From a virus (taxonomy: Duplodnaviria; Caudoviricetes): 55,374 bases of DNA. The notes below the pieces were generated by a model. The model worked only from the letters and a program-made list of their open reading frames with translations, was not told the DNA's origin and did not search any database. Both the position numbers and the translations under genes were made by a program. The stretch lies in the IMG/VR virus record IMGVR_UViG_3300005529_001081, positions 1 to 55,374 of that record; one strand, written 5' to 3'. Each line of letters opens with the position of its first letter. Position 1 is the stretch's first letter. Of this stretch, positions 1 through 55,374 are shown one piece after another.

Positions 1-183
1 TCAAATTAGGACACTACCCAACAGACCGTTGGCCCTGATGTACGAATCCAGGAAGTCGTCGGCTGTAACCCACTGCTCGAAATAACCCTTCCCTTCACAG
101 GTCATGCACGTCGACCCGGAGCCTGGAGCCTCGCCGGTTCCGTTGCAGGCGTAGCATCGATCGCGCGTCAAAATCTCCGTCAT
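1..183 (-). CDS. Small DnaJ-type zinc-finger protein
   Basis: Two CxxCxGxG motifs (CYACNGTG, CMTCEGKG); 4-bp overlap with the upstream gene. Confidence 0.7.
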   Translation of the reverse strand: MTEILTRDRCYACNGTGEAPGSGSTCMTCEGKGYFEQWVTADDFLDSYIRANGLLGSVLI

Positions 184-728
184 TTGGTCGCCTCCACGTT
201 CAGCGCCGCGCCCTGCGTGCCGTACCAGGTGTCCCCGATCAGCCGATAAGTTCGGACATTCATGAACTCGGTGATGTATACACGCGCTTCCGAAAGTCCG
301 TACTGCTCAAAGCTCAGCCGGGATTCGACAACGCTTTCGAGAGACCCGCGTTCTAGCTGAGCACTGTCGTGCTCGGAGATATATCGCGCGATCTCCGCGC
401 GCGCCAGGTTCTGCAGCGTGTCCTCGGCGTGGTGAAGACCGGTGTACAGCTTCTGGATGTTTTTGATCGAGTATCCGAGCGAGGCGGCATAGGTGATCGG
501 ACGCTGATCTTTCGACATCACCGTAGCCCGCCCGACCTGGCTGACTCGCAAGCGCACACTCTGCGTAAATACGCTGTCGATCGGAGAGAAGCGCCAGTGC
601 AGGCCTGGCTCAAGCAACTGCACCTCGGTTCCCAGGCGAACCCGCATCACCTGCTCCCAGGGCTGCACGATAACCCATAGCCTAAAGACATCCAGGAACT
701 GCCGGAGGGCCTGAATCAGTTCGTTCAC
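180..728 (-). CDS. SPFH/Band 7 domain protein
   Basis: IVQPWEQVMRVRLG...LEPGLHW N-terminal SPFH pattern. Confidence 0.85.
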   Translation of the reverse strand: MNELIQALRQFLDVFRLWVIVQPWEQVMRVRLGTEVQLLEPGLHWRFSPIDSVFTQSVRLRVSQVGRATVMSKDQRPITYAASLGYSIKNIQKLYTGLHHAEDTLQNLARAEIARYISEHDSAQLERGSLESVVESRLSFEQYGLSEARVYITEFMNVRTYRLIGDTWYGTQGAALNVEATK

Positions 729-1126
729 GCGTATCTCCAGTGAATCAAATGCCCCTGAAACGGAAATGTCCGTTCGCGCCAGAACTCCGCGGCCTGGTGC
801 ATGTGCTGGTAGGTCTCACCGGTTTTGTCGCGAAATCCGTCCCTCTCAAACAGCGCATCGGCCTCTTCGTCTGTCAGCCGCACGGAATCGATCGTTACGA
901 CCAGCGGCGCGTGCACGTTCCACTCGCGATAATCGATGACGATCGCTTCGACGCGAACGCACGGGAAACGGCCGAGCAGCCGCATGGTCTTCTGGCGCGG
1001 ATCCACATAACAGTGGCATGTCTCGCCCACGCGCGGCTGATTCTTTCGCGCGCCGCGGATCGTGTGCGTTTTGGTCCCGTCCTCGACGAAGGGTGCGAAC
1101 CGGCGTTTGAATCCCAGCAGCATCAC
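725..1126 (-). CDS. ASCH/PUA-like domain protein
   Basis: LGFKRRF...GTKTHTIR and RDGF motifs typical of ASCH. Confidence 0.8.
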   Translation of the reverse strand: MMLLGFKRRFAPFVEDGTKTHTIRGARKNQPRVGETCHCYVDPRQKTMRLLGRFPCVRVEAIVIDYREWNVHAPLVVTIDSVRLTDEEADALFERDGFRDKTGETYQHMHQAAEFWRERTFPFQGHLIHWRYA

Positions 1127-2436
1127 CCGGCCCCCGCAGCTCTTTGCTTCATGGTTTTGGGCTTTATCACTTTTTTGTTATACGGGCCCTCTTCGCGCGC
1201 CGGAGGCTTGCGCCCGGCAGCCCGGCCTGCGGACCGGGCCGCTCGCTTGAGCGCCGCATCCAGGCGCGCCGTAATCGTCCTCCTGAGATCGACATCGTCT
1301 CCGCCGTACATCATCGTCGTGCGGATGTCAGAGTGCCCTAGCATGGCCATCTGGTCGCTCGGGCTGGCGCGCTCGCGGCGCAAGAGCGCCGCGTGCGTGT
1401 GCCGAAAGACGTGCCAGCCCAGGCGCAGGCCCAGCTTCTGGCCCGCCGGGCGCAGCACCCGGTTCGACAGATTGTGGGCGTCAACCGGAGTCCCGCGGCG
1501 CGATACGAAGACCGGGTCCTCTGCCCCTGTGAACGTCCCGCGGCCATTCAATTCGCGGAGCGTCTTTTCCATCTCGGCCGTCACGGGCAGCGTCCGGCGC
1601 CGGGCCGAGGCTTTGAGCGTCCCTTCGGCGCCTTCGCGCCACTGCCGGCGCACGGCGATCGCCCGCGGCGGAACCGGCTCGCCGTCGACCATGATCCACT
1701 TCGTCCGCGAGAGATTTACGTGCTTCCATTGCAGGCCGCAAAGCTCGGCGATGTTCATCGACGTCATCACCGCCATGTAGGCCAGCTCGCGCGCAGGGCT
1801 CGATAGGAGGGCGAGCACTTGCTGGACCTGGTCTGCCGTCAGCGCCTGGCGCGGCGCGCGCTTCATCTGAGGCAGCCGGACGTACCGCGCCGGATTTTCG
1901 CCTGGATAGAGGCGGCAGGCCTTGGCGTGCTCGAACAGCGCGCTGGCGGCATTTTTCAGGTGCACCGCCGACTGGACACTGTAGGGGACCTCTGGCCCAT
2001 TTTTTGAGCGGCGGTACGTTTTCTTGAGTAGGTCGGAGCACAGCTGCTGGATGTGCTCGCGCCGTACTTCCCGCAAGGCCAACTTGCCGATCGCGCTCTC
2101 GATGTGAGCGAGCTGCACGCGATAGTGCACGCGGCCGCCTGGCTTGAGCATCATGACGTGCTCGGGTTCGAATTTCCGCGCGATGAAATCCGAGACGCGC
2201 ATCAGCGACTCGGGCTGCCGGTCGATCAGGTTGACTTCCTTCAGCTGCTCTGCGGCGCGCCGCCCGGCTTCCTTCTTCGTGATCCGCAGTTTTCCCCGCG
2301 CCAGGCCCACGACCGTCGACGGCCGCGCGCGCTTGACCGTGCCGTCCTCGAGCACGATGTCCTCATACCAGCGCAGGCGCCAGTAGTTGCCGTCTCTGTA
2401 GAGCGTTCCGGTGCGCTGGAAGCGGCGGCGAGCCAT
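1123..2436 (-). CDS. int: Tyrosine integrase
   Basis: Arm-binding N-terminus MARRRFQ...; HVFRHT, LGHS and catalytic Y (TTMMY); start chosen at the ATG after the GAGGAGG RBS. Box I reads TSMNIAEL, with N where R is usual. Confidence 0.9.
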   Translation of the reverse strand: MARRRFQRTGTLYRDGNYWRLRWYEDIVLEDGTVKRARPSTVVGLARGKLRITKKEAGRRAAEQLKEVNLIDRQPESLMRVSDFIARKFEPEHVMMLKPGGRVHYRVQLAHIESAIGKLALREVRREHIQQLCSDLLKKTYRRSKNGPEVPYSVQSAVHLKNAASALFEHAKACRLYPGENPARYVRLPQMKRAPRQALTADQVQQVLALLSSPARELAYMAVMTSMNIAELCGLQWKHVNLSRTKWIMVDGEPVPPRAIAVRRQWREGAEGTLKASARRRTLPVTAEMEKTLRELNGRGTFTGAEDPVFVSRRGTPVDAHNLSNRVLRPAGQKLGLRLGWHVFRHTHAALLRRERASPSDQMAMLGHSDIRTTMMYGGDDVDLRRTITARLDAALKRAARSAGRAAGRKPPAREEGPYNKKVIKPKTMKQRAAGAG

Positions 2437-2530
2437 ATCCTGTTCCTCCTCGATTGGGGTGGGGAACAGCATATCGAAATCCGGGCGCTCTCTGTCGATC
2501 GCTCCCATATTGGTCGCCGCCGCGCTGACT

Positions 2531-2797
2531 CTACTCCGCGAATCCGTATAGCTGGGTGACAGCGATTTGAATCGTCTGCAACTCGCCTTCCTCCGACTTG
2601 CTGGCCGAGCCGTTGGCTTCGACACGCACCAGAATATCCTTGCGCGTGTTGCCCTCGACGGCTTTCTTCACCAGGGCAGCGGCAGAGTCTTTGAGTTCCG
2701 CCTCGGTTCCCTGCAAATAGGTGATGCGCGCCAGATCAGCTTCCACTTTCGCGGCCACGCGTGCGGGCTTGCCGATTGCGCTAATGCTCCATGACAT
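2531..2797 (-). CDS. Hypothetical protein
   Basis: AAAGGAG RBS; co-oriented with the operon. Confidence 0.7.
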   Translation of the reverse strand: MSWSISAIGKPARVAAKVEADLARITYLQGTEAELKDSAAALVKKAVEGNTRKDILVRVEANGSASKSEEGELQTIQIAVTQLYGFAE

Positions 2798-2845
2798 GCT
2801 GATTTTCTCCTTTCGCCTTGAAAATGCAAAGACCTCCCGGCCGGT

Positions 2846-3148
2846 TTACGCTCCCTTGGCGATGGCTTTGAGCCCCGGCTGCGGTTTCGATTGGCCCGCT
2901 GCGAGCTCGTGCCGCCGCGGGCCTTCTTCCGCCTGGAAGAAATGTGTTCCCGGAGCCACTCGCTCAAGATCCCGCGCATTCACCGCCTTGACCAGGTCGA
3001 CCTCGACCTTGGCCGAATTGATGATGGTCTGGGCGACGTCCGAGATCACCCGGGCGCGCTCGAGCTCCATCGGTTTGTCCGGGTCTTTCAGTGCCTCTAA
3101 CGTTTCGAACAGGTGATCACGCAGATCGCTGATTTTGTTCTTGGCCAT
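2846..3148 (-). CDS. Conserved phage protein usually found next to an HNH gene
   Basis: KNKISDLRDHLFETLEAL...IINSAKVEV pattern; GGAGG RBS. Confidence 0.75.
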   Translation of the reverse strand: MAKNKISDLRDHLFETLEALKDPDKPMELERARVISDVAQTIINSAKVEVDLVKAVNARDLERVAPGTHFFQAEEGPRRHELAAGQSKPQPGLKAIAKGA

Positions 3149-3794
3149 GGGTCCTCCTTCTGATCTGGCGCTTCAGGGCGCCGGCTAGTTGAATGGTGCT
3201 GGCGAGCTCGGGCGGAAGATTCCAGATGCTGTTACGACGCGCATTTTCGGCCATCGAAATGAGCTCCAGGTTTTCGATCGCGCAGTGCGCGCGGTCTCGG
3301 TCTTTGAACCGGACAACGTGATTTGGCGGAATCGGTCCGTGGTGTTGCTCCCACACCTGGTGGTGTAGAAGTGGCCAGACCTGCTTGTCCCAGCCTGGCT
3401 TGTCGCCCGGCCTCCGTTCGCGCACCTTTATACGCAAGAAGCCTTCAGAGTCGGCCAGGATAGTTCCAACCGGTCTCCAGGTGTTGGTGCGCTGCCCCTT
3501 CTTGAATTGCGTCTCGCGCATGCGGCCGCGGAACCAGCCTGGCCGGCGCAGGCCCTTGTTCGCCGGAGCATGCCCTTTTTGAAATCGGAAGGCCGCGCCG
3601 ATCCGAGAGCCTTTCTGCAGCCGGCAGTATTTTCTTAGATACTGCGGATTCTTCTTGAGACCGAGCTTTCTTCCGATCCCCTGGATCGAACTGATCGTTC
3701 GCCGGACTCGCTTCGCAATCGCAGCCGCGGAATGGTTCGGCCAAAGCCCGGTGATGATGCGCAGCTCCGCGGGCGTAAAGGGGCGCCCGTTCAT
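3117..3794 (-). CDS. HNH endonuclease
   Basis: FQKGHAPANKG and FKKG motifs; HHQVWEQHHGPIP...FKDRD...NLELIS..EN HNH_3-like domain. Confidence 0.85.
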   Translation of the reverse strand: MNGRPFTPAELRIITGLWPNHSAAAIAKRVRRTISSIQGIGRKLGLKKNPQYLRKYCRLQKGSRIGAAFRFQKGHAPANKGLRRPGWFRGRMRETQFKKGQRTNTWRPVGTILADSEGFLRIKVRERRPGDKPGWDKQVWPLLHHQVWEQHHGPIPPNHVVRFKDRDRAHCAIENLELISMAENARRNSIWNLPPELASTIQLAGALKRQIRRRTHGQEQNQRSA

Positions 3795-4096
3795 GCTGAG
3801 ACCTTTCCGGTGCGGAGTCCCGCCTCATGCGCGATGTGCTTTTGGGCGAGTTTCCGGATTTCTAGAATCCGCTCGGCCACGCCGCACAGGTACCGCAGAT
3901 TCACTTTGCCCTTCCGAATTTCCTCGAGGCTCATGAAGTGCGGCAGGATCGCGTCCGCGGTTCCATCCCATTGCGGCCGGGATACTTCGACGTAGCGCTC
4001 GAGCAGCGCGGCGAGCTCTTCGTCGAGGCAGAAAGCCGCGAACAGCGAGATCCGCTCCTGGATCATCAGCGTTTCGGCTTCGGTGAGCTTCTTCAT
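3791..4096 (-). CDS. Hypothetical protein
   Basis: 4-bp overlaps with both neighbours. Confidence 0.65.
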   Translation of the reverse strand: MKKLTEAETLMIQERISLFAAFCLDEELAALLERYVEVSRPQWDGTADAILPHFMSLEEIRKGKVNLRYLCGVAERILEIRKLAQKHIAHEAGLRTGKVSA

Positions 4097-5811
4097 CCGA
4101 ACAGCTCCGGAGCGGCGCGCACGCCGCCTTTTTCGGCGATCACCAGCTGGCGGGCGGCCAGGCGCTGAATGTAGGTATCGCGCGAGGACCGCTGGTATTC
4201 AGACAGCTCGCCGATGGTGTCGCGATCGACGAGCTCGCCTTGGGCGTCCGCCAGGATCTCGAGAATTCGCTTTTCCCCAGCCGGCAATCGATCGAGCCAA
4301 TGGGCCAGCAATTCGGATCCGGTGGGCAGCGGCTCGAAATCTCCCAGAGCGGCGATGCCCTCCTCGGTCGGCCGCGGGTCCGCGGACAGATCCACAAATC
4401 CTTTTGCAGCCAACCGCTGCAGATATGTATCGCGCGAGCTGCGCTTATAGCCGGTCAGAACGGTCAGCTGCGGCTTGGTGACCTGCCCGTGCTGCGCTAC
4501 CGCGGCGAGAATCTTGCGCTCGCCGGCCGGCAGCTCGGCTGTACCTTCGGAGCTATTACCAACCCGTATATTACGAGTTCGGGAAGGGGCGGGAGCCGCA
4601 GGCCTGGCCGGCCCCGGCTTGATGGGCGTACCTGTGCTTCGCTCGGGCCGTTGGCTCGCGCGCTGATACGCGGCCGCAGAGCGCGCGTTCGCGACCGCGT
4701 GCAGAATTTCCCGGCCGATGGTCTCGAGCCGCGCGAGCGCTTCCTCGGAGACCACCTGGACCTCGACCGGCTTCTCGATGATCTTCTCTATCGGAGTCTG
4801 CGGCCTGCGCTCGAGCTCGGCCTTGAGCCGCGCGGCCTCCTTCTGCGCATCGGCCAGCTTGCGGCGCAGCTCGCGCGGATCTTCAGCCTTCGCTTTCTCA
4901 ATGGTCTCGGCGAGGCGCTGCTCCAGGCGCGCCAAGTCGACCGCAGCCAGTTTCCGCGGCGCCGCGCGCGTGCCCCCGACCTCGGGAGTTGCCGAGGAGT
5001 CAAATGTTTCGAGCTTCCGGACCTTAACGCACTGAAACAGGTCAAGCCAGGCCGGGCTCCAGAACCAGGCTTTCTCGACCGCGAGCGATGCGAGCGAATT
5101 CATCATCAGCGCCTGCTTCTCCGGTGTCCCGTGCACTTTCACCCAGGCCTCGATCGCCGCGCGGTCCTGCGGCGCGATCGTGCGCTTGGCAATCAGCACT
5201 TCGATCTGCGTGAGCAGATCCTTGTTGATCGATGCCGACCGCTGCGTAATCATCGTGACCCCGATCCCGCGGGCCCGCCCTCGGCGAACCAGGTCTTCCA
5301 TCGCGCCCAGGAGTCGCGGGGCGAGATTCCCTACCGGCCGCTGCGGCGCCCAGGCGTCGGCCTCATCGATGAACAGGTGGAGTGCTTCGCGATTCAAACG
5401 GTAGAGCGATTCGGCGAAGCCGATCATGAACTGCGTCTGCTCGCCCTTGCGGAAGCGCGAGAGATCGATCACCACCGAAATCTTTTCTTCGACCAGGAAG
5501 CGCGCGATCTCCTCGCCGGCTTTCTCGGTTGCCTGGAGCGGCAGGTCGCCATAATCGCCGCCGAGAACGGTGATCGGCAGCCCAGGAGATTTGCCGGAAG
5601 CCGCCAGGCGCAGGCCCCACCAGTTGCCGATCGGATCCACAGCGCAGACGTGCGCATTGGCGCCGAGCATCTCCTCAGCCAGTACTTTGGCGGTGTAGGA
5701 TTTTCCGCCGCCGCGCTTCCCCAGAATCCCGAAGGTCTGCGTGACCGCCTCGAGCGGCAGAGTTAAGTCCGAAGCGATTTGTAGGGCATTCGGCGCCGCT
5801 GCCGGCATCAC
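4093..5811 (-). CDS. HerA/FtsK-like P-loop ATPase with coiled coil and two C-terminal winged-helix repeats
   Basis: Walker A GKRGGGKS, Walker B FIDEAD, GRARG, ITQR; duplicated LPAGE..IL...RSSRDTY.QRLAA. Confidence 0.85.
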   Translation of the reverse strand: MMPAAAPNALQIASDLTLPLEAVTQTFGILGKRGGGKSYTAKVLAEEMLGANAHVCAVDPIGNWWGLRLAASGKSPGLPITVLGGDYGDLPLQATEKAGEEIARFLVEEKISVVIDLSRFRKGEQTQFMIGFAESLYRLNREALHLFIDEADAWAPQRPVGNLAPRLLGAMEDLVRRGRARGIGVTMITQRSASINKDLLTQIEVLIAKRTIAPQDRAAIEAWVKVHGTPEKQALMMNSLASLAVEKAWFWSPAWLDLFQCVKVRKLETFDSSATPEVGGTRAAPRKLAAVDLARLEQRLAETIEKAKAEDPRELRRKLADAQKEAARLKAELERRPQTPIEKIIEKPVEVQVVSEEALARLETIGREILHAVANARSAAAYQRASQRPERSTGTPIKPGPARPAAPAPSRTRNIRVGNSSEGTAELPAGERKILAAVAQHGQVTKPQLTVLTGYKRSSRDTYLQRLAAKGFVDLSADPRPTEEGIAALGDFEPLPTGSELLAHWLDRLPAGEKRILEILADAQGELVDRDTIGELSEYQRSSRDTYIQRLAARQLVIAEKGGVRAAPELFG

Positions 5812-6074
5812 GCGTGATTCTCCTGGAAAAAAGCCGCCGGGCCCAGAATTCGCAGGCGCTCGAGGCCTGGCAAAACGTTCTGACGCTTGCGGGCCTGCTC
5901 TATAAGCACTGCATCCATTCGGCCACGAAGCACCTGGCGCGTGGATTCAGTGATCACCAGCGCTTGTACCAGGGCCTTCAGGGTGCATGGCGGCAGCAGG
6001 TCGAGACGGCATGGTTTCAGCAGCCGCAAAGATTCCTCGATGCGCGCTCGCAGGATGGATTCGGCCATGCTCAT
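5808..6074 (-). CDS. Hypothetical protein
   Basis: Translationally coupled chain of small ORFs. Confidence 0.6.
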   Translation of the reverse strand: MSMAESILRARIEESLRLLKPCRLDLLPPCTLKALVQALVITESTRQVLRGRMDAVLIEQARKRQNVLPGLERLRILGPAAFFQENHA

Positions 6075-6376
6075 GCCGGCGCCGCCTTCGATTTGGCTGG
6101 CTCAACTGGATCCGCATCGGCGAATGCTTCGGCCGTCTTCGCGAAGCGGGCCGCTGCGCGCGACATCACTCTTGCGCCCTCACGAGCCCCCTTCGAGGAC
6201 ATGCAGACTTCGTGGAACAAGAGAAGAAGATGCTTGAACTCGCTCTTCATCAGGAAGTAGAGCTCGAGCCGGCATGTTGGCAGAGACGTAGGATCGCCTG
6301 GCTGCTCTCGTAGCTCAGGCCGCTCCACACCGTGGAGCGGATCGGGAAAAGCATGGCCGTTGTGCACAGAGCTCAT
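6071..6376 (-). CDS. Hypothetical protein
   Basis: 4-bp overlaps with neighbours. Confidence 0.6.
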   Translation of the reverse strand: MSSVHNGHAFPDPLHGVERPELREQPGDPTSLPTCRLELYFLMKSEFKHLLLLFHEVCMSSKGAREGARVMSRAAARFAKTAEAFADADPVEPAKSKAAPA

Positions 6377-6618
6377 CGGGCGGATCGAACCTTTCTGGAT
6401 CCGGCAGATGCGATCGCCTTGGCCTGTGGCTTCCTGAGAAGCTGTAATTGCCGCGCGCGTGCGCCACGGGCGAGGGCGCTTTTTTGGGCTGATTCGTTAT
6501 CAAGAGCGGCGACCGCAAGGCGCTGTGTTTCGGCGGGAGGACCTGCGAAATAGCGCTCAAAAGTCAGGTCGTCGACTTCGCCGCGCTCGCCGTTTTCGAA
6601 TGTGACCGCGATCTGCAT
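6373..6618 (-). CDS. Hypothetical protein
   Basis: Coupled to the downstream ORF. Confidence 0.6.
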   Translation of the reverse strand: MQIAVTFENGERGEVDDLTFERYFAGPPAETQRLAVAALDNESAQKSALARGARARQLQLLRKPQAKAIASAGSRKVRSAR

Positions 6619-6621
6619 GCT

Positions 6622-6891
6622 TCACGCGCTAAACACGCGGCTGCCAGATCGCCGCTTGCTGGAGAGATCAGACCCATTGCGCGCGGGAATATTGAGGCGC
6701 TTTTCCCACAGGGTCAGTGCCCTTATGTAAACATCGCGAGAGCGATCGAGAGCTTCCGCCCGCGCGAGATACCGCGCTGCGATCTTTCTGAGCGCCTCCG
6801 GGTGGTTCCACAGCCCAATCCACAGGGCGGCCGCACACAGCGCCGCGACAACTAGCATCCAGTTGATTCCAACGCCGAGGTCTGCCGTCAT
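6622..6891 (-). CDS. Small membrane protein
   Basis: N-terminal hydrophobic helix WMLVVAALCAAALWIGLW. Confidence 0.6.
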   Translation of the reverse strand: MTADLGVGINWMLVVAALCAAALWIGLWNHPEALRKIAARYLARAEALDRSRDVYIRALTLWEKRLNIPARNGSDLSSKRRSGSRVFSA

Positions 6892-7136
6892 ACGCGTTCG
6901 GCCTTCGCAGCTTGGTCGAGAAGGCCTGCGGATGCTAGGCGTCCATATTCTGCGCGATAAATGCGGATCGCTTCGGCGAGAGATCGCCGCGCCACCTGAA
7001 TCTGGATCCCGCCGCCTTCGCCTCCGGCCAGCATGTAGGTCTCGCCCCGCTTCTCGAGACGAATCTTAAGCTTTGGGCAGCCCATCGCGAGCTGCTCGAT
7101 CTTTTCGGATTCGTACGGAGTATTTCGGATCGCCAC
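6888..7136 (-). CDS. Hypothetical protein
   Basis: GTG start; coupled to the downstream ORF. Confidence 0.55.
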   Translation of the reverse strand: MAIRNTPYESEKIEQLAMGCPKLKIRLEKRGETYMLAGGEGGGIQIQVARRSLAEAIRIYRAEYGRLASAGLLDQAAKAERV

Positions 7137-7159
7137 GAAGGAAATGTGCTACTGAAGCA

Positions 7160-7188
7160 GGCCAGCTCGAACCCTCATCGAGCTGGCC
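7160..7188. terminator. Stem-loop (possible terminator or processing site)
   Basis: GGCCAGCTCGA-ACCCTCA-TCGAGCTGGCC perfect 11-bp stem in an intergenic gap. Confidence 0.45.
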
Positions 7189-7263
7189 GACTGTTCATGG
7201 TTTGTCCGGGACATCCAGGCCGGCCCGGTTTCGCCTCTTTCCCGCATAGCCAGCGGAGAAATT

Positions 7264-7776
7264 CTATGGCGACGCAGGTTGCTGCGCCGCAGGCTTACAG
7301 TCGTCGAGATACCGCCCGAGCCTGAATCCGAGATTCCAAGCCCATCGCACCAGCGGAGTGTCGAACGGATTTCGAGCGTGCTGATTCTTCCCGTCCCGCA
7401 GGCGCCGATAACACCGCAGACCTTCGCGTTCGGAGAAGGCCAAGAAATCCTGCTCGCTCATCCCGTCCGGACTCTGCTCCTGATCGCGCGACAGGAAGTG
7501 ATAATGGACGCACTTCTCGCACGCCAGGCGAAGCCTGAACCCGTCGGCCTGGGAGTCGCGCCCGTTGAAGCCATCAATGCACAGCTCGCACAGCATCGCG
7601 CCCCAAGCGTCATGGGTGGGCTCGCAGCGGAAAAATACCTGCGCGCCGCCGAGAACGTGTACGCAGATTGCTACGCCCGAGACAGACTGCCCCGGATGGA
7701 TCCGGCATTCGACCTTTGGATGGTTGCACGGCCGAACCTCCGGCAGCTCCAGAACTTTTTCCGTGGAGCGTTTCAT
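7264..7776 (-). CDS. Cys/His-rich hypothetical protein
   Basis: CxxH, CxH and CxxC motifs; overlaps the rep stop codon. Confidence 0.6.
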   Translation of the reverse strand: MKRSTEKVLELPEVRPCNHPKVECRIHPGQSVSGVAICVHVLGGAQVFFRCEPTHDAWGAMLCELCIDGFNGRDSQADGFRLRLACEKCVHYHFLSRDQEQSPDGMSEQDFLAFSEREGLRCYRRLRDGKNQHARNPFDTPLVRWAWNLGFRLGRYLDDCKPAAQQPASP

Positions 7777-8915
7777 GACCCCTCTTCCACGATGAACTCC
7801 ACGCGCTGCACGCCGATCCCGAGATGGACAGCGGCGGCACGGATCTGGCCCGTGAATATTTCGCGGATATAATCCGCGGTCACTTGCTGCGGAACGCGAA
7901 TTGTTAGCACTGCACGCTCGTGCGAGCTGAAGGCGGTTTGCAGCAACCAGTTGCTGTATTCGGTCTCCGAAACCATTCGCTTCAGTTCGGCGCGGATTCG
8001 TGACCAGGGGCTCGACGAATCCTCCGGCTCAGCTTTGAAATTCTTCTTCTCTGCCGTAGCTTCCTGCTTCGGAGAAGGCGAAAGCACTTGCACCGCGGCG
8101 GCATATCCGTCGCGCGCCTCTTTCGCCAGCTTCGGGAAAAGGCCGCTTTGAACGCTGTGCCGGTCACGCCGGACGCGATTTCGTACGACCCCCATGAAAT
8201 GTTCAATGGGAGTCGGCCCCAGCTCGGCGGCGACGTCGTTGAGTAGCTTCTCATCAGGGACTTTGCCGAGGCCAAGATGGACGAACACCGGCGTCAAGGC
8301 TTCCCTGAGCTTCGGAACCAACACCGATACTGGAGTATCGGGGGTGGCCTTTAACCTGATGGAAACACTCAGACCATCGTCAGATATGGACTCGCTTACC
8401 CGAACCGATTCAGGAGCGTCGTATGTCACCGGAAGCTCGCCGCGCTCGACGATCGAACGAGGCAGCGAAACAACTACCGGAGCGGATGGCGTCCGCGACT
8501 TGTATTCCTGGCGGTCTAACGTCTTGGGCTCGAGCTTCGGAGCGGAGCGAAATTTTTCCACCAGAGCACGATACTCAAGACTGCGGCCCACGTCTCCGCG
8601 GGATTGGATAAGACCCAGCTCGTCCTCGAGCTGCCCGAGCGCCTTACGAACGCCGATGGCCGAAGCCGCGCACTCCTCCGCCAGCTCTGTGATCTCAAGC
8701 CTGGCCCAGTCTTGGTGTCCATCCGGAGATCCCCAGGTGTTCCGGAGAATAATCCCGACGATTTTGTAAGGAAGTCCGTCCAACCGCGCAGGAAGGAAAT
8801 CGAAATAATCGTTGGGTATCGAGGACCATCCGCCGCGAACCTTTGGGGATCTGCCACCGTTTTCGGAGCCGGCCTGCACGACGGATTTGCGCGCGGGAGC
8901 TGGTGCGGCGGCCAT
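7773..8915 (-). CDS. Replication initiator: N-terminal winged helix plus C-terminal DnaA domain I
   Basis: GWSSIPNDYFD/ILRNTWG phage-Rep N-terminus; WSRIRAELKRMVSETEYSNWL...LTIRVP...YI matches DnaA_N; ATG overlaps the upstream TAA. Confidence 0.8.
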   Translation of the reverse strand: MAAAPAPARKSVVQAGSENGGRSPKVRGGWSSIPNDYFDFLPARLDGLPYKIVGIILRNTWGSPDGHQDWARLEITELAEECAASAIGVRKALGQLEDELGLIQSRGDVGRSLEYRALVEKFRSAPKLEPKTLDRQEYKSRTPSAPVVVSLPRSIVERGELPVTYDAPESVRVSESISDDGLSVSIRLKATPDTPVSVLVPKLREALTPVFVHLGLGKVPDEKLLNDVAAELGPTPIEHFMGVVRNRVRRDRHSVQSGLFPKLAKEARDGYAAAVQVLSPSPKQEATAEKKNFKAEPEDSSSPWSRIRAELKRMVSETEYSNWLLQTAFSSHERAVLTIRVPQQVTADYIREIFTGQIRAAAVHLGIGVQRVEFIVEEGS

Positions 8916-9160
8916 TAGCGTGTAGCTCCCGCGGCCGCAGTTCCGAGCGCGTTCGCCATCGCGGAAACCGCGGCTTTGTGATCGCGCTCCATCTGTGCTT
9001 CCAGCGCGACGCTCCAGTGCACCACGCCCCCAAAAACGCCGCTCGTGTCGGAGAAGCACAGATCGGTGATCTTCCGCCAGCCGCGATCCACAAGAAACTT
9101 TCCGATCGATTCGATGGTGATCTCTGGCGCCGAGCTCGGATGCACAAATCCCTCCTGCAC
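8915..9160 (-). CDS. Hypothetical protein
   Basis: TAATG coupling to rep. Confidence 0.55.
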   Translation of the reverse strand: MQEGFVHPSSAPEITIESIGKFLVDRGWRKITDLCFSDTSGVFGGVVHWSVALEAQMERDHKAAVSAMANALGTAAAGATR

Positions 9161-9193
9161 TGATGGAGCACTTCCCGAGGCCCGCGATATAAA

Positions 9194-9712
9194 CTAGCGC
9201 GCGGCTCCGGCTTTTAACTGCTGCTGCCGGTTTCCCGGCTGTATTTCTGAAAACGGTTTCAGCTCGAGAACGTCCCGAGGGGCCAGGAGCCCTTCCTCAG
9301 AGGGACGGCGAAGCTTCGCCGCGACGGCGGCGTCACGCGCAAGGGACAAGAACATCGAGCTGTAAGCGAACCCAAGATTGGGGACCGCCTGAAAAACAAT
9401 TCGTTTGTATTCGGCAACCGCGGCGGCGCCGAGGGCGCGATCAATGCGCACCAGCTGGTAATCGTCGATGGGCCGGCCGTAGAGTTTTAGGAACAGCGAA
9501 TCGAGGAATTCGCGGAGCTCCACTATCCGGTAAATTTCCTGCGGAAGGGTGGCGCGCTCGGGATCGAGCCTGTCGGAATCCGGACTCCGCAGTCCATCGA
9601 GGATGCGCCAAGCGATGTAGGTGACGCCCATTCCGCCAATGATGATCGCGGCGATCGCGAGCCAGAACAGCGTCTCAACAAACACGGCCGACATCAGCAG
9701 ATCCTGCGTCAT
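9194..9712 (-). CDS. Membrane-anchored protein with a domain paralogous to the Rep middle domain
   Basis: N-terminal TM helix; ELREFLDSLF...LSLARDA resembles Rep KLREALTPVF...PKLAKEA. Confidence 0.6.
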   Translation of the reverse strand: MTQDLLMSAVFVETLFWLAIAAIIIGGMGVTYIAWRILDGLRSPDSDRLDPERATLPQEIYRIVELREFLDSLFLKLYGRPIDDYQLVRIDRALGAAAVAEYKRIVFQAVPNLGFAYSSMFLSLARDAAVAAKLRRPSEEGLLAPRDVLELKPFSEIQPGNRQQQLKAGAAR

Positions 9713-9897
9713 GCGGCCTTCCTCCAGCTGCGTATGCTTCCACGCTCGTATCGCTTATTGGCGCGAGCGCGGTAGGTGGGCCGCGGGCGCCGGAGAGGCC
9801 GCACGAAAGCGATGGCCGCTGCGGCGAGCGACAATAGGACCGCGACGACCGCCAGCCAACGCGCCCAGCCGATCAGAAGATCGATTCCGCCGTTCAT
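9709..9897 (-). CDS. Small membrane protein
   Basis: Hydrophobic helix followed by a basic tail. Confidence 0.55.
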   Translation of the reverse strand: MNGGIDLLIGWARWLAVVAVLLSLAAAAIAFVRPLRRPRPTYRARANKRYERGSIRSWRKAA

Positions 9898-10154
9898 GCG
9901 GCGACGTCTCCCTCCGGACGCACCGTCATTTCCCAGATGACCAGCTCGACCTCTTCGCGGCGCAGCTCGTACATGCGCGCCAGGTCTTTTTCCGGAACGC
10001 CGCGCGTGAAATCGCGATACAACCGCCGTTTGTTGTCGTGCAGCATGTTTACGAACGGGCGGATGCGAAGCCGAGCCATCGCCGGTTTCTTCCGAACGAG
10101 TTGCGGGCCCGCGGATCCGGGAACTGCGCTGCTAGGCGGTACGTTTGAGTTCAT
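9894..10154 (-). CDS. Small HTH-like protein
   Basis: GVPEKDLARMYELRREEVELVI. Confidence 0.5.
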   Translation of the reverse strand: MNSNVPPSSAVPGSAGPQLVRKKPAMARLRIRPFVNMLHDNKRRLYRDFTRGVPEKDLARMYELRREEVELVIWEMTVRPEGDVAA

Positions 10155-10377
10155 CGGATTTTTGAGCTTCCAGTTCTAGGAGAGTTCTGGCTTTTGCGAG
10201 ACACGCCGCCGCAATGCGCGCAGATTTGGATTTTCCGTTCAGATACAGCCACACGGCCGTATCGCTGACGGGCGGATCAAGACCCTTGGCGATTTCACGA
10301 AACGAACCCGAATGCCGCTTGAGGATCTCGCGAACCTCTACCCGGCTTAGTTCCTTCGGTTGCGCTTGGCTGGCCAT
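10132..10377 (-). CDS. Cro-like HTH regulator
   Basis: SFREIAKGLDPPVSDTAVWLYLNGK HTH; first gene of the leftward operon. Confidence 0.75.
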   Translation of the reverse strand: MASQAQPKELSRVEVREILKRHSGSFREIAKGLDPPVSDTAVWLYLNGKSKSARIAAACLAKARTLLELEAQKSDELKRTA

Positions 10378-10490
10378 GGCGTTAAAACTTAAAGCAAGTT
10401 AAAGACAAGGAGATGATATACCCTAGTGTCCTAGGAAGTCAACAGGCATCACTGCTTGATACCTAGGTTGCTAGTGTAACCCGTTGATTC
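10378..10490. promoter_or_regulatory. Divergent immunity promoter/operator region
   Basis: AT-rich; CTAG-N4-CTAG at 10423-10434 and 10463-10474; leftward TTGACT...TATCAT promoter-like elements flank the first box. Confidence 0.65.
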
Positions 10491-10808
10491 ATGGCCGAAA
10501 AAACTTTTGGCATTGACCTCGAAGAATCGCTCCACGAGCAGGCGAAGAAGCTCGCAATCGACCGCAAGGTGCCTGTGAAGCGGCTTTACGCCGAAGCCAT
10601 CGCAGCGCTTCTGGCCGCGCGCGCACCACACGTGCCAGAGAAACCGCGACCGGTGTCGCCCTTCGACCGTTGGCACAGGATGCTAGATGAGATCCTGGAA
10701 TCGGGCGATCGGGAAGCTATTTCCGCAGTCGAGCAGAATATCGTGGTCTTTCACCGCATCGTCGGAACAAGGACTACGACTGCGACGCTAAAGCGAAAGA
10801 GCCGCTGA
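10491..10808 (+). CDS. Ribbon-helix-helix regulator (putative repressor)
   Basis: KTFGIDLEESLHEQAKKLAIDRKVPVKRLYAEAIAALL RHH pattern; divergent from the cro-like gene. Confidence 0.7.
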   Translation: MAEKTFGIDLEESLHEQAKKLAIDRKVPVKRLYAEAIAALLAARAPHVPEKPRPVSPFDRWHRMLDEILESGDREAISAVEQNIVVFHRIVGTRTTTATLKRKSR

Positions 10809-10833
10809 TTCACCGGTGGCGCACAAGGAGTGC

Positions 10834-11037
10834 ATGCTGGAAATCCTGATCTTCATCCTGAACGTAGCGTTTTATTTCTGGTTCGGAAAAACCATGAACT
10901 CGATCAACGAGCACCTTGCTAAGATCGAGGCGGAACAGTCCAAACAAACTCAGCTTCTAGCGTCAGCCGCCAACGATCTTGACCTGATCCGCGAGCAGGC
11001 TGCCAGTTCCCGTTCCCGATCCGTACCTCCGTACTAG
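10834..11037 (+). CDS. Small membrane protein (possible superinfection exclusion)
   Basis: AAGGAG RBS; N-terminal TM plus coiled coil; directly downstream of the repressor gene. Confidence 0.55.
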   Translation: MLEILIFILNVAFYFWFGKTMNSINEHLAKIEAEQSKQTQLLASAANDLDLIREQAASSRSRSVPPY

Positions 11038-11091
11038 GCGGCATGAGGCATTTCCCAAGGAATATCGCATAAATCGACGGATTGTCGTTTA

Positions 11092-11355
11092 GTGGCCTTT
11101 GGCATTCAATGGTCGATTGTGAACCTTTTCGTTGTGAGCAGCAGAGCCAAGGTCACAGTCAGTCAGAGCGACCTCGAGAACATCGTCAGCCTCGAAGCAC
11201 AGATCACTCGCCTTTCAGAACTCAGGGACCAGCTCGCCGAGCACGTCATGCGACGGTTGTCGGGCGGGGCGGAAATCGAGATCGGCCCGCGCACCGCCGA
11301 ATGCCGCGATGAATATCACGGATACGTAAGGACGCAGCGCCTGATCGTCCGCTGA
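11092..11355 (+). CDS. Hypothetical coiled-coil protein
   Basis: ORF co-oriented with the repressor; start uncertain. Confidence 0.55.
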   Translation: MAFGIQWSIVNLFVVSSRAKVTVSQSDLENIVSLEAQITRLSELRDQLAEHVMRRLSGGAEIEIGPRTAECRDEYHGYVRTQRLIVR

Positions 11356-11384
11356 GGACGCAGGCCGCGGGGCCTACCTACCTG

Positions 11385-11505
11385 GATACTGGAGTATCGG
11401 GGTCACACTGATACTCCAGTATCGAAAAAGCGGTACCCGAGTATCGGCCTTTCGAGCGATTAAATATTAAGGAAGAACACAACACTTCTACGAGAGAAGT
11501 ATTAG
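11385..11505. repeat. Iteron-like GATACT-NN-AGTATC repeats plus AT-rich tract (candidate origin)
   Basis: Copies at 11385-11398, 11410-11423 and (degenerate) 11432-11445; 11385-11402 is identical to 8326-8343 inside rep. Confidence 0.6.
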
Positions 11506-11576
11506 TGGGTGAGTGCGAGCGGCGCCGGGAAACCACCCACCCACATCCGGTATTCCAGGAGACGCAAAGGTAAAGA

Positions 11577-12176
11577 TCACCATTGGCCGGCAAGTCGCTG
11601 GCCGAGTTCGTCACGCCGTTTGTTGCGCACCTTGAGGTAGCGCATCGTGCTCCGTATATCGCGATGACCAAGGTGATCCTGGACTTCCTCGGCCGATGCT
11701 CTTTCTCCCAGCAGCGTTCCGGCCGAATGACGTAGACAATGGAAGTGGCGTTTGGATTCCGGAAGGCCTGCACGAGCTCCGTAGTGCTTCATGAGCTGGT
11801 CAAGCCTGCTCCTCGATACCGGCCGCCCACCTTGGCGAGACACAAACAGCGGTCCCGGCCCTGTTCCGCGGATCGCGATCCATTTCCGCAGCGCGCGCAC
11901 CTCGCGATCCGTCAGTAAATATTCTCCGGAGTTGCCGCCCTTCAGTCTCTCGATGTAGAGCCTCCTGGCAGTCATCCGCAGGCCCGAAACTTTTAGGCGG
12001 CCTACCTCGCTCGCGCGCAGCCCGCGGTGGAACGCGACCTCAAAGATCGCCAGGTCGCGGGGAGAGTCAATCGAGCGAAACAGCGCATCGAGCTCGTCTT
12101 CGTTCAGGTACTGCAGGTCTCGCCCGGAGTACTTTCGCGCGCGGGAAACGGGCGCTTTCCGCTTCTGTAAGTCCAT
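11577..12176 (-). CDS. FimB/Xer-like tyrosine recombinase (catalytic domain only)
   Basis: HRGLRASEV, RLKG, HCLRHS, LGHRDIRSTMRY; 199 aa; no arm-binding domain. Confidence 0.9.
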   Translation of the reverse strand: MDLQKRKAPVSRARKYSGRDLQYLNEDELDALFRSIDSPRDLAIFEVAFHRGLRASEVGRLKVSGLRMTARRLYIERLKGGNSGEYLLTDREVRALRKWIAIRGTGPGPLFVSRQGGRPVSRSRLDQLMKHYGARAGLPESKRHFHCLRHSAGTLLGERASAEEVQDHLGHRDIRSTMRYLKVRNKRRDELGQRLAGQW

Positions 12177-12194
12177 TCATTTCAACATCGGTTC

Positions 12195-12224
12195 AGTTGG
12201 ACAGAATCTGCATTCTGTCCAACT
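12195..12224. repeat. Palindromic recombinase site candidate
   Basis: AGTTGGACAGAAT-CTGC-ATTCTGTCCAACT; extra half-sites at 12288-12302 and (degenerate, inverted) 13090-13103. Confidence 0.7.
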
Positions 12225-12308
12225 CGCGGGGTTTGCCGAACGTGTTTTGAACGGCTTAGCGGCGGCCGCGGAGGGCCTCCACTCGCAATTCTGTCCAACT
12301 CGTGGAAT

Positions 12309-13052
12309 TCAGCCCCGGGCGGCAGTGCGCCGGCTCCGAGAGGGCTTCTCCCCGGCACCCAGGCCGGGTAGGGTACTCCCGGCGGCAGCTACCTTGGAAG
12401 CGATCAGGCGCTCCACGCGCTGCTGCTGGAGGTCGGGATAGTCCTGGTAGCCGAAATCGCCCGCGGCTCGTTTAAGCGCGCGCATCGCGGCCGTGATCTC
12501 CGATTCAGACGCTGCCTGTTCGTCGGTCCTGAACTCGTCGAGCGATCGCAGCTCATGGGAGAAGAAAAGCGTGTGAGCCACGATCCCCAATTTCCCGGCC
12601 CGGAAGATCATTGGACGCTCGCGGGAATAGAGCCTCATCAGCGCTATGCCCGCAAGCGACGTCCTACGGAGCGCACCGAAAAGAGCCGCGTAAGGTAGCT
12701 CGTCTTGCGCGGGCGCCACGTAGTAGGACGATTCAAACTGGGTCGGATCCATCTGCTCGAGCGGCACGAAACGAAGCTCGATCGAGTCGCCTGCGGCCGG
12801 AGCCAGGCTCTCGATTTCTTCTTCGGTGAGAGTAGCGAACTTGCCTTTCTCGTATTCGTAGCCTTTCACCAGCTCGGTGCGAGCGATCGGCTTGTCCTCG
12901 CCCTGGCAGTACAAGACCTGCTTCACGCGGGACAGGTCTGTGGCGTGGAGCTGATTGAAAGACGGATTCTCTCCCCGCGCTCCCGTCAGAATCCTGACTG
13001 CGACCGATCGGCCGCCGTAGACCAGTTGTCCCTTCCAGACCGGTGTGCCCAT
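12309..13052 (-). CDS. ku: Prokaryotic Ku DNA-end-binding protein
   Basis: VWKG, SFNQLH, RVKQ, ELVKGYEYEKG and SYYVAP motifs. Confidence 0.92.
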   Translation of the reverse strand: MGTPVWKGQLVYGGRSVAVRILTGARGENPSFNQLHATDLSRVKQVLYCQGEDKPIARTELVKGYEYEKGKFATLTEEEIESLAPAAGDSIELRFVPLEQMDPTQFESSYYVAPAQDELPYAALFGALRRTSLAGIALMRLYSRERPMIFRAGKLGIVAHTLFFSHELRSLDEFRTDEQAASESEITAAMRALKRAAGDFGYQDYPDLQQQRVERLIASKVAAAGSTLPGLGAGEKPSRSRRTAARG

Positions 13053-13194
13053 ACCAGCCCTTTCGGCTCACGAGCAAATCCCTTCACTTGAGCTGGACAA
13101 AACGCTCTGACGCGGTTGGAGAAGATCCTTTTTCCTCCGAGATATTTAGGCCTCGAATTCGGGGCCATCGTGTCGGATTCCGCTGCCCGCTCCG

Positions 13195-13316
13195 TATAAT
13201 CGGGTGCAAGTCAAAAGACGCAGATTCGAAGCACGTAGTTCTCCCACCTCTGTACCGGCGCCGGCCCTGCTAACCAGCGGGACCGGCGCTCCCGCTTCAT
13301 TCCGCTCTTTTCTCTT
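13195..13316 (+). promoter_or_regulatory. Candidate late promoter (-10 TATAAT) followed by a hairpin and pyrimidine tract
   Basis: TATAAT at 13195-13200; GCGCCGG...CCGGCGC stem at 13258-13289; weak -35. Confidence 0.4.
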
Positions 13317-13360
13317 CGCGTCGGCGCGGTTCCGGTCGACAAAACAAGGCGGGAGCAACC

Positions 13361-13918
13361 TTGGAATCCTCAACGTCGGCGCCAATCGGCCTGAGGCTAT
13401 GGCCGTTCTTCGTTCAAGCCAGCAAGAACAACCCACCGGACACGGATCCGTATCCGGCGCAATCGCGGGCGTGGACGGCCGACCAGGCGCGCGCATTGGC
13501 TTCGCGCAGCTGCTCAGGCTGCTGCGGATCCGGCCTTCGCGCCATCGCTGGCGACATCACTCCATGCGGCTGCGTTCTGCGCCGCATTTTCAATCATTGC
13601 TTTTCTCGTTACCTCGAGTGCATCGAACGGCCGCGCCGATTCGGGCCCAAGAACGAGGACTTCATATCCGATTTTGAGCTCGTTGGACTGCGTGCGCTCA
13701 GCAACGACAAGGAGCGGCAGCTTTTCCGGCTCATTTTCATTTCCGGCGTGGATCATCGGAGGAGCGCCGAGATTCTGGGCCTGGATAACGCCAGGTTCCG
13801 CGGGTGCCTTCGCCGGGTGCAAGAAAAAGCCGGGCGAGCCTTCCGCGAAATCAGACCATACGCTCTGTATCCCACCGGTTCGTATTTTCAGGCGCCCACG
13901 CGGAGGCCCGCGGCCTGA
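13361..13918 (+). CDS. Zn-finger plus C-terminal HTH regulator (possible Q-like late activator)
   Basis: CSGCCG...CGC; C-terminal sigma4-like HTH (HRRSAEILGLDNARF); first gene of the rightward operon. Confidence 0.6.
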   Translation: MESSTSAPIGLRLWPFFVQASKNNPPDTDPYPAQSRAWTADQARALASRSCSGCCGSGLRAIAGDITPCGCVLRRIFNHCFSRYLECIERPRRFGPKNEDFISDFELVGLRALSNDKERQLFRLIFISGVDHRRSAEILGLDNARFRGCLRRVQEKAGRAFREIRPYALYPTGSYFQAPTRRPAA

Positions 13919-14256
13919 TGATTTGGCCGACGCAAGGCCAGTGGCCCTGGCCCTCCCCTCCGCCGTCGCCGTTCGACGTAATCGCGCGGCAAGAGCGGCT
14001 TGAGCTCATAGAGCTCTGCCTGATCGAGATAGGCCGCAAGCACGCCTCGGTTCTCCGGATGCGGTACTTCCGTGATCTGTCGTTCAAGGACATGGCTCGG
14101 GCGTTGGCGACATCTGAGGATGCCGTCGGGCAGATGCACGGGCGAGTCCTTGCAAGAGTGCGCGAGCTGCTGCAGACAGCCGGCCGCGAAGAAGGCCGTC
14201 TGGCTCTCAATCGCCCAGGCCATCGCGGCGTGAAACGAATCAAGGACGTCCTCTGA
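13918..14256 (+). CDS. Sigma-70 region-4-only protein (FliA-like)
   Basis: VLRMRYFRDLSFKDMARALATSEDAVGQMHGRVLARVRELL; TGATG coupling to the upstream gene. Confidence 0.75.
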   Translation: MIWPTQGQWPWPSPPPSPFDVIARQERLELIELCLIEIGRKHASVLRMRYFRDLSFKDMARALATSEDAVGQMHGRVLARVRELLQTAGREEGRLALNRPGHRGVKRIKDVL

Positions 14257-14260
14257 GCCA

Positions 14261-15013
14261 ATGCAAATCTTCGAGGTCAGCTGTCGAAAAAACGACGGCT
14301 GGCTGGGATCCCTGTTTGTGGGCGAATTGCGTTTCAGTTCGCTCGCGGGTCGTCCGATCGACCGTCAGGAATTCCTCGACCAGATCGCGGGCAAACGCGT
14401 GCTCAACGCCGCCCACGGGTACCATAACAAGGAATCCCAAGCCGACCATTTCGCCGAGACTGTCGCGGCGCGGATCGAGGAGGCGCAGCTCGGTTACGAC
14501 GCCCTTGTTCTGTTCTCCTGGTCCGGCGGCCTCACATACGCCGGATTCGGAATGGCAGTCGCGCGAACGAAGGCCTGCGGGCGGCGGCTGGCGGACCTTA
14601 TAGCCCTCGAGGGCGGCGCCGGCGCTCACGTCGACTGCGTCAGCCACTCTTTGGGAGCCGAAGTCAGCACCTATGCGCTGCAGAAATCCAGATCGGTCGG
14701 CCGATGGATCGCGCTCGCAGCGGCTATCTCCGACACGAGCCTAGGTCCCGGGCAGCAGTTCGACGCCAACGGGCTTGGAGTGGGCCGCGTTCTTGTGACT
14801 CACAGCGAACGCGATGAAGTGCTCCAATGGGCCTACCCGATCGGCTCTGGGCTCAAAGCAGCCCTCGGTCTGCACGGCCCGCGCATCGGCCAGTCCGCAG
14901 CCAAAGTTTCGGCTAGGAACGTCTCCGAATTCGTGTCGAGCCACAGTGAAGCCTATTCGGCGCCGAGAGTCTACGAGATCTGGGCCCAGTGGATGAAGGG
15001 CGATAAATGCTAG
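14261..15013 (+). CDS. Alpha/beta hydrolase (DUF726/DUF900-like)
   Basis: AHGY, FSW, nucleophile elbow SHSLG, S..D.VL and a C-terminal His. Confidence 0.8.
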   Translation: MQIFEVSCRKNDGWLGSLFVGELRFSSLAGRPIDRQEFLDQIAGKRVLNAAHGYHNKESQADHFAETVAARIEEAQLGYDALVLFSWSGGLTYAGFGMAVARTKACGRRLADLIALEGGAGAHVDCVSHSLGAEVSTYALQKSRSVGRWIALAAAISDTSLGPGQQFDANGLGVGRVLVTHSERDEVLQWAYPIGSGLKAALGLHGPRIGQSAAKVSARNVSEFVSSHSEAYSAPRVYEIWAQWMKGDKC

Positions 15014-15276
15014 CCGGCTACGTTCTTTTCCGCGACGGGAAGCATGTCGCCGGCGGCCGCGATATTCTCCTCGCTCACGACCTGGCCAAAGAAGCCAGCG
15101 CCGACGGCGGATCGCCTATCGCGATCGAGGGTCCAGGAATTCTCCGCGGGCGTGAAGTTATCGCCGTTTACGAGAACGGAAAGCTGGTTCTGAAGGGCCG
15201 CGGTCGGAGATCGATCCAGCGTGGCGTCATCTTGGCGAAAGCTCGAGCTGCTATGGCAGGGAGCATCGGTGCGTAA
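15007..15276 (+). CDS. Hypothetical protein
   Basis: Overlaps neighbours in the operon. Confidence 0.5.
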   Translation: MLAGYVLFRDGKHVAGGRDILLAHDLAKEASADGGSPIAIEGPGILRGREVIAVYENGKLVLKGRGRRSIQRGVILAKARAAMAGSIGA

Positions 15277-15556
15277 GAAGAGCAGGCCGCGATTGCTGTT
15301 CCTCGTGGCCGCAGGCGCGCTCTACGCGCTCGAGCTGGGCGCAGGGCGTCCTTCAGATCAGGCGGATCACCACCGGTACGCGGAGACCGTTCTGTATCCC
15401 GCCTTCATTTCGAAGATGAACAATTGGGCGTTCGAGCACCCCATCAGCGATCCAAAGCACCTGGACAAGACCGATGCGCAGGACCTGGGCAGGCTCAACG
15501 CTGCGCGAAAGGCCTGGCGCGAGTTCGACCAGGAAATGAAGCTCGCCGGATACTGA
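15269..15556 (+). CDS. Hypothetical protein with N-terminal signal/TM segment
   Basis: RKKSRPRLLFLVAAGALYAL. Confidence 0.55.
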   Translation: MRKKSRPRLLFLVAAGALYALELGAGRPSDQADHHRYAETVLYPAFISKMNNWAFEHPISDPKHLDKTDAQDLGRLNAARKAWREFDQEMKLAGY

Positions 15557-15557
15557 C

Positions 15558-15866
15558 ATGCCTCCTTTAACTCCTCGCGAAAAGCAGGTCCACGAGCTCG
15601 TGGAACAGGGACGAACCATCGCTGAAATCGCCCACCAGCTCGGGATCGCTCCCGGGACAGTAAAGATTCACAAAAAGAACGTGGCGATAAAGCTTCGCCA
15701 GCACGCGGAAGACAGTCGCCCGATTGGGATCCAGGACGGAACCGTTCCGTGCAACGTCGTGGACGTTCACCGCGGGCCGTCCGTGCTGGCGTATCAGCAC
15801 GACGGCGAGCATCAGTTCAGCCTCGATCCGCTCAAAAATACAGACGAAGATCTGGCCGTTTCCTAG
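15558..15866 (+). CDS. LuxR-type HTH protein
   Basis: LTPREKQV...G.TIAEIAHQLGIAPGTVKIH...KL. Confidence 0.85.
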   Translation: MPPLTPREKQVHELVEQGRTIAEIAHQLGIAPGTVKIHKKNVAIKLRQHAEDSRPIGIQDGTVPCNVVDVHRGPSVLAYQHDGEHQFSLDPLKNTDEDLAVS

Positions 15867-15873
15867 GGGCGAT

Positions 15874-16074
15874 ATGGACTTCTCGAATGCAGCGCACGTC
15901 ACGGCGATCGTAGCGACCGTCGCCGGCGGCGCCAATTTCATCATGATGCTGGTCATCAAAGCTGCGGTGAGCGACGTCAAGACTCAGATCGCCGAAGCTC
16001 GGCTGAAAGACGCGAACGAACTCCGGGAATGGGTCGAGCGCCATTTCGAAAGGAAGGAGCTTCGAGCAAGATGA
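15874..16074 (+). CDS. Small single-TM coiled-coil protein (holin-like candidate)
   Basis: One TM helix and a charged C-terminus; located just before cos. Confidence 0.5.
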   Translation: MDFSNAAHVTAIVATVAGGANFIMMLVIKAAVSDVKTQIAEARLKDANELREWVERHFERKELRAR

Positions 16075-16086
16075 TCCGTGGGCTGC

Positions 16087-16132
16087 GGGTCCTTCCGGGG
16101 AGGGTCCCCATGAGCGGGGCGAAGCCTTGCTC
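16087..16132 (+). other. Lambda-like cos site (cosQ plus cosN candidate)
   Basis: GGGTCCT (identical to lambda cosQ), a spacer, then GAGCG-GGGCGAAGCCTT-GCTC resembling lambda cosN at lambda-like spacing; upstream of the terminase genes. Confidence 0.7.
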
Positions 16133-16191
16133 GTTCGCGCTAGTCGCCGAACGCGTTTTCGAGTTACCACTGAACCGATATTGAGCCTTCC

Positions 16192-16926
16192 GTGCAATCA
16201 AAAGTCAGAAAGCGAAATCGCCTGGCCGAAGAACACCTCTGGCTGGCGACATCCATCGCGAATCAGATCTCGGAAACGCTTCCCGTCCACGTGGATTTCG
16301 ATGACTTGCGCCAAGCCGGTCTACTCGGCCTACTGGATGCCGCGGACAGGTATTCGCCCGATCGCGGCGTGAAGTTCTCCAGCTTTGCGAAGTTCCGGAT
16401 CCGTGGGGCGATTCTTGACTACCTCAGGGACCTGGATTGGGCGAGCCGGGACATGCGGCGCCAGCAGAAAGAACTGGCCTCGGTATACAACGACCTCGCC
16501 AACCGCCTCCAGCGCGAACCGGACCTGGCCGAACTCGCGGGGGAGTTAGGGATCGATGTGGAAAAGCTCGGCCAGAGAATCAAGGCGAGTATGCTCGAGC
16601 ACGGTCTGGTCTCCGCATCTTTCCGCACTGGCGGCGACGGGGACGACCTTCCGCCTTCCGATTTTGCGGCGCCTGGCGCGACCAGGCCCGACTCCGTGGC
16701 CTCTCAAAACGAACTTCGGGGATTCCTGGACAAGGCGTTGAACACGCTTCCAGAACGGTATCGCAGAGTCATTTCTCTCTATCACTTTCGTGAGCTCACG
16801 ATGCGCCAGGTCGGGGATGTTCTAGGCGTCAATGAAAGCCGGGTCTCGCAGATGCACCAAATAGCGCTCAAGCGAATGCGAGCAGTCCTCCTGGAAGAGG
16901 GCATTCCTTCCGCGCAGGCTTTCTAA
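16192..16926 (+). CDS. FliA/WhiG-family (sigma-28) RNA polymerase sigma factor
   Basis: DDLRQAGLLGLLDAADRY, FAKFRIRGAILDYLRDLDWASR, VNESRVSQMH. Confidence 0.92.
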   Translation: MQSKVRKRNRLAEEHLWLATSIANQISETLPVHVDFDDLRQAGLLGLLDAADRYSPDRGVKFSSFAKFRIRGAILDYLRDLDWASRDMRRQQKELASVYNDLANRLQREPDLAELAGELGIDVEKLGQRIKASMLEHGLVSASFRTGGDGDDLPPSDFAAPGATRPDSVASQNELRGFLDKALNTLPERYRRVISLYHFRELTMRQVGDVLGVNESRVSQMHQIALKRMRAVLLEEGIPSAQAF

Positions 16927-16933
16927 GCGACCG

Positions 16934-17386
16934 GTGGCTTCGAACAAGCACGCGCCTCTCGGACTCCGGGCAGCGGCTAGCAAACTCAAAATCAGCCACG
17001 TCGCGCTGCTGAAGGCGGTCGAGTCGGGCAGGATTAAGCGGCGTGAGGATGGCAAATTCGACCTGGAAGCCTGTCGGCGAGAGCTGGCAGCCAACAGCAA
17101 TCCGAAGAAACAGAAATCGGCCCGCGCGCAGCAGCACAAGAAGCCGCTCAGTCCGGATGACACCTACAACGAGCTCTGCCGGCGCCGCGAAGCCGTAAAG
17201 CTTGAGAAGGATGAGTTAGACCTGGCGCGTAAGAAGGGCGAGTTGGTTCCGATCGGCGAGGTAAACGCATTCATTTCCGGAATGATCATTCGGGCGCGCG
17301 ATCGCTTGCTCGCAATCGAATGCGATGAGCGCACCGGCCACGAAATACGCGGCGCTCTCCGAGACCTCGCTCAGTACGTGGGCTAG
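16934..17386 (+). CDS. Terminase small subunit (Nu1-like)
   Basis: N-terminal HTH, coiled coil, ELDLARKKGELVP; directly upstream of the large subunit. Confidence 0.8.
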   Translation: MASNKHAPLGLRAAASKLKISHVALLKAVESGRIKRREDGKFDLEACRRELAANSNPKKQKSARAQQHKKPLSPDDTYNELCRRREAVKLEKDELDLARKKGELVPIGEVNAFISGMIIRARDRLLAIECDERTGHEIRGALRDLAQYVG

Positions 17387-19283
17387 CCTCTGGCTTCCGC
17401 CGGAACGGCTGCCGCTGTCGCAGTGGGCCGAGCAGAATTTGATTCTGTCCTCGGAATACTCCGCCAGCATCGGTCCAATAAAGCTGTACGGCTGGCAGAA
17501 GGAGCCACTCGATAGCTTCACGGATCCGCGCGTAGAAACGACCGTGCTGATGTGTTCGACGCAGATGCTCAAGACTCTGTTGATCCAGGCAGCCCTCGCC
17601 TACTCCATCAGCCAGCAGCCAGGGCCGACGCTTATCCTCGAGCCCAAGGACGCCGACGCCAAATCGTTCTCTAAAGAACGCCTGGCGCCCATGATCCGGG
17701 ACAATCCCTCTCTGAGCGTCGTCGCGGAATCGAAGGGGCGGTCCAGTTCAAACACGATCCAGGAAAAAACCTTCCCTGGCGGCACGTTGGCCTTGGTCGG
17801 AGCAATCGCGCCCGGCAATCTGGCCCGGAGATCGATCCGGTACCTCCTGTGCGACGAGATCGACAAGTACCCGGCCAGCGCAGGCGCCGAAGGCGATCCG
17901 ATCGACCTAGCCTGGGAACGGACAGTAACTTTCGGTGCGCGCCGTAAACGGGTGCTGGCCTGTTCCCCGACCGGCCTCGGGCGAAGCCGCATCGGCAAGG
18001 CTTATGAGGCGAGTGACCGGCGCCGGCCATGGATCCCGTGTCCCAAATGCGGAGAGTTCCAGGTCCTCAAATGGAGCCAGGTCGTTTTCGATCCTGTCGG
18101 CTACAAATGCGCAGCCTGTGGGGCCGTCTGGGCAGACGAGGAACGCTGGGCCGCTTGCGAGCGAACGGAATGGCGCCCGGAAGGCCCTTTTCGCGGCACG
18201 GCCGGATTCTGGATCTCGCATCTCTATTCGCCCTGGAAGCGAATGGCGGCAATGGTCGCTGACTACCTCGACCGGAAGGAAGACCGGCAGCGATACAAAG
18301 TTTTCGTCAACACGACGCTGGCCGAGCTCTGGGAAGAGCAGGGCGATACCCCAGATGACGAGATTCTGCTGGGCCGGAGAGAAGAGTACCCAGCAAATGA
18401 TCAGGCCGTTGTGCCAACGCGCGGTCTTTTCCTTACCTGCGCCGTCGACGTTCAGGAAAACCCTCCTCGGCTCGAGTACGAGGTCGTCGCCTGGGGCAGA
18501 AACCGGGAGAACTGGTCCATTGCCTACGGAGCCGTACAGGCTACGGCGTCAAACGGCCAGGCGCTTCCGGTAACGAGCCCCGAGCTCTGGGAAAAGCTCG
18601 ATCGCGAGGTGCTTCAGCGCGAATGGCAGCACGAGAGCGGCCAGAGCCTCCCCATTCTGGCAATGGGGATTGATACAGGTTCGAGGCCACAGCCGGTTTA
18701 TGAGTTCGCCAAACGTCACGCTCAGCCTGTATATTCCGCTGCCGGGTTGAAAGTGGCGGCGCCGCGTACCGTTGTCCCGCTCAAGGGCGTCAAGGACGAG
18801 ATCCGGGTCATCTCCAAGATCTCCAAAGAGGACGCGGCAAGGAAACGGCAGAATGTTCGAATCGTGAGCATCGGGACGCACCGGTGCAAGCAGGAACTTT
18901 ACGACGATCTCAGAGATTCCCGCCCGAGGCCTGACGGATCCGCCTCTCCTCGGTGTCACCATTTTCCGCAGGCCTATGGCAGCCAGTATTTCGAAGGGCT
19001 GTGCTCAGAGAAGCGGGTGCTGAAAGCCAGCGGAGACGTCTCCTGGCAGAAGGTGCCCGGCCGCCGCAACGAGCCCTTGGACCTTAAAGTTTACAACCGC
19101 GCATGCTATGCAATCGTCGGCGGTGACAGGTTTAACGAGGCTCAGTGGGCCAGTTTCGAGGAAGCCGTGGCTCCGGCCGTTGCTGAGCCGGAGTCTGAAC
19201 CCGAGCCTTCCGAACGGCTTGACGCGGAGCCGGAGACAGGGGGTTGGCTGGGCAGCAGAACGCGCAACTGGCTTCGCCGTTAG
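17325..19283 (+). CDS. Terminase large subunit, lambda GpA family
   Basis: STQMLKT Walker A variant, LLCDEIDKY, SPT, CPKC/CAAC, AVDVQ, RNEPLD. Confidence 0.95.
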   Translation: MSAPATKYAALSETSLSTWASLWLPPERLPLSQWAEQNLILSSEYSASIGPIKLYGWQKEPLDSFTDPRVETTVLMCSTQMLKTLLIQAALAYSISQQPGPTLILEPKDADAKSFSKERLAPMIRDNPSLSVVAESKGRSSSNTIQEKTFPGGTLALVGAIAPGNLARRSIRYLLCDEIDKYPASAGAEGDPIDLAWERTVTFGARRKRVLACSPTGLGRSRIGKAYEASDRRRPWIPCPKCGEFQVLKWSQVVFDPVGYKCAACGAVWADEERWAACERTEWRPEGPFRGTAGFWISHLYSPWKRMAAMVADYLDRKEDRQRYKVFVNTTLAELWEEQGDTPDDEILLGRREEYPANDQAVVPTRGLFLTCAVDVQENPPRLEYEVVAWGRNRENWSIAYGAVQATASNGQALPVTSPELWEKLDREVLQREWQHESGQSLPILAMGIDTGSRPQPVYEFAKRHAQPVYSAAGLKVAAPRTVVPLKGVKDEIRVISKISKEDAARKRQNVRIVSIGTHRCKQELYDDLRDSRPRPDGSASPRCHHFPQAYGSQYFEGLCSEKRVLKASGDVSWQKVPGRRNEPLDLKVYNRACYAIVGGDRFNEAQWASFEEAVAPAVAEPESEPEPSERLDAEPETGGWLGSRTRNWLRR

Positions 19284-19289
19284 AAAACC

Positions 19290-19499
19290 ATGGCCTTTTC
19301 ACAATCTGACCTTGATGCGATGGATGCGGCCGTGGTGGCAGCCGGTGGAAAGCGACGGGTTCGGTTCAAGGACGAGGAAGTGGAGTTCCAAAGCTTCGAC
19401 GAGTGGAAGAAGCTGCGGGATTTCATCGAAGGCCAGATACAGATTGCCGCCGGCACGACAAAAGATCGTTATTCCCTAGGCGAATTCTCCAAAGGCTAA
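19290..19499 (+). CDS. Head completion protein (gpW-like)
   Basis: Size, position between terL and portal, and RVRFKDEEVEF. Confidence 0.8.
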   Translation: MAFSQSDLDAMDAAVVAAGGKRRVRFKDEEVEFQSFDEWKKLRDFIEGQIQIAAGTTKDRYSLGEFSKG

Positions 19500-19503
19500 C
19501 CCA

Positions 19504-21012
19504 TTGAACTGGATCGACCGGAGCGTGGCTTGGCTGGCGCCGCAGGCCGGCCTACGCCGTGCGCGCGCCCGGCTGGCCCTTCAGGCCGTCGAGCGATTCG
19601 CCTACGAGGGAGCCAAATCTGGCCGCCGGACCTCTGGCTGGACCACGCGCGGATCCGATGCCAACTCCGAAATCGGCTCCGGGCTGAGTTCGCTGCGCGA
19701 TCGCGCGCGCGACCTGGTCCGCAACAATCCGCACGCGGCCAGGGGCGTCATGGAGCTGGCCGGCGCGCAGATAGGGACGGGCATCATTCCGCGGGCCGAT
19801 ACGGGCGACAAGAATCTCGACAAGCTCATCGATGGCGAGTTCAGCCGGTGGGCGGAGCGCTGCGATGCTGACGGTCAGCTGGATTTCTACGGCGTGCAAT
19901 GGCAGGTCGTGAAGGCTGTCCCGGAGAGCGGCGAGGCGCTGGTTCGCTTTAAGATTTCCCGACCGTCCTCGGAGATCCGAGTTCCGCTACAGCTGCAGGT
20001 ACTCGAGTCGGATTTCCTGGACCACACCCGCACGATCCAGACCGAGACCGGGGGCTACATCCTCCAAGGCGTCGAATTCGACAAGAGCGGTCAGCGGAAG
20101 GCCTATTGGCTATGGACCACGCATCCGGGATCGGTGCTGCCCATCTCGCCGCGACTGTTGAGTCAGCCCGTGCCCGCAACAGACGTGCTCCATGTGTACA
20201 AGAAAGACCGTCCAGGGCAGGTTCGCGGGGCGAGCTGGTTTGCGCCTGTGATCATGAAGCTGCGCGACCTCGATGAATATGAGGACGCCGAGCTCATTCG
20301 AAAAAAGATCGAAGCCTGCGTCGTGGCCTTCATCGAATCGCCAGAGGGCGCCGATGCGGCAGGACTTGGAAAACCAAAAACAGATTCTTCCGGCAGGAAA
20401 GTCGAATCATTCGAGCCCGGCATGATCGAGCGCCTGTCGCCGGGCGAGAAGGCCACCTTCAACAGCCCCCAGGCTACCGGCGGGTATCGCGATTTCCGAA
20501 CGCCCCAGCTCCAGGCGATCGCCGCCGGCCTCGGCCCGACTTACGAGCAGCTCAGCGGAGACTTTTCGAACGTAAACTACAGCAGCTTCCGCGGAGCACG
20601 CCTCGGATTCAACACAGTGGTCGAGCAGTATCGCTGGTTGTGCCTGATCCCGATGTTTTTGCTGCCGGTCTGGCGCAAGTTTATCGACATGGCCTACTTG
20701 GCCGGCGTGATTCCTGAGCCGAACTACGGCGTCCGCTGGACGGCGCCCAAGCTCGAGTCCGTGGATCCGCTCAAAGACGCTCTGGCTGAACGTCAGCGTC
20801 TGCGCAACCTGACTCTAACCCTCCCAGAAGCCATCGCAGAGCACGGGTATGATCCCGCCAGCCAGCTCGAGGAAATCGCCGAGACGAACAAGACACTCGA
20901 CGAGCTCGGGCTGATCAGTGATGGCGACCCCAGGAAGGTAACCGCTGCCGGCGTGGGCCAGACCGTGGCCCTGGCCGCCGAGAAAGGGCACCTATTAGAT
21001 GCCAGCCATTAA
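19504..21012 (+). CDS. Portal protein, lambda family
   Basis: LRDRARDLVRNN, RPGQVRG, GDFSNVNYSS.R, DPLKD. Confidence 0.95.
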   Translation: MNWIDRSVAWLAPQAGLRRARARLALQAVERFAYEGAKSGRRTSGWTTRGSDANSEIGSGLSSLRDRARDLVRNNPHAARGVMELAGAQIGTGIIPRADTGDKNLDKLIDGEFSRWAERCDADGQLDFYGVQWQVVKAVPESGEALVRFKISRPSSEIRVPLQLQVLESDFLDHTRTIQTETGGYILQGVEFDKSGQRKAYWLWTTHPGSVLPISPRLLSQPVPATDVLHVYKKDRPGQVRGASWFAPVIMKLRDLDEYEDAELIRKKIEACVVAFIESPEGADAAGLGKPKTDSSGRKVESFEPGMIERLSPGEKATFNSPQATGGYRDFRTPQLQAIAAGLGPTYEQLSGDFSNVNYSSFRGARLGFNTVVEQYRWLCLIPMFLLPVWRKFIDMAYLAGVIPEPNYGVRWTAPKLESVDPLKDALAERQRLRNLTLTLPEAIAEHGYDPASQLEEIAETNKTLDELGLISDGDPRKVTAAGVGQTVALAAEKGHLLDASH

Positions 21013-21952
21013 AGTTCATCACACGCATACAACCGACACTTCCTGGGACGCGTCCGTCCAGAAAAGAAACCTGAAAGTCGACCAGGATCCTGCCTATTAC
21101 GAGGAAGCTTACGCTGAACGGCTTCCCGAGACAGACGGGAAAAACAAGAGCGATTTCGATTTTATTCACCACATGGTGAGCGCCGACGGAACCGTCGGCA
21201 GCGCGAATCTGACCGCGTGCTCAAACGCGATCGGCGTCCTTAATGGCGGCCGCGGCGGAACGACGATCCCCAAGGAGGACATCCAGGGCGTTTACGACCA
21301 CCTGGCCGCGCACCTGAAGGACGCTGGTAAGGAGGCGCCGCCTCTGAAGGCATCGGCAGAAGCCGGGCATGCCGTTGAGCGTTTCGCCGCTCCGTTTGCT
21401 CCGCAAACGGTGAACGAGAGCGATCGCATCGTCGACGTCGTGTGGTATACCGGCAAAGCCGTTCCGCGCGCGGATTTCTGGAGTGGAGACGGCTACGATC
21501 TTACGCTGAGTCTCAAGCCCGCCGACGTCAGACTTGATCGTCTGAATTCGGGCGCGGCTCTCCTTGACGACCACAACGACTTCGGAATCCTGAACCAGAT
21601 CGGCGTCGTTCTTAAGGCCTGGGTGGACGCCGGCGTGGCCAGAGCCACGGTTCAGTTCTCGAAACGCGACGACGTGACTCCGATCTGGGAGGATGTTCGC
21701 GCCGGCATCCTTCGCAATCTCAGTTTCGGCGCCTGGATCTATAACAAGATCGAAACCACTGCAAAGGATGCGCGCCGCAAGAGTTTTCTTGCGAACGATT
21801 GGGAGCCCTTCGAGGTCTCGCTCGTTCCCGTGCCGGCGGACGCGGATACGGCATTCCTCTCGGCGAAAGGACGTCGCCCGATCTCTCCCAGTGAGCAGAT
21901 CGACCTGGCGGCCGCTCGCAAACGGGAATTGGACATTTTGAAGTTGCGTTAG
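20999..21952 (+). CDS. Prohead maturation protease (HK97 family) with N-terminal extension
   Basis: LLDDH, GILRNLSFG, WEPFEVSLVPVPAD. Confidence 0.9.
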   Translation: MPAIKVHHTHTTDTSWDASVQKRNLKVDQDPAYYEEAYAERLPETDGKNKSDFDFIHHMVSADGTVGSANLTACSNAIGVLNGGRGGTTIPKEDIQGVYDHLAAHLKDAGKEAPPLKASAEAGHAVERFAAPFAPQTVNESDRIVDVVWYTGKAVPRADFWSGDGYDLTLSLKPADVRLDRLNSGAALLDDHNDFGILNQIGVVLKAWVDAGVARATVQFSKRDDVTPIWEDVRAGILRNLSFGAWIYNKIETTAKDARRKSFLANDWEPFEVSLVPVPADADTAFLSAKGRRPISPSEQIDLAAARKRELDILKLR

Positions 21953-22013
21953 GGCAGTAACCCCGCCCGCGAAGGCGGCCGGGCATTTTTCCAAAGTACA
22001 TGGAGGAAGTGAA

Positions 22014-23570
22014 ATGAACCGAATCGAACGCCTTCGGCAAATGAAAAAGAAGGCGGTGGACCGTATGGAAGCGATCCATGCTACCGCGACAGCGGCCAAG
22101 CGGGATCTGACGGAGACCGAGAAAACCGAATACGAGCAGCTCAGGGCGGAAGCCGAAGACCTCTCGTTGACGATCGCCGATCTAGAAAAACTCGGGAGCC
22201 CAGCTCCCATGCCCGCTCCGGCGGCAAACCAGAAGGACGAAGCGACGCTCAAGGCCGAGGGGCGCCAGGAAGAGCGCCTGCGGGCAAAGACGATCGAAGA
22301 TCTCGTCGCCACGGCGAAACTTGGGGCGGATTTTGCCAAGCAGCTCGTCGAGTCCGGGGCGAGCATCGACCAGGCCCGGGAAAAGATCCTGAACAAGATG
22401 CGCGAAGACCAGGGTAAGCAGCCCGAAACCACCGCGCACGTGGCTGCCGGTGCGGATGCCCGCGACAAAGGCCGCGCCGCAATGACGGAGGCTCTGCTCC
22501 ATCGGATCAGCCCGCGCCAACATCAGCTCAAGGGCGCTAACGAGTATGCCGGCTTCACGCTGCTGGACTTCGCGCGCGAATCGCTGTCCCTTGCCGGCGT
22601 CAAGGTTCGGGGGATGAACCGCGACGAAATCGCCCGCGCGGCGCTGTTCGGCCGCAATGGAGCCGAACAGTATTTCGCCGGCCTGTCGGGGACCTCGGAT
22701 TTCCCGGCAATCACGGCCGACGTCGCCAACAAGCGGCTGCGGATGGCGTACGAGGCGGCTCCCCGGACGTTCGTTCCGTTCTGCCGCCAGGCTACGTCGC
22801 CTGACTTCAAGACCGTGAATCCGGTCCAGTTGAGCGACGTTTCGTCTTTCCAGAAAGTAAACGAGAACGGTGAGTTCAAGACATTCACCGCGTCGGACGG
22901 CAAGGAAAGCTACCGGCTGGCCACCTACGGCGGGATTTTCCGCATGACCCGCCAGCTGGTCATCAACGACGACCTCCGCGCTTTCGACCGGATCACCCAG
23001 GGGATCGGGACCTCGGCCGCGCGCCTGGAGAACGAGACCGTGTGGGCTGTGATCACCGCGAATCGGGCGATGGCGGACACGGTGGCTCTGTTCCATGCGA
23101 ACCACTCGAACCTGAATTCCGGCGGGACCAGCGTGTTGGATCTCGACGGACTCTCCGCCGCCCGCACGGCGCTGCGCAAGCAGACCGCGCCCAAGGGGCA
23201 AAAACTGAACCTCTCCGCGCGTTACATTCTGCTGCCTGCGGCGCTCGAGACAGCCTTCGATCAGCTCTACAACTCGCTGCAGCTTCTGGCTGCTCCGGCC
23301 CCCACAGACATCGTTCCGCCGGATCTCGTGCGTAACCTGACCAAGATCGTCGAGCCGATTCTGGACGATAGCAGCGCCACAGCCTGGTATCTGGCGGCGG
23401 ATCCGGCGACCATCGACACCATCGAGTACTGCTATCTGGAGGGTCAGGAAGGCGTCTACGTCGAGACCCGAAACGGCTTCGAAGTGGACGGAGTGGAAAT
23501 CAAGGGCCGGCTGGATTTTGCCGCCGCGGCGATCGACTACCGCGGTCTGCAAAAGAACGCCGGAGCCTAA
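22014..23570 (+). CDS. Major capsid protein with N-terminal scaffold region
   Basis: TSDFP, DFK, ENGEFK, TYG...TRQLVINDDL, LEGQEG, DYRGL. Confidence 0.93.
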   Translation: MNRIERLRQMKKKAVDRMEAIHATATAAKRDLTETEKTEYEQLRAEAEDLSLTIADLEKLGSPAPMPAPAANQKDEATLKAEGRQEERLRAKTIEDLVATAKLGADFAKQLVESGASIDQAREKILNKMREDQGKQPETTAHVAAGADARDKGRAAMTEALLHRISPRQHQLKGANEYAGFTLLDFARESLSLAGVKVRGMNRDEIARAALFGRNGAEQYFAGLSGTSDFPAITADVANKRLRMAYEAAPRTFVPFCRQATSPDFKTVNPVQLSDVSSFQKVNENGEFKTFTASDGKESYRLATYGGIFRMTRQLVINDDLRAFDRITQGIGTSAARLENETVWAVITANRAMADTVALFHANHSNLNSGGTSVLDLDGLSAARTALRKQTAPKGQKLNLSARYILLPAALETAFDQLYNSLQLLAAPAPTDIVPPDLVRNLTKIVEPILDDSSATAWYLAADPATIDTIEYCYLEGQEGVYVETRNGFEVDGVEIKGRLDFAAAAIDYRGLQKNAGA

Positions 23571-23597
23571 GGCGGTTCAGGCGTAGTTCGAAACCGG

Positions 23598-23645
23598 GAG
23601 GAGGCCGCGCGGCACACGCTAACGCGGCCGTCTCCTTCAATTTTT
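23598..23645 (+). terminator. Probable intrinsic terminator after the capsid gene
   Basis: GGAG-GGCCGCG...CGCGGCC-CTCC imperfect hairpin followed by a T run. Confidence 0.5.
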
Positions 23646-23659
23646 GTGGAGGAAAGCAA

Positions 23660-23998
23660 ATGACGAATTTTGTGCAAAACGGCAGGGTCGTCACTTTGAC
23701 GGCGCCGTACACCCGAACCGCCAACCAGGGTGCGTTGGTGGGGTCCATCTTCGGCGTGGCGGAGAACGATGTCACCAGCGGCTCCGAGGGAGAGTTCGCG
23801 ATAGAGGGGGTCTTCGATTTAACGAAGGCCGCCGGGGTCGACTTCGCTCAAGGCGACAAGTGCTATTGGGATGACAGCGCCAAAGAAGTGGCGGACACCG
23901 ATTCGGCCAACAGCTATTTGATCGGCGTGGCCGTGAAAGCTGCTGCTGTCGGCGATTCGACGGTCCGGGTGCGCCTGAATGGGACGTCGGTCAGCTAG
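23660..23998 (+). CDS. DUF2190 family capsid cement/decoration protein
   Basis: MTNFVQNG...EGVFDL.K...GDKCYWD...VRVRLN. Confidence 0.88.
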   Translation: MTNFVQNGRVVTLTAPYTRTANQGALVGSIFGVAENDVTSGSEGEFAIEGVFDLTKAAGVDFAQGDKCYWDDSAKEVADTDSANSYLIGVAVKAAAVGDSTVRVRLNGTSVS

Positions 23999-24464
23999 CC
24001 GGTCGCTCGTTGTCGCACTGCTGGCGCTTCTGGCGCCAGTGTGGGCTCAGGAGACGAAGTACACCTATTTCGTCTCCCGCTCTGTCACCGGACAGACCAA
24101 CAGGATCACCATCCGCCAACCTACTGCTGGCGGCCGGGATCTGAAGCTCGATGGAGTCTACTTTTGCTGCTCCGTCGCGTGCAGCCCGGTAATCAGCAAG
24201 GGAGGCTCGGTCTCGGGGGGCACAGCGGGCACGATCGTAAATCTTGACGATCGTTCGCCGTCGGCCACCTCGTCAGCTACCTTGGACGGCACGGTGACCG
24301 GGGCGACGTCGATATCCTTCCCGACGATCAGCGCCGGCGCAGACAGGACCCACGGGGGCGGCCTCTACCTGCACTGGACAGGAACGCCAAGCCAGTTCAC
24401 CGTGGAGCTCACATCGGGGTCCAGCGGAACTCTCTACATACTGCTCAACTTCTCAGAACCGTGA
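23979..24464 (+). CDS. Ser/Thr/Gly-rich beta protein with predicted signal peptide
   Basis: RSLVVALLALLAPVWA-Q N-terminus. Confidence 0.6.
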   Translation: MGRRSASRSLVVALLALLAPVWAQETKYTYFVSRSVTGQTNRITIRQPTAGGRDLKLDGVYFCCSVACSPVISKGGSVSGGTAGTIVNLDDRSPSATSSATLDGTVTGATSISFPTISAGADRTHGGGLYLHWTGTPSQFTVELTSGSSGTLYILLNFSEP

Positions 24465-25111
24465 CGTATTGGACGGTTCCGAGGGAGTGGCCTGGGGAGA
24501 CCATATTTGTCCTGGCCGGCGGACCAAGCCTGCGCGGTTTCGACTCGAGCCCGCTGGCCGGCCGCCGGGTGATCGCGATCAATAATTCCTGGGAGCTTAA
24601 ACCAGATTGTGACGTCCTGCACTTTTGCGATCGCCGCTGGTGGGATCCGAATGGTTTGGGGCACGGTGAGCGGGTGAAAGCGGGATTTACTGGACGCTGG
24701 ATCACCACCGTCGCTGCCTTGGTTCACGATCCGGCGGTCAAGCGCCTTCGCCAGTCGATGCGCGAGAGCGGAGTCTCAGAGGATCCTTCCGCGCTGGTAC
24801 ACGGCGGTCACGGAGGGTATCAGGCGATCGGGCTGGCCTTCCTGTTTGGCGCCAAGAGGATCGTTCTCTTGGGCTATGACATGCGGTCGCTTCCCCTCGA
24901 GGAAGCAATTCCGGGCGACGGAACCCATTGGCACCACGGGCACTCCGGCCAGAGACGGGATCACTTCGAGCATCGGCTCAGGACTTGCTTTCTGCCCTCG
25001 ATGCGCAGGCTGGTAGAACCGCTCGCGCGGGCCGGAGTCGAAGTGCTTAACGCCACGCCCGATTCAGCGCTTGATTGCTGGCCGAGAGTGCGCCTGGAAG
25101 AAACGCTGTAG
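24461..25111 (+). CDS. Maf/DUF115/GT42-like putative glycosyltransferase
   Basis: FVLAGGPSL, IAINN, GGYQAI..A...GAKRIVLLGYDM. Confidence 0.7.
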   Translation: MTYWTVPREWPGETIFVLAGGPSLRGFDSSPLAGRRVIAINNSWELKPDCDVLHFCDRRWWDPNGLGHGERVKAGFTGRWITTVAALVHDPAVKRLRQSMRESGVSEDPSALVHGGHGGYQAIGLAFLFGAKRIVLLGYDMRSLPLEEAIPGDGTHWHHGHSGQRRDHFEHRLRTCFLPSMRRLVEPLARAGVEVLNATPDSALDCWPRVRLEETL

Positions 25112-25113
25112 CC

Positions 25114-25569
25114 GTGTTAGCCGGCAAGACCTGGTGCGCGCTGTACCCGACGAGCCGCCGCGTCGAGGATTTGATCGAACCGTTCAGATCGAATTGCTCT
25201 GGGTTCCTGGCTGATCTTAAGTCCTCCGGCGCCACGGTGCTGATCGCGGCTACGCGCCGGCCGGAAGAGAGAGCCTGGCTCATGCACTGGGCCTGGAGAA
25301 TTGGCCGAGAGGGATATGACCCGGCGAAAGTCCCTACTCGATCAGGTATTTCGATCGAATGGACCAGGCCGGGAGCCCTGGAGATGGTCGCCGGATACGG
25401 GATAGCCTACCGTCCGGCTTTGACGTCGCGGCACATTCAGGGCCGGGCGATCGACATGCGGATTACCGGATGGAAGGGAACCGAGCAGGAGCTCTACGCG
25501 CGGGGAGCCAGCTTCGGCGTCCGGAAGCTGATTAAAGACCCGCCCCACTGGAGCGACGACGGTACATGA
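25114..25569 (+). CDS. Peptidase M15-family peptidoglycan hydrolase (putative endolysin)
   Basis: SRHIQGRAID and DPPHW zinc motifs; start uncertain. Confidence 0.8.
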   Translation: MLAGKTWCALYPTSRRVEDLIEPFRSNCSGFLADLKSSGATVLIAATRRPEERAWLMHWAWRIGREGYDPAKVPTRSGISIEWTRPGALEMVAGYGIAYRPALTSRHIQGRAIDMRITGWKGTEQELYARGASFGVRKLIKDPPHWSDDGT

Positions 25570-26138
25570 TTTCGGTGGTCATCCCGGTCCGCCGCGGCGG
25601 ATCTGCGCGTACGACACTCGTCTCGCTTGCAGCCCAAACGATGCAGGATTTCGAAATCATCGTTTCCTGGGACGAGGAGCTGCGGGGCGCAAATTGGGCC
25701 AGGAATCGCGGTGCCGAACTGGCAACGGGAGACCTCTTGCTGTTCTCGGACGACGACGTCTCCTGGTCGCACGACGCCCTTGAGCGATTGACCGGTGCGC
25801 TCGCCGCCGACCAGGCTGCCAGCTGGGCCTACGGTGCCTACGAAATGGGAGGTCGGATCCAATGCGACCTGCCGTTTGACGCCCGGCGCCTCCGGAGAGG
25901 GAATTACATTTCCACGATGAGCCTGGTCAAGCGAGCGGACTTTCCTGGCTTTGATGAGTCCGTCGCTCGACTTCAGGACTGGGATCTGTGGCTCACGATG
26001 ACGGAGCGGGGGCATCGGGGCGTGTACTGCGGCGGAGTTATCTTTTCGACCGTCGAGAAGCCTGGGATCACGCTTGATGGACCCGTCAGCTGGGAGGAAG
26101 CCCGCATGATCGTGGCGCGGAAACACGGTATTGCATGA
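25566..26138 (+). CDS. Glycosyltransferase family 2
   Basis: ISVVIP, ARNRG, FSDDD, QDWDLWL. Confidence 0.92.
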   Translation: MISVVIPVRRGGSARTTLVSLAAQTMQDFEIIVSWDEELRGANWARNRGAELATGDLLLFSDDDVSWSHDALERLTGALAADQAASWAYGAYEMGGRIQCDLPFDARRLRRGNYISTMSLVKRADFPGFDESVARLQDWDLWLTMTERGHRGVYCGGVIFSTVEKPGITLDGPVSWEEARMIVARKHGIA

Positions 26139-26836
26139 AAATCGCGGTCTACACACTTACCCGTGATCGCCTGGCTTACACGAAAGCCTGTTTTTCGGAA
26201 CTTCGCGAGAAGGCTGGAATATCGTTTGACCATTTCGTGGTGGACAACGGATCCCAGGACGGCACGGCAGATTGGCTCTCCGATGAGCTCAGAGCGCGCC
26301 GGCTAAAGGGACTCACTCTTAATCCAGCGAACGAGGGGATCTCGGCGGGTTCGAATACCGCTCTCGAGCATATCCGGAAGATAGGCTCGCCGTACGATCT
26401 CGTTGTCAAGTTCGATAACGATTGCTTCGTGAAATCGGAGAACGTGCTGGGGCAGATGGCCGAGATCTTCGAATCGATCGGCCCTTTTGCTTCGCGGTTC
26501 GTGCTGAGCCCCCGCGTCGAGGGCATAAATCGACAGCCATCGCGCGGTCGAATGACCCAGCTCGCCGGCCGCCGCATCGGATTGACGGCGATCGTCGGCG
26601 GACTCTTTCACTGTGTTCCTGCGGACGTGTATCGCCGCTACCGTTACCCCACAGAGCTGCCGCTCGCCAGCGGCCAGGATGATCACTTCTGCCACTGGTT
26701 CAAGGACAACGGCGGCGAAGTCGGCTACGTGGAGGGGCTGATCGTCGAGCACTACCGCGGCACCGACCAGCAGGCGCTCGACTATCCCGCGTATTTCGAA
26801 CGCAAGTGGCAAGAGGAAAAGACCGTGTCCCGATGA
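26135..26836 (+). CDS. Glycosyltransferase family 2
   Basis: VVDNGSQDGT, NEGIS, KFDND, QDD. Confidence 0.92.
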   Translation: MKIAVYTLTRDRLAYTKACFSELREKAGISFDHFVVDNGSQDGTADWLSDELRARRLKGLTLNPANEGISAGSNTALEHIRKIGSPYDLVVKFDNDCFVKSENVLGQMAEIFESIGPFASRFVLSPRVEGINRQPSRGRMTQLAGRRIGLTAIVGGLFHCVPADVYRRYRYPTELPLASGQDDHFCHWFKDNGGEVGYVEGLIVEHYRGTDQQALDYPAYFERKWQEEKTVSR

Positions 26837-27804
26837 AGACCGAAAAGGCGAAAGTCTCGATTTCAGCTCGCGCGGAGAAGGCCATCAAATGGCTGGATCA
26901 CGTGATAGAAGCCGATGGAGGAGTGCACCGCAACCTGGACGTCGTCTCCGAAGCCAAAGGACCCGTCTCGACGGAAATTACGGGATATGCCGCCCACCTG
27001 TTCGCCTGGCTGGGCCTGGTCACAGGAGAAAAGGAGTTCATCAGCCGAGCGGAACTGCACGCGGATTGGATTGTGCGGCTCTGGTCTTCACAGACCACTT
27101 TCCTTACCTTCGAGCCTGGCGCCGATCTCACGTATTTCTTCGACACCGGGATCGTTGCTAGGGCTTTGGCGCTATGCGCCAGGGCGGCCGGCTCTTCGCT
27201 TTACGAGGCGATCGCGCGAAAGCTGGCTGAGTACATGAAGCATTTCCGGGGGCCTGCCGGCTCGTACCGACCCATCCATGATCGAAATGGGGAGCCACAC
27301 GATTCGGAATCGACCTGGTGGTCCCGCTCAGCGGGTCCGTATCAGCTCAAGGCAGCGCTGATCTGGAGATACTTCGGGGATCCGGCCTGGAGCGAGTTGC
27401 TCCAGCGCTATCTATCCTCTGAGGTTGAGGCTCCGACGGACTTCTATGAAGCCGGCGACAGGCTCCATCCCGCGTCTTATTTCAGCGAAGCCCTGGCACA
27501 GGGAGGCGAACCGGACCGTGCGCTCGAAATTGCCGGTGAAATCCGGCCCTGGGCGAATTACAAGCTGTGTCGTACCGATGCATTGGCACAGCGCGTTCGA
27601 GTCGAGCGCCTGCTCAGGTCCAAGGCCGCGGCATCCGGCTACCTGCTGCACCAGGACGTCAAGTCCGGCGGCTTTTGGTTTGCGTCCCGGGACGGCGTTG
27701 TGCCGCCGGTTCTGAGCGCACACGCGACGATGTTCGCGATCCAGGCCATGGTTATGGAACAGCCCACAGCTCGCTGTGGTGTCGAGGAACTCGAAATCGT
27801 ATGA
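26833..27804 (+). CDS. Alpha/alpha-barrel protein (glycan epimerase/hydrolase-like)
   Basis: STEITGY, YFFDTG...AL and ATMFAIQA pattern like proteins found in polysaccharide loci. Confidence 0.55.
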   Translation: MKTEKAKVSISARAEKAIKWLDHVIEADGGVHRNLDVVSEAKGPVSTEITGYAAHLFAWLGLVTGEKEFISRAELHADWIVRLWSSQTTFLTFEPGADLTYFFDTGIVARALALCARAAGSSLYEAIARKLAEYMKHFRGPAGSYRPIHDRNGEPHDSESTWWSRSAGPYQLKAALIWRYFGDPAWSELLQRYLSSEVEAPTDFYEAGDRLHPASYFSEALAQGGEPDRALEIAGEIRPWANYKLCRTDALAQRVRVERLLRSKAAASGYLLHQDVKSGGFWFASRDGVVPPVLSAHATMFAIQAMVMEQPTARCGVEELEIV

Positions 27805-28559
27805 GCCGGCCGCAGTGCATAGTCACGAGCTACCAGCGCCCGAAGTATCTGGAGCCTTGCCTGGACTCGATGCGCCAGGACGATATCGAGTTGTATGTCG
27901 TTGACGGCGGATCCGACCAGCAGACACGCTCGATTATCGAGCGCCTGGCGGATGGCTGGATATTTCTAGAGGGCAACCCGGGCGCGGACGTTTTGAAGAA
28001 CGCCGGCATCGAACGTTTCGTGACTCAGTCTCAGTTCATCATTGGCAGCGACGACTACCTGTTCCCCAAGGGCTGGTCGGGCCTGGCAACTGAGCAGTAC
28101 AGGGCTCTTAACGCGAACGGACTGAAATACGCCATGATGGCGTGCCCGACCGAACAAGTGATCGCCCGCCACACCCAGCCTGAGGGCCTCAACGGCGGTG
28201 CCGGAATTCACTATTTCCGCGAATCTCGCACAGGGATCGAGATCATGACCACCAGTTGCGCCATGGTTGCCGGGACGGTAATGGATGCGGACGTTGTGCG
28301 CCGGGTCGGAGGGTTCCCGGTTTACGGCAAGAGCGGCCAGGGCGACTGGGCCATATCGAAACGGATCCGGCGGCTGGGATACGAAGTCGGGTACCTCAGC
28401 GAGCCCGTGATCGTTCACTTAGGGCAGCAGAAGTTCGAGGATTATCCCGAATATTCCGCCGACTTTGCCGCGGACGAGGCGGTCTGGCTCAAGCGGGCGC
28501 GCCAGGACCAATGGAGACCTGCGCGGCCGAATCAGGATGGCGAGGCAGCGAGATGCTGA
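27801..28559 (+). CDS. Glycosyltransferase family 2
   Basis: VTSYQRP.YL, VVDGGSD, SDD, VGGF, GD. Confidence 0.9.
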   Translation: MSRPQCIVTSYQRPKYLEPCLDSMRQDDIELYVVDGGSDQQTRSIIERLADGWIFLEGNPGADVLKNAGIERFVTQSQFIIGSDDYLFPKGWSGLATEQYRALNANGLKYAMMACPTEQVIARHTQPEGLNGGAGIHYFRESRTGIEIMTTSCAMVAGTVMDADVVRRVGGFPVYGKSGQGDWAISKRIRRLGYEVGYLSEPVIVHLGQQKFEDYPEYSADFAADEAVWLKRARQDQWRPARPNQDGEAARC

Positions 28560-29140
28560 GAATCCATCAGGAAAACCTGAACACTCCCGCGTACTTCGAT
28601 CAGATCTGGTCGACGCCGGACTTTCACCGTTTCGACCGGGTCCGGATGGAGGCCTTCGTCGAGAAAGTCCGGGAAGGAGATCTGGTACTGGACGTCGGCT
28701 GCGGTTTGTTCGGATGGGCCGAATACCTGATGACGTTGCGCCGCCCTCGCGCGATCGCGCATGCCGTGGACTTCTCGCCTTATGCTCTTCAGACACTCGG
28801 GGAACGGTGTCCCGGGCTGATCCTTGCCCACGCCGACATCCGTGAGGGCCTGCCGTACGCTTCTGGTTCGTTCGATATGGTCGGCGCCGGTGAGCTGATC
28901 GAACACATGGAGCATCCCCAGGCCCTGGTCGACGAGCTCGCCCGGGCAACCAAGCCGGGCGGCTGGATCGTGGTAGGTACGGTCGATCCTCACTGCGAGG
29001 ACGGCAAGGATCTCGAGTACCCGGAACATCTCTGGGAGTTCACGCCGGCCGAGCTCGCCGCGTTTTCAGCAAAACACGGACCGACCCAGTACAAACGCGT
29101 CGGCAATTACGATTTCACGTTCTGCCGGAAGGGCTTCTGA
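28553..29140 (+). CDS. Class I SAM-dependent methyltransferase
   Basis: VLDVGCG, VDFS, FD, ELIEH, KPGG. Confidence 0.92.
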   Translation: MLRIHQENLNTPAYFDQIWSTPDFHRFDRVRMEAFVEKVREGDLVLDVGCGLFGWAEYLMTLRRPRAIAHAVDFSPYALQTLGERCPGLILAHADIREGLPYASGSFDMVGAGELIEHMEHPQALVDELARATKPGGWIVVGTVDPHCEDGKDLEYPEHLWEFTPAELAAFSAKHGPTQYKRVGNYDFTFCRKGF

Positions 29141-29143
29141 GGG

Positions 29144-29683
29144 ATGGTCCTCCTGGATCTCGATGATTTCTGCGAAGGGAATAGCCGGCTTCATGAACTC
29201 TGCTTGCTGCGCAGGCAGATTCCCGGGTTCAAGGTCACGCTGTTCACGATCGTAGGCCGCTGCTCTCCGGCATACCTGAGCGCGATCGCCAGCCTGGATT
29301 GGATCGACCTGGTCCCGCACGGGGAAATGCACGAAACCTCGCGGGAATGTCAGGGATGGACTTATGACCGGTCTGTCCGCTATCTCGACTGGGTCGAACC
29401 ACTCGGTCTCACCAGGGGTTTCAAAGCACCTGGATGGCAGATTAGCGATGGCATGTACCAGGCGCTCCTCGAGCGGGACTGGTGGGTCGCCGACCAGGAG
29501 TACAACGACGGCCGCCGGCCCGCAGGGTTGAGAAATTACGTGCTCGGCCGGGGAGAGAACGTGCAGATACACGGGCATGTCGGTCACCTGGGCGGCCACA
29601 ACCTGAACGAGCTCGAGTTCATCACCGAGCAAATCCTGTCCATGAAAGGCCAGGAATTCGGTTTCGTGAAGGATTTCGTCTGA
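29144..29683 (+). CDS. Polysaccharide deacetylase (CE4/DUF2334-like)
   Basis: DLDD, HGEMH, FKAPGW, HGH. Confidence 0.8.
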   Translation: MVLLDLDDFCEGNSRLHELCLLRRQIPGFKVTLFTIVGRCSPAYLSAIASLDWIDLVPHGEMHETSRECQGWTYDRSVRYLDWVEPLGLTRGFKAPGWQISDGMYQALLERDWWVADQEYNDGRRPAGLRNYVLGRGENVQIHGHVGHLGGHNLNELEFITEQILSMKGQEFGFVKDFV

Positions 29684-29686
29684 GCT

Positions 29687-30370
29687 GTGACCTACGACAT
29701 CGTCGTCCCCCATTACGGGAAAGGGCGTCTCACCGAGCTCTGCAAGCGATGCCTCGAAACGGTTCGGGACTACTCGGCCGACTACCGGCTGATATTCGTT
29801 GACAACGGTTCTCCGGAATTTCCCCGCATCTACCCGGAGCTTCGCCAGCACCGAACCGCCACAGTCTTGCGGAATACGAAAAACGTGGGGTTCGTGAGGG
29901 CGGTAAATCAGGGCATCGCCATGGCCCGAGCCCCGTATGTGGTTCTGCTGAACAACGACGCCGAAGCCGTCCCCGGCTGGCTCGAGGCCCTAAGAGCGCC
30001 GCTTGACGCCGGCGCTGCGCTCAGCGGGCCCAGGACCACCGCCGCCGGGAGCTGGCAGGGACGAACTCATGCTGGCCCGGGCTGGGAGTTCCTGCACAGC
30101 CGGGCGATGTTGGCTTTCTTCTGCACCATGTTCCGGCGCGAAGTTTTCGAGCAGCTGGGAGCACTGGACGAGGATTTCGGACCAGGTCTTGGGGATGACG
30201 ATCATTTTTGCTGGCTGGCCCAGCGTGCAGGCATGAGACTGGCTCTGGTCCGCAGCCTGGTGATCCCGCATCATCACCGGTCGACGTTCAAGGAAGTGTA
30301 CGGATCAGAAGCCATACCGGCCATGCAGGAGCGCGCGATGGCTCTTTTTCGAGAAAAGTCAAGCAGATGA
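29687..30370 (+). CDS. Glycosyltransferase family 2
   Basis: VDNGS, NVGFVRAVNQG, LLNND, LDEDF, DDDH. Confidence 0.92.
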   Translation: MTYDIVVPHYGKGRLTELCKRCLETVRDYSADYRLIFVDNGSPEFPRIYPELRQHRTATVLRNTKNVGFVRAVNQGIAMARAPYVVLLNNDAEAVPGWLEALRAPLDAGAALSGPRTTAAGSWQGRTHAGPGWEFLHSRAMLAFFCTMFRREVFEQLGALDEDFGPGLGDDDHFCWLAQRAGMRLALVRSLVIPHHHRSTFKEVYGSEAIPAMQERAMALFREKSSR

Positions 30371-31038
30371 TCACGCTGATTACATGCACCGGCGGCCGTC
30401 CGGAGGCCTTCGCATTATGCGAGCGGTGGATGTCGCGCCAGACGCTCGACGCCGACATGCAGTGGATCGTCGTCGACGATTGTGATCCAGCTACGCCCGC
30501 GAATCGAGGCCAGATCATCCTCCGACCGCAGCCCCGGTGGGAGCCTGGCACACTGACGCTGGCGCGGAACCTGGCCGCGGCGTTGACCATGGCGCGCGGC
30601 GACAAGATCATTTTCATTGAGGATGACGACTGGTACGGACCAACCTATCTGGCCGACATGAGCGCTCGCCTGGATGGGGTTCCGCTGGCCGGGGAGATTC
30701 CGGCCAGATACTACCACGTTCCGGAGAGACGGTACTTCGAGGTTGGCAACGCGCATCACGCGAGCCTTTGCCAAACCGGAATTCGAGGTGACATGGTACC
30801 GGCGCTTCTGTCAGCGTGCCAAGCCGAATCGAAATTCCTCGACCTGCTTCTTTGGCAGAAATTCGGAAAGAAAGGCCGGCTGGAAGTGGGCTCCGGATCC
30901 GTCGGCATCAAGGGCATGCCCGGGCGGCCAGGCATTGGAGTCGGCCACCGGTCATCTGGCTCGCGATGGAAGGCGGATCCGTCTGGCGAAGGCCTGCGAA
31001 GTTGGATCGGCTTGGACGCCGTCGCCTATGGGGTTTGA
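30367..31038 (+). CDS. Glycosyltransferase family 2 (GT-A)
   Basis: LITCTGGRP, WIVVDD, FIEDDDWY. Confidence 0.88.
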   Translation: MITLITCTGGRPEAFALCERWMSRQTLDADMQWIVVDDCDPATPANRGQIILRPQPRWEPGTLTLARNLAAALTMARGDKIIFIEDDDWYGPTYLADMSARLDGVPLAGEIPARYYHVPERRYFEVGNAHHASLCQTGIRGDMVPALLSACQAESKFLDLLLWQKFGKKGRLEVGSGSVGIKGMPGRPGIGVGHRSSGSRWKADPSGEGLRSWIGLDAVAYGV

Positions 31039-31330
31039 TTTTTCTCCGCTCAGGAACGCCGAGCTCGCCGTGTTCGGGGATCCAGCTACGTTTCAGCCAG
31101 CCGATTCCGATTTGGACGACCTCGAGCACTCGGTCATCGAAGTGGATCCCGCAACGCTTCCGCCCGACACTTCGGGTGCACCGGTTAAGGTCCTATGGAC
31201 CGCACGCACGGTTTTTTCGGGATCCAGATTGCCAGCCAAGAACGATCGCTATTCGAAGGACGGCGACCAGTACCGGGTGTACGACGTGAAGACGGATAAG
31301 GCCGGCGGAGTATTGATTTTCCTCACATAG
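31028..31330 (+). CDS. Head-tail joining protein (gpFII-like)
   Basis: VFGDPATF...D......YRV.DV..D..G; position. Confidence 0.65.
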   Translation: MGFDFSPLRNAELAVFGDPATFQPADSDLDDLEHSVIEVDPATLPPDTSGAPVKVLWTARTVFSGSRLPAKNDRYSKDGDQYRVYDVKTDKAGGVLIFLT

Positions 31331-31337
31331 ATTCGAA

Positions 31338-31790
31338 ATGACAAATACGCTTCGCGGCAAGCTTGCAGGAAAGCTCGCCGCGATCTCTTCACTGACATCG
31401 CTCTTCGCGACCGGTTCGATCGAGGAGTACATCGAGGAAGAGAATGGTGACCTCTTCGCAGCAATCGCCAACCTGAAGCCACCCAGACTTCTCGTTTACG
31501 TTGCCGGGATTTCGACCGGTAGGCAGATGGGATTGTTCTCCCAGCGCTTGGCCATGGCCATTCGTGGCGACGTCGATCCTTTGGCGGTCTACGCCGCAAT
31601 CGTGAATGAAGCGCCGTCCGGAGATTCGCTGGCGCTGCCATTTCAGGAGCTCGACGCGCATTACGAGCCAATGGGGATCCCCGAGCTCGAGCGCCAGTTC
31701 ATTCAGGTGGGCGAGGGATCTTCACTCAGCTATTGGAACTTATCCGTAGTTTTCAGAAGTCGTTCAAGCGACACGACGTTCGTCGCCTAA
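31338..31790 (+). CDS. Putative tail terminator protein
   Basis: Size and position immediately before the tail tube gene. Confidence 0.5.
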   Translation: MTNTLRGKLAGKLAAISSLTSLFATGSIEEYIEEENGDLFAAIANLKPPRLLVYVAGISTGRQMGLFSQRLAMAIRGDVDPLAVYAAIVNEAPSGDSLALPFQELDAHYEPMGIPELERQFIQVGEGSSLSYWNLSVVFRSRSSDTTFVA

Positions 31791-31852
31791 AAACCAGATC
31801 AAAAGCAGACCACACGAAAGAGCCGGGCGCCCCTTAGTCCGGAAGGAGAAAT

Positions 31853-32932
31853 ATGCCAGCAAGAATTCAAGAGCTTAAAATCGGCATCGGGTTTCACCGC
31901 CAGACGGGCACCGGCGCCAGCGGAACGACCAAAACGCAGCTACAGACCGCCTTGGCGGCCATCGATCTGTGGAATCTCGGCCTGAACGCGTTTAACGCAC
32001 CCTTCCCTCAATTCAAAGCCGAAGACGATTCGGACTTCTTCGGCAAGGGCGACGAATGGGTGCGCCAGGTCTTTCCGACCTCGCTCGACGTGCCGTGGGA
32101 GTGGCCTTACTTCCTGACGAGTCAAAACTTCGCCCAGGTGATCGCTTTCGCGCTGGGGAAAACCACGAAGACTCCCGCGGGAAGCGGATTCCAGTACGTG
32201 GCCACTCCGATGGATCCCGTGACCGACGGAGTAAATCTGCCGGCCACGACTGTCGTTGCGGGCATCCGTCAGGCGACCGCAGGCGAAATGCTCGACATGG
32301 CTATCATCGGCATGGTCTGCACCGGATTCACCTTCCGGCTGACCAAGGGGTCTGGCCTTCAGAATAGCTCGCTAGTGTCGAGGTGGTCCGGCTGCGGCAA
32401 GTTCTCGAACAATTCAGGGGTTACGATCCCGGCGCGCTCAAACGAGGCTCGACTCGGCGCCGGCTCGGCCACAGCGATCAACATCAATGGTGTCGATTAC
32501 ATCACAAATGCCCGCTTTGTGGATCTCGAGTTCACCTACGATAACGGGTACAACCCGGAAGCGGGCAAGTTCCCCGGATCTGGATCCCAGAGCGGTTACG
32601 ACATCGGTGGGCGCGCGCGATTCGGGAAACGCACCGCTTCCCTGGTCTGGACCGTCGAACTGGAGCAAGATTCGCAAGAGCTTTCTGACCTAACAAGCCA
32701 GGTGGTCGGGTCCAGCCACATCCAACTGGTTGGCGCGGCGATCGGCGGCGGATCTTTCCACACCGCCGATATCTTGCTGCCGCAAACGATTCACAAAGAG
32801 TTCTCCATGCAGGACTCTGGCGACGGCTTCGTTGCTGCCAAGGTGGTGACAGCGATCGAATTCAACGACAGCCTCGGACCGATGGTTCTCACCGCCATCA
32901 CCGACAAAGACGAGATCGGAGAAGACGCGTAA
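31853..32932 (+). CDS. Major tail (tube) protein
   Basis: Strong AAGGAG RBS; beta-rich; precedes chaperone and tape measure. Confidence 0.7.
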   Translation: MPARIQELKIGIGFHRQTGTGASGTTKTQLQTALAAIDLWNLGLNAFNAPFPQFKAEDDSDFFGKGDEWVRQVFPTSLDVPWEWPYFLTSQNFAQVIAFALGKTTKTPAGSGFQYVATPMDPVTDGVNLPATTVVAGIRQATAGEMLDMAIIGMVCTGFTFRLTKGSGLQNSSLVSRWSGCGKFSNNSGVTIPARSNEARLGAGSATAININGVDYITNARFVDLEFTYDNGYNPEAGKFPGSGSQSGYDIGGRARFGKRTASLVWTVELEQDSQELSDLTSQVVGSSHIQLVGAAIGGGSFHTADILLPQTIHKEFSMQDSGDGFVAAKVVTAIEFNDSLGPMVLTAITDKDEIGEDA

Positions 32933-32933
32933 A

Positions 32934-33530
32934 ATGTTCAATTCCCGCGAGCCGTTCAAGGTCCGGATCCTTTCAGGGACCGAGAAGATTTGCGAGGTCA
33001 ACTACCCCTCGGACAGGCAATGGTGCGAGCTGGCACGCAAAAAGAAGAGCATCAAGCGACAGACCGGCCGTGGCCTCTCGGAATGGGAGGACGCGCCCGG
33101 TCAGGAGTCGCTCGACAAGGAGCTGCTCGACGGGCTCCGGCCTCCGGAGGCCTCGCCCGAGTTCGACAAGTACGAGGCCTCCAAGATCGTCGGCCGCCTG
33201 GCCAGGGCTTCTCTCATTTCGATCGAGAGAAGCCTGGATCTGTTCCGTATCGAGCTGAGAGTGTTCGGCGGTGAAGTCGTGCACACGCTCAAGATGCCGA
33301 CGGAACAGGACAAAGCGGAGCACGAGCGCCTTTCATCGAAGCTGGCCTCCGGTAAGCGGCACATGGAGTACCGGATCGACCTCGAGCCGTCTGGCGCGAT
33401 CTGGGACCGACTGAAGTCAGAAATCTCTGGTTATGCGGAGGAGAGCGCTGTCCCGATCGTTCACAAGGCTGCCGCCTTGGCTGAGCTCATCGCCTATGTG
33501 CAGGAGCTCGAGGCCGAAGACCCGGAATAG
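32934..33530 (+). CDS. Tail assembly chaperone (gpG-like)
   Basis: Position between tube and tape measure; acidic C-terminus. Confidence 0.65.
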   Translation: MFNSREPFKVRILSGTEKICEVNYPSDRQWCELARKKKSIKRQTGRGLSEWEDAPGQESLDKELLDGLRPPEASPEFDKYEASKIVGRLARASLISIERSLDLFRIELRVFGGEVVHTLKMPTEQDKAEHERLSSKLASGKRHMEYRIDLEPSGAIWDRLKSEISGYAEESAVPIVHKAAALAELIAYVQELEAEDPE

Positions 33531-33802
33531 CGTCGGGCCCGGCGATTCGCAGCACCATCCGGGCCCTCCTCGAAGGCCAGCCTGTCGAGGATACATCTTT
33601 ACTGTCAAGACTTCGGAGGCTGGATATTGCCCTGAAGCTCGGGTTCACGCTCACTCTGGCAGATGTCACGGCCGAGGAGTTCCTCGGCCTAACCATTCTC
33701 AACGAAGAACGCGATCGCATGCGCGCCCTCAGCCAGCAGAGGGATAACTCGATGGAAGAGCTCAGGTCAAAACGCGATTCCGCGGAGTTCGGAACTTTCT
33801 AA
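33521..33802 (+). CDS. -1 frameshift extension of the tail chaperone (gpGT-like)
   Basis: The -1 frame is open from 33485 to 33802 with no early start codon; CCCGGAA at 33521-33527 lies just before the TAG. Confidence 0.65.
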   Translation, partial: PGIASGPAIRSTIRALLEGQPVEDTSLLSRLRRLDIALKLGFTLTLADVTAEEFLGLTILNEERDRMRALSQQRDNSMEELRSKRDSAEFGTF

Positions 33803-33807
33803 ACAAA

Positions 33808-34230
33808 GTGGCCTTTCAGATCAAAATCACGCGCGCGCGGTTCCACGTGTCCGGTTACAGTCCACAGCAGATGGTCGCAATCGGTCAGGCTTTGATCAGC
33901 CGCGGAATCGTCCCGCGGGTCCGAGCCGGCGGGACGGTCGCCGATTCGCCGGCGCCAGCTCTCAGGCCCGGATACGCCAGATTCAAGGAACGCCGCGGCG
34001 TTCCGGCAATCAGGAATTGGACTTTGACCGGCCGCACCCTCCGAAGCCTGAAGGTACTTCGTGCCTCCGCGAACCGCGCCGTGATCGGGTTCACCGACGC
34101 CTTAACGAATCTTCGTGCGGTTCTTAACAACCGGCGAGCTCGCCAATTTGGCGTGTCGCCGGCGGACCGCAACGTAGTCGCTCAAGAAATCCAGGCGCAG
34201 GACAGCCCAGTTAGCGCGAAAGCAGCATAA
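33808..34230 (+). CDS. Neck/tail completion protein (virion morphogenesis-like)
   Basis: Basic protein; L...YA..K...TG.TL.SL...AVIGF pattern. Confidence 0.55.
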   Translation: MAFQIKITRARFHVSGYSPQQMVAIGQALISRGIVPRVRAGGTVADSPAPALRPGYARFKERRGVPAIRNWTLTGRTLRSLKVLRASANRAVIGFTDALTNLRAVLNNRRARQFGVSPADRNVVAQEIQAQDSPVSAKAA

Positions 34231-34233
34231 CCC

Positions 34234-37200
34234 ATGCCGAACCAGGTCGAGACGATTGAGCTGACGGTCGACGACCGCCCGGCAGTTCAGGGAGCTGATC
34301 GGGCCAACGCCAGGCTTGAGCAGTTCGAAAAGACCGGCGCGCGCGCGGCTCAGTCCACATCCAAGGCCTTCGAAGACGTCGGCGCGACTGTTGTGCGTTT
34401 CGCTGACCGGTCTGCGTCCGGCATGGAGCGTAGCCTGGCATCACTGCAGAGGCGGCTTGCCCAATTCAGCAGTCCCGCCGAAAGGCTTGCTTCGGAGCGG
34501 GTCGCGGCTCTTCCGCGGTTCGCCGGAGACGAAGAAAGGCTGAGACGAGCGACCGAGCTGTATGACCAGCTGGCGGCCGCCCAGAAGCGGGCGGATAATA
34601 CCGCACTGCTTGAGCGTGCCCAACGTGCCTCGCGGGCTGCGGAGGGAGCAACGAGCGCCTTTCAAGTCGCGCTTTCTCGATCGAATGCAGAGCGTCAGCG
34701 AGAGGCGAAACTCGCCGAACAGGAATCTCGCGCTATAGAAGGCCAAGTGCGGCAGATCGAGCGAAGCAGGGCGCTGTCCGACGCCGGAGCGGTGGATCGC
34801 CTCCGGCTGCAGCGCAAGTTTGCGCTCGAGGATCTCGGACCCAAGGCCTCTCCGGAACAAGTGGCCAGGGTGCAACGAGCGTTTCAGAGCGCAATTGAGG
34901 CCGAGGAAAAACTAGGCGAGGCGGCCGGCTTGAAGGGGTTCGGTGACAGGCTTCGGGGATTCGTGGAGGATCCGCTCGGATCCGCGCGCAATCTATTACA
35001 GAGCGTTTTCGGCGGAATCACAGCCGGCGGCCTGGCGGCTGCCGCGGGCTTGGCGGTGCTGGCGACGGCCGCTGAAAAAGCTTTCGGCATCGTCGCGGAC
35101 GCCGGAAAGAAAGCGGAAACCAGCCTGAATCTGGCTGAGCGGCTGGGTACCACGGTTGCGGAAGCTCAGACACTGTCGGCGGTAGCCCGCATCACCTCGG
35201 TAGACATCGGCAGCGTGGAATCGTCGGTCAAGAAGCTTTCATCGGCGCTCGCCGAAGGCGGAAACGAAGGCAAGCAGGGCGCAGATGCTCTCAAATCGAT
35301 TGGAGTGTTCGCCCGCGACTCTCAGGGGAATCTGAAGGGATTCTATCAGCTCTTCGGCCAGATCGCTGACGGGATCGACAAGCTTCCGGACCACGCCCAG
35401 AAGGTTAGCGTTCTGGAGAATCTGTTCGGCAAGGGCGCGGTATCGATGCTGCCGATGATCCGCAATTTCCGGGAGCTCGAGGAGGAAGCAAGAAGGCTGG
35501 GGCTGACCCTCGACGAGGATCTCGTCCGCAGACTGGGCAAGGCCGATGACACCATCGACAAGCTCGGCTTGGCCTGGGACGCGCTCAAGGCGCGCTTCGC
35601 CGGCCGCCTGGAGCCGATCGTAATTCCGCTCGTTATCGAGGCCACAAACATCCTCGGGAAGAGCCCCACGGAAATTCTGAAGAACGAGTTCGACAACACA
35701 ATTGGGAACCCGTTTCTGAATCCAATCGCGCTGGCGATCCAGCACATTAAAGCCGATCTCGCGGACGTAAAACCAAAGGCAGTCTCAGCCACCGCGGCCG
35801 TGGCGACGCTGTCCAAATCCGAGGTTAATTTCGAGGACCAGCGGCGAGCACAGGTTCTGCGAGCCCAATTTGAGGCGCGCAGCACACTCGATTCCTTGAA
35901 GCGCGAGATCGATGACAAGGACAAGGACCTCCGCGAGGCCCAGGCGAAACTGGATCAGTTACCGAAGGACGCCAGTTCCGCTGTGGTCGCTTCCACGATC
36001 CGCACGATCGAGGCTCTGCGTTCCGAGGACGACGCGCTTAAGCTCAAGGCGAAAGTCCTTTCAGAGCTGCCCGATCGCCAGAAGCAGGCGCGCGACGCGG
36101 CGCTCGAGGCCGACGCCGCGGAGCTCAGCGGAATTTCGAAAATACTCGCCGAGCGGCAACGGCAGATAGACCAGATTTCCACGTTCAGCGAGCATGGCCA
36201 GACCGTACGAATCGACCTTGCAAAACAAGCCCCCGACATTCTCGCGAGCATCGAGGCGTCGACTCAGGCCAAAATCCGCGCCGAGCAGCGCAAAACCCAG
36301 CAGGAGCTGGCCGAGCTCAGCCAGAAAACCGCCGAATCCGTGGCTGCCGGGGAGAGGGCCACTCTTGGGGAGCGCGAGGCCGCCGAGGAGCGATTTAACG
36401 AAAGGCGCCTGGCGAGTGGCGCCATCTCTCTTCGGGAGCTCGAGAACGCCCGCCTTCAGCTCCACGTTGAAACTTTGAATAAGATCGCCGAACTGGACCG
36501 CCGCCAGGCCGCCGCCCAATTCGATCTTCAGATTGGGCAGCTGAAAAAGCAGCGCGATCTGGCGACGGCGCCGGAAGACAAACAGACGTTCAGCGCACGG
36601 ATCCGGGAGCTCGAGGCCCAACGCGAGCAGGCCATCAAAGGAGTAAACGACCGGGTTTCAGCCGCCTCGGCAGCGAGCGCCGAGGATCTGGACAATCTGC
36701 GGATCCGTCGCGATCGCGAATTCTCCGATCGCACGAAGTCCCTGCAATTCGACAATATCGAGGCGATTGGGCAAGCCCAACAGCGGGCGCTTGAGCACGC
36801 CCGGGATTCCCAGCTCGAGGCGCTTGCACTGGTGGACACCCAGACCCTGAGCGGCAAGCTGAGCGTCGAAGCTCGCAAATTCGAGATTGAATCGCAGTTT
36901 CTACGCCTGTCGGAAACGCTCCAGCGGGAATCGCTCGATCGCCGCCTCAAACGTGAGCTGGATCTCCTCGATATACAGGCCCGAGCAGAAGGGATTTCAG
37001 ACGAAGAGGCCGCGAAACGGCGCCTGGAGATTGAGGAGCAGTTCCAGATCCAGAGACAGGGCATCGCCGAAGATGCGAACGCTGCGATCGCGGCGAGCGC
37101 CACGCGGGCGGCCGCAGCACAGCTCGAAGCCATCAGGTCCCAGACGCGCTCGGTTTTCGACACTTTCAAGCGGGAATCCGAAGGCGTGTTCGATGCGTTG

Positions 37201-38802
37201 CTGACCAAGTCAAAGAACATCTTCCAGGCCATCGGAGACTCGCTCAAGAATGCTCTACTGACCGCCATCAAGGACGCCGTGTCGTCTCGCGTCGCCGCGA
37301 GCCTGACTCAGATCTTCACAGGGCAACGCGTCAGGCTCCAAACGGAGAACACCGGCGGAATTCTGGGGGGCATCCGGCAGGCGCTGGGCATCGGAGCTAC
37401 CCCGGTTATCACTCCATCCCAGCAGCTGCGGATCCAGACCAAGCTGGATCAGCCCAATCACCTCGGGGATGTACTGCTTGCGGGCGGAGCCGTACCGGTG
37501 GTGGTGGCAAACCCCATACAATTCGCGCGCTCGGGCTCCGGCTTGCCGTTCGCTATCGGCGGCGCCACGGCCGCCCTGGCTGCTGCGCTAGGTCTTGGCG
37601 CGCTCGCGGCGCCGACCCAGGCGGCGAGTTCTGTTCCTGCAGGCGTCGTGCAGTCGACGATCAATTTCGGATCCGGAGAGAGCTTCACGGGAGCACCGCA
37701 GGTCTTCGGAGCAGGGAGTGTTCTCGGCGGACCAGGCGGGACCCCTGGCTTCAGCGGCCCGGTGACCGGCGGAACATTCCCGGGGGTTCCTTCGACTCCG
37801 CCGTTCGTCCCAGCTCAAACCGCACAGCACGCGGGCATTCTTGGCTCACTGAAGGACAGCCTCTCTGGCTTGAAGGGAATCCTGAGCGGCCTGGGGAATA
37901 TTGGTCTTCCGGGCGTCTCATCGCTGCCGGTCGGAATCGGGGGCGATACGGCGGCGCAGGCGGCGGGAATTCCCGGTCTGGGGTCGATAGCGCCGTTAAA
38001 GAGCGGAAGCTTCCTCGGCAACATCTTTGGGGGCAGCCACGCCATCGGCGGAACTCTGGGCGGCGCGCTGCTTGCCGGAGGAGGCCTGCTATTTGCCCAC
38101 GGCTTGCAGCAGGGCGGCGTCTCCGGCCTGCTCCAAACCACCGCCGGCGGGGCGGCGATCGGTCTGAAGTTCGGAGGCCCGATCGGAGGACTCATCGGGG
38201 CGGGAGTGGGAGCCGTAGCTGGCTTGTTCGGGCTGTTCCGCCAAAGCGCCGAGGAGAAGATTCAGAAGAAGGTCAAAGAGATCTACAAGATCGATATCGA
38301 CAAGAAGTTCGCCAAAGACCCGCTGTTCGGGATCATCAAGCAGAATTTCGGGGGGAATATCGACGTCGGCGTGCGGTCGCCCCAGGTTCGCGAGCTGCTC
38401 GAGCTCTACGCCATGAGCACCGGCCAAAACTTTGCCGGCATCGTCCCGCGTGTCCAGGCGGTGACTTTCGCGAACCAGGGCGGCCAATTGACGCGGCTCC
38501 CCAACATCGTCAATGGCCAGGCTCAGCCATTCACCGGCGGTTCAGCGATCGGAAACGGCGTGGTCTCGGCCGTGAGCGCCGGATCGGTGCAATCACCAGC
38601 GCCAGTGATTGCTGGCGCTACCGCAATCACCCTGCAGCTCGACCCGGCGGCGACGAAAGCGGTACTTGAGGGCCGCGCGGCGGAGGCCTTGAAGAACAAT
38701 CCGCGCGCTGTTTCGCAAGCCGCGGTCTCCGGTCAGCGCGCCTCTTCCGGCCGGCGCGAAAGCGCCGTGCTCGCGCTTCAACCAAATCGAATCACTGCCT
38801 GA
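34234..38802 (+). CDS. Tape measure protein
   Basis: 1522 aa; Ala-rich helical and coiled-coil; LFGKG motif; Gly-rich hydrophobic C-terminal part. Confidence 0.92.
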   Translation: MPNQVETIELTVDDRPAVQGADRANARLEQFEKTGARAAQSTSKAFEDVGATVVRFADRSASGMERSLASLQRRLAQFSSPAERLASERVAALPRFAGDEERLRRATELYDQLAAAQKRADNTALLERAQRASRAAEGATSAFQVALSRSNAERQREAKLAEQESRAIEGQVRQIERSRALSDAGAVDRLRLQRKFALEDLGPKASPEQVARVQRAFQSAIEAEEKLGEAAGLKGFGDRLRGFVEDPLGSARNLLQSVFGGITAGGLAAAAGLAVLATAAEKAFGIVADAGKKAETSLNLAERLGTTVAEAQTLSAVARITSVDIGSVESSVKKLSSALAEGGNEGKQGADALKSIGVFARDSQGNLKGFYQLFGQIADGIDKLPDHAQKVSVLENLFGKGAVSMLPMIRNFRELEEEARRLGLTLDEDLVRRLGKADDTIDKLGLAWDALKARFAGRLEPIVIPLVIEATNILGKSPTEILKNEFDNTIGNPFLNPIALAIQHIKADLADVKPKAVSATAAVATLSKSEVNFEDQRRAQVLRAQFEARSTLDSLKREIDDKDKDLREAQAKLDQLPKDASSAVVASTIRTIEALRSEDDALKLKAKVLSELPDRQKQARDAALEADAAELSGISKILAERQRQIDQISTFSEHGQTVRIDLAKQAPDILASIEASTQAKIRAEQRKTQQELAELSQKTAESVAAGERATLGEREAAEERFNERRLASGAISLRELENARLQLHVETLNKIAELDRRQAAAQFDLQIGQLKKQRDLATAPEDKQTFSARIRELEAQREQAIKGVNDRVSAASAASAEDLDNLRIRRDREFSDRTKSLQFDNIEAIGQAQQRALEHARDSQLEALALVDTQTLSGKLSVEARKFEIESQFLRLSETLQRESLDRRLKRELDLLDIQARAEGISDEEAAKRRLEIEEQFQIQRQGIAEDANAAIAASATRAAAAQLEAIRSQTRSVFDTFKRESEGVFDALLTKSKNIFQAIGDSLKNALLTAIKDAVSSRVAASLTQIFTGQRVRLQTENTGGILGGIRQALGIGATPVITPSQQLRIQTKLDQPNHLGDVLLAGGAVPVVVANPIQFARSGSGLPFAIGGATAALAAALGLGALAAPTQAASSVPAGVVQSTINFGSGESFTGAPQVFGAGSVLGGPGGTPGFSGPVTGGTFPGVPSTPPFVPAQTAQHAGILGSLKDSLSGLKGILSGLGNIGLPGVSSLPVGIGGDTAAQAAGIPGLGSIAPLKSGSFLGNIFGGSHAIGGTLGGALLAGGGLLFAHGLQQGGVSGLLQTTAGGAAIGLKFGGPIGGLIGAGVGAVAGLFGLFRQSAEEKIQKKVKEIYKIDIDKKFAKDPLFGIIKQNFGGNIDVGVRSPQVRELLELYAMSTGQNFAGIVPRVQAVTFANQGGQLTRLPNIVNGQAQPFTGGSAIGNGVVSAVSAGSVQSPAPVIAGATAITLQLDPAATKAVLEGRAAEALKNNPRAVSQAAVSGQRASSGRRESAVLALQPNRITA

Positions 38803-38809
38803 AACGAAA

Positions 38810-39229
38810 ATGCCTGGATCTTCGGGAGGCGGCAGCGTCGTCGCTGCAAATCCGTCCCTGGTGATGCCGTGGACGCTCGCCCGCGCCTTTCAGCGCCAGC
38901 AGCAATATGCGGTCGACCGGAACGATTACGCGAACGGAGAGACGCAGCCGAACGCTCTCACCACCACCTCGCGCAAGCAATGGAAGCTCACTTTCCCGCT
39001 CACGTCTTCCCAGAAGACGGCCCTGCTTTCGTTCTTCAATTCTGTCGCCGGCGGCCTGAATGAGTTCATTTTCTACGACGTGCTCGAGACCGATCCGCAG
39101 TTCAGCTACGACGTCACCGGCTCGGCTCTCGACGGAAGATACTCGGTCCGATTCGATGGCCCGTGGCAATCGGCCTTCCTTTCCGGATCGATCGCGGAGA
39201 CAGATCTCGCGCTAATCGAAGTCAGTTAA
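38810..39229 (+). CDS. Distal/minor tail protein (gpM/DUF2460-like)
   Basis: Follows the tape measure; W.L.F...FF....G...F.FYD...VRFD. Confidence 0.7.
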   Translation: MPGSSGGGSVVAANPSLVMPWTLARAFQRQQQYAVDRNDYANGETQPNALTTTSRKQWKLTFPLTSSQKTALLSFFNSVAGGLNEFIFYDVLETDPQFSYDVTGSALDGRYSVRFDGPWQSAFLSGSIAETDLALIEVS

Positions 39230-39252
39230 AACCCTCCGAATATCCAGCAGCC

Positions 39253-42200
39253 GTGCCTGACCAGATTGGGAACATCAACGTCCCGAGCGTGTCTCCTTCG
39301 GGAACGTTCCCGCTCGACGTGCCTTTCGGCTTCTCAACGGTCGTAGAGCCCAAGATCGTCACGCATCAGTTTGGCGCGGGCAACACGAAGCGAGAACAGC
39401 GGTTCTATTTGGGCGACGGCGCCAGAAGGTTCCAGATCGATGGCGAATTCACGCTGGCCGAGCTCGAGTCGCTCCGCGATTTCTACGAGCTACGGAAGGG
39501 CAGCTACCAGCCTTTTACTTTCAACCTCCCGCTGGAGTCCGGAGGCACATCAGCTGTTACCGTTCGTTTCGATTCTGAACCGATCGCCTGGCAGAAGGCA
39601 TCCTCAGGCACGTGGTTTCAAATTTCGCTCACCCTAGTAGAAGTAAACACGGTTTCTGGCGTCGGCCCGACGTACTCCGTAACTCGCACGTCGACGCGAT
39701 TCCCCTCCTCGACGCTCGCGGACTCGCTTCTCGAGCAGGCCCAGACGGTCATCCCACTTGTCCACATCGTCCCGACCAAGGCCGGCTATCCGAATAACAT
39801 CTTTTTGTCAGACCGGCGATGCACCGTCGGGGGCCAGCTCTATCTGCCCCGCTTGGTGCGATGGGAAGGCATCCAGCAGACTGCGGTAGGACTTCCCGGT
39901 GCATCCGCGGCCGGCGGTCAGTCCGACGACGTCACGCTCGTCTTCGGAAACGCGGACCGGGTAATGCGCCAGCTCGCCGACGACGTCCAGCTCGACCACG
40001 CCGACCTCCAGTTCTCGCTTTTCTTCACCGCTACGGGAGAGAAGCTCGATCTGTGGGCCGGCGAAATCGTGCCCGGGGGATGGCAGTCTAACGTCGGCCC
40101 GGAATTCGTAATAAAGGCCAGCGACCGGCTGTCCTCGCCTTTCATGGTCTTCCCTGACCGCGTTTTCAGCCGGACGTGCTCGGCGCTGTTTGACGACGGC
40201 GTCGAGTGCCCTTTTTCCTCAGAAGGGGCGTTGGACACGACGCACTTTCCGAGCGCTGACGCTGGATCCTGCGATCGAGGGTACGAGACTCCCAACGGTT
40301 GCCTCGCACACACGATGCAGAAGCGCTATCGCGGCGTCGCGATCGTTCCCCAGGCGGTCCGCTTCAAGGACAATTCGACCGGCTTTGCCGGCTTCAATCG
40401 GAATCAGATCACCTCTGTTTCGCTCGTCTCGGATTCGATCTTCGGGCTGGCGATCCCGCAGATCTACACGGACATTCCAATGCCTGTGCAGGCCCTCATT
40501 GCCGCGGGCCGCGACGAAGGCGATTTCTACGAAGCACTGGGGATCCTGGGCGAAGGCCCGCTTGGCCAGATCGCATCCGCGAAACTCGACGGCCAATATT
40601 CGCATACTTACCCGGCGTCAAAGGGCCGGCTGATCCCTGGAAAGGATCCCGCGGACCTGAACGAGCCAATGTCGCTCGACTACAACGGGAACCAGACTGC
40701 AGGCTTGGGATGGCGATACGTCTACCTCGGCAATTCCACGTACCTTGCGAACTTCTCCGCCGGCATCGCCTTCGTTGTCGTGCGCAGGACCGACCAGAAA
40801 GGCCTGCAGCTAACGCGACTCGATGAGCACTCCATGGAGGCCGTCGTTGCACAGGGGCTGGCTGGCTGGGTCTGGACTGCACCTGGCTCCCGCTCCTCGG
40901 CCGTTTTAACGAACCCCGTTTGGGTAGCGATCAACGCGTACCTGAGATCTCTTGGGCTCAAGAACGCCGATGCCTCCACGCAGGAGGCCACCTTCGACGT
41001 CGACGCTGCGGTGGCGGCGGCCGCCATTTGCGACCTGAGAGTCGATCGCCTGGTCGACGATACAGAGGGCGCGCCTGGCGGAGTCATCCTCTCGGCTTCT
41101 GTAAACAGCGGAACGGGCTATTCCACTGGAGATCAGATCGCGGTCTCGGGAGGCGATAACAACGCTCTGCTGACCGTCATCTCCGTGGACGGATCCGGAA
41201 CTCCAACCGCTCTCGAGATCGACAATCCAGGGACTGGCTACGCTGCGGGCACGACCTCAGGCTCCGGCGGGGCGGGATCCGGCCTCTCGCTCACGCTGAC
41301 AGTGTCGGAGGCCGACGACGGCAAGGAGACTCAGTTCAAATTCATCGGACGGATCGACCAGGTTCGCGCTACGCGCGATTGGCTTAACGACATCCTCCAG
41401 AATTGCCTCGGGTTCTACACGTTCTTTTTCGGAAAGCTCTACATCGGGATCCGTGAAAACTCCTCCGCGATCGCCGCGTTTACCGATGGATCGATGCTCT
41501 GGCGATCGCTGAGCGTCGAGGGCCACGCCCCGCAGTTCAACCGCCTGCGCGCGACTTTCGCGGATCCGCTCCAGGACCCGGCAACGCAAGAGAACCAATT
41601 CCTGCCAAACACAGCCACGTTCCAGGATGACGACTACGCGCAGGAGCTGGGGAAAGGCCTCAGGCCTATTTACCGGGATGCTGATATCAACCTGGTCGGT
41701 ACGGCGAATATTTCGCAGGCCGCGCGCATCGTCAACACCCGCGGCCGCGAAGAGGTTGGCGGAGTAAACGCGACAGAGCGTAAGGCCGCGCGCCGGGTTT
41801 CATTCCGAACGACGATCATGGCCGCGGACTGTTTCCCTGGAGCGATCATTTCGATCACAGACGCGGAAATACCCGGCGGATCGGGCGAGTTCCGGATTGA
41901 ATCCTGGAAGCTCAACTCGGACTATTCGGTCGAAATCACAGCCAGGTCGACCACGGACGCGATGTACAACCTGGTGATGGGGCCCAAGCCAGCCGACGTA
42001 CTCCCTGGTCCGGTCCCGCCCGAGCTGTTTCCGCAAGCAGTGCAACCGCGCTGGTTCCCGGATGAAATAGCTCCGAATTCAGCGGATGCCGTCTATGACG
42101 AAAACGATTTGATCTTCGATCTTGGGCAGCTCTACGAGGTTCAGGGGGACGGCGGGATTCACGCGGCGCTTCAGGTTATTGGAAAGCTGCCCGTAAATCG

Positions 42201-43581
42201 GTTCGTCGAGGACATGCTTCCGCCCGTGATCAAGTCCCAATCGCAGGCCTCAACCGGGGGATCTCTCGACGGGGAAGAGAGCTATTGGGCGTGCGTGGCT
42301 TTCCGCGCATCGTCAGGTGAATTCTCGCCGCCATCGAACATCCGGCACTTTCGGTTCCACGGATCCGCGAATACTTGCCAGTTCACGCTGTCAGATATCG
42401 TATGGCCTCCCACGGCAGGGGTTGGGGGATATGTCCTGTTTGTCGGCCGCGCAGATCGCCTGATGTGCGCCCAGCTCGAGGAAACACCCAGCGCGCTACC
42501 GGATTCCATCACGTTTTCCGGCCCTCTCAAACGCGCTACATACGGCCCGCCATCGACGAAGTATCGAAAGGTGCGCGCGAAAGCCAAGCTCGTGGAGCAT
42601 GGCGGAGTTCTGGGTCTTCCGATAGACGCGCTCCTCGGGAACAACCAGATCAAGTGCTATCGGGCGATCGACGTGGCCGGCATCGATGATTGGGCCGGGC
42701 GAAAAGTCTTGGCCATCGGGAGGCAGCAGGGATTCTGCCCGTTTGAAGCTTACGCCTGCACCGCCTTCGATCCGGCCACAGGCATCTTCACGCTCGATCG
42801 GGCGACGACCGGCCTAGTCGTGGGTGACGTCATCGTCGTGTGCATGCAGGGTTACGACAATTCTTCGGATCCTCGGGTCTTCGCGGACGACGGGCTCTCC
42901 AATGCTGCGAACTATGACAAGGCGAGTCTGACGCCCACTCCCCATTCCGGGCTGAAGCCGGACTTCGAAGTTGGCCTATTTGCGCGGATCATCGCCGGAA
43001 CCGGTCGGGATCAGCCGCCGGCGAAGATCATCGCCAACACGCCGACCTCCTATCTGTTCGATTCGGATTTGGTGATGGGCATCGATTCGATTCTGATCAT
43101 CGAGGCGGCGCCGTGGCAGTATGCGGCGGAATCCTCGCCGGTTTCAAACGGCGATAAAGACAAGGACGTCACGATCGAAATTCAGACGACGAACTTCCTT
43201 CAGAAGACCATGCTGGTCGGCGGATTCATCGTAAACGACCTGGATCAGGAATCCCTCGACAACGAGGCGCCGGTCCGGATGATTTATGTGTTTGGAGCCG
43301 GGTTACGCGTCATCTTCATCAGCGCCGACACAGAACTCGGAGCTTACGACCAGCAGGTCAATGTAGACAGCAGCGCTGGGCCCGTCCTGGTGCTGTTGCC
43401 GAGAGCCGCGCTGATGATCGGCCGGAGAATCGTCATCTTCAAAATCTCGGATGACGACAATCTGGTCACGATCGCTACTCAGACCGTAAATGGGGTTCAA
43501 GAGACGATCGATGGAGAGACTCAGTGGACTCTGTCTTCCAAGTTCGATGAGCCCCTGGAGATCGTTGGCAATCTCGCTTAG
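39253..43581 (+). CDS. Fused tail-tip/hub protein (gpM-like, gpL-like and gpJ-like regions)
   Basis: N-terminal Dit-like repeat, Cys cluster (C...C...C...C), TNPVW, FNRLRATF; 1443 aa. Confidence 0.75.
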   Translation: MPDQIGNINVPSVSPSGTFPLDVPFGFSTVVEPKIVTHQFGAGNTKREQRFYLGDGARRFQIDGEFTLAELESLRDFYELRKGSYQPFTFNLPLESGGTSAVTVRFDSEPIAWQKASSGTWFQISLTLVEVNTVSGVGPTYSVTRTSTRFPSSTLADSLLEQAQTVIPLVHIVPTKAGYPNNIFLSDRRCTVGGQLYLPRLVRWEGIQQTAVGLPGASAAGGQSDDVTLVFGNADRVMRQLADDVQLDHADLQFSLFFTATGEKLDLWAGEIVPGGWQSNVGPEFVIKASDRLSSPFMVFPDRVFSRTCSALFDDGVECPFSSEGALDTTHFPSADAGSCDRGYETPNGCLAHTMQKRYRGVAIVPQAVRFKDNSTGFAGFNRNQITSVSLVSDSIFGLAIPQIYTDIPMPVQALIAAGRDEGDFYEALGILGEGPLGQIASAKLDGQYSHTYPASKGRLIPGKDPADLNEPMSLDYNGNQTAGLGWRYVYLGNSTYLANFSAGIAFVVVRRTDQKGLQLTRLDEHSMEAVVAQGLAGWVWTAPGSRSSAVLTNPVWVAINAYLRSLGLKNADASTQEATFDVDAAVAAAAICDLRVDRLVDDTEGAPGGVILSASVNSGTGYSTGDQIAVSGGDNNALLTVISVDGSGTPTALEIDNPGTGYAAGTTSGSGGAGSGLSLTLTVSEADDGKETQFKFIGRIDQVRATRDWLNDILQNCLGFYTFFFGKLYIGIRENSSAIAAFTDGSMLWRSLSVEGHAPQFNRLRATFADPLQDPATQENQFLPNTATFQDDDYAQELGKGLRPIYRDADINLVGTANISQAARIVNTRGREEVGGVNATERKAARRVSFRTTIMAADCFPGAIISITDAEIPGGSGEFRIESWKLNSDYSVEITARSTTDAMYNLVMGPKPADVLPGPVPPELFPQAVQPRWFPDEIAPNSADAVYDENDLIFDLGQLYEVQGDGGIHAALQVIGKLPVNRFVEDMLPPVIKSQSQASTGGSLDGEESYWACVAFRASSGEFSPPSNIRHFRFHGSANTCQFTLSDIVWPPTAGVGGYVLFVGRADRLMCAQLEETPSALPDSITFSGPLKRATYGPPSTKYRKVRAKAKLVEHGGVLGLPIDALLGNNQIKCYRAIDVAGIDDWAGRKVLAIGRQQGFCPFEAYACTAFDPATGIFTLDRATTGLVVGDVIVVCMQGYDNSSDPRVFADDGLSNAANYDKASLTPTPHSGLKPDFEVGLFARIIAGTGRDQPPAKIIANTPTSYLFDSDLVMGIDSILIIEAAPWQYAAESSPVSNGDKDKDVTIEIQTTNFLQKTMLVGGFIVNDLDQESLDNEAPVRMIYVFGAGLRVIFISADTELGAYDQQVNVDSSAGPVLVLLPRAALMIGRRIVIFKISDDDNLVTIATQTVNGVQETIDGETQWTLSSKFDEPLEIVGNLA

Positions 43582-43587
43582 AGCCTT

Positions 43588-45435
43588 ATGCCGATTCCGA
43601 ATTACAAGCGCCTCGGCGGCGCAGCCTCGGCCGCCGCGGCGGAGGGCCTAGTCGTCTTTCGCGAGAAGCCGCTGCAATTGGATTCAGCTGGTCTGGTGTG
43701 GCAGTTGAAGTATACACCGGATCCGCAGTACGTGTGGCCTGTGCTCAACGGTGTAGAGTTGGACCCCTACTACCCGACTGGCGCGCCGCAATTCACGCTT
43801 GACGGCAACGTGCTTACATTGGCTGAGCCTGTGATTCCAAGTGACTCAGACGATTGGTGGTGGGTCTGGTATTTCCGCAAGGGAAAGAAGGGCGGCTCGG
43901 GCAATCGCAGCGGCAAGGCGCGGCAATTTGGCGCGCCGGCTGACGTAGGAGGCCCGGGAACGGCCGTCGCACTCGGCAGGATGGCGGGCAACGTCTGGCT
44001 GCAAGCTAGGCTCGTTCCCAATCTGGCGACGCCTCTGATGGCTGGCAACTCGCTGCAAATCGGTTCGGCAGGAACCTACTCAGTTGTAAACACGCTTAAC
44101 AACAGCAATCCATACGAATTAAAGGCCGGCCCGATGCCTCTCTGGGCTCTGATCGATGCCATCAACGGAGATGCATCGAACGGCGCCGCGGGCGTGTGGT
44201 TCTCGAGCGCTACGCCGCCGAATCAAGACGTGGTGGCGTCCATCACTTCCGGCGGAATTCTGCTTCAGGTGATCGCTGGAGCGGTGGACGGATCGATCAC
44301 GGTCGACATGGGCGGGACGGGCGGCCGGATCCAGATCACACTTCCCGATTCGAATACGACCTACTATCCGAGCGTCACCCTGACCGGCGGATATATGCTC
44401 GATGGCGACACGGTGACCATCGGCTCAGTCACCTACACGTTCAAGGGATCACTCGGGTTCGACAACGCAGTCGCTGGCCACGTTCTGATCGACACGTCCG
44501 ACGGTCCCGGCCTGTCGCTCGATTACGCAATCCCGAGACTGGTAGCGGCCATCAACGGTGGACCGGGGGCGGGGACCGTGTATTCCTCAGCGACAACTCC
44601 TCACCCGGATGTGACCGCGGCCTACGAGACTTCGTCGATGAACATGGCGGTGACAGCGAAGCAAGCAGGTGAAGTCTCGATCGCGCTTTCCACTTCGAGC
44701 GGGGGACGATTCTTCTGGACAGCATGGAGCGGCGGAACGACAAGTGGCGGCGGATCGGGCAGTGACACTGATGTCGTCAACTTCGGGAGCAATCCTGACC
44801 AACGGGTAACGGGCAATTGTTCAATTGGCATCTGGATTCGCATCCCGTCCAATTGCAACGGCAAGAGCACTCTTATCGTTCGCGGCGTTTCTGATCCAGC
44901 GTCCGCAAAGAACTCAGTCTACGCGTTGACCGTGCAAGGCGAGTCAGACGATTGGGCCATCAAATACTGGCACGACTACGGCACTGATGCTGTGGAGAAG
45001 CATCTCTTCGAGACCCACATCAAAAACGACGTCTGGTACTACGTCGGGATGAGCCGCAATGTGACCGCGAAGACGGTCACACTGTACATAGGAAACGGTT
45101 CTTCGGTAACCCTGGTTGACACGTGGACTTATTCCAACAACCCGGACGGCGGGACGGACTCTGCTTGCGAATTGGCTATCGGCAACTACCCAGGCGGTGA
45201 AGGAGTGCTCGGAGATGGCACCCGCACCGGGCCGTGCATAGGCACGATTGAGGAGCAGTACATCTGGAGTCGAGAATTATCAAGCGCCGAACACCGAGAT
45301 GCGATGAAGGGCAATCCATCGCTGACCGGCTTGGTGCATGGGTGTTATATGGGGGACGATCCGGAAGTCGACTTCTCGGCTATAGGCGCATCGGGACAAG
45401 TCACAGGAACGACGTTAGTCCAGGGTCACCCGTAG
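43588..45435 (+). CDS. Tail-associated protein with LamG/ConA-like domain
   Basis: SIGIWI, WYYVGM, TLYIG, IWSRELS; internal duplicated domain. Confidence 0.65.
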   Translation: MPIPNYKRLGGAASAAAAEGLVVFREKPLQLDSAGLVWQLKYTPDPQYVWPVLNGVELDPYYPTGAPQFTLDGNVLTLAEPVIPSDSDDWWWVWYFRKGKKGGSGNRSGKARQFGAPADVGGPGTAVALGRMAGNVWLQARLVPNLATPLMAGNSLQIGSAGTYSVVNTLNNSNPYELKAGPMPLWALIDAINGDASNGAAGVWFSSATPPNQDVVASITSGGILLQVIAGAVDGSITVDMGGTGGRIQITLPDSNTTYYPSVTLTGGYMLDGDTVTIGSVTYTFKGSLGFDNAVAGHVLIDTSDGPGLSLDYAIPRLVAAINGGPGAGTVYSSATTPHPDVTAAYETSSMNMAVTAKQAGEVSIALSTSSGGRFFWTAWSGGTTSGGGSGSDTDVVNFGSNPDQRVTGNCSIGIWIRIPSNCNGKSTLIVRGVSDPASAKNSVYALTVQGESDDWAIKYWHDYGTDAVEKHLFETHIKNDVWYYVGMSRNVTAKTVTLYIGNGSSVTLVDTWTYSNNPDGGTDSACELAIGNYPGGEGVLGDGTRTGPCIGTIEEQYIWSRELSSAEHRDAMKGNPSLTGLVHGCYMGDDPEVDFSAIGASGQVTGTTLVQGHP

Positions 45436-45450
45436 AGCGAACCGATTCTC

Positions 45451-46089
45451 ATGTCTCGTGGAAACATTAAGCCGGACCAGATTTCTGGGAACACTGGCGA
45501 TTCGGCTCAGTTTCTGTCTCAGACGGGATGGGCTATCCCCTCGGGCGGAGGGGGTGGAGGCGGGGGAAGCTCTTCGCCTCTAGAGTCACACGCCGCCTCC
45601 TCCTCGCCAGAGATTGTATTCAACGGTTTCGTCGGAGCATTCACCAGATATCAGTTGGTGATTTCCGGACTCCGCCCTGCAAACGACTCCGGCGTGCTGA
45701 GAATGGAGGTCTCAACCGACGGCGGCTCTACCTGGAGCGCCGCCAATTATCAGTGGCAGGCAAGAGGCCAGGACGACGGTGGCGGTGTTGGGGGAAGGCA
45801 GAACGCTTCCGATTCCAGCTTTGTGTTGCAGGAAAATGGGCTTGGAATCAGAACAGCTTCGGGCACAGCATCCTATGCCGCGGTCATCGAGTTATTCAGC
45901 CTGAATCAGTCCACGCTCTACATGGAGTACTTAGGGCGGGCTTTCTGCTCAGAATCCGGCGCCGACCACAGGGCGCGCCAGTGGAATATTGCAGGCTCCT
46001 GGAGAACAGCCGGCTCCGTTAATGCGCTGCGATTCAAGATCGACAACGGCAACATCGCCAGTGGCGTCTTTTCGATCTACGGATTCTGA
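45451..46089 (+). CDS. Tail fibre/receptor-binding-like protein
   Basis: Poly-Gly linker; C-terminal beta domain ending G.FSIYG. Confidence 0.55.
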   Translation: MSRGNIKPDQISGNTGDSAQFLSQTGWAIPSGGGGGGGGSSSPLESHAASSSPEIVFNGFVGAFTRYQLVISGLRPANDSGVLRMEVSTDGGSTWSAANYQWQARGQDDGGGVGGRQNASDSSFVLQENGLGIRTASGTASYAAVIELFSLNQSTLYMEYLGRAFCSESGADHRARQWNIAGSWRTAGSVNALRFKIDNGNIASGVFSIYGF

Positions 46090-46255
46090 GAGCGTTCATC
46101 GCTCGAAGCCGCCGGCCTTGGGAAACTACTACCGAAGCGTTCAAGGAAACTGCAGCATCTTTTAGCCGACGTATCCAACAGTTACAGCGCCGGCCTTCCA
46201 TCTGTTGGCGTACTCGCCTTATTGGAAGTGACCATTACGTAGGAGACAAATTCAG

Positions 46256-47314
46256 ATGAAAAAGATGTCTTTAAAAGCGGGCCTATGCCTGCTTGGGTTG
46301 TCTATAACGCTGAGCGCGCAATTCCCCAAACCGGGTGGCGGCGCGACGGGAGGCGGCGCTCCATCCGGTTCTGCCGGCGGTGATCTTTTCGGAACATACC
46401 CGAATCCCGCTGTTGCCAAGATCAATGGTGTCTCCTGGGGCGCAGACTGCGTCGTCATGGTGACCAACAGCAGCGGAGTGCCAAAATGCATCGGGTCAGT
46501 CGATGGCTCCAATAACGTGCTGCTGCCGAGCGGAGTCCAGACCGGCGTCGGTTCGGGTGTCGCTGGATTCCACAGCCTTGTTCAAGGGACCGATCCGAGC
46601 GCGAGCTTCCCAGCGAACTCCTTCACTCTCTATGCGCCCACATCAGTTACCAAGTACGCATGGAAAGTCCCAGCGGCTGACGGAGTAGGAGCCGTGGTCA
46701 GCGACGGGGCCGGGAATCTGTCGCTCAAAGGCTACAGCGGGACAGGCTCGATTTGTCTGGCCTCCGGTTCGGCGTGCAGCGGAGGGGCCGCCGGAGCGCT
46801 CGTTCTCCGAGAGCAACACACCACCAGCTCGTCGACGACGGTCGACTTCGCGACCTGCATAAGTTCGACGTATGATGACTATCTCTTAGAATTCCAGAAT
46901 GTGAACCCGGCGAGCGACGGCGCGAATCTCCGGTGGCGGGTTTCGACGGATGGATCGACATACGACGCCGGGAGCAACTACCGATACAACAACATCGTCG
47001 GCGGGGCCGGCATCAGCCTTGATAGCAGCAACCCGAGTACGGAAGTCGCGCTCACCTACACCGGGACTGGCCAGGATAACTCGACCAACCTTGGATTCGT
47101 TAACGCTCTCCGGTTGATAGGTCCAGCGTCTTCCGCATACAAACGGATCGTCGGGCAGGTCTCTTACCTTGGGAATGACAACGTCATCCACAATTATTTC
47201 GTCAACGGGGCTTATCTCAGTGGCACCGCTGTGGTCAAGTTCCGGTTCCAGTATTCCACCGGGAACTTCGCTGATGGCGGCACCATCCGTTGCTACGGGA
47301 TCGCGAAATCATGA
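46256..47314 (+). CDS. Fibre-like protein with signal peptide; C-terminal domain paralogous to 45451-46089
   Basis: MKKMSLKAGLCLLGLSITLSA-Q; AGGDL.GTYPNP; STDG..Y...Y; G.IR.YG. Confidence 0.6.
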   Translation: MKKMSLKAGLCLLGLSITLSAQFPKPGGGATGGGAPSGSAGGDLFGTYPNPAVAKINGVSWGADCVVMVTNSSGVPKCIGSVDGSNNVLLPSGVQTGVGSGVAGFHSLVQGTDPSASFPANSFTLYAPTSVTKYAWKVPAADGVGAVVSDGAGNLSLKGYSGTGSICLASGSACSGGAAGALVLREQHTTSSSTTVDFATCISSTYDDYLLEFQNVNPASDGANLRWRVSTDGSTYDAGSNYRYNNIVGGAGISLDSSNPSTEVALTYTGTGQDNSTNLGFVNALRLIGPASSAYKRIVGQVSYLGNDNVIHNYFVNGAYLSGTAVVKFRFQYSTGNFADGGTIRCYGIAKS

Positions 47315-48888
47315 AGACCATTCTCTTCTTCGCTTTCCTCGTTCTATCGCTGAACCTCGGCGCGATCGATATCCCGACGGTGAACTACGACTCGTCGAGG
47401 ACGAACGCTAATGGCGCCGAGGCGTCTCTTACTCCCACAAACGTTGCCGCTGGCCGCGTCAGTCTCCTGGGGCGCTGGTCCACCGATGGGTACGTCTTTG
47501 CGCAACCGCTCGTGGTGACTGGCGTTACCGTTTCCGGGGTCTTACGGAATCTGCTTATTGCGGTGACGATGAACAACAGCGTCTATGCATTCGATGCGGA
47601 TCATCCTGGCGTAACGGTTTGGAGCAATCTGGCGTTCGCGACGCCATATGCCGGCTATCCAGTGGCCGAGGCCGCGCTGTACGGTGTCTCTCAGGGCTGT
47701 CTATCGACTCCCGCCGCTGACACTTCTGCGCTGAAGTTGTATGTGGTCTGCCAGAACAATACGCCTAATTGGATCTTGCGATCAATCGATCTGACGACGG
47801 GCTCGACATTGAGCAGCGTCACGATCTCCGGCCAAGTGACGGGGACCGGCGATCCCGGAGACACAACAAGCGGAGCCAATCTCGTCTTTAACCCAGGCCG
47901 TGAGTTTCAGAGAGTTGGTATCACACTAGCCAACGGAAACGTGTATATAGGGTTCGCAGGATTGGACGATTCGCGTCCCTACCACGGGTGGGTGTTCGCC
48001 TATACTGGCTCTGACTTCTCGCAAGTTGGCGTTTGGTGCGGCTCGCCCAACAGTTGGGGCGCCGGGATCTGGATGTCGGGCGGCGGCATCGCGGTTGACG
48101 GAAGCGGCAATCTGTACGTCACGACCGGCAACGACGGCGGCTATGACGGCGTTACCAATTTCTCTGAGAGCGTAGTCAAGCTTTCACCCACGTTGATCGT
48201 TCTTGATTGGTTCACGCCGTCCAATAACTCCGCCCTCGACAGCGCTGATGCGGACGTGTCATCGAATCGCGCGCTGCTGATCCCGGGAACAACGCTGGCG
48301 GTCGTAGCGGGCAAGGACTTCAACGTGTACGTGATCGACACGACATGTATGGGGCACCTGCAAGGGTCAAGCGGTTGCCCGTTGCAGACTTTTAAAACCA
48401 ACGCCTCCGGGACACCCGGTCCCGCTTCTGGTGCCTACGGCATGACCTTCATGAACAACGTGCTGTATGTTCCGACGACGGCGGGATCGCTCTACGCCTT
48501 CACTTATTCCGGCGGCACGTTCAACGCGACACCGCTGGCGACGGAAACGACATCTTACGGAACGCCAGGACCGGCACAGATCGCGGGAAGTATCAACGGA
48601 ACGTCGAACGGGATCATCTGGGTGGTTACCGCGGCCGCCAGTGCCCACGCGACCGTTCGCGCCGGGATTCTTCACGCCTGGAACCCGACCACGCTGGCCG
48701 AGTATTGGAACAGTTCGACCAGCGGAGTCGATGACCTCGGAAATATGACGAAGTTTGCGGCGCCGGTGGTTGCGAATGGTCGCGTGTACGTTTCAGCCCT
48801 TGATGGAGGTGTCGCGGTTTACGGATTGCGGACTAGCGCGGAATCCGGCGGGACCGCGACGTTGGGCGGATCGGCTGTGTTCCGATAG
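47311..48888 (+). CDS. Exported PQQ-type beta-propeller protein
   Basis: Signal peptide; AQPL, NSVYAFDAD, YHGW, GIWMSG, TGN, KFAAPVVANGRVYV. Confidence 0.85.
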   Translation: MKTILFFAFLVLSLNLGAIDIPTVNYDSSRTNANGAEASLTPTNVAAGRVSLLGRWSTDGYVFAQPLVVTGVTVSGVLRNLLIAVTMNNSVYAFDADHPGVTVWSNLAFATPYAGYPVAEAALYGVSQGCLSTPAADTSALKLYVVCQNNTPNWILRSIDLTTGSTLSSVTISGQVTGTGDPGDTTSGANLVFNPGREFQRVGITLANGNVYIGFAGLDDSRPYHGWVFAYTGSDFSQVGVWCGSPNSWGAGIWMSGGGIAVDGSGNLYVTTGNDGGYDGVTNFSESVVKLSPTLIVLDWFTPSNNSALDSADADVSSNRALLIPGTTLAVVAGKDFNVYVIDTTCMGHLQGSSGCPLQTFKTNASGTPGPASGAYGMTFMNNVLYVPTTAGSLYAFTYSGGTFNATPLATETTSYGTPGPAQIAGSINGTSNGIIWVVTAAASAHATVRAGILHAWNPTTLAEYWNSSTSGVDDLGNMTKFAAPVVANGRVYVSALDGGVAVYGLRTSAESGGTATLGGSAVFR

Positions 48889-48966
48889 TTCGTTCGTTTT
48901 TTCGCGGCTGTTATCGGTGGCGCGGCGGGTCCAATCCCGCGAGCAGTTGAGGCCTCGTCACTTTGT

Positions 48967-49608
48967 CTACTCTAAGCGGGAAACCAAGGACGGACTGGCA
49001 AACCAGAAGCACATCCGGCTTTCTTCTACGTGAAACACGGGCTTGTTGAGCGCATCGAGGAATTGTTTTACGTCTGGATATTCGGGATTGTCGTAATCGT
49101 GCCACGCAATGCAGCCGTTGGGAGCCATCAAAAAGGCGTTACGCGTGTCTGCATCGAGCGTGGCGTGATCATGGCCGCCGTCTACGAAGACTAAATCCAT
49201 GCTCCCGTGATATTGCGATGAATCGAAGCGCAGCGACTCATCTTCGATTCTCTGAATCCGCGCGCCGTGCTTTGCGGAATTGAATTCCATCGTGTCCGTT
49301 TCGAAGTGCTGACGGGAGATTGCGGCGTGGTAGTGATCCTGCTTCACAGATCCGGCTAGTTCTGGAGCCAGATCAAACGTGAAGATTTCAGCGCCGGGAA
49401 AATTTAGGGCCAGATTCAAGGTTGTCGCGCCTCGGAAGGTCCCGAACTCGAATATACGGCGGGCTCCGACGATCTTCCCAGCGGCGAGAAGCAGAGCGGT
49501 TTCGATCAGATAGTTTTCAGTACGAAACGGCAGCTTGATCTGAACGAGCCTCTCCGGGATTTCCGGCGAAAGCAGATCGAACAGCTTATGCGGCCTGATG
49601 TGCAGCAT
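48967..49608 (-). CDS. Class I SAM methyltransferase (Methyltransf_24-like), moron
   Basis: IFEFGTFRG, DLVFVDGGH, WHDY; opposite strand to the late operon. Confidence 0.88.
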   Translation of the reverse strand: MLHIRPHKLFDLLSPEIPERLVQIKLPFRTENYLIETALLLAAGKIVGARRIFEFGTFRGATTLNLALNFPGAEIFTFDLAPELAGSVKQDHYHAAISRQHFETDTMEFNSAKHGARIQRIEDESLRFDSSQYHGSMDLVFVDGGHDHATLDADTRNAFLMAPNGCIAWHDYDNPEYPDVKQFLDALNKPVFHVEESRMCFWFASPSLVSRLE

Positions 49609-49862
49609 GATCAACCAATTATCCAGGCCGGCCCGGACAGGCGCAATCCTCCATCTCGTCCAGTACTTGGGTACCGGTCTGGGTAGCACGACGCTTCATT
49701 TCGCCAGATCGTAGGCCAGAACTACCAAAGCAGCTGCCAGCAATGTGACGACGGCTATAAGCAAGAAGCGCTGACTGTCCACGGGTTTCCATTATCGCAA
49801 TGAAGGATCGTTCGGCTCGGAGATTAGACGCACTTCGAGACCTTTCATAAAGGAGAAGCAAG

Positions 49863-50750
49863 ATGCAGCAATTGATTCAGGTCCAACAACTCGTCCCTCC
49901 TGGAGTCATCGCATACACAGGCCGCGGCGACTACCAGACTAGAACAGGCCAACAGGCGCCGGCGTACGATGCCAATCTGCTCGGATCGGGCGTCGGAGCG
50001 ATCAAACGCTGGGTCGCAAGCGGACTCAATCCGGCCAATCCAAATGCGCCCTATGCGTTCCAATACCTCGGGCTCGACGCCCAAGGCCAGCCCGCGGTTC
50101 TGAAGATGACGATTCCTGCGGGAATTGCCATGAAGCTCAATCTGCCTGGTGCGCTGGCCTACCAGGACTACAGTTCGTGGCTCCAGGCGCGCGGGGGAAC
50201 GAACAGCGTGCACGTCTTTAGCTTCATGGACCAGCAGATCCGCCGGCCGATCACCCAGGCCGAGTGGCCCCTGCTTTTGACCCCGCAGGAGGCCTCCGCT
50301 CTGGCCGCGGAAATCGGCAATGGCGCGAAGGTGGTAGACGTATCCACGGATGCCTTCAATCAGGGCTTCGTTTGGGATCCGACCGATCCGCGCAGGGTTC
50401 AGGACATCGTCGTCGGCAGCTGGCGGGGATCGGCCGGCTACCTGTTCCGCGATCGCTCGGCGGCAGCCGGCGTGGGCGCGCCTGGCTCCTGGACGATCAC
50501 GGCCGACGGGCCAAAATTCACGGCGACGACTCCGGCGACGGGCCAAACCGAGACGCGCGTGATTCCGCTCCCGATTCGCGACCTGGCAGCCGATGAAAAG
50601 CCGGTCTTCGGTGGCCCGTTCATCCCGGACCAGATCGTGGTCCAGAAGGGCAGCGACGCCATCGGCGCGGCGATCCCGGCCGATCTCGAGCAACTCATCC
50701 GCGACACGCATGACCGTGTGGTCCGGATCGACAACCTGCTTCCGCGATGA
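49863..50750 (+). CDS. Hypothetical protein
   Basis: AAAGGAG RBS; 295-aa ORF. Confidence 0.7.
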   Translation: MQQLIQVQQLVPPGVIAYTGRGDYQTRTGQQAPAYDANLLGSGVGAIKRWVASGLNPANPNAPYAFQYLGLDAQGQPAVLKMTIPAGIAMKLNLPGALAYQDYSSWLQARGGTNSVHVFSFMDQQIRRPITQAEWPLLLTPQEASALAAEIGNGAKVVDVSTDAFNQGFVWDPTDPRRVQDIVVGSWRGSAGYLFRDRSAAAGVGAPGSWTITADGPKFTATTPATGQTETRVIPLPIRDLAADEKPVFGGPFIPDQIVVQKGSDAIGAAIPADLEQLIRDTHDRVVRIDNLLPR

Positions 50751-51322
50751 AAGTCCTCATCTCGTTTTGGTTTGCGGCCGTTTCCTGCCTGGGCCAGCTC
50801 GCAGTGACGGCCGCCCCGACGCCGGCAGCAGTGGCGAAGGCGTTCCTCGATCGCAAGATCGCTGGAGTGGGCGTGTGGGCAGTCACCGCCTGCGCTCCGG
50901 TGCCTTTCCATGCCGGCGCCGGCGAAATTGTTCGGCAGGCCTTTGAGAAGCAGGGAATCGTGCTCTTTCCTTCCGCGGCCGTCGACGCCGTCACGAACGT
51001 GGCGATCGTGCGTTCGCGTGCCTCGATCGCGATGGACGTCGGGGAAGGAATCAGCCTCGGGGGGGCGGCGCTGACTTCGTCGAAGATCATCAACGCCGAC
51101 GAACGAATGACGGCCGGCATGGTCTTCGCGGCCGGCGCCGCGCACTGGGCCGCAAGTAAGTTTCAGCGGACGTCGCCCGATCCCTCGCGCCTCAAATCAC
51201 TCACTCTCCCCGACTCGATCGACGTTCCGGTAGCCGGCTGCTGGACCGGCCTCGCCCTCGGCCGCCTCGATCGCGTTTCACCGCAAATAAACATTCAGGC
51301 GCCGCCGAAGTCCGTCGACTAG
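50747..51322 (+). CDS. Hypothetical exported/membrane protein
   Basis: Signal-like N-terminus; ATGA overlap with the upstream gene. Confidence 0.6.
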   Translation: MKVLISFWFAAVSCLGQLAVTAAPTPAAVAKAFLDRKIAGVGVWAVTACAPVPFHAGAGEIVRQAFEKQGIVLFPSAAVDAVTNVAIVRSRASIAMDVGEGISLGGAALTSSKIINADERMTAGMVFAAGAAHWAASKFQRTSPDPSRLKSLTLPDSIDVPVAGCWTGLALGRLDRVSPQINIQAPPKSVD

Positions 51323-51372
51323 CCGGTTGCGGCCCGCCCGGATTTCCTCCTCGGACCGCGAAAGAAAGAAGG

Positions 51373-51960
51373 ATGAAGCTCTTGAACACGATCTATGGAA
51401 TTTGCGTAAAGATTCTCTCGGCCGTGACCAGCGGTTTCTCCTCGATGATCCAGAGGCTCATCGGGGTCAAGAGCGAGCTCGACGAGATAAAGAACGAACA
51501 GGCTCAACAGCGCAGCTTGCTCGAAAAGCTTTTGGCTGCCGTAACGCCCGGCCCGACAGCCTCCGCGGTAGTGACCTTCTACAAGGACGGGCAACCCATA
51601 GAAGGAAGGAACATGGTTCTCAAAGACAATGAGCAAGTAACATTCACGATTTCGCCGACCGATGCCAAGGGCCAGCCCAGCAACATCGACCCGGCCAAAA
51701 CCGTCGTAACCGCCGACAGGCCGGACGTGGCTATCATCACACTCAACCCCGATGGGCTGAGCGGGACGGTGAAAGCCGGCGCGATCGGCGCCGCGCAGCT
51801 GACCGGATCGGTCACGGATTTGAATAATCCGAACGACACGATCCAGTTGACGATCGATGCAATCCAGGTGGTTCCCGGCGACACCGCCAACGTGGTGGTG
51901 AATTTCTCGCAGCCGACTCCGCAGGATGCGGGCTCGGGCGGTGGCGGAGGCCAGGCCTAG
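51373..51960 (+). CDS. Coiled-coil plus Ig-like domain protein
   Basis: VTFTISPTDAKG...VAIIT...G.V.A...G.A.LT Ig-like pattern. Confidence 0.6.
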   Translation: MKLLNTIYGICVKILSAVTSGFSSMIQRLIGVKSELDEIKNEQAQQRSLLEKLLAAVTPGPTASAVVTFYKDGQPIEGRNMVLKDNEQVTFTISPTDAKGQPSNIDPAKTVVTADRPDVAIITLNPDGLSGTVKAGAIGAAQLTGSVTDLNNPNDTIQLTIDAIQVVPGDTANVVVNFSQPTPQDAGSGGGGGQA

Positions 51961-52002
51961 AAAGCCATGCGCAGGGCGGTCCTTTGACCGGCCTTGAGAT
52001 CA

Positions 52003-52039
52003 AGCCGCGGAGCGGGTATCCCGTTCCGCGGCTTTTTTT
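52003..52039 (+). terminator. Rho-independent terminator
   Basis: AGCCGCGGAGCGGG-TAT-CCCGTTCCGCGGCT followed by a T run. Confidence 0.85.
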
Positions 52040-52061
52040 GTTTCCAGGAAGGATTTCGAAC

Positions 52062-52682
52062 ATGAAACGATTACTATCGAGCCTCATCGTGCTGGCGAGC
52101 TGCTGCGTTGCTCAGACCACTGACACGCCCCTTACTCTCGACGCCTCCGGCATGGCCAAGTACTGCACGGTAGGCGGACTGCCGGCGCCCGTTTACACCT
52201 CGGCTCAGCAGGCCGACATGGATGCCTTCGCGGCTCCTTTCAACAACCTGATCTACGGCCAGCGGATCACGTGCGCGATTCCCGTGTCGTGCACCGTTTG
52301 TGACGTCATTCTCGGCTTCGTAGAGAACCGCGGCGGACCCGGCGACACGCCAATCGCGGCCGGCGGGCGCGTATTCACGGTGAGCTTTAACGGGACCGTC
52401 TCAGACCCGATCGATTTGGCGAAGCTCGCGGGCGCCCGGAACCCGTGGCAGAAGTCCTGGAAGGTAGCCGGGTTCGATGGCCTGCTACGCATCAATTTTC
52501 AGACCCTTATTCCTGGAATGAACGCGATCGCGAGCTCGGCGCGCATCTCGAATGCAGTTATGCCGTCCAACCCGGTGATGATCATGCCGATCCCGATCTT
52601 GCCCAACTGCCTTGCGCCGATCGCGTGCATTTACGACGTCAGCTCCAACCGTTGGACCTTCACGATTACGACGGCTCAGTAG
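52062..52682 (+). CDS. Exported hypothetical protein
   Basis: MKRLLSSLIVLASCCVA-Q signal peptide; AGGA RBS. Confidence 0.65.
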   Translation: MKRLLSSLIVLASCCVAQTTDTPLTLDASGMAKYCTVGGLPAPVYTSAQQADMDAFAAPFNNLIYGQRITCAIPVSCTVCDVILGFVENRGGPGDTPIAAGGRVFTVSFNGTVSDPIDLAKLAGARNPWQKSWKVAGFDGLLRINFQTLIPGMNAIASSARISNAVMPSNPVMIMPIPILPNCLAPIACIYDVSSNRWTFTITTAQ

Positions 52683-53254
52683 AGCGATAGCTCGCGTTCC
52701 AGGGCGCCGCACGAGAGCCTCTGGCCGAACCTCCGGAGGCGCTCTAGAGCCCGCCTTTTGGCCGCCGCAGCCTCGGCCTCGCTCAGATCAAGGCGTTCTG
52801 CGGCCGTCCCCAGGGTCAGTCCATCCAGAAACACGAGGCGAAGGACAGCTCGCTCCTTCTCCGAGAGCAGGCCCAGAGCGCGGCGGGCGATTTGCTGATC
52901 CGAGGACAGAATCGCCGAGTCCTCCGGACTCGGAAAGTTTCCTGCCGGCGTAAAGTCGAGCCTTGCGTGTTTGGCCTCCCGGAAAGGCCGTCGCTTGATC
53001 GAATCGATCATGGCCGCCCGGATCCGGAATTTGGCCCAGATCTCGAATGGGACGCCGCGGCCAGGGTCGTAGGAGCGCGCGAGCTTAACCAGCGCAAGCC
53101 TGCCGGCGCCGACGAGGTCTTCAGTCTCAATCGATGCCGGCAGCCTGCGCCGCAAAGAATCTGCGATCGGGCGCACAAGTGCGAGCCCGCGCTCCACCCA
53201 GTCGGCCGCGGTGTCCAACCCTTGAATTTTCGCGGCAGACGTTGAAAGTGGCAA
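52676..53254 (-). CDS. Second sigma-70-family factor (FliA-like regions 2 and 4, lacking region 3)
   Basis: EDLVGAG.LALV...YDPGRGVPF..WAKFRIR.AMID; LSEKERAVL...TL..AAERL. Confidence 0.85.
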   Translation of the reverse strand: MPLSTSAAKIQGLDTAADWVERGLALVRPIADSLRRRLPASIETEDLVGAGRLALVKLARSYDPGRGVPFEIWAKFRIRAAMIDSIKRRPFREAKHARLDFTPAGNFPSPEDSAILSSDQQIARRALGLLSEKERAVLRLVFLDGLTLGTAAERLDLSEAEAAAAKRRALERLRRFGQRLSCGALERELSLY

Positions 53255-53294
53255 CAGTTTCGGCGGATAATGTCCTGTAAAGCCAAATGTTTCC

Positions 53295-53498
53295 GTGAAA
53301 AGCAGCGAATCTACGGCTGCTGAAGAGCAGCTTTGGGGTCCGAAAGAGCTCGCGCACTACCTGGGGGTGTGCGAGCGGACGGCGATTCGTCTGATGGCGC
53401 GCGGCGAGCTGCCTGGCTTCCGGATCGGCAAGCTCTGGCGGATCCGCCCGGAAGAAGCGCGGGCGGCTTCGGGGCGTGCGGCCGCCGCTCGAGCATAA
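53295..53498 (+). CDS. Excisionase-family HTH protein
   Basis: KELAHYLGVCERT..RL..RGELPGFRIGKLWRI. Confidence 0.85.
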   Translation: MKSSESTAAEEQLWGPKELAHYLGVCERTAIRLMARGELPGFRIGKLWRIRPEEARAASGRAAAARA

Positions 53499-53552
53499 AA
53501 ACGTCAAATAAAATTGACTATCGCGCGTCGCTTGTCTACTCAAGTTGACAGT

Positions 53553-53834
53553 TCAGTCGGCTCCCTCGCGTCTCGACAGGCACCAGGTAAAATGGCGGCC
53601 CCAGGCTTTTCGACTCGGAAAATAGAGAGCGCAGTTCGCGCAGGTCTTTGGAACCGGAGGCGGGGCAGCTCGCCGGGGCCCTACCGCAGGCGCTGGCCTG
53701 GCCAGAGGAGGCTTGATCGCCGCGGGTTGCCAGGGCCGTGGCCCGACGAGCGCTGCTGCGCCCAGCATCACGTAATGCATGCCCTTGCCGCCGCGGCTGT
53801 GGCGACGGCTACGCGTGTCAAACAGCAACGGCAT
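53553..53834 (-). CDS. Hypothetical protein with C-terminal Cys motif
   Basis: ATG 2 nt after the DUF5131 stop; TCANC...C. Confidence 0.45.
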   Translation of the reverse strand: MPLLFDTRSRRHSRGGKGMHYVMLGAAALVGPRPWQPAAIKPPLARPAPAVGPRRAAPPPVPKTCANCALYFPSRKAWGRHFTWCLSRREGAD

Positions 53835-53836
53835 GG

Positions 53837-54632
53837 TTAGCGGCCGGGCGCGACGGGAAACTCGTTCCATTCGCGCCCATCGAGCAGGCGGCCCGCGGCT
53901 TTCTTTCCGAGTCTGACCATGTCCTGCTTGCCTGCGAATTCCCTCGGGGCCCATGCGCCCCATTGTTTGAAGAAGAACGGAATCCCGGCGGCCAGGCACT
54001 GATCGCGAATCGATCGCGCCCACTGCGGATCCATCGGCCTGGCGCCCGGCCCGGACTCGCCTCCGACGATGACCCAGTGCGATTCCCGTCAGATCGAGCT
54101 TGCCGAGGTCCTCGAGCAATGGCTCGATGCTCAGGAAGCGCACGGCCGCGGGCGTCTGCCGCAGGTCATCGATGCGCGACAGAGCGCCGCGATTCTCGAC
54201 TGAGACGCCCAGCCAGACGTGCTGCAGTTGGCCGAACGTCTTCCAGATATGGGGAACCAGGTCGAGCATTCTCTTTGAACGCTTGGTCAGGATCTGGTAG
54301 GTGTGCCAGTCCGCGCGTGCGATCGAACGGAAGACCTGAGCGACGTCGAAGTCCGGAAGACCTTCGTGAAACAGATCGCTCATCGTGTTCACGAAAATGC
54401 GCCGCGGCTTTTTCCAATGAAGCGGCGCCGTGAGCTTCGGCGTGATCAGCTCGACGCGTCCGGTCCAGGCCGGATGGCCATTGAGGATCGTCACGAATCC
54501 CGAATAGCCGGCGTGCTTCTGCCGGATCGCCTGGCGCTCGGCGTAGCAGTTCCGGCAGCCCTCTGAGACCCGCGAGCAGCCGCGCACGGGATTCCAGTTC
54601 TCGTCGGTCCACTCGATCGAGGTTCGTCCCAT
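53837..54632 (-). pseudogene. DUF5131 (phage Gp37/Gp68) family gene with a 1-nt frameshift
   Basis: TSIEWTD..WNP..GC...S.GC.NCYA; an extra base near 54080 splits [14 protein letters not shown]; the C-terminal FFFKQWG lies in another frame. Confidence 0.85.
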
Positions 54633-54853
54633 CAGGCGCGTGCCTCGAACTCGTCCAGCGCGGCGTGCCATTCAGCGAGCTGGTCAGGGGTCAGCCGCGT
54701 GACATTCTGTTCGGTCACGATCATGCCGGTTTTTTCCGTGGCGTAGATGATGCGGGCATCGACGCCGATCTGTTTCATGGCTTGGACGATGTCGCGCATG
54801 CAGCGATCATGGAGCGGCTCTAATGGCTGCTGACGCGGGCGGCACTGCGTCAC
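54632..54853 (-). CDS. Hypothetical protein
   Basis: Coupled overlaps on both sides; IIYATEKTG. Confidence 0.6.
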   Translation of the reverse strand: MTQCRPRQQPLEPLHDRCMRDIVQAMKQIGVDARIIYATEKTGMIVTEQNVTRLTPDQLAEWHAALDEFEARA

Positions 54854-55374
54854 GGCTCTACTCCCTCGATCTCTGAACTCGCGTGCGCTTGGACTGGATC
54901 GGCGCCGTAGAGAGGAATCACCCTCTGGACCGCGCGCGCGTTCCAGATGCAGCCGCTTGCGCAGTCCCAGGTGTAGTACCAGGGCGCATCACCGCAGAGC
55001 CGTCGCGCCCAGATATACGGCGCAATGATGATGCCGTCGAAGGACGACGCCACCGCGCCCCAGTCGATCCGGTAGCCGGACAGAAAGCCTCCTGCGTCGC
55101 TGAGATATCGACGGCTGAAATCGTCAATTCCTTTCGCATCGCGGATTCTCAGAATATTGGCTGTATCTTCCAAGACGATTTCGTGCGGGTGCGTCAGGCA
55201 ATCGAGCATGAAAGCCCGGTCTTCGCACCATGCCTTCCAATCGTCATCTCCTTCGACGGAGACCCACAGTCCTGTCGGCTTGAAGTGGGCTGGTTGCAAG
55301 CCCGCAGGCACCGAGCGAACCTCTAGCAACGGTTCCCGGCTGTAATGGATCAGGCGTTGCTTCGGCCGGTTCAC
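54850..55374 (-). CDS. Conserved phage hypothetical protein
   Basis: KPTGLWVS, IDW.AV...FDGI, WDC.S.CIW motifs; reaches the window edge. Confidence 0.65.
   Translation of the reverse strand: MNRPKQRLIHYSREPLLEVRSVPAGLQPAHFKPTGLWVSVEGDDDWKAWCEDRAFMLDCLTHPHEIVLEDTANILRIRDAKGIDDFSRRYLSDAGGFLSGYRIDWGAVASSFDGIIIAPYIWARRLCGDAPWYYTWDCASGCIWNARAVQRVIPLYGADPVQAHASSEIEGVEP

Follow-up and report, generated by a model that had tools for sequence, protein, structure and literature searches.

We infer that a small tyrosine recombinase and the 111-bp stretch lying beside its gene (12194-12305) constitute one site-specific recombination module, and we consider it most likely that this conserved 111-base site is the recombinase's own target. 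As to function, we favour, with about even confidence, a self-contained recombinase-plus-site module that resolves or circularises copies of the phage genome, probably with autoregulation; this agrees with one alternative raised in a first-pass annotation of this DNA, namely a phage dimer-resolution system with autoregulation. The features concerned are collected in Table 1.

Table 1. Features of the recombinase module and its surroundings in the window, the whole 55,374-nt stretch of DNA that was analysed
Feature	Position	Strand	Remarks
Small tyrosine recombinase, catalytic domain only	11577-12176	minus	199 aa; PF00589
Core site: two inverted 14-nt arms, 13/14 symmetric, asymmetric 4-nt spacer CTGC	12194-12225	unstranded	Putative recombinase-binding and crossover site
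A/T-rich motif TTTGAACGGCTTA	12246-12258	plus	Midway between accessory half-site and core; 2 mismatches to the IHF consensus; putative bend site
Accessory half-site	12288-12305	plus	Direct repeat of the gene-distal core arm (12212-12229), 17/18 bases
Bacterial-type Ku, 247 aa	12309-13052	minus	PF02735; TIGR02772 169 bits vs cut-off 150; directly upstream of the recombinase, co-directional
Claimed degenerate inverted half-site	13090-13103	plus	3 mismatches in 14; judged a chance match

PF00589 is the sole domain of the recombinase, covering residues 23-185 (E 2.8e-29; 102.5 bits vs a cut-off of 27.1), and the complete R-K-H-R-H/W-Y catalytic set is present as R51, K79, H146, R149, H171 and Y180. 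Across 120 homologues R51 is retained in 118, K79 and H146 in all 120, and H171 and Y180 in 119 each, with the R149 position held by R in 92 and by K in 28; this keeping of the active-site residues argues that catalysis, beyond mere binding, is under selection. Little precedes the catalytic domain. The core-binding domain is absent, with 22 residues before the Pfam domain, upstream extension of the ORF is impossible, and in an AlphaFold model (pLDDT 88) residues 1-20 have low pLDDT and no helices occur before residue 26. Neither Pfam nor the predicted structure gives an arm-binding or N-terminal domain of the kind found in lambda-type integrases. The model superposes on the catalytic domains only of XerA, XerH, Cre and lambda Int (Foldseek prob 1.00), with XerA and XerH the top structural matches; against the full-length targets TMq is 0.78 and TMt at most 0.57, the matches being confined to the C-terminal part of the targets. 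The nearest named sequence relatives are FimB/FimE-type invertases (38-39% identity over 80-89% of the protein), and the best NCBIfam match is NF007370, at 96.7 vs a cut-off of 221 over profile positions 11-178 of 200. The score for NF007371 is likewise below its cut-off (70 vs 222), as are those for all of the Xer equivalog models (XerA 93.5/220, XerC 68.4/335, XerD 61.5/330, XerS 53.5/267). The earlier call of a FimB/Xer-like, catalytic-only protein of 199 aa is borne out by PF00589 standing alone and by these sequence and structural matches. We caution that automatic annotation frequently labels such genes FimB, XerD or integrase, and that all three names are probably wrong.

The core lies 18 nt upstream of the recombinase start codon and contains the palindrome AGTTGGACAGAAT-CTGC-ATTCTGTCCAACT, a perfect 13-4-13 with 100% complementary arms at 12195-12224, at a distance of 19 nt from the start. 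The 11-6-11 palindrome described at first pass (12196-12223) is present as a valid sub-parse of this longer one, whose 30 bp can also be parsed as 11-8-11 or 12-6-12; Xer/dif sites are 28-31 bp, with arms of ~11 bp and a centre of 6-11 bp. The half-site originally placed at 12288-12302 is also real and extends to 12305. It lies 76 nt, start to start, from the core arm that it repeats, ends 3 nt short of the ku stop codon, and is inverted relative to the gene-proximal core arm. In the 55,374-base record the arm 13-mer occurs in three places only, these being the two core arms and the accessory copy, as compared to 0 for a reversed control. The IHF consensus is WATCAANNNNTTR, and the window's own IHF-like match, with its 2 mismatches, is equalled by 4.5% of shuffles; of the 17 loci in the window's subgroup, 16 have their best match on one and the same strand, with a constant offset of -49 relative to the centre of the core and 0-2 mismatches, 4 of them being perfect. 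The conserved motifs of the other two subgroups are A-rich and of a different kind, with no IHF-like match among them. No sigma-70-like promoter was found in 11000-13500, so it is from position only that we infer autoregulation.

Conservation was assessed in 69 non-redundant relatives of 40-73% identity, mostly from Acidobacteria phages. The palindrome, whose absence upstream of homologues the first-pass annotation would have counted against its own reading, is conserved there: an upstream palindrome (26-34 bp) combined with an accessory half-site occurs in 37 of the 69, as compared to 6 of 1380 shuffled controls and 1 of 65 downstream regions. It is only this combination that discriminates, the palindrome criterion alone failing to do so (58/69 loci vs 602/1380 shuffles). 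The accessory offset is 74-77 nt in 36 of the 37 modules, and the inner motif has an identical orientation in all 36 modules that were aligned. Arm sequences vary by locus (for instance GTTGGACAG, AATTGGTGAG, AACTGCCCA and ACCGGACA); the family consensus core is 14-4-14 with its conserved positions mirrored, and some relatives have cores of 8-12-8 form, in which the inner arms are non-complementary. No gene apart from the recombinase is conserved next to the site, nor was any further conserved repeat found to travel with the recombinase gene.

In 8 further non-redundant loci the module was judged to be placed differently. It closely follows the gene on the same strand in L081, L027, L118 and L090, and follows it at a distance of 1.4 kb in L088/L025; in L092 and L019 it is downstream but on the other strand, and in L033 it precedes the gene by 2.8 kb. 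Since the module also occurs downstream, on the opposite strand and kilobases away, it is more than a promoter element. For 24 of the 69 relatives no module was found within the flanks by the criteria used, several of these having degenerate versions. Each of the five genomes or records that were searched (the window, the host genomes G001, G002 and G027, and the provirus G020) contains the full site once only. Near-matches in the host genomes G002 (C68, C3, C26) and G001 (C22) were set aside, being without a recombinase gene or a full site. We also rejected a free-standing partner site of the pattern GTTGGACAG-N10-CTGTCCAAC. Of the stretches matching it (22 in genome_contigs, 1 in viral_contigs), only two adjoin a recombinase, namely L153 and L173, which are the contigs of L029 and L085; the remaining 21 are hairpin-like palindromes in unrelated phyla, a number near the ~9 estimated for chance.

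The 14-4-14 core of the family consensus has the geometry of the resolution site of Tn4430 TnpI. TnpI is a protein of 284 aa. According to PMC2847244, the core of the Tn4430 IRS consists of two inverted 14-bp motifs separated by a 4-bp spacer and is cleaved with a stagger of 6 bp; accessory motifs share 9 bp, and the whole measures 116 bp. As far as that account goes, the two sites are alike in offering several copies of one motif to one tyrosine recombinase (binding being putative here), in the 14-4-14 core with its asymmetric spacer (13/14 symmetric at 12194-12225 in the window), and in accessory copies that share the outer ~9 bp, on one side only, within a whole site of ~110-116 bp. They differ in that a single accessory half-site lies 76 nt off here, as compared to the two tandem DR motifs of Tn4430, and in the conserved bend-like motif between accessory and core. 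The 199-aa enzyme, moreover, is without a core-binding domain, the likeness being drawn from site geometry, and the module in the window appears to lie outside a Tn3-family transposon, with no transposase among the window's annotated ORFs and no rve domain.

XerS/difSL and XerH/difH are single-recombinase modules with the site next to the gene and, as also in XerA/dif, the recombinase gene and a near-palindromic site of ~28-31 bp form one genetic module, as here (PMC5357621). Xer proteins, however, have 280-360 aa with a core-binding domain and act at the chromosome terminus, XerS and XerH being FtsK-dependent, whereas the present element is phage-borne, has an accessory half-site and scores far below the NCBIfam Xer cut-offs. 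Cre/loxP of phage P1 is likewise a phage-encoded homomeric tyrosine recombinase with identical inverted arms, an asymmetric spacer and one site per genome, and it serves in the cyclisation of terminally redundant DNA. It differs in its 13-8-13 loxP site without an accessory site and in the 343 aa of Cre, which include an N-terminal domain, structural similarity to the recombinase being limited to the catalytic domain (TMq 0.64-0.69). A role of Cre/loxP in dimer resolution is given in PMC8138268. FimB and FimE share the ~200-aa catalytic-only architecture but invert a segment between two inverted sites, whereas the present locus has a single full site, and the contigs of 4 runs and the 36 aligned modules gave no orientation variants. 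Compared to lambda-type integrases, whose attP becomes split into attL and attR in a prophage, the protein is without an arm-binding domain, and the site is intact and internal in four provirus-classed records. None of the papers listed in literature searches describes the module by title or abstract; the supplementary subgroup tables of PMC8138268 might classify the family.

The ku gene deserves separate consideration, as the first-pass annotation had it bracketed by half-sites and proposed a switch that inverts or controls it. One of these half-sites, at 12288, is real, and is better seen as the accessory site of the recombinase module; the other is present as written but at chance level. 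It is one of six matches of this grade (3 mismatches in 14) elsewhere in the window, and the 11-mer with at most 2 mismatches has 12 matches vs 9.8 expected, 12 being attained in 24 of 100 shuffles. In L071, a relative in which Ku is likewise linked, the region upstream of ku is without a half-site of this kind. With the far half-site at chance level and absent in L071, ku is therefore not bracketed by half-sites. The suggested search for recombinase-ku co-occurrence gave ku adjoining the recombinase only in L071, L072 and L008 among 145 relatives' loci. Taken with the chance far half-site, the one orientation in 36 modules and the lack of a joint in contigs, this rarity speaks against a ku switch. 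We regard ku as a neighbour outside the recombinase module, and the pairing as lineage-specific synteny of the closest sub-lineage rather than a hallmark of the module.

The Ku protein clusters with short (239-265 aa) phage-type Ku proteins at 57-67% identity, and then with Bryobacteraceae Ku at 46-49%. No ATP-dependent ligase domain was found in the record. A phage-encoded bacterial-type Ku without a phage ligase is also the situation in the mycobacteriophages Corndog and Omega; those phages circularise their genomes via host LigD (PMC12848934, citing Pitcher 2006). Ku would here be a separate phage function that needs a host ligase, as for the Corndog/Omega Ku, and what it may have in common with the recombinase module is a theme only, the handling of phage genome ends. 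Nine records encode a Ku or Mu Gam-like protein, and in 8 of them it lies at most 5 kb from the module, frequently with terminase genes and the ends of assemblies close by (Mu Gam-like proteins were scored by phrog_253; PF07352 matched nothing, controls included).

The window represents a prophage of a soil acidobacterium and is classed as a provirus. Its phage also encodes a 500-aa integrase, and its terminase large subunit matches phrog_15, which we take to be of the lambda-like cohesive-end type; with that integrase and a presumed cohesive-end terminase, it is not evident what the phage would require a resolvase or cyclase for. In public data, the Logan contigs available for 4 DNA runs (2 studies, of which one is possibly the source) contained no inversion or deletion joints and no indels, contigs showing the dominant form and not rare variants, and a contig of the independent study spans 11948-12369 unchanged. 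The inversion of about 12290-13100 that the first-pass annotation had suggested looking for accordingly left no joint in the contigs of these 4 runs, to which rare forms are invisible. We considered whether window 1-11.4 kb might be a separate tandem element, with the small recombinase as an end-of-prophage integrase; against tandem elements, the GATACTGGAGTATC motif is common to 8326 and 11385-11445, and phage regulatory genes lie on both sides. A direct repeat (848-877 vs 12078-12107) falls in an unrelated ORF and was taken as chance. The idea that recombinase-only proviruses integrate by Mu-like transposition was rejected, since 25 records gave no rve domain.

If the module does resolve or circularise phage genome copies, three recombinase protomers might occupy the three arm copies, and the accessory protomer would be folded back onto the core by DNA bending at the A/T-rich motif, which is IHF-like in the window's subgroup. 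Strand exchange would then proceed across the central 4-8 bp between two directly repeated sites, whether these belong to a dimeric genome, to a concatemer or to terminally redundant ends, and would yield monomer circles, the reaction performed by TnpI at the Tn4430 IRS, by Cre at loxP and by XerS at difSL. Because the core stands so close before the start codon, its occupancy would probably also throttle the recombinase's own expression. Caveats attach to this reading: in 37 loci the site is placed exactly where an operator would be, and 28 of the 120 homologues have Lys at the second catalytic Arg.

Alternatively, the site might be an attP, with the small recombinase a second integrase (in other phages the only one), the palindrome the core, and the accessory half-site together with the bend motif a minimal arm; the site would have gone unused in this provirus, integration having been done by the 500-aa integrase. 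We hold this to be rather unlikely. The layout of core, bend and arm is attP-like, and 6 of the 11 relatives' records of at least 90% completeness are without another PF00589 gene, with a serine recombinase in one of those 6 only; an rve transposase is found in none of the relatives' records examined. In addition, a 35%-identical small recombinase of Escherichia phage GER2 is annotated as an integrase, about 390 bp from an annotated attL, and many relatives lie near contig or provirus ends. Yet the site is intact and internal in four provirus-classed records, namely the window, G022 (L078), G010 (L088) and G020 (L118), and in G020, which is 97% complete, no other recombinase was found. No second copy flanks any element, no attB-like copy was found in 3 host genomes and no tRNA gene within 3 kb in 52 loci, and the protein is without an arm-binding or core-binding domain. 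We think it more improbable that the arm copies are operators only, such that the recombinase or another phage protein bound to the three of them represses transcription entering from ku, the true target being elsewhere or lost. The core does stand just before the start codon in 37 loci, a motif present in three spaced copies is reminiscent of an array of operators, and no recombination product was seen in contigs, but in the 8 further non-redundant loci the module lies downstream, on the opposite strand or 1.4-2.8 kb away. The conserved active site, with no other conserved repeat accompanying the gene, argues the same way, as do the asymmetric 4-nt spacer and the fixed width (about 28-32 bp), which match recombination cores.

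A FimB/FimE-like inversion switch, in which inverted arm copies flip the 80-bp segment between 12207 and 12288, or ku, and thereby control expression, would suit the FimB/FimE-type kinship of the protein, with NF007370 as its best NCBIfam match, and the inversion of the accessory copy relative to the gene-proximal arm. It is made very unlikely by the presence of one full site only, the accessory being a lone half-site without a partner arm, by the chance nature of the site beyond ku, by the single inner-motif orientation of the aligned modules (36/36), by the unchanged 11948-12369 in the independent study's contig, and by an NF007370 score far under its cut-off. Least credible of all, in our view, is an RNA hairpin that lies between ku and the recombinase gene and serves in termination or processing, arm covariation merely keeping the pairing. 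Folding gives a perfect 13-bp stem, and the 161-nt region has z = -4.3; there is no T-run after the stem, however, and a terminator scan calls none there. A hairpin would also leave unexplained the accessory copy at a fixed 74-77 nt, covarying with the arms, the constant width (about 28-32 bp) in spite of the non-complementary inner arms of the 8-12-8 forms, and the modules on the opposite strand.

Extending the reading of a resolving or circularising module, we tentatively speculate, while giving the idea clearly less than even prospects, that there is a large undescribed family of minimal phage tyrosine recombinases (about 190-230 aa, without a core-binding domain), each with its own 32-bp target and an accessory half-site at a fixed 76 bp. 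The accessory protomer, folded back by a DNA bend, would replace the missing core-binding domain, and the system would circularise or monomerise incoming or replicating phage genomes. If this were true, it would represent Cre/loxP-like cyclisation in phages other than P1 and could supply orthogonal recombinase-target pairs of very small size. Should the 199-aa enzyme recombine the 32-bp core alone, or helped by one accessory site and a DNA-bending protein of the host, few self-sufficient pairs of a tyrosine recombinase and its target would be as small. Such activity would also reveal how a synapse is assembled by a recombinase without a core-binding domain, and that in many soil Acidobacteria phages a module for resolution or cyclisation accompanies end-binding genes of the Ku or Gam type; the relatives, as dozens of natural enzyme-site pairs with differing arms, would be useful starts for orthogonal genome-engineering tools. 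Among distant homologues no clear module was seen by eye in the upstream regions from a Pukyongiella plasmid, phage GER2 and a Sphingobium plasmid. In favour of the resolving or circularising reading, one 35%-identical small recombinase lies beside HicAB, ParA and RepA on a 16.6-kb plasmid, and a 32%-identical one is found directly behind a Tn3-family transposase.

The small recombinase of the window is preceded by a site of three arms, namely a perfect palindrome and a third arm copy placed 76 nt away, start to start; the 13-mer arm occurs nowhere else in the window record. The first-pass annotation had seen both the palindrome and this half-site (as 12288-12302), and both are real. It had also read the half-site as the left one of two that bracket ku, and proposed either a dimer-resolution system with autoregulation or a switch that inverts or controls the gene. 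The left-hand site stands, but as part of the recombinase site, whereas the inverted right-hand one (13090-13103) has 3 mismatches in 14 and is one of six matches of that quality elsewhere in the window. Allowing 2 mismatches, the 11-mer yields 12 matches in the window against a shuffle expectation of 9.8. Only the left bracket is thus real, the right one is noise, and we reject the inversion of ku.

Main features of the window, with the recombinase site and the structural module
Feature	Position	Strand	Remark
Integrase, 500 aa	1123-2625	minus	left arm
HNH protein, HerA-like ATPase, DnaA_N-domain protein		minus	left arm
Recombinase, 199 aa	11577-12176	minus	sole Pfam domain PF00589, residues 23-185
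Core palindrome, 13-4-13	12195-12224		AGTTGGACAGAAT-CTGC-ATTCTGTCCAACT; ends 18 nt 5' of the recombinase ATG
IHF-like motif	12246-12258		2 mismatches
Accessory arm copy	12288-12305		equals arm 12212-12229 in 17 of 18 positions
ku	12309-13052	minus
Small terminase	16934-17386	plus
Large terminase	17325-19283	plus	phrog_15
Portal, protease, major head		plus	within structural module (PHROG scans)
Tape measure	34234-38802	plus

The enzyme is, as had been proposed, a tyrosine recombinase of the catalytic domain only. Its AlphaFold model (pLDDT 88.3, pTM 0.81) superposes on the catalytic domains of XerA (TMq 0.78), XerH, Cre, lambda Int and others, the matches covering only the C-terminal part of the target chains, and the protein has no core-binding domain. 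The nearest NCBIfam model, that of FimB/FimE-type invertases, scores far below its cut-off (96.7 versus 221) and is followed by XerA (93.5 versus 220); the best matches among plasmid records are likewise FimB/FimE-type invertases, at 38-39% identity. The catalytic residues are conserved across the 120 best homologues (181-287 aa, median 207): R51 is found in 118, K79 and H146 in all 120, and H171 and Y180 in 119 each. Position 149 is arginine in 92 and lysine in 28, the lysine replacing the second catalytic arginine while the other five residues are retained.

Loci of relatives were fetched via an alignment of 22 homologues, 63 of them on genome contigs and 80 on viral ones. The two first relatives (57-58% identity) carry a 13-4-13-like palindrome of other sequence, AACTGCCCAcTGT-GATT-ACAcTGGGCAGTT, and both also have a half-site about 76 nt upstream. 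We then scanned by script the 600 nt upstream of the gene in 69 non-redundant relatives that share 40% identity or more, scoring palindromes of 26-34 bp with 9-nt outer arms and at most one mismatch, and as accessory copy a gene-distal arm repeated 70-81 nt further upstream with at most 2 mismatches in 10. The palindrome alone does not discriminate (58 of 69 relatives, 602 of 1380 shuffled sequences, 48 of 65 downstream control regions), whereas palindrome and accessory copy together do (37, 6 and 1, respectively), so that the conservation upstream of homologues on which the first-pass annotation had staked its proposal is found for the combined module. In all but one of the 37 the accessory offset falls at 74-77 nt.

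In the Ku-linked relative L071 (73% identity) the core, AACCGGTCAAAA-TGCTCC-TTTTGACCGCTT, occupies 2671-2700, and the accessory copy, at 2595, falls within the 3' end of that relative's ku. An 85-aa ORF (2735-2992; phrog_2293, unknown function) separates that core from the recombinase gene, whose ATG lies 2 nt past the stop codon of the ORF.

Aligned on the core centre, 36 modules give a consensus core of 32 bp, 14-4-14, with mirrored conserved positions (G-16, A-15, G-11, C-8, A-7 and T-3 against A+2, T+6, G+7, C+10 and T+14). The arms are conserved in their inner part (CAGAAT or CAGTCT) and variable over their outer 8-9 nt; the accessory copy retains the outer arm part. The stretch between accessory copy and core holds a conserved A/T-rich motif, by which the modules fall into three subgroups. 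The motif of the window's subgroup is TAAGTnnTTGA; read on its other strand, it fits the IHF consensus with 0-2 mismatches and at a constant offset in 16 of the subgroup's 17 loci, four of these matches being perfect. An IHF-like match was looked for in the other two subgroups and none was found.

A scan of whole loci on both strands returned many GC-rich chance matches, from which modules fitting the family consensus were picked by judgement. Such modules lie just downstream of the gene on the same strand (L081, L027, L118, L090), 1.4 kb downstream (L088/L025), downstream on the opposite strand (L092, L019) or 2.8 kb upstream (L033), and L121 has a partly degenerate one between the recombinase and terminase genes. 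With displaced ones counted, about 45 of the 69 relatives have a module, and several remaining loci hold degenerate ones (L073, L015, L076, L021, L024, L108). The module is thus not confined to the 5' side of the gene.

Each of the places searched has just one copy of the full site, namely the window, the provirus G020 and the host genomes G001 (5.2 Mb), G002 (4.3 Mb) and G027 (6.1 Mb). A search of 596 Gb of genomes and IMG/VR with the window-type pattern returned only two sites linked to a recombinase and none standing free in related hosts, and contigs of four runs showed the reference arrangement only. At about 1545-1610 of L174 (G002:C68), two direct copies of AATTGGTGAAAA lie about 50 nt apart with no recombinase gene nearby; they resemble the accessory site of the module in the same host's prophage (L016).

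The conserved, covarying, single-copy site of three arms is very likely the recombinase's own target. As to the reaction, the best-supported mechanism, for which we would give roughly even chances, is that phage genome copies are resolved or cyclised, autoregulation being a side effect. The main rival, that the site is a second attP, we consider improbable, given that four records classed as proviruses carry the site intact and internally. Alternatively, the site might serve as an operator and nothing else; this seems less probable still, since the displaced modules count against a role purely as promoter or operator, as does the conserved active site.

Parallels exist among known systems. The Tn4430 IRS spans 116 bp (PMC2847244): two 14-bp inverted motifs flank an asymmetric 4-bp spacer, cleavage is staggered by 6 bp, and resolution selectivity comes from accessory motifs with a 9-bp sequence in common. 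The phage module shares the core geometry and the one-sided extra copies of the core motif, but differs in accessory copy number and spacing, in having a bend motif, and in lacking a transposase and a core-binding domain. Other accounts describe XerS/difSL and XerH/difH as modules of gene plus site (PMC5357621), Cre as resolving P1 dimers (PMC8138268), and phages Corndog and Omega as circularising with phage Ku and host LigD (PMC12848934). By titles and abstracts, supplements aside, no paper in the literature searched describes the recombinase module. More distant homologues adjoin HicAB, ParA and RepA on a 16.6-kb plasmid (195 aa, 35% identity), directly follow a Tn3-family transposase (32%), or lie, annotated as integrase, about 390 bp from the annotated attL of Escherichia phage GER2 (35%).

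The ku product is a bacterial Ku (TIGR02772, 169 bits versus a cut-off of 150), and no ligase domain is encoded in the window. By tblastn against 145 fetched loci it matched only L071, L072 and L008, at 41% identity; contigs of the same sizes in both match lists (3,617 and 53,872) suggest two further recombinase and Ku pairs. Among 25 whole viral records, 2 have Ku, 7 a Mu Gam-like protein (phrog_253) and 16 neither; in all but one of the nine that encode either (G020, at 39 kb), the end-binding gene is less than 5 kb from the small recombinase. Among 82 loci, 18 have a terminase-small-subunit-like protein as a neighbour, 9 a large terminase and 12 an exonuclease; no tRNA gene was found within 3 kb in 52 loci. 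Direct terminal repeats occur in 8 records (120 bp in G025), and in 7 of them the recombinase is less than 6.5 kb from a record end. Among the records with such repeats, G023 is a complete 31.8-kb genome with 127-bp repeats, a 325-aa second tyrosine recombinase just across the record ends, and a Mu Gam-like end-protection protein (L178, 86-580) 2 kb from the small recombinase. Six of the 11 records at least 90% complete have the small recombinase only and five a second, larger one; across the 25, a serine recombinase occurs in one, ParB_N in six and an rve transposase in none.

[quoted passage not shown] The stop of the integrase, which is not at the record edge, overlaps the start of ORF 725-1126; an SPFH/Band-7 protein (180-728) and another ORF reaching position 1 come next, so the prophage end is not defined within the record. 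The 572-aa HerA/DUF87-type ATPase (4093-5811), with a weak MarR-like stretch, has as nearest PHROGs family phrog_2666, named "terminase large subunit", although the true terminase lies elsewhere. Just 5' of the terminase genes are two sigma-70-like factors (13804-14256 and 16192-16926), one a region-4-only protein and one a full region 2-3-4 protein, a pair that suggests phage-encoded control of late transcription. Three copies of a 14-bp palindrome of the GATACTGGAGTATC type (11385-11398, 11410-11423, 11432-11445; spacing 25 and 22 nt) lie in the gap between the recombinase 3' end and the convergent ORF 11092-11355, and a fourth, exact copy (8326-8339) is found within ORF 7773-9059, which encodes a protein with a DnaA_N-like domain. 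There are 11 matches against 2.3 expected, and the copies look like operators or iterons of the phage's immunity or replication region.
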